Of a stretch of DNA of 64,000 nucleotides, positions 1 through 64,000 are shown in pieces. The notes beneath the pieces were generated by a model. That model saw only the letters and a program-made list of their open reading frames with translations, was not told the DNA's origin and ran no database searches. The translations under genes were made by a program, and so were the position numbers. Position 1 is the stretch's first letter. The number at the start of each line of letters is the position of its first letter. Source of the stretch: Cyanidioschyzon merolae (lineage: Eukaryota); assembly GCA_000091205.1 (NCBI GenBank), contig AP006489.2; one strand, 5' to 3'.

Positions 1-94
1 CCATCGCGTTTCACAAATCCTGTATTGACTAGCACGGCGGATGCCTGTACGTCCAGCTGGCAGCTGCGTATTCGCCGAGGAGATCACCTACGCG

Positions 95-350
95 AAGCTC
101 GTGTTTGTAGATTGCAGCGCTGGACGCGGAAACGGAGTGCATCGAGGAAAGGTATCTGTACTACGCCAGGTCATGCACCGAGCGATGAAGCACGCTTTTT
201 CGCGCTACAGGTCTGCTCTCGAAGGAGGTGTTGTAGTGGACATACGGGAGCTCCTGATCACAGACAAGTGTCCCAGCTGCAAATGGCGTACCGAATCCGC
301 ATGCAGAGAAGATCACCATCGCAAGCGAAGCGTAGGTCGTAACCGCAGCC
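95..350 (+). repeat. Dispersed ~260 bp repeat, copy A of 3
   Basis: Hand alignment shows about 75% nucleotide similarity to 12965-13230 (reverse complement) and 57065-57300. Shared blocks include 'ctcgaaggagg', 'ctcctgatcacag' and 'gcaagcgaag'. The overlapping ORFs 25..342 and 41..355 have no recognisable domain, and substitutions are not periodic by three, so I read it as non-coding. Confidence 0.6.
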
Positions 351-1594
351 TATGAGTGGAATGTCGTAGAGAACTTGCGGAAGCAGCGGACTCGGGACTT
401 GAACGCCGCATTCAGTGTCGTTCGACTGCCGAAACCCGGCCTGACGAGAAACGCGAGACCGGCATATTGCAAGGCGCGAACAAGATAGAGGAGAAGGTAG
501 CAGCGGTTTAGACAACCCGTAAAAGTTGGTATTCATCATGGTGAGAAGAGACCCAAACGTTTGCGTGTACGCATGTGGTAGGTTTCCTGACCCGTTCTCA
601 TCTGACATGGATGCAGAAGAACCGTGGCCTTCTCGCAGGTATGCGACAGCAACTGCGCGTGCTAGCGGTCCAGCTTACTTGTCCCGATCTCACACGAGAA
701 ACAGTTGATCAACGGAAGGAAAATCTCTCGCGTCCGTACAAGGTAAATATATGCAACCACGCAGAGGACGCCTCCAAGCTTTTTTTTCTGAACTGGCCGA
801 CCGCTATCGGTTTCAACTTATCCAGGCATCACTTTGAACCAGAGAGGTTGTCCCACGAAGTTTACTCGCCTCAGATCCTCGGGTCTCATCTTGAGCACTG
901 CACATCGTCTGGTATTCATAGCAGCGTTAAAGTCTCGGTTCACGAACTCTATGCGGTGATCGCCTCTGGTTGAACTCACCAATGCGGGGATTGTTAGAAC
1001 TCGCGCCCTCTGTGCCACTAGAGTCTTCTGAGCGTCCCGTCGGGGAAACAGCTTGTCTCGTCTATCTCCCCTGTTCTTCTGCTTCTTCTTTTTCGTCACT
1101 TGCTCTGCTTCGCTCCATGGTCGGCAAGAAGAAGATTTTCGTCGAGTTTTTGTCGACCCTGGTAATGAAGGGCCCTCCAGGATTCCCTACTTCCATGTCC
1201 ATCCCTTTCCCTAGAGTTTTTTATGTTTGAACTTGAACGCATTCGATCCCGTCTATTATAAACCGCGAAAAAGCATTTGATGACACCCACCTTCACGTGG
1301 AACACAACTGAGGTAAAAGTCTGCATGCGTCCGCAACCGCCGTCGATACATTAGGCAACGAACGCCTCAAAAACCTCCCAAACGTTGTTGTTACGGTTGC
1401 AGTCCAGCTCTGGCAAGCTGCTTCATCAAGAATAGGACGACTCTTCGAACGAGGCGCTGACTGTCGTCGCAGGCGCCACGATTCAAGGCGGCCGGTTGCC
1501 GTTTCCCAAAAGTCGACGCGAGGCATCCCTGATCCCGGAGTTCCCTCGTATCAGGCTTGTGGGTTCGTCACGTCGGGGGCGCAAGTGATCTTCC

Positions 1595-2548
1595 ATGGCT
1601 GCTCTCAGTGTCGAGCGTAACCTGGAGCAAGTCCTGCATCAAACTCGGGAACAAGTAGACGCTGGCGTGTGGACGTTGGAAGAGGCAGCACAGTTACTGC
1701 AGCGCCGACGGGCCTGGGAGTGCTCCCTCGCGCGCCTGAAAACTGGGAAAACTGCGGTTGAACAACTCCGTGATACCTTCAAGTCGTATATCACGTATGA
1801 AATCGCGGTCCTGGAACTCATCAGACATCGTTTTGGCCGTCTGAAACGGAGCCGTGAACCCCAGCGGCCCGCAGCAGGAGCGACCGGGCTGCGGCGGCCC
1901 CGCGCCCAGCAGTTCAAAGTACTTGGGAAAATGCGCCAACGCGTTTTCCAACTTTATGAACGTGCCATCTCTTGTAGGTCGTTGCGGACTGATGAGTCGT
2001 TGTGGCTTGCCTATATGCGGTTCGCTGCGCGTACCGGAGAGGTGCGGAAACTGCGCCCGATACTGGTACGTGCGATGCACCAAGTAGGTCCCTACTCTGC
2101 GCGTATTTTCGCAGTTGCGGCCGCTCTTGAGGCAGATGTTTGTGGTTCCATATCGACAGCACGGGCGGTTTATTTGCGGGGCCTTCGACATCACGACCAG
2201 AATGCTGAATTATGGGCGCAGTACGTGATTTTCGAGGTCACCATGGCCCTAAAACGTATCGGTCGTGAAGCCGTCTTGCACGACGTGAAGCGTCAAATGC
2301 CTGATGCGGCAGTTTGGCAAGTTCCACGAACGGTGCGATGCTATGCGCTTACAACGCTCACGCTAGCGGAACTGCGTCAGCAGTTTCACGACTGCCTAGA
2401 GAGCATGTTGAAACAGGTTGGAGGTATTTGGCAAGAAGATCCAGCGTTCTTAGCTCATGCAATTGGCGTGGACAGAGCTCGACCTGCACCCGCAACGCTG
2501 GAAGCTGGTCTCGGTGTGTCCGACCCGGCGATGCTTTCCGCGTCATAG
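1595..2548 (+). CDS. UTP6: U3 snoRNP / SSU-processome protein UTP6, N-terminal domain plus HAT repeats; apparently truncated at 317 aa
   Basis: The N-terminus 'MAALSVERNLEQVLHQ...WTLEEAAQLLQRRRAWECSLAR...YITYEIAVLELIRHRFGRL' fits the U3_assoc_6 N-terminal pattern. It is followed by HAT-like repeats ('LYERAI...ESLWLAYMRFAARTG', 'ELWAQYVIFEV'). Typical UTP6 is about 600 aa. Confidence 0.65.
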   Translation: MAALSVERNLEQVLHQTREQVDAGVWTLEEAAQLLQRRRAWECSLARLKTGKTAVEQLRDTFKSYITYEIAVLELIRHRFGRLKRSREPQRPAAGATGLRRPRAQQFKVLGKMRQRVFQLYERAISCRSLRTDESLWLAYMRFAARTGEVRKLRPILVRAMHQVGPYSARIFAVAAALEADVCGSISTARAVYLRGLRHHDQNAELWAQYVIFEVTMALKRIGREAVLHDVKRQMPDAAVWQVPRTVRCYALTTLTLAELRQQFHDCLESMLKQVGGIWQEDPAFLAHAIGVDRARPAPATLEAGLGVSDPAMLSAS

Positions 2549-3907
2549 TACGCAACTTGACCTGCGGAATCTGAGGCATGACGCTGCGTTCGGTGTATCC
2601 ACCTGTTTGATGTGTCGACCGGTCTCCACGTTGCACAACGACGTTTCGTCGTCAGGAAGCGTTGCATGAACAAAGGCTTCTGCGCAGTCGCACTGGCACA
2701 TGCCATGGCGGTACGCTGCGGTAACTGGGCGACATGCGTCGCCTGGAAGCTATGATACGAGCGGTCCTTTCAAGATGGCGGCTGCATCCGCTGGCGGTTT
2801 CTTCCAAGGAGCACTCTTGCACCCGCATGGATTGGAAGCGGTGACGAAGCGAACTCATTTGCCGGTCCTCAGCGCCTCGATCGATTCCGGTTCATAGCTA
2901 TTGACTGCGCATGAGCGCTCTCGCCGTGACGCACTGCACTAAACGTTTCGGTTTCATGGCAGTGACCGCAACCGCTGCGTCTCCACTGACCGAGACGCAC
3001 GTTGCCATGACTCCGACATAGAGCTGCGTTTGTACAGAGCAACGTCATTGCCGAGGGAACGATATACTCTTCGCGGATAGCAATGTGTTTCTGGGACACA
3101 GGGTGGTACGCTTTTGCGCTTGAGCAGACGCATGCAGCGATGGCGGCACTCGGTAGTGTGTTTCATCGCTTGTCCAAATCGTACGAGATGAGCGTACCTC
3201 GATGCGCGTGTACCGCAAAATGTTTTCTCGTGGATACGTCCGCCACTGGATGGTGATCCTACCAAACGATTCACTCAGCGGTGGGTGCGGGGGTTCCGCT
3301 CCGAGTACAACGTCCTGTATCCATGCTGTTCTTTTGAGAAGCGGTATGCGTTCGCCAAACATGCTTCCAAGACGAAGTCCTTGAATATATTCGAGGTATT
3401 TACGAGCCCTCATTGAACGCAGATGCGCTCAAGATCTAATGGACCGCAAAGCATCCCAAACAGCGTGGTTGCATCGTGGTGCTAGGATTTAGAGCTGCCG
3501 AGGCCCGCCGGCGGCGACCTGCCCGAGCATCGCAGACTCGACACTGTTCCGAATACTTTACTGGTCCACACGTTCACGGTTGCAAATCAGGTGCTACGGT
3601 TTGTTTCTGGCACGACGTATGTGCGTACCTTGCGTTCGTCACCTCGAATCGGATGCAGCACCGCGTATAGCACATCAGCGTGTCACCGGCATGCTCTGCA
3701 TACAACTGCACTGGGGCGAGTTCGCGCATAGCTTCAGATACGTGTCCTGTAAATGCCAAAGCAGCTCGTGAACGAAATGCGGTCCCGATAGCTGTCCATA
3801 TGGCTAGAACAGCTACTGCCGGACGTCCAATTTCAGCACCAACCGTTCCGGTATTCCAGTCGCGGATCTAAACCACCGTTGTACGTGACTGGCATGTTGC
3901 TCACCGA

Positions 3908-4744
3908 TCACGCTTTCCGTGCGGCCATCTCCTGCCGAAGGAGATCTCGCTCGCTTCGGCCGAGGTACTTGCAGTCCTCGTGCTGCACCAGATAGCGACC
4001 GGGTGTGTGACATTTGAAATTCTTCCCTTTGCAATTGTCGTACTCCTCGCCACCATTGTTCAAAACGAATTCGAGCTCTTTCGCCAATAGCCGGATAAAA
4101 TAGAGGTTCTGCTCCTCGGGATTCCGCAGCATGAGCTCGCCGGGTGCAGAAGTCCAATCCGCCTTGGCGTTTAACTGTTTCGCGTACATAATATAGACCT
4201 GCGACCAGTCAGCCGGTGCCCGGTACAAGATTTCGATGTATTGGTCAGTAGCTTTGGTCTGTTGTCGGCGAATTTCATCCATATCCACGTCACCGCGCCG
4301 CTGTAGACCACGAATACTCACAACATAGCGACCCGGCTCCGTAATGACGTAGTTCTGCCCACCGTTATTGTCCCAGTATCGTTTCCCGTCCGTTATCGCA
4401 AACTCTAACCGTTTGCAGCCGGAAACTCGGAAAACTCGAAACCCCTCTCGAATGTGACTCGCATCTTCAAACCGGTAAGTTCTGTTCGGCGTCCACTTGC
4501 CACCGTCTTTTGAAAAGATGATGTAGACGTTCTCCAGCGACGGCATGGAGTGGAATATTTCAATCCACGAGTTAGGGTCGTTCACAGGACCGTTCATATT
4601 CGGACTGCTCCCAGCAGTTTCAATATTTCGCTGAGACATTCCAGCTATCACACCTAACCTTCTAGTGTTTCTCACGAACTCTGCCCGTCGGCAGCTCGCA
4701 GTCGTCGAAAGCACCAGGAGCGGAACGCCGTCCAGCACACACAC
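3908..4744 (-). CDS. Protein with two CBM21-type starch/glycogen-binding modules
   Basis: Two copies of the CBM21 C-terminal signature are present: 'RLEFAITDGKRYWDNNGGQNYVITEPGRYVV' and 'LEFVLNNGGEEYDNCKGKNFKCHTPGRYLV'. The real start is probably an internal Met (MSQRNIET or MNGPVND). Confidence 0.5.
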   Translation of the reverse strand: MCVLDGVPLLVLSTTASCRRAEFVRNTRRLGVIAGMSQRNIETAGSSPNMNGPVNDPNSWIEIFHSMPSLENVYIIFSKDGGKWTPNRTYRFEDASHIREGFRVFRVSGCKRLEFAITDGKRYWDNNGGQNYVITEPGRYVVSIRGLQRRGDVDMDEIRRQQTKATDQYIEILYRAPADWSQVYIMYAKQLNAKADWTSAPGELMLRNPEEQNLYFIRLLAKELEFVLNNGGEEYDNCKGKNFKCHTPGRYLVQHEDCKYLGRSERDLLRQEMAARKA

Positions 4745-5727
4745 TCGACTCCATACCAGCGCCGAAATCGCCGCCGCCGTCGTCGTTGCTGCAGCTGCCG
4801 CCTCCCATCGATTGATTTCTTTCTTTCATGGACAAAACTGGTACACTGGCCAGCGTTCTCTGATTGTACGCTTTGCTTTTTCATCGCACAGGGAAGCATC
4901 CGTCAAACCGCTTACGTCAGAGTTCCATGACCCATACTTCTTCTCGGATACACTGTTCATTTCATAGGTTCTATCGTGTGTCGAGAGCGTGCCCTGAGCG
5001 TCCGCGAGAGCGCCTATAGCGCCGATACGGATGCAGCAGGGGGCCCGAACGACTCTTCCATGTCACCGAGGGCGTCAGCTCGGGGTGTGTCTCAGTCGAC
5101 GCTTACATGAATCGCATGGCTCGTTACTGCATCGACAGCCGGTGTATGCCGGCATGCCGTCACTACACGACGCACTTGAGAAGCTCGCCATTCAGCACGG
5201 AACCTGGGTGGTGCGTGACCCTTTGGCAATCAATCAATCATCTGTCTGTGTATCTGTGTGTCTGTGTATCTGTTTGTCTGTGAGCGTACGTGCGTGTCGA
5301 ATCGGTCACCGCTTCGCAATGCCGGCTACCGCTCGACGCCGTCTTGTTCATTGCTGCGCCGATCGTTTAACATGCGTGCGCATCCAGTTGGACGAACTTT
5401 CCACCTTGAAGGTAGCCTGTGGGTTTTTTGGTCATCACCAAGCGTCGTGGGTCAAAAAGACGTCCGACAGGTACCAGGTTTGCGCTCTATGGGGGCGATC
5501 GCCCCGTGCAGCCCCGAATGAAAATCCAGCGCGATCGGCTCCTGGGCGCGGCGGCGCGGCGCGCAACGCTGCGCGATCGATCATTTTTGAATCCCGTGGC
5601 AGGTCCCGGAGTCCCGGATAGCGGTGTCTCCTCTACTGTTTGCTCAGCAGGGGCGTTCCTCGGGAACTCGCGTACAAACCAGTAGCGCTCGCTGAGCAGC
5701 AACTTTTGTGATTGTGCTGAATCACTA

Positions 5728-6567
5728 GTGGTTTGCTCCCTAACTCGCTATTGGCACCTGCTTTACAGCTTCGCGAAAGCTATGAACGCAGCGACACCAC
5801 GCGGTGGAGGCGTTCGTTTCGAGCCCTTCGTGGCGGCGTACAACAACTCGACCCCCGAGGCAGTCTTGGCGTTGGCGCCTACGCCAGTACGAGCACAGCT
5901 CCAGAATCGTTCCGAGACGCCCAGTGGTGCTCGACTTCGAAGCAGCAGTGGCGGAGCAGGTGCAGACTCCGTACCTGATGCGCTGTCGAACGCAGTGGAA
6001 ACCGTGGACCTGTTGCGTGACTTGGTGGCGGTTTTCCGCTCCGAGGAGGACGTTCAAATAATGGAGGCATTGGCCTCTCTCGAACAACAAATCGACGATA
6101 CGGTATTGGAGCGGCAACAACGAGCCAAGGAGTCGCTGGTACAGCTTGCGAGACAGGTTGACGCCGCCAGACAACGCGCGACGCCGCCTGAGCCTGAACA
6201 TCTGCATCAGCAGCGGGTCGAGGAACGCGAGCGGGTGAAACGCCTCATTATTGAGCGGATGCTAACTGCCGAAGAGCGCAGCAAAGCGCTGCAAGCGAAC
6301 TTGCGCGAGCTGGATGCGGAGTCCTCGGAGGTGCAGCAGGCGCTGGACCGGTATCGGCAGCGCATTCAAACTGATATTCCGAGCCTCAAACATGCACTGA
6401 GTTTATATGTCACGATAAGTCGTATCCGTTGGAACTACCGATGCGATCAGACGTACATTGAGGGATACGTGGCCCAGGAGCGTGAGAACGACGTGCGTCC
6501 ATTCCGATTCCAACACGGAGATGCGGTGGCCACTGCCGACCGTCTCTGGGCGCTTATCGAGCCGTGA
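5728..6567 (+). CDS. SPC24: Kinetochore NDC80-complex subunit, Spc24-like (coiled coil plus C-terminal RWD-like globular domain)
   Basis: A coiled-coil region is followed by 'LSLYVTISRIRWNY...IEGYVAQEREND...ATADRLWALIEP', which matches the Spc24 C-terminal motifs (L.LY..LGI ... LW.L at the C-terminus). Confidence 0.5.
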   Translation: MVCSLTRYWHLLYSFAKAMNAATPRGGGVRFEPFVAAYNNSTPEAVLALAPTPVRAQLQNRSETPSGARLRSSSGGAGADSVPDALSNAVETVDLLRDLVAVFRSEEDVQIMEALASLEQQIDDTVLERQQRAKESLVQLARQVDAARQRATPPEPEHLHQQRVEERERVKRLIIERMLTAEERSKALQANLRELDAESSEVQQALDRYRQRIQTDIPSLKHALSLYVTISRIRWNYRCDQTYIEGYVAQERENDVRPFRFQHGDAVATADRLWALIEP

Positions 6568-6999
6568 AGAGCGCTCGGTGAACTGCCAAGGCGCAGCAAC
6601 GAAAAGAGCGCACTTGTCTGGAAGCGCCTTTGAGCACTGCGCACATTTCGCCCGGCCTTGGGTGATCCTATTCACTTGTGTGTGTGTGTTTTCACTGTCT
6701 GTCTGCGGTATTGATTGATTCAAGTCGGCAGCTGCGCCCCATTCCTGCTTATGTACTGGATGCAGCAAGCACACATCTGAGCGAATCTTTTCGTCGTTCC
6801 CGAGGCTGTTTCCAGTGCTAACAGCCTCCAGGCAACCCCGATCCATACAAGGCTGCACAGATTCCGTTTTTCCGCCACGGTGCAGGATCCCAGGCATTCA
6901 CCACCGTGGTCGCCGCATACGCCCCTGGTACCGCTGTCTTCTGCGCCCTGTTCACCACTCGTCTCGTACGCGCGTGACCTGTATTCCCTGCTCAAACGC

Positions 7000-7680
7000 C
7001 TAGGCGCCGGGCTTGAATATATCGTCAAAATGCGCCGGGTCGATCATCGGCAGACGCACGGACACCGACATACCTACAACAGGCGTCCGGCGCGAGCGAT
7101 ATAGCTCTCGCAAAAAATACATTGCCGCCCCATCGTACGCGTTCAGAATATCCGCGATAGCCTGCAAATGCTGCACATACTGCTCCTGGGTCAAACGGAA
7201 CGAAGCCTGCAGCGTGTGCTCCCACATCACCTGCATGTACAAAGCATACTTGCCGATAACATTCCGTCGCACAGGCTGAATATCATACTCAAAACCATAA
7301 AGATCCCGCAAAAACTGCCGCAGCGAGGGTCCTGTTAACGGCAGGTACCGCTCACGCAGCAGCGCTTCGAGGTTCTGCTGCGACATGCCCCGCCGCAGCG
7401 TCCGCTCCGCGAACGGCGCCGGACGCACCGCTGAGCGGTCCCTCATATCCGGAAACGAGGCCGCAAAACGCGCTTCCAGCGCTGCAACTGCAGCTGCCAG
7501 CGGGTTCCCGCGCGGACGCCGAGCAGACCCGCGCCGTTTCTCGCCGCCCCCGGCGGACGCATGCCCGTCGCGCCTGCCGGGCTCGTCCGCGTCGTCCTTT
7601 GGTCTATCCGGAGTCGAGTCTGATGACGAAGAAGGAGGCGACCCCTGTGCCCGCAACGCAAGCACACCAAGCACAAACAT
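7000..7680 (-). CDS. Hypothetical protein with signal-peptide-like N-terminus and a conserved-looking C-terminal domain
   Basis: A 226 aa ORF with the N-terminus 'MFVLGVLALRAQG' resembles a signal peptide. The C-terminal 150 aa are non-repetitive (YGFEYDIQPVRRNVIGKYALYMQVMWEH...). I recognise no family. Confidence 0.35.
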   Translation of the reverse strand: MFVLGVLALRAQGSPPSSSSDSTPDRPKDDADEPGRRDGHASAGGGEKRRGSARRPRGNPLAAAVAALEARFAASFPDMRDRSAVRPAPFAERTLRRGMSQQNLEALLRERYLPLTGPSLRQFLRDLYGFEYDIQPVRRNVIGKYALYMQVMWEHTLQASFRLTQEQYVQHLQAIADILNAYDGAAMYFLRELYRSRRTPVVGMSVSVRLPMIDPAHFDDIFKPGA

Positions 7681-7716
7681 GGGGAATACGCAGCACCACA
7701 GAAAAACCGGACTGTG

Positions 7717-7717
7717 C

Positions 7718-7750
<33 letters not shown>
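7717..7750. repeat. (CAG)n microsatellite, about 11 units
   Basis: A direct read: gcagcagcagcagcagcagcagcagcagcagca. Confidence 0.9.
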
Positions 7751-8240
7751 CCGAAAGCCAGCGTTACGAGACAACAAAGAAGCAGGCCTCAGACCTCTTT
7801 CTCGCGCTGCAGCAATCTGCACCTCGAATCGACGCCCTGCAGCTGCGATGGCGTCAGCGACGCACGCACCGCATGGCGCGGCTGCCGTTCACATGCGCCT
7901 GCACGCGCGCCGCCGTACGCATCGCTGCGTGGCGTCGATCACGCACAGGCTACCCGCCGGTGTGACGGTTTGCTTCACGCATGACAACGCTATATATATC
8001 AATTTAGGCGAACTTGGATTGATATCTGCGACGGTGGCTTTACGGCAAGCGACGTTCCAAGCGCCGATACCGCTGCCTCGAATGGATAACTGGCATGATG
8101 GCCCGCGATCGATCGATGGATCGATCAATTGGCTCCGCCGTCCATCGAAAGCGTTGGTCTCCGGCTGGGCAGCGCGTTACGCTCGCCCTGGAGTTTCAAC
8201 CGAAGATTGAGGGTTCGAGTCCCTTCCGTCGCGTTGACTT

Positions 8241-8879
8241 TTGCCACCCACGCTCATGAGCCAAGTCAACCCTTTACACTACAACGGAGGTGCCGTATTC
8301 GCAGCAACCGGTAACCAGTGTGTTGCCATCGCTGCGGATCGGAGGTTTGGACAAGCGCAGCTCACGCTGGCATGCGACGCAAACCGTCTGTTCCGCGTCC
8401 ACGATCGACTGGTGCTGGGACTCACTGGACTCGCGACCGATTGTCTAACACTAGCAGAACGCGTGCGGATGCGCACGAACCTATATCGTTTAGGAGAGAA
8501 ACGCGAACCGAAACCTGCAACCATTTCAGCGCTGGTTTCCGCGCTTCTCTATGAGCGCCGCTTTGCACCGTACTTTGTCGAGCCGGTGATCGTCGGTTTG
8601 TCGGGCGATAACAAGCCGTATTGCTGCTCCATGGACCTGTTGGGCACGCCCATGGAAACCGATGAGTTCGTAGCTGCTGGTACCTGTGCCGAGTCGCTTT
8701 ACGGGACGGGGGAAACCTTCTGGCGTCCGGGTCTGGATCCCGAGGACCTATTCGAAGTTACCGCCCAGTGTATGCTTGCCGCGCTCGACCGCGACTGTCT
8801 CAGCGGCTGGGGTGCGGTCGTGTACGTCTTGCACAGTGAAGGCGTCACCGTGCGCGAGCTTAAGGCACGCATGGACTAG
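8241..8879 (+). CDS. PSMB3: 20S proteasome subunit beta type-3
   Basis: The ORF is near full-length collinear with beta-3/PUP3 ('YNGGAVFAATGNQCVAIAADRRFG', 'LLYERRFAPYFVEPVIVGL', 'TCAESLYGTGETFWRPGLDPEDLFE', and C-terminal 'LKARMD'). The likely start is the Met at 8256 (MSQVNP). Confidence 0.9.
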   Translation: MPPTLMSQVNPLHYNGGAVFAATGNQCVAIAADRRFGQAQLTLACDANRLFRVHDRLVLGLTGLATDCLTLAERVRMRTNLYRLGEKREPKPATISALVSALLYERRFAPYFVEPVIVGLSGDNKPYCCSMDLLGTPMETDEFVAAGTCAESLYGTGETFWRPGLDPEDLFEVTAQCMLAALDRDCLSGWGAVVYVLHSEGVTVRELKARMD

Positions 8880-11800
8880 GCAGAGGCGGTGGTGGTGGTG
8901 GTGGTCGCGGCTACGGCCTCGTCCATCGCCGCAGCTGCTGGACCCGCGTGCAACTCGGACTGTCCGGAAGACGATGATGATGACGTCGTCGTCGTCGTCG
9001 AAACGCGCGAGGCGCTGACGGTGCGCGTCACCGTCGACGAGCCTTGCACGAGCTTGGTTCGAAAGACGACGTTCGCGTGCTCGAAGAGCGCTGGTTTCAG
9101 GCTCACGATGATGAACTGGCTGTCGCGGAAGGATTGACGAATGACCTGGCCTACATTTTGCGTATGGCTGAGGTCGAGCGCCGCATCGATCTCATCGAGA
9201 ATGTACATAGGCGCGGGCTTGAACTTGAGCATAGCCAACACGAGACTGAGAGCAACGAGGGAACGCTGGCCACCGCTCAGCTCTGTGAGGGAATCCTTCC
9301 AGGTATTGCCCATCGCGACCTTGAGCACGAGGCCATCGAGCATCGACTGGCTTTCCGGTACGCGATCTAGACGAGCATCGGCTCCGGGGAGCAAGGTAGA
9401 GAAGATTGCACTGAGATCGCGGTTCACTCGTTGCCAGGTGGCCTCGAGCGCCAGACGTTTCTTCTCATCGAGGCTGCGAATAGCCGCGTAGATTTTTTGC
9501 TTATCATTCTCGATGATGCGTTTCTTATTCATGAGGTCCTGATATTCTTGCTCAGACTTTTCAAAGAGACTCAGTGCTCGCCGGTTGATCCGTTTCCCGA
9601 GACTCTGATTCTCTGCAGTCAACCGGGCGAGTTGTTGACGGGCCCGCCGGATCTCCTCCGCGTCCACCACGGACACGTCACCCGCAGTGCACGACAGGTT
9701 TGGATGCTCGGCCTCGAGCGCGACGGCCTGTTGACGAGCATTCGCGAGCGTCTCGTCGAGATCAGCTAGCTGCAGCCGGAGACGTTTGATTTCCAGCGAA
9801 AGCGCCTCGTCCTGACTAGCTAGCGCACTTAGGCGCTCTTGCCGCACTGCATGCTCTTGTGCTTGCGCCGAGAGCGCCTCTCGGCGTTGCCGGAGCGCCT
9901 CCTGCTGTGAATAATAAGCAGGCTCGAGCTCCTTTTCCAGACGATTGCTTTGCTCGGTGAGGTCACGTTCCAGTTGAGCAATGGTTTCGTTGCACTGTGC
10001 TAGACGCTTCTGCACATCGTCAAGTTCTTCTCTGGAGGATTCGAGCTGCTGGTGGAGGCGCGCAAGCTGGGCCTGTTCGTCTTGCCAGAGACGCTGCAGT
10101 TGCTCGGCAGATGCCTTGGCCTCGGCGAGGTCCTGGGCGCCGACATCGGCACCGGAATCGAGTTCAGCGAGTCGTCGCTCAGCTGCAACTCTTCGCGCTC
10201 CCTGTTCTCGAAGCTGTGCCTCTAAACTCGCAACTTCATTCTTGTACCGGATCAAGGGCTCCGCAAGCATGCGCTCCCTAATGGCCTCCACCGCTTGCTG
10301 CTTCATGGCGAGCTCCGTGCTCAGACGTGCATGCTGATCCGCTTTTTGCTCCAGGTTTTGAAGATCCTCCTCGGTCCTCGCCAGTGCACGCTCTCGTATC
10401 TGCAGCTCTGCACGCAAACGCTCAAGCTCTGCGAGCTGGATCAGAAGCGAAGCGACTGCGCTCTGGGAGCCTCCGGTCATGGTACCCTGGGGGTCCACGA
10501 GGTCGCCGTCTTTCGTCACCGTCCGACACCGAATCTGCTCCGAGAACGCCATCTGTTTGGCCTGATCCAGCCGGTCGCAAACTAGCGTTCGTCCGAATAC
10601 ATAGCGCATGGCAGGCTCGAGTGCTTCATCAAAACGGACAAGCGACAGGGCCAGGTTGCCTCCGGCCTGACGAGCGGCTGCAACGCGTTCTGGCTCCAGC
10701 ACCTTATCGTCGATCCGGTTCAAGGGAATCATGGTGACTCGACGAGTGAGCTGGCCGCGCTCAAGCAGAAGCTTGCCAGTCTGCTCGTTGTCCACAATGA
10801 CGTAGAACAGCTTGGAACCTGCAGTTATTTCAATGGCTACCGCATATTCTGGATGCACCAGTTGCACTAGTCGGGCAACGACGCCTTTGACGCGGCTGCT
10901 TTCGAAGGCCGGCTCCGGGTTCTGGTAGGTAAAGTCAATAGCAGCCAACCGAGCGGAGAGACGATCCAGCTGATCGCGAAGGCTATGCACGGCTTGCTCC
11001 TCGCTCTGACGGAGTTTGCGGAGTTTCTCTGCGCCATGCTGGTCGTAGTCCAGCTCATGCAGCTGGAGCTTAACGGAAGAAACCGCCTTTTCCGCTTTGG
11101 CGAGTTCGGACTCGAGCGCTCGCACAGCAGTGGCTCGCTTTGCATGTTTCTCGAGTTCGCTCTTCGCTCCCGCAAGAGCAATTTTCGTAGTTTCCTCTTC
11201 TGTACGAGCGAGCGCCAACTGTTGCCGCGTCGAAGTGATGAGTTCGGTACGCGAACGAAATGCGGAGGCTTCAGAGAGCGTTTGCCACTTGTCGTTGGCT
11301 GCGCGGGCCTCAAGGCGGCGCTTTTCAACTTGCGGCTCAAATGTTTCGATACGAGCGGTGAGTTGCTCAAGCGTCTTGGTGAGATGCTCCTGAGCCTCGA
11401 TCATCTCGGTTTGCTGCGCTTGTTCCCTAGTCAGTGACGCACGGAGGTGATCGCGACGAGCTCGCTCCTTCACCAGTTCCCGATCAAGAGCGGCGAGCTC
11501 CTTTTCTTGCTGCTGGAGCTGTCGGGCCTCTCGGTCGTGCTGACTACGTTTCGCTCCGTGGCTTTCCGCACGCAGCGCATTGATTGCCTCGTGGTTCTGC
11601 GCTTGTTCCGCTTCGTGCTTCTCAATCTGTGCGACCAGCTGGGCTCTGTCCTGCTCGAGTTGCTTGACATGCTCTCGCGCTTGAGCGTATGCTTGTAGGG
11701 CGACAATACGACGCAGACGCTCTATCTCTGCATTGTTCGCCGACCAGTGCAGAAAACGCTCTCGTTCATCCCGGAGCTTTACCAGAGACGGGGTTATCTC

Positions 11801-12403
11801 CTCAGCCAAAAGCGTATTAATTTCCTCGACCTTGCGCTGTTTTTTCTCGATAGTCCGAAGCGCAGCTGTCTTCTTGGCCTCGTACATACTGGTACCGGCA
11901 GCCTCTTCGAGCATACTCAACAGCTCGAGTGGCTTCATCTGAATGACTTTGGTGATGCGCCCCTGCATGATCAAAAAGTGCGGATTGTTCACATTCAATT
12001 GTACCGAGTGAAACAGGTTTTGAACCTTCGCAGGTTGCGCCACGTGCCCGTTGACGAGGTACTTGCTGCGTCCACCGAGCGCCACTTGACGGGTCACGGT
12101 TATCTCGGGAGAGTCCTCGTAGCCGACCGGGGACGACGACGCGTCGGTGTTGTCGAATACCAGCGTCACAGACGCACGCTGGACACCGGCCTGCCCGTTC
12201 TTATAGATAAGCTCGTGAAGCCCATTGACCCGCAGCGACTGCAGATGCGTCATGCCCAGCACGAAGCATATGGCGTCCAGTATGGCCGACTTGCCACTGC
12301 CGTTTGGTCCACTAATTGAGTTGAAGTGTGGATCTAATCCGGATAAAACCATCCTATGCGCATAGGATTTGAACCCATCCAAAATAATCTCTTTTAAATA
12401 CAT
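8876..12403 (-). CDS. SMC2: Condensin subunit SMC2 (structural maintenance of chromosomes 2)
   Basis: The N-terminus 'MYLKEIILDGFKSYAHRMVLSGLDPHFNSISGPNGSGKSAILDAICFVLG...NPHFLIMQGRITKV' is the canonical SMC2 head with Walker A. Long coiled coils, a hinge and the C-terminal head ('LSGGQRSLVALSLVLAML', 'YILDEIDAALD') follow. An uninterrupted 1175 aa ORF ends in a poly-Thr/Ser/Ala tail. Confidence 0.95.
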   Translation of the reverse strand: MYLKEIILDGFKSYAHRMVLSGLDPHFNSISGPNGSGKSAILDAICFVLGMTHLQSLRVNGLHELIYKNGQAGVQRASVTLVFDNTDASSSPVGYEDSPEITVTRQVALGGRSKYLVNGHVAQPAKVQNLFHSVQLNVNNPHFLIMQGRITKVIQMKPLELLSMLEEAAGTSMYEAKKTAALRTIEKKQRKVEEINTLLAEEITPSLVKLRDERERFLHWSANNAEIERLRRIVALQAYAQAREHVKQLEQDRAQLVAQIEKHEAEQAQNHEAINALRAESHGAKRSQHDREARQLQQQEKELAALDRELVKERARRDHLRASLTREQAQQTEMIEAQEHLTKTLEQLTARIETFEPQVEKRRLEARAANDKWQTLSEASAFRSRTELITSTRQQLALARTEEETTKIALAGAKSELEKHAKRATAVRALESELAKAEKAVSSVKLQLHELDYDQHGAEKLRKLRQSEEQAVHSLRDQLDRLSARLAAIDFTYQNPEPAFESSRVKGVVARLVQLVHPEYAVAIEITAGSKLFYVIVDNEQTGKLLLERGQLTRRVTMIPLNRIDDKVLEPERVAAARQAGGNLALSLVRFDEALEPAMRYVFGRTLVCDRLDQAKQMAFSEQIRCRTVTKDGDLVDPQGTMTGGSQSAVASLLIQLAELERLRAELQIRERALARTEEDLQNLEQKADQHARLSTELAMKQQAVEAIRERMLAEPLIRYKNEVASLEAQLREQGARRVAAERRLAELDSGADVGAQDLAEAKASAEQLQRLWQDEQAQLARLHQQLESSREELDDVQKRLAQCNETIAQLERDLTEQSNRLEKELEPAYYSQQEALRQRREALSAQAQEHAVRQERLSALASQDEALSLEIKRLRLQLADLDETLANARQQAVALEAEHPNLSCTAGDVSVVDAEEIRRARQQLARLTAENQSLGKRINRRALSLFEKSEQEYQDLMNKKRIIENDKQKIYAAIRSLDEKKRLALEATWQRVNRDLSAIFSTLLPGADARLDRVPESQSMLDGLVLKVAMGNTWKDSLTELSGGQRSLVALSLVLAMLKFKPAPMYILDEIDAALDLSHTQNVGQVIRQSFRDSQFIIVSLKPALFEHANVVFRTKLVQGSSTVTRTVSASRVSTTTTTSSSSSSGQSELHAGPAAAAMDEAVAATTTTTTASA

Positions 12404-12964
12404 GGCTATAGCGGTTGTATGGCGTGACGGTCAAGCCGCACGCACGCGAACAGACAAGTACACGAACGTGCGTTACCGCAACGGTCACGAGGAATTTGAA
12501 ACTGGTACCTGACGCGCGCGGCGATCGCAGGCGCCGCGTCCCTTTGCCTGGTGTCCATTTTGATCAAGAAGGTAAGAAGGTTTGAATATGGACATCATGG
12601 ACTGTGCGCAGCACTCCAGCAGCCGTGTCGCTGCTGCTGTTGCTGCTGCTGCTGTTGGTGCTGCTGCTATAGACGTGCAGTTCGACACCTGGTACACCAA
12701 CTCAGAAGACTTCGAAACGGGTCATTCAACGTCGGTGCACTCATATACGTTTGCACTAATGTCCTAGTGTCCACAAAAAGAGCATTTGCAGGCTTGTTCT
12801 TTGGCTGCTTTCTTTTTTCCCTCTAATAAATTCGACCTGACAAAGCACCCGTTCGTCGTGTAACTTCAGCCCCGTTCTTACCATTACATGGATGTTAATC
12901 GTAGCCTGCAAGTTCTGATTTTGCAGCTTCCTGCTGGTTACATGCATTTCGGGCACTGGTGGAA

Positions 12965-13230
12965 GTGGCGATCAACGATTCACTTGCCAGTTTCGTTCTC
13001 TTGATCCAGAGGCTGAGTACGGCATTCGCTGTGGTGACACGCGTATGTGATTAGGTATTCGCAAATGCCCGCCACGACGCCTCCTTCGAGCGCCGCCCTG
13101 TAGCACATGAATTCTTGCTGCCTGGTTCGGTACAAGAGCCCGACGAGTCCTGTGCACTCACCTGGATGCCGTCCTCTGGTTCCACGCGTGGAGCCGTGCC
13201 CCGCGATCAGGGGCATGTTCGGGGCGATCC
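12965..13230 (-). repeat. Dispersed ~260 bp repeat, copy B of 3
   Basis: The reverse complement aligns with 95-350 (for example 'tgtgctacagggcggcgctcgaaggaggcgtcgtggcgggcat' against 'cgcgctacaggtctgctctcgaaggaggtgttgtagtggacat'). Confidence 0.55.
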
Positions 13231-14578
13231 CGTCAGCGAGGAATTTGTATGCTGCCTGTGCATATGCACGATGTACCATGCCACAGAGGATTGCGGAATA
13301 TGATGTTCTCCATGATGGAGCGCGTACTGGATGGCAACATTCAGGCTGGAGAACAAGTCGATAAATGTCGGTCCGTGGACGAAGCTCCTTCGTCCACAGT
13401 GATAGTGCATCTGCCATTGCAAGCTATCGTTGTGATGCCAGAGACCCGAGTCCGACATCCCTTTCCGCGCAAACTTAACAGACGGGAGCGCGCCTCGGAC
13501 CACATCCTGTGAAAGCATATCATGTCGCAGTCGAATCTGGTATCGTCGGTAGCCACATGAAAGAGGAGATTTTCCTCGGGAACGGAACCAATTATTTGCT
13601 TTGACAATGTCTTCGAAATTGCTGCATGATCTTGTGTACGAGTCGCCAGAACACGATGTCCAGCAACGTGCGTCGTCAATCCAGGGACGCGAACACCAGT
13701 GCCTACAAGCTGTGTTAAGTCGAAAAGCCGAATCCCCGAAGCATACCTCATTTGGGCATGCTGGACGCGGGGTACGGAGAATCATGGATGCCTGTACGAT
13801 TAAAAAACTGAATCATGATATCGAATATGTGATGCAATCCTGTTTTTCACGGATATCGCGAATCAACTTGATGTATTGACTTTACGAACGCCCGCTGCGA
13901 AGAATGCAACAGACCAATTCGATAAGTCGACCACGCATCCTAGAATAACGTTTGGATCCGCAAGCCCTTTTCGTCGCATAGCATCAATGCAATGCCGTCC
14001 ATCTCAGACAAAAGTTTAGAGAAAGCTCGATGACAGGAACGTTACAAGCATCTCAGTGTTCCATGGGAGTCTGACAACCGCAGAGAGCGCTTCAATGAAT
14101 GGAGGCGATCGACGCTGACATGCGAATGCCGCCCGCAATCAAGCTATCAGCGACTTGTTTTCCGCAACCGCGTCCACAAGCCACAAGTTCGGGATCTCTG
14201 CCTCTCTGAAAAATACCAGTTCAGTTGATCTATGCATGTTGTGAGGTATCGAACCTGAAAACGCTTGCCACACGCGAAGAAACACACTGCAACACACTCC
14301 TTCGGGATGCTTCGGGTATTGAGCGGCGCGCCGGGATCGTTACGGCGCCAGCGCGGCGTCTTGTTCGACACGCCTCACAGCGTCTGAACGTTGTAACTTT
14401 TCGTGTCTTTTGACGAGGTCTGTGGGACTTTTGTGGGCTGCAGAACTCGGAGTGGTTTCTTCCGGGTGCCCTGAGGTCGACCGCAAGGTGTCTTTTTTCA
14501 GGACGACGGGACTCGAGCGCAGTCGTTGCTTCGGTTTTTTTTGTGGTGCACAGCAGCTGCTCGCTGTGAAGCTGCACC

Positions 14579-14828
14579 TCTGCTGCCGGTTACGATTCTC
14601 GTTAGTCGAAGCCTTGACTTGAGAGACGAAGAGCTTTCATTGTCTAAGGCTGCCGACAAGTTGATTTTAAGGCTACCAACATAGCTAACGTTCGCTGTAG
14701 AGACGAACCTGTGTTGCCGGTTGCGATTCTCGCTTGTCGAAGCGTCGACTCAAGGGAGAACCCTCACTATCCAAAGCTACCGACAGCTTTCATTGTCTAA
14801 GGCTCCCGTGTCAACGTTCGCTTTAGAG
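14579..14828 (+). repeat. Two tandem copies of a ~125 bp diverged unit immediately upstream of the HRD1 start codon
   Basis: Unit 1 (14579-14702) and unit 2 (14709-14828) are about 80% identical. Both contain 'gccggtt(a/g)cgattctcg...tgtcgaagc' and 'agctttcattgtctaaggct'. The array ends 10 bp before the ATG at 14839. Confidence 0.75.
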
Positions 14829-14838
14829 CTGCATCGCG

Positions 14839-16554
14839 GTGCGTACCTCGACGGACGATATGCGTAGCACCGCAAAGTACGCCGCTATCTCATACTGTGC
14901 GATAGGTTTGATTCTAGGTCATGCTTGGCTGACGCAACCGAACTTTTACCGCGCAACGGCCTACCTTTACAACTCAAAGACTGCCAGGTTTTCCGCGGTG
15001 AATGCTGGGCTCGTCTCGCTCTACCTTGTCGGCCAGCTTGTGCAGCGTCTTCTGCTCGGTGAACTGCGTCTGGTAGAAGCGGAGCGCCTGCACTTGCGAG
15101 CACGCGAATCATTGGTGGAAATGTTCCTTGCGATGACTGTCTTCTCCCGAACAGATTTCCATGCACGGTTTCTCTGCATGTTCGCATGGACCTTTTTTTT
15201 GAAGGTTTTCCATTGGCTCAGCCAGGAACGCCTGGGATACGTTGAGCAACAAGTTATCATGCTCAGCCGTCCGCGCCTGACGCACGCTCGCCTAGTCGTA
15301 CTCTTTTGCTGGTTATTTGTTACCGACGCCTGCATGCTCTGGCACTGTTTACACTTCACGAGCACAAACGGCCCGTCGATCATGGCCATGTTCGCTTTCG
15401 AGTACGCGATTTTGCTAATTGGCCTCCTCAGTCAGATCGTTCGCTATGTTGTCTTCATAATAGACGTGTTTGTGTTAACGGAAGGCACCTGGGACGACAA
15501 AGGTCTCTGGCTTTTTTATAATGAGCTACTCTCCCTGTTTCTGCAGCTGGCTGCATACCTTGCGTTTTTCACCTATGTGCATTTATTCTACAGTCTTCCG
15601 CTGCACATTCTGCGAGACCTAGCAGTGACAGCCCGCACCTTCCGACAGAGGCTCATCGAGTTCATTCGCTATCGCCAAGTGGTGCGATCCATGCACACCC
15701 AGTTCCCGAACGCTACAGAGCAAGAGCTAGCCGCCGGCGACCGAACTTGCATCATCTGTCGCGAGGAGATGTTCGGTGGTGCTGGTGCTAAGAAACTCGT
15801 CTGCGGCCACATTTTCCATCTGCGATGCCTCCGCTCCTGGATGGAACGCAGCATGAGCTGCCCGACGTGCCGGCGAGATATACGTCCTCTGCGGGCGCCA
15901 ACAACGAGTGCACGTCCCACTGCTTCATCTGGTGCCGCTACGCACCACGACGACGGAGCGCGGCGAAACGCTCCGGGTAGCCTCAGTACGCGGCCGCAAC
16001 GAGGCGCGACTGCGCCCATCGAAGCGCCAGCGACGGCTGCACGACGGGTCGACACGTCAGCAGTGCCGGCGAGTACGCAGCAGCGAATGCGCCCTTCGAC
16101 GGCATCTGCCGACAGGGAGGCTTCCGATCCGGAGCATCTCTCCAGAAACGAATGGAATGCACATTCTGGGCGTCCGCCGTGGACCACAGCACGCTTAACG
16201 GAGATGCCGCCACCGTCGTCGTCAACGTCAACGCCAGCACCACCACCACCGTCGTCGCCGCCACCACCACCACCACCTCCTCCTCAGTTGCTTGCGGTGC
16301 TCGAATATATCGCACAGACAGCACCGCATGCCGACGTGCAGTGTTCCCCGCTGCCACCGACGAGCACCCCAGCCCAACCGACTCGAACGCATACCACACC
16401 GGCATCGTACGCGCGCCCTCGAAGTGCAACTATCGAAGATGCCCGTCGACTACAACGGCAGTTGGATGATCTCTCTAGTGTGATGCGTAATCTCATTGAA
16501 CGACTCGAGCACGAGCTTGAGGACAGGGACGCGGAGCAAATCGAGCGTCGTTGA
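14839..16554 (+). CDS. HRD1: ER-associated degradation E3 ubiquitin ligase HRD1/synoviolin (multi-pass membrane, RING-H2)
   Basis: The N-terminal transmembrane region aligns with HRD1 ('FLKVFHWLSQERLGYVEQ', 'FAFEYAILLIGLLSQIVRYV'). The RING-H2 'CIICREEM...KLVCGHIFHLRCLRSWMERSMSCPTCR' follows, then a Pro-rich tail. Confidence 0.88.
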   Translation: MRTSTDDMRSTAKYAAISYCAIGLILGHAWLTQPNFYRATAYLYNSKTARFSAVNAGLVSLYLVGQLVQRLLLGELRLVEAERLHLRARESLVEMFLAMTVFSRTDFHARFLCMFAWTFFLKVFHWLSQERLGYVEQQVIMLSRPRLTHARLVVLFCWLFVTDACMLWHCLHFTSTNGPSIMAMFAFEYAILLIGLLSQIVRYVVFIIDVFVLTEGTWDDKGLWLFYNELLSLFLQLAAYLAFFTYVHLFYSLPLHILRDLAVTARTFRQRLIEFIRYRQVVRSMHTQFPNATEQELAAGDRTCIICREEMFGGAGAKKLVCGHIFHLRCLRSWMERSMSCPTCRRDIRPLRAPTTSARPTASSGAATHHDDGARRNAPGSLSTRPQRGATAPIEAPATAARRVDTSAVPASTQQRMRPSTASADREASDPEHLSRNEWNAHSGRPPWTTARLTEMPPPSSSTSTPAPPPPSSPPPPPPPPPQLLAVLEYIAQTAPHADVQCSPLPPTSTPAQPTRTHTTPASYARPRSATIEDARRLQRQLDDLSSVMRNLIERLEHELEDRDAEQIERR

Positions 16555-19500
16555 AGCACGCTTTTCCCCAGGGCTTCTGGACATCTGCGCGCCCTCGCGA
16601 AGCGTCACTTTCATGCGCTCCGCTGCACTGTCCACTCGGGGTCCTTCTAGGTTTCAAGATGCTCGCTGTATGCCCTTGGGGAAGGGGTAGCGTCACGGTG
16701 CGGCCGTAGAGCGGCGGTCGCTGTGAGCGCCCGCTCGGGAAGTGACGGCCCCGCGTTGCTCCCTTTTTGTGCCTAAACCCGAACGTCGATGATATGCTTC
16801 CCGGATGAAGACCGAATGAGTACGCCTTTGCGGAATCGAGTGTCGCAGCCACGGCAGCCGTCCAGAGCCGTGCTGTGCTGCTGAACACTCAGCGATGCGC
16901 ATGGCTTCAGGTTCTCGACCTCAGTTCGGTGCCGCTCACTCCACCACTTGTATTCCCTGTGCACTCTGCTCTGCCGTCTAACAGCAGAGCAGCCAGCCGC
17001 GTGTCGACCTGGGGTTCGCTTGACTCGACGCCAGTCGGTTCTAGGCGCTCAGACATCGGCGCTGCCTCCCGCGGTTCAGAGCGAGCTCTGTCTAGGTCTA
17101 CGGGGTTTCTGAAACCGGCACTCTCCATCTTTCGGAAACACCAAAGTTGGAAGCTCTCGAATACGTGCGGTCTCGACCGCTGCGATCCGTCTGCGAGCAC
17201 CTGCGGTGGTGGATGGATGAAGAGCACAGCAAACGCTGCGCTGCACACCGTAGCGAGCATGGTCACCGCCCGCAGCACCCGGTGTGTCCGCGGAAAGCCT
17301 GCTGGAGGGTCCACCAGTTCGCCCAACGGCTCTGAAGGCGTTTCTAAACGCTTCCAGCCCATGGAGCAGGCCACCACCTCAGACCAAACGTCTCCTGTCT
17401 CAAAGAAGGCGCTGCAAATGCTTGCGCTTCAGGTGGTGCAGCAGCGACGCGAGCCGGGATGCCCGTTCGTTTTTCAGCGTCTCGGGCCAGTGCGCCTGAC
17501 CAGACGCTCATGCAACCAAGTCAGAGGATGATGAGACCGGTCTACCAGCTCCGACTTGCATACTAAAGTGCAGGTCTGCTTCTTATGTCATCAGTACCGT
17601 CCATTGGGGGCTATTTTTGTCGAACGCTCCATTTTTCGCCGCTCGTGCATCCGGTTCTTGAGGAGCCGGTCGCTGACGTCGCTCCAGCTCCGGTGTCAGC
17701 TGTCGAAAGCTGATCATCGGAGCGTCGAGGTCACGATTCTGTTGCGTTCGACTGTTGTCAAGGTGCTCTATGCACGGATGGTGTCTGCGATTCACGAGCA
17801 CTCTGGTATGCACCCTCGATACCCGCTCCGCGGCTGCTATGCTTGGCTATGGCCAAGTCCTTCCATATGTCCACCATATCCGCTGGTCAGAGCGTCAGTC
17901 TGAGCTGAACGAACGCTTGCTTTTTCGCCCAGCATATATCCCTGAGGATTACAGAGAGAGCATGCATCACTCGATGCGCTTCTCTGTCAACGCACCCGGT
18001 GCCGTGCTCCGGGATCGCGGGCTTCTTCTGCGGACATCTCCTCGGCGAGGACATTGTCTTATGCACGCGCAAGCGCATGCTGTTCCATTCGATAGAGGAT
18101 ATGTGGAATCCGACGTCGTCCATGACGATACATGTACCGAGAGGAAAATCCAGGCTGGAGGCCAAACCCGTGAATTTGTATCCGTCTCCTGCTTTATACC
18201 TGGGAATCGATGTCGCACGCTCCACTAGCAGCGATCGCTGGAATGAAAAAAAAGCACGGCTCCAGGGCGCTCTTCACCGGAAATAGAAGAGAAGGAAGTC
18301 ACAGGAAGCGTATCCCCTGAACGGCATCACATGGCTGTCGAATGCAGTTTCGTCGGTAGATAGAAACACGGGAGGATTTGTCTTTCGAACGGAATCGATT
18401 ATCTGACGTTACACGATCAGTGAATTTTCCGGATGATCTTGTGATCAAGTCGTCAAGTGACCATGTGCAGTTTTTGTTCCTCGAAAATCGAGCAGCACAA
18501 GTCGCTGATCCCACGCGCTCCCCTGAAGCAGAAGAATCGACGAATAGAAAAATACCTGATTAGAGTATGGCATACGTAAGGAAAGCAGAAGCGTGGAGAC
18601 ACTTACCTCCTTGTCGAATCGTTATATGCCGGTTACATTTAGGAACTCTTGTTCGATAGCTTTGTGAATCATTCTGATTCCAGCGACGTAATGAATTCCA
18701 ACGAAAAGGCATCGAAAGAGCCATTTTGAAAATACGACCGAGCATCCTAAAATAACGTATGAAGCCGTACGCCCCGATTGCTCCACTTGGACCATGGATG
18801 CTATGCATCTGACACTAGTTCCAGAAACAAGTCACAAGGTAGGAATAAAACACCCAGGTCAGTGTCCCATGGTTATCAAACACGGCTGTCGCTTGACCTC
18901 CTAGCGCTGAGCAGCGCAACCACACGACAAGGCCCCCAGACGTGTATCGCTAGACCGCTTTGAAGGCTACTGGTCTGTCTCCGCGGCATTCGAGCCCAGC
19001 CCTGCATACACGCCTGTGGCGCTCTCGCGGGCTAGGGTCTCAGGTCAATACCGAGCGGTATGCGTAGGAGCAATATCACGAACGATGCCCGGAACGCTAC
19101 ACTAGCAACGCCCTCTGAGATCCAGGGAAACTTGGTTTTTTTTCGAGTCCAAGACGTAGCATCTGTCACTGATGGATCTCCTGTTGCTCTGTGCGGTAAA
19201 ACCTGGTGCGCTGTTGTGTCTGCCGTTTACGTAGGCATCTCTTCGTGATTAGGGAGTAGGAATGCTACGCAGAAAGCACCTTCCTGAAGCATGGCGTTCG
19301 CTGCACGACGAGTTTCTGAAGCGAAGCTACCGGCGCATAGGCGTACCAGGTATGCACCAAAAGACTCCAAAAACGCTCCATTAATTCTAGATTTTCTTCA
19401 TCAAACGCTCATTCTGGGTTAGAGATCGTCTCTAGATCCGTGTCGACGGACACGGAACACTGCTGCAGACCCGCGTGTTCTTTCCGCAACACCTGTTGAC

Positions 19501-19722
19501 GTGCTGGAAGGCCTCGCTGAGGCTGCGTAACTGGCGACACGCGTCGCCGCTTGAACAGCGTTCCTAGCAGTAAGCTCGTTTCCAATTGATCGGTTTCATG
19601 GAACTGCAATTCAGACCGAGTACCGTTGCCTAAAACGAGCACTCGTTTACCTGGCTCCGCCCTATGGATGTCTTTTCGTGAAAACGCGCGTCCACAAGCG
19701 CCCACTGCCTTGTTCGCGCGCT

Positions 19723-22700
19723 TTACGCTTGATGCCCAGCGAGGTGAACGAGCTCAGCACGTCCGCTCTGTAACCAGGTGACATAGACCCGGTGCTCAGC
19801 GTCCCGAACATGCAGCTCTTTCACATTGAGCGATACCAGGGGGCCGTGAAACACCTGTGCGGCCTGGTTGTCGGCCTGGGCCTCGGGGGAGCCGCTCGCG
19901 AGCCCCACGTAGACAGCCCCCGAGGTACTGCCCTTGGGTAGGACTCGAACCGCGACCTGGTCGCCTCTGTGCAACTGCATACCGCGATAGAAGAGCGTGC
20001 CCCGGGAGACAAACGCATCGGGGTCACCGCCGACGGGAAACTCAGGCATAGGGATCGGCTTTTCGTCAGCAGGTACCGCTGTTACCGCTGAAGGTTGCGC
20101 GGCAGCGATATCCGGTGTTCCAGGGCTCAGCGCTGTACCTGGGTGCCCAGCGTCACCGGTGTTCACACGAGGCTCAGAAACCTGCGGAGTACGTGGAGAC
20201 GCTGAACGCTCCGGTGCATTATCCGGCACTGGAGCGGGAGCGACCGCCTCCACCGCAAACTGGTTCGCTTCGCGTGTCGAAGCATGCTGCGTCTGCAGCG
20301 GGGCAGCAGCACCTGCGACTCGTCCAGAGGAGGTATCGCTCTTCGCCACGGACGAGTCTGGCGCTTTGTCTGCCGCTGATTCGTTGGGTGCAGATTCCGA
20401 TTTCAGCGGTCTCGTCATCGCAGGAGAGGACGCTAGAGAGCGCCCGGCTTGTTCAGCGTTGTGCTCGAAGCCTGGATGTACCGTACTGGAGACAGTTCCT
20501 ACATTCGATCGCGGAGCAGCGGTAGAACTCGAAGACGACGATACGTCGTTTTCGGGCTCCGGTGGTGGGTGCACTGGCCTCTTGTCCCTGGCCGATGTTG
20601 GCGGTTTGCGTACCTTGTTCGTGCTGGGCCGCGGCGGCACCCCGGCGTTGGAGCCACGATCACCAGCACCAGTGGGTTCCAGCGGGGGCCGCTTCCGAGG
20701 TCGACCACGCTTCCCCGTTGAACGTGCATCCGATGAGGTACCAGCGTCGTGTGCGCCTGCCGAGCCTCGTGCTGCTTTCGGTGCAGCAACATGTCCGGAC
20801 GTTGGCGTAGTAGAAGCAGCAGTAGCAACAGTAGTAGTAGCAGAGCGTCCGACGGCGCCAGTCCGCGGCTGCTCCGGCGGCAGTTCTCGAGTCGCATTCC
20901 CGGGCCGTGCTCCCAAGCGGTGTGCGGGTTGGTCGCGCTGTACCAGACCAACCGCTAGACGAGAGCGCTGTTTCTGGTCATTCCAGTCGATACCCAAGTC
21001 ACCGGCAGCAGACAACGAACCGTTTCCGATGGCTGCCGTGCCAGCTGCTGGAGCTCGGTGCGCGCTCGACTGGGTCCCGGTCTCGGCGATGCTGCTGCGC
21101 TCGTGCGAATGTCGAGCTCCAGTGGACTGCCGGTTAGAGGCGCGAGCCCGAGCGCCCGTTTGGCGACCAGTTGGACCGCTCGGTGCTCGACCGGCGCTGG
21201 TCAGCAGCTGGCCGTCTGTAGCGGTTTCGTTTCCAGAGGCACCAGGGGCGCGCCCAGCATGCGCGTTGCCCGCCTTAGCTCTACGACGCAAGGCGGTGAT
21301 CGCTCGCTGGACTTCACGGAGGTCGTCGGAAGCCTCGCCAGGCTCCAGACCCAGACTCACTGGACGACGTTCCAGCAGCAAGAGGCTCTCTTCTGGCGTC
21401 AGGTTCGCAGCCGTACCCATTGCAGCCGGGGAAGCGCCTCGTGGGCGTGCGGGTAACAGTTGATAGGGGACACCAGCAAAACCCGGTGGAATCATAACCG
21501 GCGGTTGGCCGAAAAGCACCATAGGATCCCGGTCCAGCTGACAAGCGATTCGATACCGTCGTTGTCGTTGAAACGCTGCTTCCAGCAGGCGCTCTCGAAG
21601 CGACTCCTCCGCCACCAGGTACTGGTGCTCGACTTCCCGGAAACGAGCTTGCGCGTACTTGTGCAAATACGCTTGCTGTAGTTCAAAGTTCCGTTGGATT
21701 CGATTTTCTAAAGCATATCGCCGTCGTTCCAAGTCCACCAGATCCGCAATGAACATATGAGCCAAAGCAAAAGAATCAGCGTATTCCTTGGGGGTTTCCG
21801 CTGCCAGTGCGCCAATGGTTTGTTTCACGAGCTCCATGACCTGTTGTTGAGCCATCTCGAGGCCATTTGTGCCATCACAACTGTTCGCTCGTACCATCTC
21901 ATCAGTTGAAATGGATCCCTCATTTGACTGGGTCTTTGGAACGGTGGCAGTGTCGGCTGCTGCATCAGCCGCAGCGTCCTCATTGACAGCCACCGGTGCT
22001 GAGACAACAGGTTGCCCGCCCGTGTCCTCTACCGCGAAACTGGGCAGTGTTTGCGCTATGCGTACGAGAAGTTCAGCTTCTTCTCGAACGCGTGCTAATG
22101 CTCTCTCTAGCTCGAGCTGTTGCTTTGCACGTTCTTCTACGGATAGGGCTGCAATCGACGCAGCGTTCTCGTCCTCTGCAACTGAACCTTCGCAAGGACC
22201 AGAAGCAGGAGCAGTAGAGCGGGCAGCGCCTGGAGCATTGGCGGATGGTGCGGCACGGCTTGTGCGTCCCGTTGTTTCCGCTCGAGATGCATTCAGTGTC
22301 GATTCACTCGAGAATGCCTCATCATCATCATCATCATCATCATCACCATCGTCACCTGCATCATGATCTGTACCGATGCTGGTTTCCGATACCGAAGCAG
22401 ATCCTGAGGCTGTCTGCTTCTCTGCGGTTCGTTCGGTCAACGCTCGTGTACTGGCACGAGCAGCTCGTTTCGCAGCGCTCTGCGAGGCTTGCCCGCTCCG
22501 ACGCGAGCGCCGAAGACCCACCAGCACCGCCATGGCATCCTTGCCAGACCGCTGAGCAAGTTGCTCCGACGAACTAGAGTCCTCATCAGCGGACTGGTGC
22601 TGCTCCGCTGCGGGCATGTGGACTGACGCTGCCTTTCCCTGAGACGAGTGCCCTTTTGCTCGCTCTCTGGTGCTGGACGTCTGACGAAGGTTTCGTCGCA

Positions 22701-22923
22701 ATCGGCTCTGAGCCTGCTCCTCTCCTGCCGCTGCCTCTGGTTGAGTTTGACCCTGACCGGGTGCCGAGCTTTCGACGAATCGCTCTTTGGAGCTGCTGCG
22801 GCTGCCGCGTCTGCTCGGCTGAAGTGCCCCGACTTTCGAACCGGTGCGAGCAAGCTTTGCAGACTTGGGCGCTGAGGCGGCCTTGGCACTCGCGTCCACT
22901 GAGCGACGCTTGCGACTGGTCAT
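19723..22923 (-). CDS. Large low-complexity (Ser/Ala/Pro/Arg-rich) nuclear-type protein with a poly-Asp tract, a possible Sds3/BRMS1-like coiled region and a C-terminal globular domain
   Basis: An uninterrupted 1066 aa ORF with KR-rich segments and a D-run ('DDGDDDDDDDDE'). The middle 'ADSFALAHMFIADLVDLERRRYALENRIQRNFELQQAYLHKYAQARFREVEHQY' weakly resembles Sds3-like domains. The last ~110 aa are non-repetitive (FYRGMQLHRGDQVAVRVLPKG...). The plus-strand ORF 19997..21463 is its antisense shadow. Confidence 0.5.
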   Translation of the reverse strand: MTSRKRRSVDASAKAASAPKSAKLARTGSKVGALQPSRRGSRSSSKERFVESSAPGQGQTQPEAAAGEEQAQSRLRRNLRQTSSTRERAKGHSSQGKAASVHMPAAEQHQSADEDSSSSEQLAQRSGKDAMAVLVGLRRSRRSGQASQSAAKRAARASTRALTERTAEKQTASGSASVSETSIGTDHDAGDDGDDDDDDDDEAFSSESTLNASRAETTGRTSRAAPSANAPGAARSTAPASGPCEGSVAEDENAASIAALSVEERAKQQLELERALARVREEAELLVRIAQTLPSFAVEDTGGQPVVSAPVAVNEDAAADAAADTATVPKTQSNEGSISTDEMVRANSCDGTNGLEMAQQQVMELVKQTIGALAAETPKEYADSFALAHMFIADLVDLERRRYALENRIQRNFELQQAYLHKYAQARFREVEHQYLVAEESLRERLLEAAFQRQRRYRIACQLDRDPMVLFGQPPVMIPPGFAGVPYQLLPARPRGASPAAMGTAANLTPEESLLLLERRPVSLGLEPGEASDDLREVQRAITALRRRAKAGNAHAGRAPGASGNETATDGQLLTSAGRAPSGPTGRQTGARARASNRQSTGARHSHERSSIAETGTQSSAHRAPAAGTAAIGNGSLSAAGDLGIDWNDQKQRSRLAVGLVQRDQPAHRLGARPGNATRELPPEQPRTGAVGRSATTTVATAASTTPTSGHVAAPKAARGSAGAHDAGTSSDARSTGKRGRPRKRPPLEPTGAGDRGSNAGVPPRPSTNKVRKPPTSARDKRPVHPPPEPENDVSSSSSSTAAPRSNVGTVSSTVHPGFEHNAEQAGRSLASSPAMTRPLKSESAPNESAADKAPDSSVAKSDTSSGRVAGAAAPLQTQHASTREANQFAVEAVAPAPVPDNAPERSASPRTPQVSEPRVNTGDAGHPGTALSPGTPDIAAAQPSAVTAVPADEKPIPMPEFPVGGDPDAFVSRGTLFYRGMQLHRGDQVAVRVLPKGSTSGAVYVGLASGSPEAQADNQAAQVFHGPLVSLNVKELHVRDAEHRVYVTWLQSGRAELVHLAGHQA

Positions 22924-23735
22924 TGCTGCGGAATCGTTTCGTCGTTCGGTGCCTGCTCACGCCCGCAACGGTATGAAACTGAAGCGGTGTCTCGATGCGT
23001 AGCAAGCGCCTGGTCGCTTGCGTCTCAGAGGTCACGTTTCCGAGCCGCTGCTCGTGAACGCAACGCTGGACGCTTTTGAAAGCGCACCCACGAAAGTTTC
23101 CGACGAACACGAGTGCCTCAATGAAAGGTGACCGTGCAAGATACCAGGCGAATGTTCGACAGGAAGTAGCTAGGGATACGCCTGTAGCCACAGCAGCGGC
23201 AACAGCGGTAACAGCTTTTCGTAGCCGTGTGCCCCGTTCCCGAAGCGCAACACCCTGGACAGGTATTCGACTCGGAGTCGGGCGCTGCGCTCTATTCCAC
23301 GCTATCAAGACGTCTCTTGGGTTAGAGTAGAGACGGTTCGGCAGACGTGTCGCTTAAGCGTGCTGATTTCCTTAGAATCCTAGCGTCTACGAAGGCGGCT
23401 CACAGCGCTATCGTTGAGGCTTTGGACGCGTTCTGGAGTAGCAGCAGCAGCAGCAGCAGCAGTTTGTTTCCCGGGCACTGCAAGTTCCGAGTCCAAGAGC
23501 TGAAATCGCAACGTAAAATCGCTAGAGCTTGCCCTTCGACTAGAGTATTTCGTTGATCGAGTTGGCTTCGGTCTTCACTAAGCGTACCCTGTGCTGCTGA
23601 ACGAATCTGGCGTGGTGGCTGCTTCCAAGGCCACAAAGCTGGGCGGAGCGTCCTGAATACCCAACGAGCGCTGGTGCTCAGTCTTTGATTACCACAGCAT
23701 CTCAACTCGACTGGTGACTCGAGCTACGAGCAGGA

Positions 23736-24587
23736 ATGCTCGGACGCAACCAGCATCCACTGGCGTTCGCTGCCTCAGCTGTGGTGCCAGGCTCACGTGC
23801 TCAGGCGCTAAAGAGTTTGAAAGTTTGTGGGGTCACCAGCGCAGAGGATGCAACCTGGATTTTAGAGACCATTCAGCGACGACTTTCCGTTCAAGTCTGG
23901 ATAGGTTGTGTGTTGTGGCCGCACTCGCGACGTTGCGTCTCGGTGAGGGAGGCTCGCGACATCGCTGCTGCTGTTCGCGAGACGGCAGCAAAGCTGGGAA
24001 CGCCCGCTCGGACGGTGGCTGTGTTTGTTGATGAGGACTTGTCTCGAATACGACAGGTATGCACCGACGCGTCGATAAACGTTGCTCAGCTGCATGGGTC
24101 CCTGGACTGGCAGGAGCATGTGCTCCGAGCGGTGGACTCCTGGCCTTCCTGGTTGGACTACGCTCGTGTTCTGCGGCCCGATGAAGCAGCACAGGAGCCA
24201 TCGAAGCGAGCGATAACAACCGCTGATGGACGTCCACCCTGCTATACGTTGATCGACCCAGGTCGTGGAGACGGGAAGCCCTTCGACTGGCGCAAGTTCT
24301 CGAACGAGCGCGTTTTGGGTCCCGATCCAGGTCTTTGGATGATTGCTGGCGGTTTGCATGCCGGAAATGTGGTTGAGGCCGTACGAGTCACCAATGCACC
24401 GGGTGTTGATGTTGCGAGCGGTGTCGAGGTCAGCACCGACGGTCGCAGGAAGCACGAATCAGGAGAAGGCTCTGCAGACGCGTATCCGCAGCACAGCGGT
24501 AGGGTGTATCGGCCGCGCAAGGACCCTGCTCGTCTTGAGGCCTTCTTGGATGCACTTTGCAGCGTCTACGGTGGTCGCATGATCTAA
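23736..24587 (+). CDS. N-(5'-phosphoribosyl)anthranilate isomerase (tryptophan biosynthesis, TrpF/PAI type), stand-alone
   Basis: 'LKVCGVTSAEDA', 'VAVFVDE', 'VAQLHG', 'LIDPGRGDGKPFDW', 'MIAGGLHAGNVVEAVRVTNAPGVDVASGVE' and C-terminal 'DPARLEAFLDAL' follow the TrpF motif order. Confidence 0.8.
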   Translation: MLGRNQHPLAFAASAVVPGSRAQALKSLKVCGVTSAEDATWILETIQRRLSVQVWIGCVLWPHSRRCVSVREARDIAAAVRETAAKLGTPARTVAVFVDEDLSRIRQVCTDASINVAQLHGSLDWQEHVLRAVDSWPSWLDYARVLRPDEAAQEPSKRAITTADGRPPCYTLIDPGRGDGKPFDWRKFSNERVLGPDPGLWMIAGGLHAGNVVEAVRVTNAPGVDVASGVEVSTDGRRKHESGEGSADAYPQHSGRVYRPRKDPARLEAFLDALCSVYGGRMI

Positions 24588-26139
24588 AGGCAAGCGTAGG
24601 CGATGACTCGGACTGCTTCTGATCGGTGTCTGGGGTATGCCGTTTATCAGAGCGTCTGTCGGAGGCGGAGGTGGTGAAAATGTTCATGCCAGGCTTGCCT
24701 GCATGCGTCTCTACAGAGCGGCTCAGGGCAGTTCGGTCTCGATGATCTGTTTGCAAGGTTTCTCACTTGCTTTTTATTTGCTTGGGTCTGCGGGAAACCG
24801 CCAAGTCAACTGAAGCACTCATGCTGTAATGCTCCCGCGAGACAGCGCGTTCCATGTCGCACGCAGAGAAACCGCGTAACACGCGCCTACATATGGCAGC
24901 GTTGACCTGTTGAGAATGCTGCAAGCAGATGAACGTTACGTTAATCGTCCATCAAAATGATAGACACCGCGTGTGTACGTTGCGTCGGTTGATTGCAGGC
25001 ATTTGCACTGTTCGGATGGCGACGTTGTAACTTGGCGGACGGGGCATCCAGGCCCTGACATTCGACAGCCGCCAGGCGGCTCAGCGCTGCCTCGCAAGCT
25101 GGTTGCTCGTTACCTGCCCCTGTGACATCGAACCAGCAGTACTGCAGATTATGGTTGTGCTGGGATGCCGTCGCCCCTACGCATGGGTTACAATGATGAT
25201 TTTAGAGCATCGCGGGCGCAAAAGAGAAAGCGAGAGAGCATATGTGATGCTGGAGGCAAAAACGACGCTCTACACGTCTGTTGCATCCTTTGGGGGTGGT
25301 GCTTTCTTCATCACACTTCCGGGATTCCACAGGCAAGATATCCATCCGACTGCAATGGTCATCAGGGGACGCTGTTGTTCCCGAGCCTGTCTCGTTGGCG
25401 TAGCAACCACACCTGCCTGCTGGGCACGCCTTGACCGTTTGCGCCGGAACTGCTGCTCTCCAGACGCGCAGCGCTCTCGTTTCTGTCCAGGACAGGTCAC
25501 ATCTGGTGCTGGTCAGCGCCCGCTGCACGTCGCTTTGCCGGTGCGTCCACAGGTTGACTTTTGATGCCGCAGGTATCCCTTTTTGCCATCGTACGCCGTG
25601 TTTCAATCATTTTGAAGTACACCGTCGCCAGTTACGCGGCCAGGGTGCAGTGTCCCTCGTCAGGCGTTTTGGCTCAAATGCAATCGCTTCGTGAACGCCC
25701 AAAACGCACACACATGTACCTCGAAAGCGTCTGGTGCATTCGGAAGCACACACGCGCGTCACTGAGAATGCATCATCTGCGCTGAAACGTACATCTCGTA
25801 AACATCTCGTGCTGTTGTATGCAAACTCGTGTACATGGCATCGCATGCTCTGTTCTCAAACATGTGACTCGAACATTTGTGCTTCTCCTCGATAGACTCA
25901 CGTGCACCTGGATCCTTGCGCACTCCGAAATCGTTCATTCCCGAAAACTGCATCAGCGACGTGTATCCAACGCCTGATTCCACAGCGGGCGTTCATCCGT
26001 AACGATTAGCAATCCGCGTCAACCGGCATCAATCTCCTCCTTTCTAGAATTCAAATGCTATTGAAACCTTTCCCTGGCATCTCGTACCTGCAAATTTCAA
26101 TGTCTACAATACGAAGCACAGGCACTGGTGACAACGCGC

Positions 26140-26901
26140 TCACCTTATCGGGTTCAGGATCGCAACTACAAGAATGATCGCAAACACGACGCCCAGTGCC
26201 AGAGCAAGCCGTTTCTGGCGACTGCGTGCCTTGAGACTCACCTGGAGACGAAGACGCTCCAAGGCACGTGCGACTTCCTCACGTAACTCTTCTGGAGTAC
26301 CGCGGTTATCGATCCGCTCGTCAGCTCGTAGCATCTTCTGCTCGAGCGCCATCTGAGCTTGGATACGTTGCTGGATATCCGCGTCAGTCCAGTCCGGGTG
26401 TCGTCGGCGTAGACGCTCAAACTGCTGTGAACGCGATGCATAGACCACCATGGTCACGTTGCAGAGTCTCGAGAGACCACTCTCATAGAGGAGTGGCACG
26501 TCGAGAACGATTGGGGTGCGCACCCCAGCCACATACCGAAGCAGAAACACTCTCCACAATATTCGTGCACAAACTAGGGGATGCGTAATCCAGTTCAACA
26601 GGTTGAGCGCTCTTGGATTTCCGAAAGCAATCTCGCTGAGGCGTTTGCGATCGAGTTCGAGGTTGCCCTGCTCGTTGCGACGGTACAAGTTTCGGCCGAA
26701 CACAAGGCGTAGCAAGAGGGACGCTACCGTCCCGGGGGCAACCACCTCCCGTGCTATGACGTCGGCGTCAAGAACGGGGTAACCCCAGTCTGCTCGGATG
26801 ACTTTGACGACCTCCGATTTGCCGGTTCCGATGCAGCCGGTGAGGCCATAAACGGCGCCTGCGTTGTCGTACTCCTCCTGCGTTCTGAAACGCGGCATCA
26901 C
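26140..26901 (-). CDS. Dephospho-CoA kinase (CoaE-type) with C-terminal transmembrane anchor
   Basis: 'VYGLTGCIGTGKSEVVKVIRADWGYPVLDADVIAREVV' is the CoaE P-loop with the downstream DAD motif. The C-terminal hydrophobic 'LALALGVVFAIILVVAIL' looks like a tail anchor. Confidence 0.82.
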   Translation of the reverse strand: MMPRFRTQEEYDNAGAVYGLTGCIGTGKSEVVKVIRADWGYPVLDADVIAREVVAPGTVASLLLRLVFGRNLYRRNEQGNLELDRKRLSEIAFGNPRALNLLNWITHPLVCARILWRVFLLRYVAGVRTPIVLDVPLLYESGLSRLCNVTMVVYASRSQQFERLRRRHPDWTDADIQQRIQAQMALEQKMLRADERIDNRGTPEELREEVARALERLRLQVSLKARSRQKRLALALGVVFAIILVVAILNPIR

Positions 26902-27698
26902 GAACGCTTGGTAAACAGAGAAAGCGTATGCAGCTACGGTGGCGATCGCTCCGACCTGAAGAAAGAAGCTGTCCTGACGTCGGTTTCCTGTGCCTCAGAC
27001 GACACGGCTGCGTCAGCGCTACCGCCTCAAGGTATCGTTTGGTACACAACGGTTTCAAGTGGTGTTGCTGCAATGCTGCTGTCGTTGCTCGTGGCGTGCC
27101 ACACGTCCGGTATCTAGACCTAGTCGCGCAACGGAACAAGTTCTCGACTTGTATCGAAATTGTCAGCTTTTGGGCAGTAAATTGCAAGCCAAAGCATACG
27201 TTTACGAAGTTGCGTTGCGGTTCTTTGCACGAAAGCGCTAAACGAAACTACCTAGTGACGCGAGAAACGCTCGGCAAGGCGGGTACGGCTGTCTGCCTGT
27301 AGTATTGGAGTCTAGCACCTGCAAACCAAGGCGGTTACGCTAACGCTACCACTGGGCAACGTTCTTCTAGAAGTTGCATAGCAATACCGCATCGGCGGTC
27401 AGATTTCTAGACAAGTTTGTTCTGTGCGGTAAAGCGTGCGTGCACTGGAGTACCCCTGGTGGCGTTTACAGGTGAACGACGCGCTGGCGTTCGCCTATAG
27501 CGAAAGTCTTCGAAGAGGCGTCATTCCCTGCCCCGACGAAAGCTACAGACGGTACGTGCTAAGGCTGAGCATCACTGGGCTCGGGCTGGACACCCACTGC
27601 GAACCAGTCGATCAACGGAACGCTAGGGACGAGCCTGGTGCGATCCACGCCGACGCTGCCGGCAAACGCGAGCTGGAGTCCCTCGCAACAGACAGCTG

Positions 27699-30212
27699 AT
27701 GCGTACTTTTCGCGCGTTCACCTTGCAGAGCAGGCTCGCGAGTGCCGCTCACTGGCCACCGCGACCGGTGCCCGCACCAGCAGATGACCTGCTGCGACGC
27801 TGTGATGCCTCGCTTATGCAGCGTCTGCCGAGTGCTGCGAGCACTCGCCACTTGCTCCGTTTCCAACACAGCGAAGCTGTATCACCAGCGACGGATCCGG
27901 AGCAAAACGACCGTGCAGTCCAGGTTGCTCTCGAGGAGGCCCAAATAGCAGCCAGAGAACGCGGCTTGACAGGGGCTCCTGTTGGTCGACGTAATTTCGG
28001 CATCGCCGCCCATATCGATAGCGGAAAGACAACACTGAGTGAGCGCATCCTGTTCTACTCTGGGAGAATTCGAAGGATCCATGAAGTGCGGGGCAAGGAC
28101 GGCGTCGGTGCCACCATGGACTCGATGGAACTCGAGCGCGAACGCGGTATTACGATTGCGTCCGCTGCAACCTACCTGAACTGGCAGCGCGGCTTTCACC
28201 TGAACCTCATCGATACACCGGGGCACGTCGACTTTACCATTGAAGTAGAGCGGGCGATGCGCGTACTCGACGGTGCGATCCTGGTGCTGTGTGGTGTCAG
28301 CGGTGTCCAGTCGCAGAGTCTCACCGTGGATCGCCAGATGAGGCGCTACCGCGTTCCTCGACTCGCGTTCGTGAATAAACTGGATCGACAGGGGGCGAAT
28401 CCTGAACGGGTGCTTGAGCAGATTGTTAACAAACTGCACCAGCCGGCTGCCTTTCTGACGATTCCCATAGGCGTCGAGCGGGATCTTGTCGGGGTGGTTG
28501 ATGTAATTCGCCAACAGGCCGTGTATTTCGAAGGCGAATACGGCGAGCAATTGCGTATCGAAGACACCATACCCAGTTCATTGAAGTCCAAGGCCGATCA
28601 AGCGCGTCGCCATCTTATTGAATGTCTCGCGAATGTAGATGAGCGTTTCGGGGACCTCTTCCTCGAGCATGATTACGGGGTCCCAGAGGACGCCATTCAT
28701 CGAGCGATCCGTCGAGCGACCATCGCACGCTCCTTCACACCGGTGTACTGTGGCTCCGCGTTGCGCAACGTGGGTGTTCAGCCGCTCCTCGACGCAGTGG
28801 TCAACTACTTGCCCAGTCCGGTTGAGGTGCGCAGCTACGCCATGCAGGGCGATACCGAGCAGCGAATCCAGCTCGAGCCAGACGCCAATGCCTCGCTTGT
28901 ATCGTTAGCTTTCAAACTCGAGGACGGGCGCTTTGGTCAACTCACGTACCTTCGGGTGTACCAGGGTACTCTTCGCCGCGGCGATCTCATCTATAATGCT
29001 CGAACGGGAAAGCGGTTGCGCGTTCCGCGTCTCGTTCGCCTGCACGCGGATCAAATGGAGGATATTCAGGAAGCGACAGCTGGTGACATATGTGCCATGT
29101 TTGGACTGGACTGTGCCTCTGGAGATACCTTCACAGATGAAGCTGGTCTCGGGAGACGTCTCTCGCTGGAGAGCATTCGCGTCCCTGAACCGGTGATCTC
29201 GTTAGCGATAACGCCACAGGGCAAGACGGATGCACAGGCCAACTTTTCGAAAGCATTGGCGCGATTTACCAAGGAGGATCCCACATTTCGCACGTATCTT
29301 GATCCGGAAAGCAAGCAGACGATTATTTGCGGCATGGGAGAGCTCCATCTTGAGATCTATATCGAGCGAATGCGTCGCGAATACGGTGTCGAGTGCCAAG
29401 TGGGGCAGCCCAAGGTGAACTATCGAGAGTCGGTTTCCCGACGAGCGCCTTTCCAGTACCTGCATCGGAAACAGAGCGGAGGTGCTGGTCAGTACGCTGG
29501 TGTCCAAGGCTACATTGAGCCAACGCTCGAAGCCGGCTACTGGACCGCACGACCCGAGGACTCTGAGACCGCCGAGAGCGACCGCCAGGCAATGAGCGCG
29601 GTGAACACGACCAGCGAGGAGGGTGGACAGGCGGTTGCTGCGCAGCGCGAAGCTACAAAACGCGCTGCCGAGAACGAGTTTGTGAACGCGCTGGTCGGCA
29701 ACAACATACCGCCACAGTTTATTCCGGCCATTGAGCGAGGCTTTCAGGATGCCGTCCAGGAGGGCGCGCTCAGCGGTCACATTGTGCAAGGTGTGCGGAT
29801 GGTGCTCCAAGACGGCAAGAGCCATCCGGTTGACAGCAACGAGATCGCTTTCCGGACCGCTGCACTGATGGCCTTCCGCAAGGCTTTCCCCCAGGCCGGC
29901 GGTGTCATTCTGGAGCCATGGATGCGCGTTGCGGTGCAAGTGCCGCAGGAGTACAGTGGTGACATTCTGGGTAGTCTCACGAAACGGCGAGGAACTGTCG
30001 TGAATTCCCAAACTGACGGCGAATATGCGCTGATTGAAGCGGACGTACCGTTAAGTCAAATGTTTGGCTACTCGACGGATCTGCGCAGCATGACGCAAGG
30101 AAAAGGTGAGTTTACCATGGAGTACCTCCGTCACGAGCCGTGCACCCGGGAGGATCAAGAGCGGCTCATTGCAGACTACGCTGCGCTACGGAAGACAAAA
30201 GCAAACGATTGA
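27699..30212 (+). CDS. GFM1: Mitochondrial translation elongation factor G (mtEF-G1)
   Basis: An N-terminal presequence-like region precedes the GTPase '[27 protein letters not shown]...[19 protein letters not shown]...[27 protein letters not shown]...NKLDR'. The full five-domain collinearity runs to the C-terminus. There is one lineage-specific insert ([14 protein letters not shown]...). Confidence 0.92.
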
Positions 30213-32374
30213 GCGCGGATATGGAGACGTGTATGCGTGGGTGCACTCTGGCCAACATATGTGATGTCAAGCAAGGCTTTGTTCGCCCTCAATATTTACG
30301 GTACATAAAGCGGAGTGGAAGTCAACGCGACGGTATCCTGGTACCCGATAGGTAAACAATGATGATGACAATGATAATGATGACGCTCGCTATTTCGCAT
30401 GATCGACGAATACAGGGGTAGCGCTCGAACTGTGCCTTACAGATCAACAAACAATGTTGCGTTTCGCAGTTCAAATATGTAAACGATGCTTTTCGTTGCT
30501 AGCTCTCTGCGCCAGGTGCATTCCTTTCGGTACGATGATTTGAAAGTTGTCGATGCTTCTGAATACTTGAGAGAAGAAATCGGAAACAATGATACGGTTG
30601 CAAAAGTCACATGCATTCGCCTCCGTCCCCGTCAAGCGAGAACATGGTATCACTAGATTTTGTACCGCTGTTGGATGCCGTCGATTTCAACAGTTTTGGC
30701 GCACCAGATACCCATGCGCCTCTCGATCTGCTGCAGACGACTCGTCCAGGGTAGCCAGTACCCAGACCCCTACATGAACACACGAGCGAGCCAGCGGACG
30801 CAGTGCAGCGCACGTTACGCTCGGGCGTCTGCGTCAAACGTATCTGGAAAGCTGCAGGTCATCGAGACACTTCCGCGAATGTCCCTCATTCCATAGAAGC
30901 TCTCATACACGTTGCAACGACTCAATCGTTGGTTCGTGGTGCGAGCCGGTGTCGGACGATATGCGCGGAAACCTGTCCCGGATCACTCACATGGAGGCCC
31001 AGTACGGAATGGCATGGCTGCGCGTGCCGGCTGGCTGGACAACGCTCCAGCTCGTTATGCAGCGCCCACGGATATGGCGCATTTCATCCCGCCCGTTAGC
31101 GACCCTAGTCCAGCGCGTGCCTCAACTGGACTGGGCTTGGAGAGGGAACACGGACGATATTCGGCGACGCAGCACCCAAACATGCCATGCGTCAGCGTTG
31201 CTCATTGGGAAACAGCAGGACATTTTCCAGAGGCTGCGTCACCAGTGAGCGCATGCTTATCGTGGCCGCACTGCGCTTTGACTTGTGGAACGACTCTGGT
31301 CTGCCTTAGCGTTGCCGATCATAGCAAGCGTATTGCAGCACGAGTGAAGGCATCGTAAGCACGACTTGCGCCAACCGGACTAGATCTGGGAATTGCAACT
31401 GGCGTCGTGGTGAACTGAGCACATCCACAAGCTAGTCGCTCATTCGAAAGGACTCGCGTGTGCCTATATCCTGGTATGGAACGCGGGATTCCTAGAAACG
31501 CGTTGGTTTCGCATTGGACGCATGTTCGGAGGTCGGAAGTTCACGTCCGCTAGCGCTGCTTGCCAGCTTGCGGCGATAACGCCATCAACACCTTCGCTTT
31601 GCTGCAGTGTGTACAATGTTGCCCGGCAACGAGCGCTCTTCCATCGAACGCGAACAATCCGAATCAAGGGCGCTGCGGGAGGCGTCATCAGGACTCGATC
31701 GGGGCTGCAATATACGTCGTTCTCTCGAGCAGATCATCTGGTGAGCTGAGGGATAAAGTTCTTGTTCGATGCCGGGTGTGCCGGTGTCGCGGAGCCGCAC
31801 CAACTGGGTTCCAGGCAACGCCCGTGGAAGCCCAGGGCTGCCACGGCACCGGTGGAGGTCTTGCCCAGGCACCGGGCTGGGATCGCTGCTCGGCGTGCGA
31901 GCGGACGTGATCTTCTGATAAAGCCTTGGGGAGAGGTACGAGCTCGGGAGCGCAGTTCCCCACAGACTGCGCTGGCGCGTGCTTCTGTGGCTGCGTGGTT
32001 CCGCGTTGGCGCTCCGAGGTCGTGCAGAGGCGCTCGGTATAGCGAGCGGACACACCTGTGCCACTGAACTGGGCCCTGTCCGCGCGGCGTGACTTGCTCC
32101 GCAGTTCTGCAGCACGAGCGCGTCTACGTCGGAGCCTCAGCCAATCGGAACGTGGTTGCAGGCGGCTCTCTCTACACGTCGTTGTCATGGACGAGCGACT
32201 GCGTCTTGGTCGCTTCCGCCACAGCTTCCGCAACCGGCACCGCCAGCCTCGTTTATGTTCCAGATGCCGAGCATCAAGCCTGCATCGATAACGACTTTGA
32301 GCGGAGCCCAGACAAGACATTTTTCCAGTCACGTCTTTTAATGCGGGAATTAAGCGTCATTCGTCGAGAGAAGC

Positions 32375-32700
32375 GTTGTCTGCGGATACAGGGAGCATCA
32401 GCGAATGGGACATATATGGAAATAAAGCGTCCTGGACGTCGCGCGTGCGCGTGCGTGTCCGCAAGGCGCGCTGCGTAAGATCGCCAACCGCCGCAGCCTT
32501 CTCCAGGGCCAGTCCCTGCCCACGCGATGCGGATACAGGGAGCATCAGCGAATGGGACATATATGGAAATAAAGCGTCCTGGACGTCGCGCGTGCGCGTG
32601 CGTGTCCGAAAGGCGCGCTGCGTAAGATCGCCAACCGCCGCAGCCTTCTCCAGGGCCAGTCCCTGCCCACGCGATGCGGATACAGGGGGTATCAGCGACC
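32375..32700. repeat. Minisatellite, 147-bp unit, about 2.2 copies
   Basis: 'tgcggatacagggagcatcagcgaatgggacatatatggaaataaagcgtcctggacgtcgcgcgtgcgcgtgcgtgtccg...' recurs at 32381, 32528 and 32675 (period 147). Confidence 0.85.
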
Positions 32701-32765
32701 TGCCTGCCTGCCTGCCTTGGCACAGCATTGTTCAGTAGCGTGCAGCGTTCTCGGACGACCCTGAG

Positions 32766-34079
32766 GTGGCGCATGGTGCTTTCGAGGTCGCCCTGATGTG
32801 GGTATCATACGCACTGGTAAAGCGCTCCTGGTTTGCACCAAACAGACCGGCACGTTTTATAGAGACTGTGGCACGAAGTCGCTTGCATAAAGCGTCGTTC
32901 AAGTCGCGGGCTCGATGCCTGTGCAACGCTTCAAACGACGTACCGCCCCGACGGATCGTATTTCTGGGGACCCCTCCAGTGGCGGAGTTGGTGCTCGCTC
33001 GCATCGCCGAAGCTACTGGACAGGTTCCCAGAGCGACCGCGGAGCCGGTGAACTTGACCAGCGCAGCAAGTCCAGGAACGCAGCACGTTCCGTTCAGGGT
33101 TGTTGGCGTCGTGACACAGCCGCCAGCGCCCCAGCGTCGCTCGGGAGCACCGCAACCGAGTCCCACACACCGGTATGCGGTTGATGTGATGCAGGTCCCG
33201 GTATGGACGCCAACACGACTAGCACGTGACGAAAGCTTTCTTCGTCTCTGGGAAACGGAGCTGCGACCGGATCTTGCCATTACTGCTGCGTATGGACAAC
33301 TGCTTCCGGAGCGCTTCCTTCGCGTTCCACCGCTCGGTGTGCTCAATATTCATCCGTCTCTCTTGCCGCTGTATCGTGGTGCAGCGCCAGTCCAGCGAAC
33401 GCTTCTGGACGGCTTGGAGTATAGCGGTGTAAGCATTGTGCGCACGGTACTGGAGCTCGACGCCGGCCCTATTCTATGCCAGGAGCGAGTCCCGATCGAC
33501 GAGAACATTCAGGGTCCAGATTTGCTAGAGCAACTGTTTGCACTGGGTGCAGAGCTTCTCATTCAGCGAATCCTATGTCGGCGGGATGTTGCCCGTGCAT
33601 CGACCGCAGCCGAGATGGACGAGCTCCTGGGCGAGATCCGTATGCAAGACTCAAGCCAGGCCACATATGCGCCGAAACTCAGCAAATGTGAAGGTGAGCT
33701 GAGCTTCACCGAAACTGCGTATCGTGTCCACAATCGCGTACGAGCCGTCGTGGACTGGCCTGGTGCCTGGATGGAGCTGATCGTTCGGCCCGGTAGCGAG
33801 GAAGCGCCGCATGCGGGGCAACGCTTGCGTATCAAGGTGCTCCGCACGCGCATTGCTCGCCGTCAAGGCGGAGCAGCGCTCGGCATCCATCGCGTCTCTT
33901 TCGTAGAGGACGCACTTCGCGTGACTTGCGATGACGGCTCACAACTGGATATCCTTGAGGTGCAATTACCTGGAAAGCGGGTGCAGACGGCTCGGGCGTT
34001 CTGGAATGGCTTGCGCGGACGGTTCCTCGAACGGCCACGGGATCCCTATCCGCCATTATATGAGACTCCAGCCAGATGA
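32766..34079 (+). CDS. MTFMT: Methionyl-tRNA formyltransferase, mitochondrial type
   Basis: 'RIVFLGTP', 'LNIHPSLLPLYRGAAPVQRTLLDGLEYSGVSIVRTVLELDAGPILCQERVPI' and the C-terminal Fmt beta-barrel region are present. The N-terminal extension is consistent with a transit peptide. Confidence 0.85.
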   Translation: MAHGAFEVALMWVSYALVKRSWFAPNRPARFIETVARSRLHKASFKSRARCLCNASNDVPPRRIVFLGTPPVAELVLARIAEATGQVPRATAEPVNLTSAASPGTQHVPFRVVGVVTQPPAPQRRSGAPQPSPTHRYAVDVMQVPVWTPTRLARDESFLRLWETELRPDLAITAAYGQLLPERFLRVPPLGVLNIHPSLLPLYRGAAPVQRTLLDGLEYSGVSIVRTVLELDAGPILCQERVPIDENIQGPDLLEQLFALGAELLIQRILCRRDVARASTAAEMDELLGEIRMQDSSQATYAPKLSKCEGELSFTETAYRVHNRVRAVVDWPGAWMELIVRPGSEEAPHAGQRLRIKVLRTRIARRQGGAALGIHRVSFVEDALRVTCDDGSQLDILEVQLPGKRVQTARAFWNGLRGRFLERPRDPYPPLYETPAR

Positions 34080-36617
34080 CGACGCACCAGTGGAACGGTA
34101 TCAATGCTGGTGTCTAGTTCTGTCAGTTTCCGCCTGGTGCACCTGCCGACTCCAATATCGAAAGCTCCCGGTGGACGCGGAGCGCGTTTGGATTGCCCAC
34201 CCTGTTCTCGATAACGCGGCATGTACGTGTCTACGGATTGCTTCTTCGTCTTTGCATCGTTTACGTGAATCACTGAATGCGCAAAGGCCGAACACTGCTA
34301 GCTGAAGGCGCGCATACAGGGCCCGCCCTATAGCGTCCGTGTATTGACAAGTTTCGCGATGATTCCTTATGCGCTTGGGAAGATGAACTGCCTGCCACTC
34401 GGGAGTGTATGCGCACCGTACGCGTCATCATGGACCATGCTAGGACTTGCATGTCTTCTATCTGCGACTTTGTTTATCGAGGTATCCGAGCAGAAAATCA
34501 CCAATCGATTTTTCGTGGCGTCCGCGTCTTGTATGGAGGAACGCGATACCCCGATTCTGTCTAGGTTGTAGGAGGCGGTGCAAACCAGGATCACGGACAG
34601 TGCACCGCCAGAAATGCTGGTAACAACGCTTTTCGGCCTGGCATGGGGCTGCATCGCACGCACCATGTCGCAAGCGTTGTTGTCCGGATCACGGACGTCT
34701 TCATCAGTTCTGTTTGGAGCGCGCTTTGGGACGCTGGCGAGTGATGAAACTCATCGAGGAGGCTGCATGCCCACGAATCGTCCTTGGAGGTCATTGCCGA
34801 CCCTGGGTGGAATATTCATGTCAGCAGTGACTGCCGTGGCGCTCGTTCGAAGCCACCTCGCCGAATTTTGCGTTCATGCTTGTTGTGTGAGCATGAACGA
34901 ATTCTAGGCTCTTTCGAAGTTTGCGTCATAAAACGGGATACCCGCGGAAGCGCGCATAGGCACGGATACGTTGCCGGGCAGCTGCCGCTTCCGCTACACT
35001 CGTGTTAGATTCAAATAGAAACCCGAATAACTCGTTCCGTTGCTGTCGCTCGATATTTTTCTGAGTTTCTACAACACGTGTAGACTTGATATTCGACGTG
35101 CAGCGGTATAGGCGTACGGATTCGTACGTCATTCTAGGGGGCTCGGTCGTGTACTCGGTGAGGCTTCTTCTTCGATAATTTGCAGCTGGAATGCGTTCCG
35201 TCACTGGCATCAAGATCATTCGCAATGCCTTCGACGTCATGTACGTAAAATAACCGACATCATGATCCAAGGCTTCCATGCAAGCTTCCAATCTTCTCCT
35301 TTATTCATGTGTAACATGATCCGATCGCGCATGCTTCAAGTTATCGATCTTTCCGTTTCGTGACGAGTCGTGAGCACAGAAACCCGAGCTGCTGCATTGA
35401 TGAGGAGAGGATTTTTCAAGAGATCGTTCTGTGGCGACTTGTCCGCGAGCGTATGCCTCAGCTTCAGTGAGCTTTTCATGACATATCCGGCTCCCACGGG
35501 ATAGGCTCCCAGGGGCTCCCGTCTCGCTTTTTCCAACGGAATACCGTCTTGGACTCGGACTTGAGTCATCGCAGCGCTCGCGTAGGATGGAGCATGCGTG
35601 ACCGCTTCATACCAAGGAAGCGTACACAGATCGAAATCGCTCGAGTTGTTCTCCATCCTGGATTCCCGTTCCGATACTTGTTCCATCATGGACAGCATCG
35701 CACTCCATAAATTATCTATGAATCGGAACGGCGTGCGCTGGCGTGTCACATAGAGAACGTTCTCGCCGGGGCGTTTGCCCAGAACAAACCCCTGCTCGCA
35801 ATACCCATTTCCAGTCGCTGAAACCGAGGACTACATCGACGCACGCCTTCCGTACCCGTCAAGCGCATCTACCAAGCAATGAAGCAAGCGTTCACGCGCC
35901 ATGAGGCAGGCCTCGGAAGCGTATTTGTGGCAAGCACTTGGAAGCACCAGCTCACAGCAACGTCTCATGGCTACAAAGATCGCATCGAGGCTGCTTCTAA
36001 CGAAGTTTGCAAATCGGATGCAAGACGCAGATCCCAACTTGCTCCAACGCCATGTAACGCATCGACAACAGTCGGACGTAGCGGACTCGATTCATTACCC
36101 CTCCTAGCAATACCCGTCGACTGCTGATCATACAGTTGGTGTGATCGGAGAAAACGCCAAATCAGAAGCATCGTACACAAACGAGGTCGCAGAATCCGTA
36201 ACGAAGAAAAAAGCCCAAGTACGCTGACCCTATTCGCACTAGAACTCGACCCGAACGATAAGAATACACGCCCAGTCCACAAGACCTTTCCCGTTATCTT
36301 CCGATGAGCGTATAACGCGCCGTCTTGTCTATGAACGCCCTCGAGTGGCGATCAAAACACGTTCCTGGGCTTCATGGAGCGCTCCCAACACCGAGGACTC
36401 GGCTCACATAGCGCTCGCCACAGCGCGCCTCACGTCCACTGAATCATGACAGCTCATGCCACGCACTCAGTACTCCATAGAACCTATGAAACGACCAGTA
36501 TATCCGACAAGAAGTACAAGTCATGGAACTTGGAAGTAGGGCGTGAAACAACGAACGCTTTACCATGCACTGATATCCAGCGCCTAGTCGGGCAACGCTG
36601 ACCTGTGTGTTCACATT

Positions 36618-38660
36618 TTGTCCACTGAAGAGAGAAACGTCGAATCACCATCTCGGCTGCAAAGCACGAGCGCCACCCCAGCAACCCCGCTAACGAGGAC
36701 TCCTACCATCGCCTGTTCTCCTGGCTTTTGTGCAGCGCGGCTCGTACGCCTGAGTACAATTGGGCGTAAACTGGCGACGTTCTGGGACCGAGGTTACACC
36801 AGGGTGCTTGTGATGCGTACCGGCTTTCTGCCGACGGTGACGCTCGGTCGCTGGCAGCCGCTGCCTCCAAGCCGTGCCTTTGCCTGGCGACGGTGCGTGA
36901 ATCACCGACTTGCCAAGTTTGCAAAACATTCGCTTCTTTTCGGCGGTGCAACTGCTGAGGCGTCATCGTCAATATCATCATCATGGACGCAACGTGCTGA
37001 TACCTGGGCAATGAGCGACGTTTGGCGGCGGCAGTTTCCGAACGCGACCGCCAGCCAGTGGCACATGCGCTTCGGTGAAAGCGTGACAACGTCCTCCGTG
37101 GAGCAACTGCTCGATGAACTTGTACGCAAGTACGAAACGCAGGTCGAGGCTGCACCTGGCACCCCAGCGGATACCTCTCCGACACCAGCACAGCTGATTC
37201 AAAAAGTTATCGAGTTTTTGCGCGGGCTCGGATTATCTGTGGAGGACGCTGGACGCGTCATCCATAAACGACCGCAGATCTTGCGTCTTTCCCTCAAAAG
37301 CCAGGCAGCGCCTATCATCCATTTTCTGGTTCGCGACCTAGGTTTGACGGACGCGCAGGTTCGACGCGCTGTGCGACATGCGCCCCAGATATTTGAGCAA
37401 CCGCTCGACCTGCTTCGAAGCAATGCTCGTTATCTTTCGAGACCTACGAGCCGGAGAGCCCTGGCACTGCGTATCGCAGATGACACCGTAGCCTCACATG
37501 CGACAAGTGACCCAGCGGACTCAGTGGAGCGCTCGGTAGCTAGTGCGGCGGTGTCGAGCGACCACGGGACGTTCACAACCAGCGCAAATGAGGATGATGA
37601 GGACGGGGATGCTCGCAAACCTCACCAGAACAATGACCTCGTCGCTGGTGAAAGCACTGCTTCGAACGACTCTTCGTCGTCTGCGATGGAAGCATTGAGC
37701 TTTGGTCGACGTCAGCTTGCGAGAGCGGTCGCCAAGTGCCCTGGTATTCTCTGGCGGTCGCCAGCGACGATGGCGCGTATGGTGTATTTCTTTCGATCAG
37801 AAATGGGTTGCAATGCACGCGAGACAGCGCACGTGCTTTCACTGGTACCGCAGCTGCTGCTTCGCTCTCCCGACGAGCTGTTACCGCAGGTGTCCTGGCT
37901 GCGTCGTCATCTCCGACGAAAAGCCGCAGATGGAAACGGCGCTATCGCGCCAAACCAGCGCGACTTGGCGCGGCTGGTGGTCCAGTATCCCACATCGTTA
38001 CTACTGGACCCGATGGAGACCATGCAACCGCGTTTGGACTATTTAAGAGATCACTTTGGAGTGTCTGATTTCCGTCGCTGCCTCTTGAATTCGCCCACTG
38101 TGCTGGAAGCGAGCATCGAGCGGGACTTGGCGGGATTCAAACGGGTCTTGGTGGACTCCATCGGCTTTGCTAGCGATGATCCAGCGCTCGCTACGATTGC
38201 TACCAAGGTTCCGAAATTCTTCCACACCCGACCGCAACTGATATTCGAGTTTCTCACCAGGGAGGCCGGTTTGGACCCTGCGGAGGCACGCACGTGCTTG
38301 GCGCTTGCGCCTACCCTGGTCCTGTTATCGGGGCGGCGGGGCCAGTCGGTGCCCTCTTTCGGGACCCATCTGTTTCCGTATCTGCATTTTTGTACGCAAG
38401 TGCTGGGCCGTTCGCTCGTGGACGTGCTACGCATTGCACCTGATTTCCTTACCATGGACGTGGAGCGACGTCTGATTCCGCGGTACGCCTTTGCGAAAAG
38501 CCGGCTCACGAGTCACGAATGGCAAGCTTTGAAGCTCCACGACTTGCTCTGCTCATCTACGAGTCGCTTCTGTGAACACGTGATGCATGTGCCCGTTTCC
38601 GAGTATCAACGCTATGTGCAGAGTGGCAAATGGTTGTTGTTTTATTTGCAGATCTTGTGA
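36618..38660 (+). CDS. mTERF-family protein (mitochondrial transcription termination factor-like repeats)
   Basis: Repeated mTERF motifs are present: 'VIEFLRGLGLSVEDAGRVIHKRPQILRLSLKSQAAPIIHFLVRDLGLTDAQVRRAVRHAPQIF', and later 'LDYLRDHFGVSDFRRCLLNSPTVL' and 'FLTREAGLDPAEARTCLALAPTLVL'. The true start is probably a downstream Met. Confidence 0.68.
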   Translation: MSTEERNVESPSRLQSTSATPATPLTRTPTIACSPGFCAARLVRLSTIGRKLATFWDRGYTRVLVMRTGFLPTVTLGRWQPLPPSRAFAWRRCVNHRLAKFAKHSLLFGGATAEASSSISSSWTQRADTWAMSDVWRRQFPNATASQWHMRFGESVTTSSVEQLLDELVRKYETQVEAAPGTPADTSPTPAQLIQKVIEFLRGLGLSVEDAGRVIHKRPQILRLSLKSQAAPIIHFLVRDLGLTDAQVRRAVRHAPQIFEQPLDLLRSNARYLSRPTSRRALALRIADDTVASHATSDPADSVERSVASAAVSSDHGTFTTSANEDDEDGDARKPHQNNDLVAGESTASNDSSSSAMEALSFGRRQLARAVAKCPGILWRSPATMARMVYFFRSEMGCNARETAHVLSLVPQLLLRSPDELLPQVSWLRRHLRRKAADGNGAIAPNQRDLARLVVQYPTSLLLDPMETMQPRLDYLRDHFGVSDFRRCLLNSPTVLEASIERDLAGFKRVLVDSIGFASDDPALATIATKVPKFFHTRPQLIFEFLTREAGLDPAEARTCLALAPTLVLLSGRRGQSVPSFGTHLFPYLHFCTQVLGRSLVDVLRIAPDFLTMDVERRLIPRYAFAKSRLTSHEWQALKLHDLLCSSTSRFCEHVMHVPVSEYQRYVQSGKWLLFYLQIL

Positions 38661-41111
38661 GCGACCGCACTGCGACACCCGTGAGTTGTTCGATGCGACG
38701 GGCAGCGGGGCATCGCTTCCGCCGCACCTTGACCCATCAGGCGGGTGCTGCGGCTGGGCGTATCGTCGACGGCCGCACCGCAGACGCGAGCGTCTCGACG
38801 AGCTCACTAGCTGCTGCCTTCTGCATGATGATGTTGACGGTTCGCTGCTATGGACGGGAGGCGTGCTGTGCGGTTGGCAAACGCACGTCACTGGCGATCG
38901 CCAGACCCAAAAGGCGTAAGCAGAAGCGCGTTTTTGTCGCATTCATGCGGTGCGTCGACTCGCGTCCGCTGCTCCCTATCCCGGAGCAGTACATTTTGCA
39001 TTGGAAGGTCCCCGAACGAGCCTATGTTGTGAGCATCGTAAACCAAACGGATCCTGGTAGCGCCGTATCCCGATTTGAGCGAATCCCGGGGCCGGAAAGC
39101 ACCGTCACCGCTGTTGTATGCGAAAGTCGGTGATGTGTCGTGGATGGGCGCTAGACTGTGGGCCTGCGCAGGCGACCGGAAAAGCGATACGCTGCCGTCT
39201 AGATGACGGATATCGCGACTTGAGCGCACGTCCGTCACTGGGCTCCATTGGTGGAGTCGTGTCTGGGATGAACCGCCTGCGCCACTGATACCATCAAGGC
39301 GCTATCTCGGGCGGTTTTGTGCAGTCCTTCGCGTAAACTCTGGTTCACTCTCGCATGCACCGAGCTGGTGTCTTGGTGTAACCGAACTCGGCGAGCGACA
39401 TGTCAACATGTGCTTTGGAGATCGCGTGTTGCGGGCGTGGCCTCGGTTATCCTCGATCGAATACGAAACCGCTTACACCGGCTACAAGCGGCGGTGATTC
39501 ATACTCCTGGTGAGAAACGCCACGCGGGCACCGGTATCAGCAGCAGGAGGAGATGCAGACGAAACGTTTGCCGCCATGCCGTTCCCAAACCAGAAGCGAC
39601 TTGCCTGGCATTTGTTGCGACCGCCCGAGGCAGCGACCTGGTCGAGAAATTGCAACAGGCGTGAAAAGGCAACCATCGTTCACGAGCAGTGAAGTCTGGA
39701 ATACCAACGCAAGCACGTCCTTGTTGTTTTTCAGCTTGTTCTTGTCGTAGGTATTTCGTAAAGGGATTGGATTCCATGGATTTGGCAAATGTCGCGAAAA
39801 CGAAACTTGATGCTGTTGTTCCTTGGTTGCGAAAACGGCTTTATTCTTCCGAGTCGATCATAGCATGATGAGCAGATGCACGAACTGGTGCTGTCGTGGA
39901 CAGCATCGTTCACTCAAAACAGCACTTGTCAAATGCGATGGCCATAACCGTCTCCTCGTGAATTTATCCAGAGTCATACGTTCTCTCAGAATGACGATCG
40001 ATCGACGAGAGCGTTGGATGAGAAGTACGCTGCGTCCAGTTGCAACGAACGGTGATAAAAAGACCCGGACGGATAACGAACAAGAAAGCATGGGTCTTTG
40101 AAAAACCGTTGCAGGTTGAAAAGACACCAACGTGGTCGTACGAAAACGCGGACGACTATTCCAGGGGAGACAGATGCTCGACGAACGCCCTGAGAGGTTC
40201 ATCCGGAGGTACGGTGGATTCATGTCTATGGGAATTCAAGGAGGATCAAACCAGTGATTATAAAGAAGAGAAGCGCGAGCATTCCGACAACTTCAGCTCT
40301 AGCAGTGCTTGACAGGTGCAGTCGCCAACGAACTGCCAAACGCATAGGATCGTTCGACGACAAGTAGTTTTTCGAAGCAGCCTTCTTGGCTGCTTCATTC
40401 CATCTTATTCTGCCTTGCACATAGCAAAACGTCGCTTTCCATAAATCAAAAGCGTCAAATTCGTATGCAGTTCAAACTGGCAGTGCACCGAGCTTTGTAC
40501 CAATTCATTGCCCTTGATTCAGTCCAATCGAAGACATTTTTACTCTTTTCAAACGACTTTTTGTACGCTCACGAATCCATAGACGAGTCGTTTGCATCCA
40601 TGACGCCGTTCTTGGACAAGCCGTTCTCTTCCAGCGCCAGTGATCAAATGCCCTGTTACCGCTCTGCCCGTACACAGGAGCGGGGGTACGGAAAGGCGTG
40701 CTTCCGTCTGTGTGCAGATCGGCAATGGAGGACCTGACGAAAGGGTACTTGATGGATCTTGGAATCATCTATAGACAGAAAAGGTGAACGCCAGTTTCAC
40801 TGTCCATCGGGCGGGTCTGAAACTAGAGGAATAGAAAACGGATAAATAGCAGGTTAACTAGATGGATATAGAATCGTCAAGTCAACGAAAAGGCGAGGGA
40901 ACTCCCTCACGAAGAAGGGATACATCTTCGAGAAAAGACGACGAAGGTGACCAGGATCGACGAACTCTCGAAGCGCAAAGATGAGTCTGGAGTCATTGCG
41001 TTGGTCTCCCGAAGAATATACGTCAACGGGGAGAGACTTCGAAACAGCGATATGCAGGACGCCACCAGGAAACTTTCAGGATCTCACTCGAGATGTTTCG
41101 TCTCGAGTATC

Positions 41112-42405
41112 TCGAATTGAGGTACCTCGTTACGAAGACATTCGCAGGGTTTCCGCTCGTTTCGTTGCCAGCTGTTCACATGCTTCCGGAAGTTTTCGAT
41201 CAAACCCTTTATGCGACATCACAACGGATGATCGTAGAATTAACAGTGCACACATGCGCTTCCCAGAATACCTTGACACGTTACCGCACCACATCGGCGT
41301 TTAGAACATCCACCGTGCAGGTTGTCACAGAGGATCCATTAGGGCTCGGCAACAAGATGCGGGTCCATACAGCGCACTTCATGCGGCAAACGATACGGGC
41401 ATTATACCGTAACCTCGCTCGTCGATCATAGCAGGAAACGGCGGAAGGAATTCTCACTGTGTCGTTGGAGACAAATGACGAGCTGGTTATGGCGGAAGCG
41501 ATATCGCAACGAAAGCGAGAATCGCTTCAGAGCGTCCAAACGCATCATGGCGCTTGGCATACGATCGTACGGATGAACATGGCACACAAAGGAAGGTCGC
41601 AACGGAATGACTTTCTTCGTTGTACCTTGCGCTTCCACGTCATCCAGAACAGAGCGTTTCCTGTCAAGCGTATGTGAGCGTCCACACACGGCTCCTGTGC
41701 CCGGTCTTTGGCAAGCGTCCATGAGATGACGCTAGTGCCGCCAGCAATATCGGTTGCACGCGGACAAGAAGCCGGCATCCGTTGTGTTCTTAGATGAGTT
41801 GAAACTGGCACTGACCCGAAAGCCGCGATTGTTTGCGCCCCAGCCTATGACACTGCACATGCGGCAGCGTATAAAGGCTGTACTGATGCCCCTTCGGCGG
41901 GCGCATAGCGCGCTCGTAAATGATCCGACTGCCTACAGTGCCTGTCGACGCCTTTAGGACGAAATATAGGCATCACGTGCTCAGATGCACGCTGAAATAC
42001 CTAGACAGGCTGTGCCAGAAACAGCATTGTCCCCATGAAATGATGCCCCAGCAGTCGACTGAGCATCACACAGCACGCTATGCAGAGGCTGGCGGCCCGC
42101 TACAGTGTGACTCCATCTGCAACCTTGCGCGCAGGCATTACGCGTTTCGTCACAGACTTGAACGACTCGATCAGCATCCAGAACTTTCTCGTGCTTCCGC
42201 AGCGTCCAGCGCCTCTGTATCTAGCAAACATACGAGACTGCTGTATCGTACACCGTGTAGATATTGTGCTGAAACGCTGCGTACTTGCGATGAAAAGCAA
42301 TCTCATCATCCAGTCTAGGTCCAATTCGATTCCCATCTGTGCAGCACAGCATGCTTCCGTTCAGTGCAAGCAATGCCAACAAGAGCCATGTACCGCCGAA
42401 TATAC
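41112..42405 (+). repeat. Inverted-repeat element, copy 1 (~1.29 kb), partner at 54790-56074
   Basis: Reverse-complement identity to copy 2 across the whole length. Embedded ORFs 41093..41431, 41426..41722, 41920..42318 and 42080..42415 have identical or near-identical twins at 55764..56144, 55473..55769, 54877..55275 and 54756..55115. The coordinate sum is constant at 97195. None of these ORFs has a recognisable domain. Confidence 0.9.
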
Positions 42406-42823
42406 AAATCGGTAACGATTTTCCCGGGCGACCCACGATGGAACAAATATGTTCCATGGCAAGATACCGCAGGGTACATACATGCAGCAATTGCACTGCA
42501 CCGACCTACCTCGAGCGAGCAGTCGCGCTTCGACTCCGGCGACGACCAGGCACTCCATAGCAGAGCGTTAACACCAAACCCGCCGTCTCGATAAACATCG
42601 AAAGCGCGTACCGCACGTACCGTCACGCGGCTACTTCAGCTCGAACCATTGCGCCTGAGTCGAAACATTCACGCTGCCCTGCTCAGCATCCGTACAGATA
42701 CCAGACATGACGTTGTGTTCGAACGTTACAGCAGCTACGACTACGACAACTACGGAATCTCCGCTATGTGCATGTCGATTCGAGATGCACCCATCCAATC
42801 CGTATGTTTGATCTTGCAGCGAT

Positions 42824-44722
42824 TTACGGCTCCATCATGTGCGGGTAGCGCCAGTCGTCAGGCGGTAGAAAACTTTCCTTGATGGCTCGTGCACTCGTCC
42901 AACGCAGTAAATTCAGCACGCTGCCGCTTTTGTCATTGGTACCACTCTGACGCGCGCCTCCAAACGGCTGCTGACCCACAATCGATCCGGTGCACTTGTC
43001 GTTGATGTAGAAATTGCCTGCTGCATCGCGTAAGCGATCCGTCAGGGCCATCACCGCGCTGCGCTCTCGAGCAAATATTGCACCCGTCAACGCATAATCC
43101 GTCCCGTACAGGGCGTGATCCAACGCTGACTCCATTTCAGTGTCCCGATAGACATAGACGGTGAGCACTGGACCGAAGATCTCCTCTCGCATGGTGACAA
43201 AATCGGGATCTCGGGTCTCGATCAGTGTTGGCTGGATGAAATAGCCGACACGATCGTCGCATGAACCACCGTGGATAATCTTCGCGACGGGATTCATTTG
43301 CTGTGACGCAGTCCGAGCTTGTTCAATGTAGTTTCGGATTCGCTCGAAGGCCTGGCGATTGATGACTGCAGACATGAAAATCGAGAAATCCTCCACTGGG
43401 CCCTGTTTGATCTGCTGCATCTCGCGAACCAGGCGATCACGCAGTGTTGGCCAGAGCGACGACGGTACGTACAATCGAGAGGTGGCCGAGCACTTCTGGC
43501 CCTGGTACTCAAAGGCTCCGCGGATGGTATGTGGTACGACCCAGTCCAGATCTGCGCTGGGGTGCACAAAGTGAAAATTCTTACCGCCGGTTTCGCCCAC
43601 AATGCGAGGGTAATTGCGATAATGCGGGAGGTTGCTCGCAACCTGTTGCCAAATCGTGCGGAATGTTCGCGTGCTCCCAGTGAAATGGACACCCGCCAGT
43701 GCTGGATGCTGGAGGCAGGCACGACTGAACGATGGTCCGTCTCCGGGAAGGAACTGGATCACACCCTCGGGGAGGCCCGCTTCCCGCAGAACCTGATACA
43801 CAAACCACGAACTCAGTTCGGTGTTCGGTGACGGCTTCCAAAGTGCCACATTGCCCATGATCGCCGGGCTGCTCGGCAGGTTCGCCCCTATCGCAGTAAA
43901 ATTGAAGGGGCTTATTGCCGCCACAAAACCCTCGAGCGGGCGCCATTCCAGCCGGTTCCAAACACCACGAGGAAAGTGCTCCGGCGGCTGCATATTGTAA
44001 ATCTCGCGCATGTACTTGACCCCGAAACGCCAAAAGTCTATCGTTTCGACCGCGGCATCGATTTCAGCCTGCCATACGTTCTTTGATTGGCCAAACATCG
44101 TTGCGGCATTGAGTCGATATCGATATTTTTGAGAGGCAAGTTCAGCAGCTTTTAGAAAGATAGCTGCACGCTCGTCGGCAGGCGTTCGACTCCAGCGCTC
44201 GCGAGCCTCCAATGCGCCCTGAATCGCTTTCTGTACCAGTTGGCCGTCGAGCGGGCGGTACAACGCAATCACTCGCCGGTGATCGTGAGGCATGACCTGT
44301 TCTACGGGTTCAGCATCATCAAAGTATTCCTTACCGTTGACAACGCAAGGTACACGAACGGGAAACTGGCTTTTCAGAGCTTCCAGCTCTGCTTTGAGCG
44401 CTGCCCGCTCCCTCGATCCGGGCGCATAGTGTTTGTACGTTTCGTTTTCGATTGGCGGAAGCTGTGCGTTTCCCAAAATATGTCCGAACGCATTCAGCGC
44501 TCCCACACTACCGACAGCAGCAGCACTTGGCGTCGGTGCATCAGCAACAGAGGTGCGAACCGTGCGATGCTGGAGCGCGCGCTTCGAAAGCTGCTCGGGC
44601 GCTGCTCGTCGCTGTTTCCATGCTTTGCCTGAAGTTGCGCTCAGTAACGCTCCGGGTAGTTGTAAGCGTGCTCCTAGATTGCGCACTTGGTAAATAGCAG
44701 GCATAACCTTTCCAAACTCCAT
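42824..44722 (-). CDS. ALDH4A1: Delta-1-pyrroline-5-carboxylate dehydrogenase (ALDH4-type, proline catabolism)
   Basis: Full-length ALDH-superfamily collinearity with P5CDH-like N-terminal region and aldehyde dehydrogenase catalytic motifs ('FTGSTRTFRTIW', 'ETGGKNFHFVHPSADLD', 'EYQGQKCSATSRLYV', 'EIFGPVLTVYVY'). Confidence 0.85.
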   Translation of the reverse strand: MEFGKVMPAIYQVRNLGARLQLPGALLSATSGKAWKQRRAAPEQLSKRALQHRTVRTSVADAPTPSAAAVGSVGALNAFGHILGNAQLPPIENETYKHYAPGSRERAALKAELEALKSQFPVRVPCVVNGKEYFDDAEPVEQVMPHDHRRVIALYRPLDGQLVQKAIQGALEARERWSRTPADERAAIFLKAAELASQKYRYRLNAATMFGQSKNVWQAEIDAAVETIDFWRFGVKYMREIYNMQPPEHFPRGVWNRLEWRPLEGFVAAISPFNFTAIGANLPSSPAIMGNVALWKPSPNTELSSWFVYQVLREAGLPEGVIQFLPGDGPSFSRACLQHPALAGVHFTGSTRTFRTIWQQVASNLPHYRNYPRIVGETGGKNFHFVHPSADLDWVVPHTIRGAFEYQGQKCSATSRLYVPSSLWPTLRDRLVREMQQIKQGPVEDFSIFMSAVINRQAFERIRNYIEQARTASQQMNPVAKIIHGGSCDDRVGYFIQPTLIETRDPDFVTMREEIFGPVLTVYVYRDTEMESALDHALYGTDYALTGAIFARERSAVMALTDRLRDAAGNFYINDKCTGSIVGQQPFGGARQSGTNDKSGSVLNLLRWTSARAIKESFLPPDDWRYPHMMEP

Positions 44723-44865
44723 CGGTCCCCGTCTCTATACTTTGACTCGCCTTGCCTGAGAGCACTTTGGGCGGAATCGGAGGTGCAGCCTCTCCAAGCG
44801 ATATGCGCCAGACATCGTACTCGAGGCCGTCGTTGCCGCCGCCAGCGCCACCGCCAGCGTCTTCA

Positions 44866-45327
44866 TACACCGCTGATGTGTACCTCTGATGGGAAGCGTC
44901 GACAGTGGAACACGGAAGGAGGACGATGCATAATCGATGCTTCTGTATTCGCTGGTACGGTGCGTATAATCGGGGATCACTTACACCGCTGATGTGTACC
45001 TCTGATGGGAAGCGTCGACAGTGGAACACGGAAGGAGGACGATGGATAATCGATGCTTCTGTAATCGCTGGTACGGTGCGTATAACCGGGGATCACTTAC
45101 ACCGCTGATGTGTACCTCTGATGGGAAGCGTCGACAGTGGAACACGGAAGGAGGACAATGGATAATCGATGCTTCCGTATTCGTTGGTACGGAGCGTATA
45201 ACCGGGGATCACTTACACCGCTGATGTGTACATCTGATGGGTAGCGTCGACAGTGGAACACGGAAGGAGGACGATGGATAATCGATGCTTCTGTATTCGC
45301 TGGTACGGTGCGTATAATCGGGGATCT
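44866..45327. repeat. Satellite, 116-bp unit, 4 copies
   Basis: The unit 'cttacaccgctgatgtgtacctctgatgggaagcgtcgacagtggaacacggaaggaggacgatg(c/g)ataatcgatgcttc...ggggatca' starts at 44866, 44980, 45096 and 45212. The period is not a multiple of 3, so overlapping ORFs are artefacts. Confidence 0.9.
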
Positions 45328-45860
45328 CTGGTCTGTATGGAAACGTTCTGTCAAACAAATCGAAAAAATAGAACGCGGATCCGTTCGTCACTGCTCGTCG
45401 CGTTGTTCAGAATGCCGATGAGCAGGCGCAATGCGACACTACGGCATGCAGCGGGGATTCTGTTTTTCCAGCGGCATTCAGAGACACTCGCAACAACAAT
45501 AGCGTATGCTGGTAGACAGACTAGAAAACACAGATGTCGTTGGATGCGCAATCAATGGATCTTTTCTTCAGACGCTCCTGCTGCGCGCTGCACAAAACAG
45601 AAATCTTGCGTTTGTCGATGCCTTCGAGAGACGGCACCTGGCATGCCAGCTGCATGCTTGGCGCTGTGCCAAGCGCGCAAAAAAACGGGACCTGCAGTCC
45701 ATCAAGGTACAGAAGGGATCTTGTATTGTCAAGTGACAGGCATTTCTCGTGGAAAAACGCTCTTGCTCGAACACGTTCATCGAGACTCGTAACGATGGTG
45801 ATCGATGTGTTCACACCAAGTTGGCGCTCGCGCTGGATTCCCTGTTATGGACAGAGCGCA

Positions 45861-46035
45861 GAACACGAGGAAAACTGCATATCGACAGATTTGGTCTGTA
45901 TTTTACCACCGCTTGGCAACGATCCATCAACGCGATGGTATAGTCGCGCACAATACGAGGAAAACTGCATATCGACAGATTTGGTCTGTATTTTACCACC
46001 GCTTGGCAACGATCCATCAACGCAATCATAGAGTA
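45861..46035. repeat. Direct repeat, ~93-bp unit, 2 copies
   Basis: 'a(a/t)acgaggaaaactgcatatcgacagatttggtctgtattttaccaccgcttggcaacgatccatcaacgc' occurs twice. Confidence 0.85.
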
Positions 46036-46456
46036 TGCAGCGTTCCTCATCTGGTTATCGGTGCTGCGTGCCGAGCTTCCGTATGACGGCGGCTGTAGCA
46101 ACATTCCAAAACCGAAATCCTTCCGTGGTGCATCAGTTGCAGTGATCCCGCCCAGTGTCGAACGCGCGGATCTGATTGTCCACCAAATATCTCCAAGTAC
46201 CATCCTCGCCGCCGTCATCCTCCTCGTCCACGTCCTTCTCGTCGTCGTCATCGAGAAACATTGTGGAGGTATCTACCAAACGACACAGCGGCAGAATCAC
46301 TGTACACACCTCTGAGAATCCCTTCGAGCAGTCTCGCTGACAGGCAGCGTCAACGCACCTGTCACGCGAGCTATACGTTTATGCACGCCATTTCAGCTGC
46401 CTTCATCCTGCCTGGTATGCTTCTCCGCCGATGCGGTGGCATTAGAGTCGAAGCTT

Positions 46457-48334
46457 TCAATAAATATTTCGACTGTAGAGGTAATGACGCCACTCGCGAC
46501 GATCCCACAGGTTTTCGATGTAATTAAGGATCGCTGCGTCCACATCGAACCCGACGAGATCCGTGGTGTTCACACACACGATCTTCGGCTCTGTGAGACG
46601 GGTGAGGCCCTCCTCCGGTGTCATGATGTAGCGGGGCGGCGTTTTAGCCTCTTCCCCTGTGGTGTTACTCCAGCATGACACCTTCAAGTTGAAGTGCTGC
46701 TTCATAAGAAGTCGAGTTCCTTCCTGCGGGATCTTCCGCTGATTGCGGTGCAAGAACATGACAGAACGTCCCATTTTCTCGAGCCGTGCAAGGACATGTT
46801 TCCGTGCCGATCCATTCGTGGCGAGCGCGGGTGTCCTGACCAGTTCCTCCGGAAACGGCCAGAATTGCAACATGCCATGACCCTGAAACAATCCGTGATC
46901 GTCGTAGAAGCCCACTGATCCCAGAGCTATCGGTGTAATTTCGGATGGCTCATGCAGCGCGAGCGCAGCTAGACGGTACGAGTCCTTGTCGCCGTACAAG
47001 TGCCGATAGAAAAAGTCTCGATGGTGGTACATGTACACGGCAAGCATCAAAGGGCGCCAAAAGCTTCGTTTGCGGTCGATATCACGCCGACGGAGCAGAA
47101 TCTGACCCGATTCGGAACCGCGCCTGTCCTCTATACGGATGCCACAGGCCTGCTGCTCGCTTCCAGGCTCCGTGTACTCTACGGTGCCTTCGTACTGGGA
47201 GCATGGTGGCGGCCCCAGGGCTTTCAGCATCGTTCGGTACGGAACCAGACGGCGATAATCTGACGGTTCAAAGAGGCCAAAATAATCGGTCCAGAAAAAT
47301 CCACCGATATCGCCAAGTCCAAATTTTCCAACGCCAAACAGACCGGTCGGGTCCAGCAATGGGATATTGTCACTGTCGAGAACAAGGATTTCATCGTACA
47401 TGCTCAGCACCATCGCAAATACCTTGAGTCCGTATCCCTCAATGTGCAGCTGTTGCGGACATGACGCATACCAGTTTCGGGTCGTAGCGGAGCCGTTCGC
47501 GCGCAGCTCATAAGCCCGTTGGGCAACCTGCTGAATATTTCGGAAGACAACGGGCGCGAACGTCTTTCGGACCCATGCTTCCAGACCAGGTGTAGGCGCT
47601 TCGCCGGCATCCTGGTAGAAGATCTCAACCGGCAGCCGGCATCCAGCACGATCTCGCAGGGCCTGCAAAGCCACGAGTCCTAGTTGCATGAGTCCGGGCC
47701 CTCCAGCTGGTATCACCACGGCCCTTGTAGCAGTATCCTTGCCGAGTCCGCGGCGCTGTGCTCGTGCTGGCTGAGGCGGCGGTGACGGTATGGCGGCCAT
47801 GAATGCCCTCCAGGCATGTGCATGCCCCCGTATGCGTTGCTCATCGTCGTCGCCCTGGCCTTCTGCGTGTTTCACGTAAACCTCGTGCGCGGAACAGAGC
47901 GCATTTTCAATACCGATCCAAACCTTGGCGAGCTCTGTCAACTCCTCAGTCGTCCAGGGCTCGGGCGCAAGCTCCCAGCCCGACAGGCCGCTGGGCACAA
48001 CTTTCGACGCATCCTCCGAGTCGCCCTCGGGCTGGGCACCGTGCGGTTCCAGTGGCGCCGAGCCGACTCCCGTGGGATGCTCCGGCGAATTCGCGTAGCT
48101 TTTGAAACGCTGCTGCGACCGAGACAGGGTCAAGTGAAACAAGAGCCCAAACAGGAGCAGACCACATAGCACGCCAAGGATCCTCTTCGTGCCCGGCGCC
48201 GTGTCCTGCAACAGCGTACCCCACTTGTTCCGTATTCCACGGAACCTGGAGGCAAGTCTCGGTGCCATAGTCACCGGCAAACCGTCAAGCTCCAAGCGCT
48301 TGGAAGTGACTAGTCCATCCCCCGCCGATGACAA
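46457..48334 (-). CDS. Type II membrane glycosyltransferase, GT71 / alpha-mannosyltransferase (Mnn1/Mnn2-like) family
   Basis: An N-terminal TM segment 'ILGVLCGLLLFGLLFHLTL' is followed by 'VVIPAGG', 'CRLPVEIFYQDAGE', 'KVFAMVLSMYDEILVLDSDNIPLLDPTGLF' and 'GGFFWTDYF', which match the Mannosyl_trans3 signature order. Confidence 0.6.
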   Translation of the reverse strand: MSSAGDGLVTSKRLELDGLPVTMAPRLASRFRGIRNKWGTLLQDTAPGTKRILGVLCGLLLFGLLFHLTLSRSQQRFKSYANSPEHPTGVGSAPLEPHGAQPEGDSEDASKVVPSGLSGWELAPEPWTTEELTELAKVWIGIENALCSAHEVYVKHAEGQGDDDEQRIRGHAHAWRAFMAAIPSPPPQPARAQRRGLGKDTATRAVVIPAGGPGLMQLGLVALQALRDRAGCRLPVEIFYQDAGEAPTPGLEAWVRKTFAPVVFRNIQQVAQRAYELRANGSATTRNWYASCPQQLHIEGYGLKVFAMVLSMYDEILVLDSDNIPLLDPTGLFGVGKFGLGDIGGFFWTDYFGLFEPSDYRRLVPYRTMLKALGPPPCSQYEGTVEYTEPGSEQQACGIRIEDRRGSESGQILLRRRDIDRKRSFWRPLMLAVYMYHHRDFFYRHLYGDKDSYRLAALALHEPSEITPIALGSVGFYDDHGLFQGHGMLQFWPFPEELVRTPALATNGSARKHVLARLEKMGRSVMFLHRNQRKIPQEGTRLLMKQHFNLKVSCWSNTTGEEAKTPPRYIMTPEEGLTRLTEPKIVCVNTTDLVGFDVDAAILNYIENLWDRREWRHYLYSRNIY

Positions 48335-49028
48335 GCATCAGAGGCATGACGCTCGCGGGAAGGCGACCCCGCGGGACGTATCGACCTCTACGTCCCCGGT
48401 TTCCGACGCGGGTACGGATCGCGGCGGCAGCGGCGGCGGCAGCGGCATATCCGTTGCTGCACCGAATTCTGGCATCGATCCGTGGTCAATCTAGACGTTT
48501 TGTCATATGGAAAACGATCCGTTGCTGCGGCAGTAGCGTCGACGGCACGCGCTTGGCGTCATCAGACGAGGTGTTTAGCGGCGCTGGAGAGCGACGACGG
48601 CTGCGACCCTTGCTATCCCCTAGTGCTAGCAGCGCCAGCAGCAGCAGATCGACTCCTGCGGGCTGCGCCCTACGACGCTTCCCATCGACACACAAACACA
48701 CAAACATACCCACACATTCACACAGATACCCAAATCCAGGTACAAAGCGAGAGTCTGAGATACAAGTCGTACGTTCCCTGTTGTCGTTGTGCGAGGCTCA
48801 CCTGCGCGCACCAGGCCAGCAGGCCCGACCGCGCGCTCTACTACTATGGCGGGACATGCTGCATCATGAATGCTCGCTCCGATACCAGTGTCTGTCGCAT
48901 CATCGCGTATCTGTACGCTGTGATGGAACCCCGTGCCCGCAACCCAGCGCAACTGCGAATGCGTACGGTCTACCCGGACACGCACCGTCAGGAACGCTTA
49001 TGGATAATATGGAACCAAAACATACCAT

Positions 49029-51431
49029 TTGATCCCATTTAATCCAGTCCATCGGTGCAGCGTCTCCCGATCCACCACATCGATGGCTGGTATCCAGGAG
49101 CCGGAGCTGGTGCGGCTTTTCTCGCAGAAGCACCACGACACTGGCAGCGCTTGTCCTGATCGAGTTCTGATCGGAAGCAGGCGTGTCAGCATGCGACGTA
49201 GTCGGGGAAAGTCCGCAAGGCGAAGCCGCAAGCTGGAGCCATGGGAGCTGTCCAGCGACGACGATGAAGACGGTGCGTTGGCGTCGGGTTCAGGCGACAG
49301 CGATGAGAGCTTTGCGAGTGTTTCGGACACAGAGCGTGCGCGTGCTGTGAACCAGGTATCGACAGAGACCTCTGGTCGTGCGATGCTACGGGGCAAACGA
49401 GTGTCTGGCGCAGCTGCCGCTGGATCCAGCACGGACGACGCTGGCACGCTCCAGGACCCTGAGAGCAGAGTGAAGCGGCAGCGCGCGGCGCGTCCCAAGG
49501 ACGACCGACGGACCGGGAGCGACGCGGATACGGACAACCTGGTAAACGCTGACACCGCCGCTGAGAAGGCCAAGGAAGCGTCGACTCAGGACCTGAGCGA
49601 GCTGGAAGATATCGAAACGGAACCCGAATTCGACGACGGCTACGACGCCGAGGGTTACGGCGATGAACAGGATCGTGCGCACCTCCTCTCCCTGACGGCA
49701 GTCGAACGGGAAACCATTCTTGCAGAGCGCTTCGAGCGCCGACAGAGGGAGTACGAAGCATACTTGTTCCGAAAAGCGCTTCGTGAGCGCCGGCGTGCCG
49801 CCATCGACGCTCGAAAGCAGCAGCGGGATGCCTCCAGTGCTGACAAGGCAACGCTTGCCGAACGTGAAAGAGCGAAAAAGAGAACCCGCAAACAGGCTTT
49901 AGATGCCTTAGCACAAGCAAAGAGGCGAGATAAATCGTCTTCTCGGAGGCGTGCCAGCGATAGCGAGGCATTATCGCAGGCGTCGGATCTCGATGAAAGT
50001 GACTGGAGTGCAACACATCCGCCGGGGCTCTCGGAGACCGACTCGGTATCCGACATGCCCCACGGTACCGATGAAGAGGAGGATGGTGCTCAGCGCCGTC
50101 GCCGTGGCACCCTGCCCGTTTCGGCTAGCGCGAGCGTTCAACGAAGAACTCCCGTAGAGCGTTCCCACGGCCTGTTGTCGAAGACCATGACATTCGCGGA
50201 CCTGGTAGATCCACAGACCGGAGCACCGTCACCGCTTGTGTTGACGCGCGGACTTGTGGAACGATTCCATCAGAAGCCATGGTTCACTCGGTTTGCTCTG
50301 GGTTCGTTCGTGCGAGTGCCGTTACCGCCCACAGCAAGCGCGAATGCCACGTCGTCGACACCACAGCAACTGCAACAGTACGTTTTGGCGCGTGTAAGTG
50401 CGATCCTGAAGGCACCGAGGCTGTACCCGGTACCGTCGACGCAGGTCGTCGAGGGCGGGCGCCCCGCACCGCCATTCAAAGTAGGGTTTCGGATTCAGGC
50501 AGAGCTCTGCGGTCGTCAAAGGCGCTTTTCGGTTGATCAGCTGTCACGGCACGCTCCATCAGAGCTCGAGTGGTTGCACTACGAGAAACGTCACCAGGAG
50601 CAACGCCTGCCGCTCCCGTCTCGAGATGAGGTCGAAGCGCTGCGAGCCGAGAAGCTCGCGTTCATGCGAGGCGAGATCCCTGCGACACCCGAGGAGATTG
50701 CCGATTTCCAAGCCGAGTTTGAACGTCTTCACCCCGAAGCCGTGAATTATGCTCGTCGTATCACACAGGTACGGGCGCAACTGGCGCACGCTCAGGAAGC
50801 AGGCGACATGGAGAAGCAAAACGCGTTGGCGGCAGAACTGGAGCGCTTGGCGGAACTCGAGACTCGTTATGGACAGCGCCCGCGTGAGGGCTCGTCCAAC
50901 GAACAAGTACGTGATATGCTGCTATCGAGAAGGCATCATATGCCGTCGACAGAGTCCAAGTTCACACCACAGCGTCCAGCTCCGGAAGCGGAACTCCCGC
51001 TGGCAGCCTCGCTCATGCTGCTGAAACGCACTGTCGAGGAGCAGAACGCTGTGGAGCTGGATCCTTTCGCGCGTCGCGTCGCGCGGGGCACGAGTTACTT
51101 CTTCACACCCAGCAAAGCGACGTCCTCTGAGGCAGCCACCGACGCAAGTGCATCGCTCGAGTCGGAGACCAGGCGGAGCATCGGTGCTACCGGGCAACCG
51201 CCACCGCCTCCGCCTCCGCCTCGTGAAGCGAATATCCCAGCGAACGCACATCGCGCAGAGGCCTTGCGGGAACTCATCCCTCAAATAGAGCGTTGGCTAT
51301 GGTATGGCCCGCTTTTGGAGCCTTTACGCAATGTCGAATTATCATCGGCTGATGAGGATGTGTTCCTTGCTTCTCGCGCGCGCTTTGAGCACCTTCGACG
51401 CGCCCAGGGCGATGCGTCTGTCGCGCTCTGA
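49029..51431 (+). CDS. RTF1: Paf1-complex subunit RTF1-like (acidic/Ser-rich N-terminus plus Plus3 domain)
   Basis: A D/E/S/R-rich N-terminal half is followed by 'LVERFHQKPWFTRFALGSFVRVPL...YVLARVSAILKAPRLYPVPSTQVV...LCGRQRRFSVDQLSRHAPSELEWLHY', which fits the Plus3 domain. A coiled region follows. It also contains a Pro-run. Confidence 0.62.
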   Translation: MIPFNPVHRCSVSRSTTSMAGIQEPELVRLFSQKHHDTGSACPDRVLIGSRRVSMRRSRGKSARRSRKLEPWELSSDDDEDGALASGSGDSDESFASVSDTERARAVNQVSTETSGRAMLRGKRVSGAAAAGSSTDDAGTLQDPESRVKRQRAARPKDDRRTGSDADTDNLVNADTAAEKAKEASTQDLSELEDIETEPEFDDGYDAEGYGDEQDRAHLLSLTAVERETILAERFERRQREYEAYLFRKALRERRRAAIDARKQQRDASSADKATLAERERAKKRTRKQALDALAQAKRRDKSSSRRRASDSEALSQASDLDESDWSATHPPGLSETDSVSDMPHGTDEEEDGAQRRRRGTLPVSASASVQRRTPVERSHGLLSKTMTFADLVDPQTGAPSPLVLTRGLVERFHQKPWFTRFALGSFVRVPLPPTASANATSSTPQQLQQYVLARVSAILKAPRLYPVPSTQVVEGGRPAPPFKVGFRIQAELCGRQRRFSVDQLSRHAPSELEWLHYEKRHQEQRLPLPSRDEVEALRAEKLAFMRGEIPATPEEIADFQAEFERLHPEAVNYARRITQVRAQLAHAQEAGDMEKQNALAAELERLAELETRYGQRPREGSSNEQVRDMLLSRRHHMPSTESKFTPQRPAPEAELPLAASLMLLKRTVEEQNAVELDPFARRVARGTSYFFTPSKATSSEAATDASASLESETRRSIGATGQPPPPPPPPREANIPANAHRAEALRELIPQIERWLWYGPLLEPLRNVELSSADEDVFLASRARFEHLRRAQGDASVAL

Positions 51432-51840
51432 CTCGGTCGGGTCCGCTGGCTGGGGGCAAATACCAGTGATGTGCCCGGGACGGTCTGCTGCAACTGGCGA
51501 CTGTCGTGCTGCGGCTCGTGATCCAGGGTGTACGCTGGCAAGCGCGAGCGTGCGCTTGGAACACTAGAAAAAAGAGACAAGTTCGTGGTGTGCCCGTCGA
51601 CGCCGTGCGTGAAACGTTGCGCGTCTCATGCGCTTGTCCGCCAACCACAGCGTTGCTGCTGCGTTTTCGAGCAGCATTGGCGACCTGGTGCACTCATGGT
51701 CACATGATTAGACGCGGTACCTGGTCGGTAGCGCAGGTCACTGGTTTGGGAATGCCGTCCGCGTTTCTTCTTGTCGCGATGGACGTCACCGCAGCACGGT
51801 AAAAGCACGAACCCTCGGATCTGGGCGCCCAAGGCCGATT

Positions 51841-53871
51841 CTATGAATCAGGGAAATCGACCTTTCGTGGCGTGTGTTGGCAGACACCCGGGTCGGTGAA
51901 TGCATCGCCCACGGGCTCCAGATAGACCACAATACAGGTGGTGTCATCAATGACGGATTCCTCGGCCATCCACCGACGCACAGCTTCCTGCACGAGTTGT
52001 TCTGCAACAGCTTGCGGCGACTCGCCTTGATCCTTACGTCTGCCAACGAACTGCACTACATCATCACTGCTGAGGAATTCCCAGATACCGTCGCTACCGA
52101 GTACAATGAACGCATCAGCCGGGCATACCTCCAGGTGATAAATTTCCGGATCGGCGATCACACCGATGTTCTCCACGACCTGGTCACCGAAAGAACGGCT
52201 CATGGCGAGGCCAGGGACTCGAGTTGTCGGTAGCCACACTCGCGCCGGTCCTATATTGCCATGCCAGGACTCTACGTGGCCTCCCAGGTTCTGGATGCGT
52301 TTCCGCTCATCGGGACGGTCGGGCTTGTGGTCGACACTCAGGGCCACCGCGTAATATCGCGCCTGTTTGCTGCGCGTCGCTGCGGCATCGTCAGACGCCC
52401 CGCGTCCAGTCAGCCTTCGACCGAGGACCGCTCGAGAGTCACCGACGTTTGCGCAGAAGAGTTCGCGGCCGTGAAGCAGGACAATGATGCCCGTGGTGCC
52501 GCTAAATCGCGAGTCGATCCCGCCCAGCCCGTCATCCTCATCGTCCACGTCTGGAATAGATTCCATGCTGGTTGATGGTCGCGAATTTTCCCGAACTGTT
52601 GCCACCGCCTGATGCAGCATCGATTTCATGTTGTTCCAGAGGTAGGCAAATGCATCGGTTTCTGGCTCGAGTTCCAGAAGCTCACCGCGTGCAGTCAAGA
52701 GCTGCTCGGCATTCAAACATGTCCGCCGTAGTGCCTCGGCGGGCTTGTCATGGAGCGCGTGATCGTAGAGGAAGCGCGCAAGCAGTTTCGGAACAATGTT
52801 TCGAATGTAGTGCGAACAGAGACGTCCAGCGACACCATGTCCATCGAACACCGCCCACAGGGCATCGGACAAAACATGCGGTGGAATGTTGCTCCCTGTC
52901 GCACGCAGAATCATTTCGTGATACTGTACGGAGGCACCCTTCACGTTCGGGTTCTCTGGCAAATGCCGCAAACTCAGATGACGTGGAGTCATGACTGTCA
53001 CAGTCGCAAGCGACGCCTCCGGATCATCGAAGGTGCGCGTTCCCGAACTATCCTCCATGAGATTGTCGAGGCCATCTCGGGTTGAGATGCGTCGCTCGAG
53101 CTTCGACGGCTGACGCGGAATGCACTGCATGTCGCAGGGTTTTGCAACCTCGTTTTCACCTCTTGGGGCCAAGGTCGAGCAAGTCCACGCTGGGACCAAA
53201 GGCATCAATACGCACGCGGAATCCTGGTTCTCCTTGCCTTTCCGCACGGGTTCCCAGCCGGTTCTGGAAACAACGCCCGCGGATAAACGCAGCGCAGGTC
53301 GGGCGGCAGGCGGCTCCAGCGGCAGTTCATAGGACAACTCCGAGTGCAGAACCTCTGCAGCACTATCCTGCTTGGTGATAGGCAGTGGTCGCACTACGGC
53401 TCCCTTATCGTCAAACTGAACCTTATACTCTTGAAAGTGGTGATGCGCACGGTTCCGGTTACTTTCTTCGTCTGCGGCGGCAGCCTCGCCGTCCAGGGGA
53501 AGCGTTCCCTCGTTCGCGACTGAGAGGCGCCTTCTGGCCCCCAAAAAGGAGAAAAAGAAACGGTCAGACCGGCGGTCAAGCGAAAGTCGGCCGCCGGAGC
53601 TCTCCGAGGCGGCGCCAACTGCCGCGCCCTCCTGCTCTCCAGCAGCGGCACTTGACTGCTGTTGCGACTTGTGCTCCGTGCGACCGCCACCAGCGTTAGG
53701 TTGCACCCCCGCTGCTGTGCTCCGTTCCCCGGGAACTGAAGAAGCGCCCCTGTTCTTCTTCTGCGCGGTCGTTGAACTGGTCGGTTGCTGGGAGCCTCCG
53801 TTGTGAACTGTGTCCACGCAGTCGTCGTCGAGTTTCGTGTCGAGGTCCAACTTGGACTTGCAGAGACCCAT
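51841..53871 (-). CDS. PP2C-family Ser/Thr phosphatase with N-myristoylation motif and long N-terminal extension
   Basis: 'MGLCKSK' is a canonical MGxxxS myristoylation site. The PPM motifs 'AVFDGHGVAGRLCSHYI', 'LSVDHKPDRPDERKRIQNLGGHV', 'GLAMSRSFGD' and 'IVLGSDGIWEFL' are present. Confidence 0.85.
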   Translation of the reverse strand: MGLCKSKLDLDTKLDDDCVDTVHNGGSQQPTSSTTAQKKNRGASSVPGERSTAAGVQPNAGGGRTEHKSQQQSSAAAGEQEGAAVGAASESSGGRLSLDRRSDRFFFSFLGARRRLSVANEGTLPLDGEAAAADEESNRNRAHHHFQEYKVQFDDKGAVVRPLPITKQDSAAEVLHSELSYELPLEPPAARPALRLSAGVVSRTGWEPVRKGKENQDSACVLMPLVPAWTCSTLAPRGENEVAKPCDMQCIPRQPSKLERRISTRDGLDNLMEDSSGTRTFDDPEASLATVTVMTPRHLSLRHLPENPNVKGASVQYHEMILRATGSNIPPHVLSDALWAVFDGHGVAGRLCSHYIRNIVPKLLARFLYDHALHDKPAEALRRTCLNAEQLLTARGELLELEPETDAFAYLWNNMKSMLHQAVATVRENSRPSTSMESIPDVDDEDDGLGGIDSRFSGTTGIIVLLHGRELFCANVGDSRAVLGRRLTGRGASDDAAATRSKQARYYAVALSVDHKPDRPDERKRIQNLGGHVESWHGNIGPARVWLPTTRVPGLAMSRSFGDQVVENIGVIADPEIYHLEVCPADAFIVLGSDGIWEFLSSDDVVQFVGRRKDQGESPQAVAEQLVQEAVRRWMAEESVIDDTTCIVVYLEPVGDAFTDPGVCQHTPRKVDFPDS

Positions 53872-54233
53872 GACTCTTCGCCGCTACTTCGATTCCAAAG
53901 CGTTACGAAGTTCCGTCGCAAGTCGAGCGCCGATCTATAATCGTTACGGTGCCGTACTCCAGTGAGAGGCACACGCTGTACGCAGAGCAAGGTTCACCAA
54001 CAAGGTAGCGCAGGGAGTCGTGTCCAGTGCGTTTCTCGCTCTGACTCTGTCTCTGACTTTGCCCGGCTGCTTATCCCGTGTGGACACGTCCGAACACGTG
54101 TACGTCATTTGCGCGTGGCGATGGCGGCGGTGATGGCGCGTCGTTGGCGGGCGCGTCATCCCCGCTGCTGCTCGAAGCGCTTGATGAGGCCTCTGCTCCG
54201 CTGGTACCAGGTACACGTCGTTGGTTGTATCGG

Positions 54234-54790
54234 GTACTGGAACACCAGTGCCTACAACGACTTGTGAAGAGAACTTGTTTCCTGTGTATATTCGGCGGTA
54301 CATAACACCAGTACCTACAACGACTTGTCAAGAGAAGTTGTTTCCTGTGTATATTCGGCGGTACATAACACCAGTACCTACAACGACTTGTCAAGGGAAC
54401 TTGTTTCCTGTGTATATTCGGCGGTACATACCACCAGTACCTACAACGACTTGTCAAGAGAACTTGTTTCCTGTGTATATTCGGCGGTACATACCACCAG
54501 TACCTACAACGACTTGTCAAGAGAACTTGTTTCCTGTGTATATTCGGCGGTACATAACACCAGTACCTACAACGACTTGTCAAGAGAACTTGTTTCCTGT
54601 GTATATTCGGCGGTACATAACACCAGTACCTACAACGACTTGTCAAGAGAACTTGTTTCCTGTGTATATTCGGCGGTACATAACACCAGTACCTACAACG
54701 ACTTGTCAAGAGAACTTGTTTCCTGTGTATATTCGGCGGTACATAACACCAGTACCTACAACGACTTGTCAAGAGAACTTGTTTCCTGTG
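54234..54790. repeat. Minisatellite, 63-bp unit, ~9 copies, abutting IR copy 2
   Basis: The unit is 'gtacataacaccagtacctacaacgacttgtcaagagaacttgtttcctgtgtatattcggcg'. All six frames are open through the array, giving 21-aa periodic pseudo-ORFs. The last ~16 bp of the unit ('tatattcggcggtaca') are identical to the first bases of IR copy 2. Confidence 0.9.
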
Positions 54791-56074
54791 TATATTCGGC
54801 GGTACATGGCTCTTGTTGGCATTGCTTGCACTGAACGGAAGCATGCTGTGCTGCACAGATGGGAATCGAATTGGACCTAAACTGGATGATGAGGTTGCTT
54901 TTCATCGCAAGTACGCAGCGTTTCAGCACAATATCTACACGGTGTACGATACAGCAGTCTCGTATGTTTGCTAGATACAGAGGCGCTGGACGCTGCGGAA
55001 GCACGAGAAAGTTCTGGATGCTGATCGAGTCGTTCAAGTCTGTGACGAAACGCGTAATGCCTGCGCGCAAGGTTGCAGATGGAGTCACACTGTAGCGGGC
55101 CGCCAGCCTCTGCATAGCGTGCTGTGTGATGCTCAGTCGACTGCTGGGGCATCATTTCATGGGGACAATGCTGTTTCTGGCACAGCCTGTCTAGGTATTT
55201 CAGCGTGCATCTGAGCACGTGATGCCTATATTTCGTCCTAAAGGCGTCGACAGGCACTGTAGGCAGTCGGATCATTTACGAGCGCGCTATGCGCCCGCCG
55301 AAGGGGCATCAGTACAGCCTTTATACGCTGCCGCATGTGCAGTGTCATAGGCTGGGGCGCAAACAATCGCGGCTATCGGGTCAGTGCCAGTTTCAACTCA
55401 TCTAAGAACACAACGGATGCCTGCTTCTTGTCCGCGTGCAACCGATATTGCTGGCGGCACTAGCGTCATCTCATGGACGCTTGCCAAAGACCGGGCACAG
55501 GAGCCGTGTGTGGACGCTCACATACGCTTGACAGGAAACGCTCTGTTCTGGATCAAGTGGAAGCGCAGGGTACAACGAAGAAAGTCATTCCGTTGCGACC
55601 TTCCTTTGTGTGCCATGTTCATCCGTACGATCGTATGCCAAGCGCCATGATGCGTTTGGACGCTCTGAAGCGATTCTCGCTTTCGTTGCGATATCGCTTC
55701 CGCCATAACCAGCTCGTCATTTGTCTCCAACGACACAGTGAGAATTCCTTCCGCCGTTTCCTGCTATGATCGACGAGCGAGGTTACGGTATAATGCCCGT
55801 ATCGTTTGCCGCATGAAGCGCTCGGTATCGACCCGCATCTTGTTGCCGAGCCCTAATGGATCCTCTGTGACAACCTGCACGGTGGATGTTCTAAACGCCG
55901 ATGTGGTGCGGTAACGTGTCAAGGTATTCTGGGAAGCGCATGTGTGCACTGTTAATTCTACGATCATCCGTTGTGATGTCGCATAAAGGGTTTGATCGAA
56001 AACTTCCGGAAGCATGTGAACAGCTGGCAACGAAACGAGCGGAAACCCTGCGAATGTCTTCGTAACGAGGTACG
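54790..56074 (-). repeat. Inverted-repeat element, copy 2 (~1.29 kb)
   Basis: See copy 1. A few substitutions are visible (for example S/F, D/Q and MTWKRK/IKWKRR changes in the twin ORFs), for about 98-99% identity. The outer ends diverge within ~10 bp of 41112 / 56074. Confidence 0.9.
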
Positions 56075-57064
56075 TCAAATCGAAATAAATTAGGTTAGCC
56101 TTGCTCATGCAAGATGCCTCAACATCGTCGATGGTATTCCGCAACTTTCGATGTCATCCATGCAAACGACTCGTATACTAGTCCGAATACATGAAATTGG
56201 CCTCTGATATCAGAGAAGACGCCTGGACTCTACATATCCGACGAGAAAAAGTCCGGCACGAAGAGCATCTCGAAGCATATCTATGCTGCGTACGCCTCCA
56301 CAGCCACGGACGATGGAAAGCGACGCTATCAAAAAGCAGGGCAGGAGCATTTCGAATACGGAAGCTATGAGTTTCCGCGAATACGAAGGATGAGGCGCTG
56401 GTGGATTCTTCTCGTTGGGCGGTTCGTAGACGACCACAAGACGGCATCGCCGCTGGAGCTGATATTGTCATTAATCTCGCGAGTCTCTGCTTTACAGCCA
56501 ATGGTTTTGCCCTCGTTGAATAACCATACGCAGATCCACCGTTTCAGCTGAAGAAACGCTCATCGACTGAAGAAAGAAACCGACGTTTCTTTGCTCCATA
56601 CCGATCGCTGATTTCTAGGATCTCCCTGGGTGCTTGTTCGGTGGAAGGCTGTCGTGCATGAGCTAGGACTCATTTGTTGCGACTGTGTCCCAGTATTTTC
56701 AGGACCACGAATCCAAGCGGTTGAGAAACTGAGACGTCTGTGGCGGCTTCCATCGTTGCTTTCGCTTTCCGTAAGGTGATCAACAGGACTTTTTCTACCA
56801 TGGACGGCAAGCACTGTTTTAGAGTATTGGTTTTCGGGTAGAGCGCATCTGGTTTCTTTCAGTGTTGTTCATTCATCTGCGTATTTTCGTATGACTAACT
56901 TCAAGGAGAAATACAGTCCTCCTTGCACTGTTCAGAAAAGAACCTATATCCCAAAACGCAACTTATCTCCGATCTATAGTATACATTACATCGTAATGTC
57001 GGTTTCTTGCTACACATCACATCAAGGATGAAACAAATAACAAAGTTGAGAGACTATAAAGAAG

Positions 57065-57300
57065 CCTGTGATTGTAGTATGCGGCACTGGACTCGGAAAC
57101 GCGGGGCATTGAGGAAAGTCTTCTGTACCCGCCAAGGGCATAAGCCGAGCGGTGATGCACGCTTTCTCGCGCCAATGGGTGGCGCTCGAAGGGAGCGGTT
57201 CGGTTGACCTACGGGAACTCCTGATCACAGCCAGATGTCACAGCTGGGAGCGGCGCTCCGAGTCTCAATGTAAAGGAGTTGTGAAGGCCAAGCGAACCCA
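57065..57300 (+). repeat. Dispersed ~260 bp repeat, copy C of 3
   Basis: Aligns with 95-350 (for example 'ctggactcggaaacgcggggcattgaggaaag' against 'ctggacgcggaaacggagtgcatcgaggaaag', and a shared 'ctcctgatcacag...'). Confidence 0.6.
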
Positions 57301-57754
57301 GATGACAACTTGTGCATGAAAAACCTCGAGAACAACCTGAAGCACCGTATTCGCAACCTGAATGCTGTCTTCGACATCCCTCCGCTGCTGAAAATACAGC
57401 TGGCGTCATTGCAGACACCGATGTAATTTAAAGTAGAAAATGAGATAGAGAAAAAAAGCAGACGCAGAAAAGACCCCTCAAACGCGTGTGTTGATGACTG
57501 CTGGAAGAGCATCAAACTCTGGTACCTGCCTACCTATCTACCTATATGTGTGTATGTGTGGTCTTGGACGTCTGTCCATTTTACGCTTCCAAGACTATCG
57601 AAGCACAGAGAGGAACGCGGCAGCTGGTGACTGACGATGGCCCTGACGCCCAGCGCGCCCGGTCGCCACACTGCCCGAGCTGAACGCTGCGTCTTTACCC
57701 AAGCGGAGCGTTCGAAGCGTTCATAGCAGCTGGCGTACTGCCGCTGCCATAGTT

Positions 57755-59713
57755 ATGGAAAACTTGCTCTTCCAGGCAGAAGGAATCGGAACCGGGAACG
57801 ACACCGATTCTGAACCCGGCGATGAGCGCAACTCAACAACCGAGCTCTGGGAGCACAGCGCTGCGGCACTGGCGCGCAACCCCTGCGGCTGTCCTGCAGA
57901 AGAAAGCCAAGCACGATGTTGCCGCGACCTAGACGCTAGGCAAAACTCCCATAGTCATCCGGAACAACGAGCGATCGTCTGTACGCACGAGGCGGTGTTC
58001 AGCCTCGACGAACGCGGCTCAGTAGCGGCTCCGTCGCTGGATACCCGACACTTACTTGCTGAGCCACCGGCACTCGCAACCTCGCTTGGCACCCATTATC
58101 GGCAAATTGGGCTTGCCGTTCCGCCAAATGGGGAACTGCAGTGCTTCACGCCTCGAGGAGAGGCGCTTTCAGCCTACTGGCGAACGAGTCAACTCGGGGG
58201 GCCTGTCACGAGTACCTGCGTCGGCGAACTGGATCCGCTCGAGCACGTCGCTAACCAGACCGTGCTGGACGCGACATCGAGCCGGGGGCTCACTACACCC
58301 GCAGAGCACCATGAAAAGGGCATTGCAGAGCCAGTGACGACGCAACCCGTTTTCCGAATCGTTCTCACAGGTGGTCCGTGCGCCGGCAAGACCACTGCAA
58401 TGGCCCTGTTGGCTGAAAGGTTCCGTTCCCGCGGTTTCCGGGTATTCCTCGTACCAGAGGCTGCAACGCTGCTCTTTACGGGCGGTGCCGGCCAGGCGAA
58501 TATCACTGGAGACTCAGAGTGTCGGATCCTGTTCCAGAGCATTCTAGCTCGCCTCCAGATCACACTGGAGGACGGTTTCTTCGCGCTGGCACAACAGTGT
58601 CGAGCGCCGTCTATCGTTCTCTGTGATCGCGGCTTCCTCGATGGTCGTGCCTACATGTCTGGAGACGAGTATACCGAAATGCTTGGTCAAAACGCATGGA
58701 ATCTGATCGAGATGCGCGATCAGCGGTACGACGCTGTCTTGCACCTGGTGACTGCAGCGGATGGAGCGGAATCGTTTTACACCTGCGAGGGCCACGCTGC
58801 GCGTTCGGAAAGCCTCCGTGAAGCACGACAAGTGGACGCTCGAACCCGGGAAGCTTGGTCGGGTCATCCGCGCCTGTACGTTATCGAAAATCGCAATCGC
58901 TGGCTGGCAGAGCATTCATCGACGTGCTCTCTGGACGAGGCCCCAGCCGCTGCACCACCGAATGACCAAGAATTCCTACCGCTGGGGCACTGCACACCGT
59001 CTCCAGGTTTCGCGGAGAAAATGGAACGTCTCTTCTCCATCGTTTGCCGGCTTGTTGGCTTGCCAACTCCGGCCCATATGCTGGATCGCAAGTTCCTTCT
59101 CACGCCCGACGCGAACATGGTGAATCATTTGCGAGCAGATCCACATGTTCGTGGCCTGCAGACGTTTCGCGTTGAGCAGACATTCCTCATTCGCGCGCAG
59201 GCCTCTAGTAGCAATGACAAGTCGGATCCCAAGAACCAATCCCAGGCACCAGTGTTTTGGGCCAGTCAGCAAGAGCATGTGCGGCGGCGAGGTCGAGACG
59301 GTTTCCATAGCTACACGCACTGCATCCGCCGCCGCTATGCAGAATGGAGTCACCAGCAATCGAATCCAATCTCAGAGCGCAAAGCACAGCCGTGGGTTGA
59401 ACTGCGCCGCAACATCAGCCTCCAAGAGTATCATTTGTTGCTGGGGTACGCAGACCCACGTCATCGGACGCTTTTAGTATGGCGTTCCTGTTTCTTCTAT
59501 CACAATGCTTACTTTGTTCTAGACCAGATAGAGAACGCAAACGTTGGGCCGGTGGCGCTTCTTCGAACGAGCGCTTCGTCAACGTCGCGCTCGGGGTCGA
59601 CGGACGCGCCGACGCCTGCGGGACTCCCGCTCAGCAACTGCGTTCGCTGTGAAGTGACCGCTGATGCGAGGTACGCATTCTACGCCCTGTCTCGACGCTG
59701 TCCATGTAGTTAG
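57755..59713 (+). CDS. P-loop NTPase of the AAA_28 (NadR/NRK-like) type fused to a C-terminal CYTH-like (triphosphate-tunnel) region
   Basis: The Walker A 'FRIVLTGGPCAGKTTAMALLAERF' is followed by 'VFLVPEAATLLF' and 'IVLCDRGFLDGRAYM', the AAA_28 pattern. The C-terminal part 'FRVEQTFLI...HCIRRRY...LLVWRSCFFYHNAYFVLDQIENANVGPVALL' resembles a CYTH beta-barrel (EiErKFL ... K.Ry ... DvF). That part is inference. Confidence 0.5.
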   Translation: MENLLFQAEGIGTGNDTDSEPGDERNSTTELWEHSAAALARNPCGCPAEESQARCCRDLDARQNSHSHPEQRAIVCTHEAVFSLDERGSVAAPSLDTRHLLAEPPALATSLGTHYRQIGLAVPPNGELQCFTPRGEALSAYWRTSQLGGPVTSTCVGELDPLEHVANQTVLDATSSRGLTTPAEHHEKGIAEPVTTQPVFRIVLTGGPCAGKTTAMALLAERFRSRGFRVFLVPEAATLLFTGGAGQANITGDSECRILFQSILARLQITLEDGFFALAQQCRAPSIVLCDRGFLDGRAYMSGDEYTEMLGQNAWNLIEMRDQRYDAVLHLVTAADGAESFYTCEGHAARSESLREARQVDARTREAWSGHPRLYVIENRNRWLAEHSSTCSLDEAPAAAPPNDQEFLPLGHCTPSPGFAEKMERLFSIVCRLVGLPTPAHMLDRKFLLTPDANMVNHLRADPHVRGLQTFRVEQTFLIRAQASSSNDKSDPKNQSQAPVFWASQQEHVRRRGRDGFHSYTHCIRRRYAEWSHQQSNPISERKAQPWVELRRNISLQEYHLLLGYADPRHRTLLVWRSCFFYHNAYFVLDQIENANVGPVALLRTSASSTSRSGSTDAPTPAGLPLSNCVRCEVTADARYAFYALSRRCPCS

Positions 59714-60850
59714 CGTCGGTAACCGTTGCGAGGAACGCACGAGGTCGCAACGCGAAGATGTGACGGGAGGCCAGCGAACGCGCTCGAGTCCGGGGCGCAG
59801 GTGGATGCGCACTGCCGGAAATAGATGGACATGATGGAACAAGACTGAATATTTGCGTACAGCGACAATACCGTGCATGCGTTCGTTTCCTTCAACGCCT
59901 TCGAAGAGAATACCTTCCTCCGGGGCACCTGTTTCGGTGTCGATGACACCATCGAGTCGTCGATTATCGTGGCTATAACATTGTGGCGATTCGTTTGCCT
60001 GGAGAGCGACGCCAGTGTGTCGTGTTCACCACGGCCGTCGCTGAGCTCGTGGTGGTGCGGACGCACGTGGATAACGCGCCACGGGCCACCACCTTCAACA
60101 GGCCGCTGCAGGCACGTCAATGCTCGCTGCACGACAACTTTTCATATGTCTCTGGATTCTCCCGACGCAAGCATTAACCGCATCGTAGTGGCTCAAGAGC
60201 CGGTCCGATGCAGGGGCGCAACAGGTTAGCGTCTGTGTCGAGGCTTTTCATTGAGGCGACGGAACGGATCAGGTAGCAAAACGGGAGCGCACTCCCCGGG
60301 CGCCTGACTTGCATAAGCACGATGGCGCGCGAGGATTGCAGAGTTACCGCAGGTCGATGATGGGCACGAGTGACGGCGCAAGAAGGCCGTTTCGTACACC
60401 TTTCTCTCGATTTCATTCGAAGAGGTATGTGTATGGTCATTAAAGAACATGCGAGGGATGAGCCAAATGCATTGGACAGCACGCTTGTTGTCTGGGAATG
60501 CGCAAATCGGTAGCAACAGAAGCAGCGGCAATTCGGTCGCCTCCTGGCCTTAGCTGCTGGCCCTGCACGGCTGCGGGTGCAGCGCCCCGGACGCTTCGGA
60601 TGGTATGGACGGCCTCAAGCGTGAGGACCAGAGTTTGAACCTCGCAGATTCTCGAAACGCATCCCATGAGCGGGGCGATATGGTTCGCGTTCATCACTGG
60701 GCCATAGAATGCAGGAGGTGATCAACCAGCACGATCTCTTTATTGAGGAACGAATTGGCGCTCGGGTTACGATTGCCTACGCAAGAACGTTTCCTATAGG
60801 CACGTTCCAGGGAAGAACACGCACATGATGATTTCCGATGAATCCAGGGT

Positions 60851-61789
60851 TCACTTTTTGCCGCTGATATCGTTAACTTTTGTTTTCCCCGAGCTCGATC
60901 CGCTTTTGGATGGCCCGACTTGCACGGATGCCGGCCGACTCGTTGCGAGAATCGATAGGAACATGTTATAAGCAATTTGAATTGAGTTGATGTAAAGAAG
61001 GCGCTGACTCGGTGGAACGAAGCGAAAGTTAATGGCGTGCGCAACGGGCCAGACCGACCACGAGGCGCGAACTCCCGTGAACGTATCTGCCTTGATTTTC
61101 TTCACGGTTTCCTCAGTCGATGCACCGCTCAGCAAGCTTGTGTATCCCAGGAAAATTGCGGTGAATATGGGCGCCCACAGCAGCTGGTCAAGTGCAACTT
61201 TGGAGACCACTTCCCGCACGCCGGTTCCCTTGATCATCTGATCCAGAAATTGGTACCAATAATGGCCCGTTGATCCGTGAATGAGGAATCCAAACGACAT
61301 CATGCGGAAAAGGCGCTTCTTATCCAGTTTCTGCTTATCTAAAAAGTGCTGCGCTAGCACGTCGCCTAACCCGAAACCAACTAGAGACGTGAACATCTTC
61401 GTCAAAAGCGGCCGCTTAGCCAGGTTTTGGAGGTAGAGCGCCCACAGGGCAGCGAGCGGGTTCGGTCGACCCGACGCGCCGCCACCACCTCCGCCACCAC
61501 CACCACCACCTCCGCCACCACCACCGCTGCCGCTGCGACTACCACCGCTACCTCCCGTTCCTCCGTACGCAGGAGCCGCAGTACCCTCAGGCGGAACAGC
61601 GAAGCAGGCGCGCATCCGACGCTGCATCGGGGCGCCCTGCGCGCTCGCGCCGAGCGGTCGCCGGTGCCCCTGCGCCGGCACCCTGCGCCCCACAGAGCAA
61701 CGAAGAGGTGTCGTGTGCACAACCCCGCACGTCCTCGCGGAACGCCCAGGTACCTGCAGCAAACCCGACACAAAACATACGTCAATCAT
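60851..61789 (-). CDS. Mpv17/PMP22 (Sym1) family integral membrane protein with poly-Gly N-terminal extension
   Basis: 'LWALYLQNLAKRPLLTKMFTSLVGFGLGDVLAQ', 'WYQFLDQ', 'KVALDQLLWAPIF' and 'SWSVWPVAHAINFRFVP...IAYNMFLS' match the Mpv17/PMP22 family. The N-terminal GGSGGS...G(16) run is encoded by a (GGT/GGC)n tract. Confidence 0.85.
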   Translation of the reverse strand: MIDVCFVSGLLQVPGRSARTCGVVHTTPLRCSVGRRVPAQGHRRPLGASAQGAPMQRRMRACFAVPPEGTAAPAYGGTGGSGGSRSGSGGGGGGGGGGGGGGGGASGRPNPLAALWALYLQNLAKRPLLTKMFTSLVGFGLGDVLAQHFLDKQKLDKKRLFRMMSFGFLIHGSTGHYWYQFLDQMIKGTGVREVVSKVALDQLLWAPIFTAIFLGYTSLLSGASTEETVKKIKADTFTGVRASWSVWPVAHAINFRFVPPSQRLLYINSIQIAYNMFLSILATSRPASVQVGPSKSGSSSGKTKVNDISGKK

Positions 61790-63073
61790 TTAAAAGACTC
61801 GCTTCGGTTGTGGAAAGATGGATCCGCACACAAGTTCGCGCACGAAACCGCTGCCGCTCACTACCGTTACCGGCTGACTCAAGCGACACCACAGCGCGTA
61901 CGCTCGTGCAAAGCGCGCCGGCGATTCGAGCGAGCGTTACGCGCAGTCATCGAAGCGCAGCTGGCGCTGCCGGTGTCTGTCGATGATGATCACGGAGGTG
62001 CGCGCGCACCAGCGAGATCGTCGAATGCACGCCACGTTGCATCGTGTGTGTGCGCGCGCGATCTGAAGCAGCAGGCGTGCAACAGTGCCTTGAGTGTGCG
62101 TGTACGTGTGCGTGTGCGCCTGCTGCTGGCACGGTATGCTGGAACGGATGCGTTGGCGAGCGTGCCTTTGTTGTGGTACGCGTTCGCTGGAGCGAGTGCC
62201 CGCTATTCGGGAAGCACTGTGATGCTCGTGGCGGTATTTCCATGAGGTAGGTGTCGGGAGCGGATACGAGTCTAGCCGTACGATCAACTTGCAGAGCGTT
62301 GGGTACTGTCCAGTGCATCCTGGGAGCGGTACTGGGTGATGCGGAATCGAGGCCACCACCGATACGCGAGCGCCAGTATCTCGTTGGGCGGCACGCGGGC
62401 GTTGGTCGGTGTCAGCGCGCGGTTCATAGGGTGCAACTGGGCAGACGGGCGGGTGCGGCGGCGGTCCCTATGCGTTCGTATGTAGGCTATCGTTTGACTC
62501 CAGGTGGCTCTGTTTCGGACGGCGTTTGTCGGGGACTTCAGCGCACCTGCTCGTAATTTTCGCTGAAGATCGTCATGGGAACGACTTCGAGTGGGTACGT
62601 TCCGCTCGCAGAGAATGGGGGTTTTCTGAAACCCGACTGAGCACCTCACACTGCAACTGCGATTCTTGAGTTCCTGTTGATCTGGATGGTTTCCAGTTGG
62701 AAATCAATACGGGGGACTCTTGTTGCCAAATTGACAGTGGCGGCTGATAGACAAGACCTGCAGAGTGGATTCTACCGGGCCTTCGATTCCCGTTCGGGAT
62801 TCCGCGCTGCATGCGAATACCCGGAGGCGACGACGTGACCGCCGCCTGGTATGAGCCTGGTGTGACCCAGGCCATAAAGTCATCTGTTTGTGATGCCCAT
62901 GCAGCATGCGATTCAAGGCGCTGTCATGGCGCCCGCTGCCTACTACCGTCCCGAGTCGGATACGCACCAATCTGAGATCACTGGAGTGCAGTGGCTGCCT
63001 CCGCGATATTCACGCGTGTGCTTTACGAACCATCCTTTTCGGATGTGCGAGCGCACGATCGGCTGCACTGGAA

Positions 63074-63327
63074 AGCGATATTGTGTAACCACCGCAAGGA
63101 AGCCGCCCTTGTTAAACGCAATGCGATGCTGAATACGACTGTCGATTTCGCGATCAAGCCAATATTGTGTAACCACCGCTAGGAAGCCGACCCTGTTAAA
63201 AGCGATACCACACAGAATATGACTGTCGATTTCGCGATCAGGCCAATATTGTGTAACCACCGCAAGGAAGCCGACCCTGTTAAAAGCGATACCACACAGA
63301 ATACGACTGTCGATTTCGCGATCATGC
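63074..63327. repeat. Tandem repeat, ~84-bp unit, 3 copies
   Basis: 'aatattgtgtaaccaccgc(a/t)aggaagccg(a/c)cc(c/t)tgttaaa(a/c)gc(g/a)at...gactgtcgatttcgcgatca(a/g/t)gcc' recurs at 63078, 63161 and 63245. Confidence 0.85.
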
Positions 63328-64000
63328 CATTCGTAGTGCCATGCTCGGACTCTAGTGTGTAGCACTGTACTGCGCAAGGATCGGGGTGATCTCTTCCATA
63401 TATCTACACATGACATCGTATGAAGCTGGTGCTTGTTCCGACGCACCACATCTACATGGATATATAAACAAGGACGGCGTCATGTTTTCCGAGGTCGAGT
63501 GCGCTCGGTGAAAGAGGAGAGCATGTTCCCTTCAGGTTCCACACTGATTGACATCTGTGTCTCCCACATGCATACGCCAGTATTTGAAAATCTAGAGAGC
63601 GCACCAGTATCGTGCCAGGATGGTGTGTGCCTCTGAAACGGCGAAAGCCGCGCAGTGCCATGCAGCTGGCAGTACCATCTGGACACTGCGGACACAGGTG
63701 GCCGCGCACCGTCTTTTCCCGAGAGCGCATCCCATGATGCGCCACGGACGCGGGAAATCGCAGGTCGTGTCACGGAAACAGCAGATTCCGTGACGCCGGC
63801 GATGAACAGCGCATGCGCGCATCACGTATCTAGGCCGCAGCGCGCGACGTGGTGCGCGGCAGATGTGTATGTATGTGTCATTATTTCCCTGAAGCAGGAC
63901 GCTGCACCCGCGATGCGCTTCTAACGACGCATCTGATTTTATTGAGACGATGCGGTAAACACGATATCGGTTAGCACTCGTGTGCCTGCACCGGACCTCT

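What the first reader, a model, noticed from the sequence alone, without database searches (positions are those of the whole stretch)
54234..54805. 63-bp minisatellite seeded from the inverted-repeat terminus
A ~9-copy 63-bp array sits directly against IR copy 2. The 3' part of every unit ('tgtgtatattcggcggtaca') is the terminal sequence of the IR. Copy 1's terminus (rc '...ccgccgaatataca') has the same end but no array. The repeat therefore seems to have expanded from the element's end, or the terminus was captured into the array, at one copy only. This marks the two IR copies as not symmetric and may indicate replication-slippage or recombination activity at the IR boundary. All six frames are open across the array, so the 261 aa and 219 aa periodic ORFs are artefacts of a stop-free unit.
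Basis: seen in the sequence. Interest (0 to 1): 0.5.

Follow-up and report, generated by a model that had tools for sequence, protein, structure and literature searches.

The report
Variable 63-bp minisatellite at repeat boundary
A real, length-variable 63-bp tandem repeat lies upstream of a phosphatase gene in the red alga Cyanidioschyzon merolae; its unit straddles the end of a 1.3-kb inverted duplication, which makes it a tidy but ordinary case of repeat instability and not a new kind of element.

Summary
The core observation holds. There are 9.0 copies of a 63-bp unit at 54241-54807. They abut arm 2 of a 1,299-nt, 99% inverted repeat (41108-42406 / 54789-56087). The last 19 nt of every unit (TGTATATTCGGCGGTACAT) are the arm's terminal bases, and arm 1 has them once with no array. 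The six-frames-open claim is wrong.

The window is C. merolae 10D-type chromosome 7. The array lies 370 bp upstream of a PP2C gene. In metagenome contigs of the same species it is a hypervariable VNTR, with 1-10 units and different variant-unit maps. A neighbouring 116-bp array varies too.

The repeat has no transposon hallmarks, gene or RNA family. It is the homogenised core of an older inverted duplication, because the outer flanks are still ~62% alike. Polymorphisms at its positions 3 and 21 are shared by both arms and the array units, which indicates gene conversion right up to the terminus.

Best reading: a 63-bp segment spanning the unique-flank/repeat junction was duplicated in tandem and then expanded and contracted by slippage or unequal exchange.

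Some contigs join ALDH through the repeat to the AAA_28 side, as if the 12.4-kb block were inverted. Haplotypes and the missing reciprocal junction favour assembler mis-threading.

Overall: ordinary kind, new instance, low-to-moderate interest.

The parts
54241..54807 (.). 63-bp minisatellite (VNTR), 9.0 units in this genome; unit = AACACCAGTACCTACAACGACTTGTCAAGAGAACTTGTTTCCTG (44 nt, unique to this site) + TGTATATTCGGCGGTACAT (19 nt, start of IR arm 2)
   Evidence: TRF. Unit listing. Unit-variant map 10G,26G | 34G | 30G | 2C | 2C | = | = | = | =. Sharp edges with no decayed flanking unit.
54789..54807 (+). 19-nt overlap: last 19 nt of the last array unit, which are also the first 19 nt of IR arm 2
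   Evidence: 10 occurrences against 0.01 expected.
54789..56087 (+). IR arm 2 (1,299 nt); its inner end abuts the array and its outer end faces the AAA_28 gene
   Evidence: It differs from arm 1 at 14 sites.
41108..42406 (-). IR arm 1 (1,299 nt); its inner end (42388-42406 = reverse complement of the 19-mer) abuts unrelated flank B with no array
56153..56563 (+). Decayed continuation of the inverted duplication beyond the outer end of arm 2 (about 62% identity to 40190-40604 in inverted orientation)
   Evidence: Local alignment score 73 against a shuffle mean of 16.5, z = 26. First seen.
40190..40604 (-). Partner of the decayed outer homology on the arm-1 side, separated from arm 1 by about 440 nt of extra sequence
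51841..53871 (-). PP2C phosphatase gene (one residue different from C. merolae 10D BAM79698.1); its ATG is 370 bp from the array
   Evidence: Pfam PF00481..
42824..44722 (-). Aldehyde / 1-pyrroline-5-carboxylate dehydrogenase gene (BAM79695-like); its 3' end is 417 bp from arm 1
42407..54788 (.). 12.4-kb block between the arms (ALDH, mannosyltransferase, Plus-3/Rtf1-like, PP2C, plus the array)
   Evidence: Gene order and orientation are the same in related lineages.
57755..59713 (+). AAA_28 gene on the outer (D) side of arm 2

Best explanation
This is an intergenic hypervariable minisatellite (VNTR) in the nuclear genome of Cyanidioschyzon merolae (10D-type chromosome 7), 370 bp upstream of a PP2C gene. 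Its 63-bp unit arose when a segment spanning the junction between unique upstream DNA (44 nt) and the first 19 nt of one arm of a 1.3-kb inverted segmental duplication was duplicated in tandem. The array then grew and shrank by replication slippage, unequal sister-chromatid exchange or repair synthesis. The 1.3-kb repeat is not a mobile element. It is the core of an older inverted duplication, and the two arms stay about 99% identical through gene conversion. Conversion runs to the last shared base, so the array's last unit is also the end of the converted tract, and variants pass between array units, arm 2 and arm 1. The array most likely has no function of its own, and its ORFs are artefacts. 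Shown: array, overlap, asymmetry, polymorphism, variants shared across arms, decayed outer homology. Inferred: order of events (boundary first, array second), the slippage/unequal-exchange mechanism, and neutrality.
For: Array and IR. Organism: five window proteins are identical to 10D proteins BAM79680/85/88/89/91, two of which are found only in the 584-kb 10D record; PP2C differs from the 10D protein by one residue. VNTR: contigs of the same species that span the whole array carry 1, 2, 3, 4, 5, 6 and 10 units against 9 here. Their maps of variant units are different and partly nested, for example 12G|34G,61T|=|10G,47C, then 12G|=|34G,61T|=|10G,47C, then 12G|30G|2C|34G,61T|=|10G,47C. Collapse of the window's allele cannot produce these different first and last units. 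A nearby 116-bp array also varies, while an older 84-bp array with diverged units does not. Boundary: inner flanks B and C+44 nt show no homology (z = 0), whereas outer flanks A and D keep about 62% identity over about 410 nt (z = 26). So the duplication is old, while the array is young or homogenised (98% unit identity, no decayed edge unit). Concerted evolution: 40 variable sites in the arm are not tied to flank context except the last three. The T/C variant at arm position 3 and the G/A variant at position 21 occur next to copy 1's unique flank and also in array units and the last unit. Not a mobile element or gene: no TIR, no Rfam hit at E <= 1, no tRNA, no homolog of the 132-aa ORF, no Pfam hits, no coding-like codon-position GC, and only two genomic contexts recovered. 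The repeat is absent from the orthologous intergenic regions of C. yangmingshanensis and a third lineage, which are 1.2-2 kb against 3.9-4.2 kb here.
Against: The order of events is not proven. An array that already existed could have donated 19 nt of its last unit when arm 1 was made or last converted. Copy numbers from short-read metagenome assemblies are lower bounds, because identical neighbouring units can collapse, and the one-unit allele (L007) could be such a collapse. The unit has no unusual single-strand structure (z about 0), and only about 5 nt of microhomology (GGTAC) lies at the array's left edge, so no specific slippage trigger was identified. Shared variants at positions 3 and 21 could in principle be recurrent mutations. 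Neutrality is assumed; transcription and promoter position were not testable. Only the 64-kb window and fragmentary contigs were searched for further copies of the repeat, not the whole 16.5-Mb genome.
Confidence: 0.72

Rival explanations
1. Array first, capture second. The minisatellite already existed upstream of PP2C. Arm 1 was later created or overwritten by an inverted duplication or a long conversion/repair-synthesis tract copied from the arm-2 side, and its end fell 19 nt into the last array unit. On this reading the 19-mer is a captured piece of the array and not the repeat's own terminus.
For: The overlap is equally well explained. Tandem arrays are fragile sites where template switches and tract ends can fall. 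The 99% core has a sharp inner edge with no homology beyond it, as expected for an arbitrary breakpoint. The copy-1 junction is identical in all copy-1 junctions recovered, so it is a single old event either way.
Against: The duplication looks much older than the array: the outer flanks have decayed to about 62%, while the array has 98% identical units and no decayed edge units. A hypervariable array would have had to keep the same unit and phase for the whole of that time. Alternatively the 1.3-kb core would have to be a separate recent transfer, which needs an extra event.
Confidence: 0.2
2. The two arms are an active recombination substrate. The 12.4-kb four-gene block flips between two orientations in natural populations, and the array marks one inner boundary of an invertible segment.
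For: Contigs from at least six assemblies join ALDH through the repeat to the AAA_28 side instead of the mTERF side. These include L050 (46.8 kb), L051 (21.1 kb) and L055 (11.7 kb), each with 8-10 kb of that side. Arms of 1.3 kb at 99% identity that demonstrably exchange sequence are a plausible substrate for inversion.
Against: The reciprocal junction (mTERF side - repeat - array - PP2C) was never seen among 6 informative contigs. Contigs with the same B-flank haplotype show different junctions: L052 against L051, and L023 against L025. The arm interior is a context-independent mosaic in these population assemblies, so short-read assemblers cannot phase flanks across it and may thread them at random. 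The finished 10D reference and two related lineages all have the window's orientation.
Confidence: 0.2
3. Satellite born from a transposon terminus. The 1.3-kb repeat is a non-autonomous mobile element, and the array was generated from its end by transposition-linked or aberrant-excision processes.
For: The unit contains the terminal 19 nt of the repeat. Tandem arrays derived from transposon ends are known from other eukaryotes (general knowledge).
Against: No terminal inverted repeats, no target-site duplication (flanks read), no transposase or other homolog, and only two contexts found. The outer end is not discrete, because homology continues beyond it. 44 of the 63 nt are not from the repeat at all, and the other copy has no array.
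Confidence: 0.03
4. Functional array: either a repeat-protein coding region, or a reiterated regulatory module whose copy number tunes expression of the PP2C gene 370 bp away.
For: Open periodic frames exist, and gene callers call them in metagenome contigs. The position is promoter-proximal in a divergent intergenic region.
Against: The array ORFs lack this genome's coding GC1 > GC3 > GC2 pattern (GC1 0.45 against 0.61-0.70 in genes). Variant positions in units show no 3-periodicity (positions). There is no Pfam or homolog support. Copy number ranges from 1 to 10 in wild contigs with no conserved core number, and the array is absent from related lineages. Regulation could not be tested here.
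Confidence: 0.05

Closest known systems
Hypervariable minisatellites / VNTR loci (units of 10-100 bp, as in human and yeast minisatellites typed by variant-repeat mapping)
   Same: Head-to-tail units of 63 bp. Copy number differs between samples (1-10). Variant units are interspersed in allele-specific maps, and nested alleles differ by whole units. The location is intergenic..
   Different: The array is AT-richer than its surroundings (GC 0.44 against 0.53-0.59), unlike the classical G-rich tracts. No recombination-hotspot core motif was identified. The organism is a unicellular red alga noted for an extremely repeat-poor genome (PMC1955436). The unit's origin can be read directly because it straddles a duplication boundary.
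Tandem arrays derived from ends of dispersed or mobile repeats (transposon-terminus-derived satellites)
   Same: Each unit carries the terminal bases of a longer repeated sequence, and the array sits flush against that repeat.
   Different: The parent repeat shows none of the hallmarks of a mobile element. Only 19 of the 63 nt come from it. Only one of its two copies has an array.
Inverted segmental duplications kept alike by gene conversion, which can mediate inversion by non-allelic homologous recombination (for example inverted low-copy repeats in animal genomes; flip-flop isomers of plastid genomes)
   Same: Two 1.3-kb arms at 99% identity in inverted orientation flank a 12.4-kb unique block. 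Polymorphisms are shared between arms, and the high-identity core lies inside older decayed homology.
   Different: Inversion itself is not demonstrated here. Only one of the two expected novel junctions appears, and only in short-read assemblies that cannot phase the repeat.

Membership tests
Minisatellite / VNTR | Tandem head-to-tail repeats with a unit of roughly 10-100 bp | tested here: met
   63 bp x 9.0, 98% matches, TRF score 1092.
Minisatellite / VNTR | Copy number varies between individuals or isolates at the same locus | tested here: met
   Array-spanning contigs of the same species carry 1, 2, 3, 4, 5, 6 and 10 units against 9 here. Caveat: short-read assemblies can under-count identical neighbouring units.
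Minisatellite / VNTR | Allele-specific interspersion of variant units | tested here: met
   At least seven different variant-unit maps with different first and last units.
Transposon-terminus-derived satellite | Parent repeat is a mobile element (TIRs or LTRs, target-site duplication, multiple dispersed copies, or a transposition gene) | tested here: not met
   No TIR, no TSD, no homologs or Pfam domains, two contexts only, and a non-discrete outer end. The whole genome was not searched.
Transposon-terminus-derived satellite | Array accompanies several copies of the element | tested here: not met
   Copy 1 lacks any array in the window and in every copy-1 junction recovered.
IR-flanked invertible segment (NAHR inversion polymorphism) | Two highly similar arms in inverted orientation flanking a unique segment | tested here: met
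   1,299 nt, 99%, 12,382 nt apart.
IR-flanked invertible segment (NAHR inversion polymorphism) | Both orientations exist, shown by both reciprocal novel junctions on molecules that span an arm | tested here: inconclusive
   The B-R-D junction is present in at least six assemblies, three with long flanks. The A-R-C junction was seen in 0 of 6 informative contigs. Junction type is not linked to flank haplotype. Assemblies cannot phase the arm.
Concerted evolution of duplicated sequence by gene conversion | Polymorphisms shared between paralogous copies in copy-specific contexts | tested here: met
   Variants at arm positions 3 and 21 occur beside unique flank B and beside or inside the array. 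The CTGC patch at 1031-1041 and others occur in all contexts.

The most novel reading that the evidence does not exclude
The 1.3-kb arms are not just a relic. They recombine often enough that the 12.4-kb block carrying ALDH, a mannosyltransferase, an Rtf1-like gene and PP2C exists in both orientations within natural C. merolae populations. The VNTR lies at one inner recombination boundary and exchanges variants with both arms. This would be a nuclear flip-flop segment in an alga known for having almost no repeats.
Probability: 0.2. Interest if true: 0.5.

Novelty: new member of a known kind. Interest (0 to 1): 0.27.

Why it matters
The significance is modest. C. merolae 10D is a model with a finished, famously repeat-poor genome (PMC1955436). 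This locus gives a ready-made hypervariable marker for telling wild strains apart in hot-spring samples, where coding regions are more than 99% identical. Together with the 116-bp array 9 kb away, it would give two such markers. It is also a clean natural example in which the birth of a minisatellite can be read from sequence, because the unit is a chimera of unique DNA and the edge of a duplication. It further shows gene conversion between nuclear inverted repeats operating up to the last shared base in this organism. The practical warning is that the 1.3-kb homogenised repeat makes short-read assemblies join the wrong flanks. Apparent inversions of this four-gene block in metagenome-assembled genomes should therefore not be trusted without long reads.

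Tried and rejected
1. A degenerate 'zeroth' unit left of the array (TTGTATCGGGTACTGG resembling the 19-mer) is rejected: 682 of 1000 dinucleotide shuffles score as well, as do 360 of 591 control windows.
2. Homology between the inner flanks, which would mean the repeat extends into the unit's 44-nt part, is absent (z = 0).
3. L003 and L009 as 'empty-site' alleles is rejected. They diverge at different points (54091 and 54073) into unrelated sequence of different composition and are probably chimeric joins.
4. Hairpin-driven slippage is not supported: a unit dimer folds no better than shuffles on either strand.
5. The repeat as a gene, RNA or virus-derived sequence is not supported: no Pfam hits, no homologs, no Rfam hit even at E <= 1, no tRNA, no phage similarity.
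6. Metagenome hits L016 and L018 to the 19-mer are chance matches.
7. Diagnostic differences between the window's arms could not be used to find a crossover point in the 'inverted' contigs, because the arm interior is the same mosaic in every context.
8. The 10D chromosome DNA could not be fetched; the look-up for the 10D PP2C returned only metagenome contigs. Orientation in 10D was inferred from accession order instead.
9. A look-up of the array/repeat junction ORF to find the reciprocal junction returned only a known contig.

Full report
WHAT IS THERE. Tandem Repeats Finder reports a 63-bp array at 54241-54807 with 9.0 copies, 98% matches and score 1092. The repeat finder reports one long inverted pair, with arms at 41108-42406 and 54789-56087, 1,299 nt long, 99% complementary and 12,382 nt apart. 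Written unit by unit, every unit ends in TGTATATTCGGCGGTACAT, and the last unit runs straight into GGCTCTTGTTGG..., which is the start of arm 2. Read in the same orientation, arm 1 is ...CGTTACCGATT|TGTATATTCGGCGGTACAT|GGCTCTTGTTGG.... The two copies therefore become homologous exactly 19 nt before the end of the array's last unit. The other 44 nt of the unit are foreign to copy 1. The 19-mer occurs 10 times in the window (9 units plus copy 1) at up to 3 mismatches, against 0.01 expected.

One sub-claim is not correct. In the real array only two frames are free of stops, one has a single stop, and three have 6-9 stops. The consensus unit is open in 3 of 6 frames. The periodic ORFs of 261, 219 and 169 aa exist but do not look coding. 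Their GC1 is 0.45, against 0.61-0.70 in the window's genes.

WHERE IT IS. The window's long ORFs are eukaryotic: aldehyde dehydrogenase, mannosyltransferase, a Plus-3 domain protein, PP2C, AAA_28, mTERF and Mpv17. The PP2C is 80% identical to that of Cyanidiococcus yangmingshanensis and 59% identical to that of Cyanidium caldarium. Five other window proteins are exact matches to Cyanidioschyzon merolae 10D proteins BAM79680, 79685, 79688 (CYME_CMG193C), 79689 and 79691. Two of these are known only from the 584,452-bp 10D record. The PP2C differs from BAM79698 by one residue. The window is therefore 10D-type chromosome 7.

The array lies 370 bp upstream of the PP2C start codon (minus strand, ATG at 53871). 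It sits in a 3.9-kb divergent intergenic region shared with the AAA_28 gene. Arm 1 lies 417 bp downstream of the ALDH stop codon.

Gene order and orientation (mTERF, ALDH, ManT, Plus-3, PP2C, AAA_28, Mpv17) are the same in C. yangmingshanensis and in a third lineage. There the two intergenic regions measure about 1.2-2 kb instead of 3.9-4.2 kb and contain nothing similar to the arm or the unit.

THE ARRAY IS A POLYMORPHIC VNTR. Look-ups of the window's proteins retrieved dozens of metagenome and Logan contigs that are about 99% identical to the window. Contigs that span the whole array, from the unique left flank to the start of arm 2, carry the following unit counts:
- 1 unit: L007
- 2 units: L053
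- 3 units: L046, L049
- 4 units: L047, L051
- 5 units: L001, L002
- 6 units: L005, and L017/L050 (one contig)
- 10 units: L030
- at least 7 units: L052, which ends inside the array

The maps of variant units differ between contigs. The first unit is 12G or 10G, and the last unit is '=', '10G,47C' or '10G,26G'. Some maps form nested series that differ by whole units. Short-read assemblers can merge identical neighbouring units, so the counts are lower bounds. Collapse of the window's allele cannot, however, create these different maps.

A 116-bp array 9 kb away (44866-45326) also differs by whole units between contigs. An 84-bp array whose units have diverged (86-88% identity) is constant. High-identity intergenic minisatellites that vary in length are thus a general feature of this genome, and this one is not exceptional in kind.

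WHAT THE 1.3-KB REPEAT IS. It has no terminal inverted repeats and no target-site duplication. It has no Pfam domain and no homolog of its longest ORF anywhere. There is no Rfam family even at E <= 1, no tRNA and no phage similarity. An exact-match look-up with an ORF inside the arm recovered only the two known contexts.

Its inner edge is abrupt: flank B and flank C plus the 44-nt part of the unit show no similarity (z = 0). Beyond its outer edge, after about 440 nt of extra sequence on the arm-1 side, the flanks are still about 62% identical over about 410 nt (z = 26). So the 99% arm is the well-preserved core of an older inverted duplication, not a discrete element.

That core evolves in concert. 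Across contigs there are 40 variable sites in the arm, and apart from the three nearest the outer edge none is tied to a flank context. The T/C variant at arm position 3 (unit position 47) and the G/A variant at position 21 occur directly beside copy 1's unique flank, and also in array units and the last unit. These contexts are copy-specific within a few bases, so the sharing is not an assembly artefact. It is best explained by gene conversion that runs to the very end of the homology. Recurrent mutation is the less parsimonious alternative. In every copy-1 junction recovered, the flank abuts a single 19-mer, and array units never appear there.

HOW IT MOST LIKELY AROSE. The unit is a chimera of unique DNA and the edge of the duplication, so a 63-bp tandem duplication must have spanned that junction. 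Which came first is inferred, not shown. The duplication is old, because its outer flanks have decayed to about 62%. The array looks young or is actively homogenised: unit identity is 98% and the edges are sharp. The apparent degenerate unit on the left is no better than chance. I therefore favour 'boundary first, array second' at about 3:1 over the alternative, in which an existing array lost 19 nt of its last unit to arm 1 when that arm was made or overwritten.

Expansion and contraction by replication slippage, unequal sister-chromatid exchange or repair synthesis is the standard mechanism for such arrays, and it fits the whole-unit differences between alleles. I found no specific trigger. 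The unit has no unusual single-strand structure, and only about 5 nt (GGTAC) of microhomology lies at the left edge. I found no evidence of function, and promoter effects on PP2C remain untested.

AN UNEXPECTED SIDE ISSUE: IS THE BLOCK INVERTED IN SOME SAMPLES? Call the flanks A (mTERF side), B (ALDH side), C (PP2C/array side) and D (AAA_28 side). The window reads A-arm-B ... C-array-arm-D.
- A-arm-B was found in L052/L065, L066, L022, L023, L024 and L035.
- C-array-arm-D was found in L030 and L031 (each with 7.9 kb of D), L001 and L046.
- B-arm-D, which an inversion of the 12.4-kb block would create, was found in L050 (a 46.8-kb contig), L051 (21.1 kb), L055 (11.7 kb), L019, L025 and L032.

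Three observations argue against a real, stable inversion:
- The reciprocal junction A-arm-array-C never appeared in 6 informative contigs.
- Contigs with identical B-flank haplotypes show different junctions: L052 against L051, and L023 against L025.
- The arm interior in these population assemblies is a context-free mosaic, so a short-read assembler has nothing with which to phase the flanks.

The finished 10D genome has the window's orientation, judged from accession order, and so do both related lineages. Mis-threading through a homogenised 1.3-kb repeat is the most economical explanation. Real flip-flop remains possible, at about 0.2, and is easy to test with long reads or four-primer PCR.

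LITERATURE. Full-text searches found no description of this array or inverted repeat. The paper on the completed 10D genome stresses the scarcity of repeats. It mentions that 13 former gaps are 99.4-100% identical to other regions, but it does not discuss this locus (PMC1955436). A 2024 survey of dispersed repeats did not analyse tandem repeats (PMC11050394).

VERDICT. This is a hypervariable minisatellite of a familiar kind whose origin happens to be legible. It is useful as a strain marker and as a caution for assemblies, but it is not a new mechanism.

Noticed in passing
window 41108-56087; loci L050, L051/L060, L055, L019, L025, L032: Contigs from at least six assemblies join ALDH through the 1.3-kb repeat to the AAA_28/Mpv17 side, as if the 12.4-kb four-gene block were inverted. 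The reciprocal junction was never seen, and junction type is not linked to flank haplotype, so mis-threading by assemblers is the likelier cause.
   Followed up: yes
window 44866-45326: The 116-bp x 4 minisatellite between ALDH and the mannosyltransferase gene also differs by whole units in other samples (1, 2 or 3 units against 4 here).
   Followed up: partly
window 94-558, 12769-14066, 17511-18872, 35490-36156, 57061-57517: A dispersed family of intergenic sequences about 56-64% identical to one another, in both orientations. Its nature is unknown (old repeat family or shared regulatory or UTR sequence).
   Followed up: no
window about 39985-39996: Three independent contigs from different samples (L052/L065, L066, L067) all end within 12 nt of each other here, although nothing repetitive is visible. 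This may be a structural difference between wild strains and 10D to the left of this point.
   Followed up: partly
L003 1-782 and L009 1-181 (junctions at window 54091 and 54073): Two contigs diverge from the window about 200 bp upstream of the PP2C start into unrelated sequences of different composition. These are probably chimeric assembly joins and not alternative alleles.
   Followed up: partly
window 51841-53871 (codon 14) and 42824-44722: The PP2C protein differs from the deposited 10D protein at one residue (F14 against L14), and the ALDH protein is also not identical to the 10D entry. Five proteins elsewhere in the window are exact matches. The window may be a resequenced 10D or a very close strain.
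   Followed up: partly
window 56088-63800 (compared with L030, L031, L050, L051, L055, L061-L063): Sixty-six informative sites define three clear wild haplotype groups on the AAA_28 side. The 10D sequence looks like a mosaic of them, which hints at recombination among C. merolae lineages.
   Followed up: no
window 32381-32698, 45856-46023, 63078-63329: Three further intergenic tandem arrays: 147 bp x 2.2, 90 bp x 1.9 and 84 bp x 3. The 84-bp array has the same length in nine contigs.
   Followed up: partly
L034 3731-3799: The contig ends with a 69-nt fold-back copy of repeat sequence (window 41774-41706), probably an assembly artefact at the inverted repeat.
   Followed up: no
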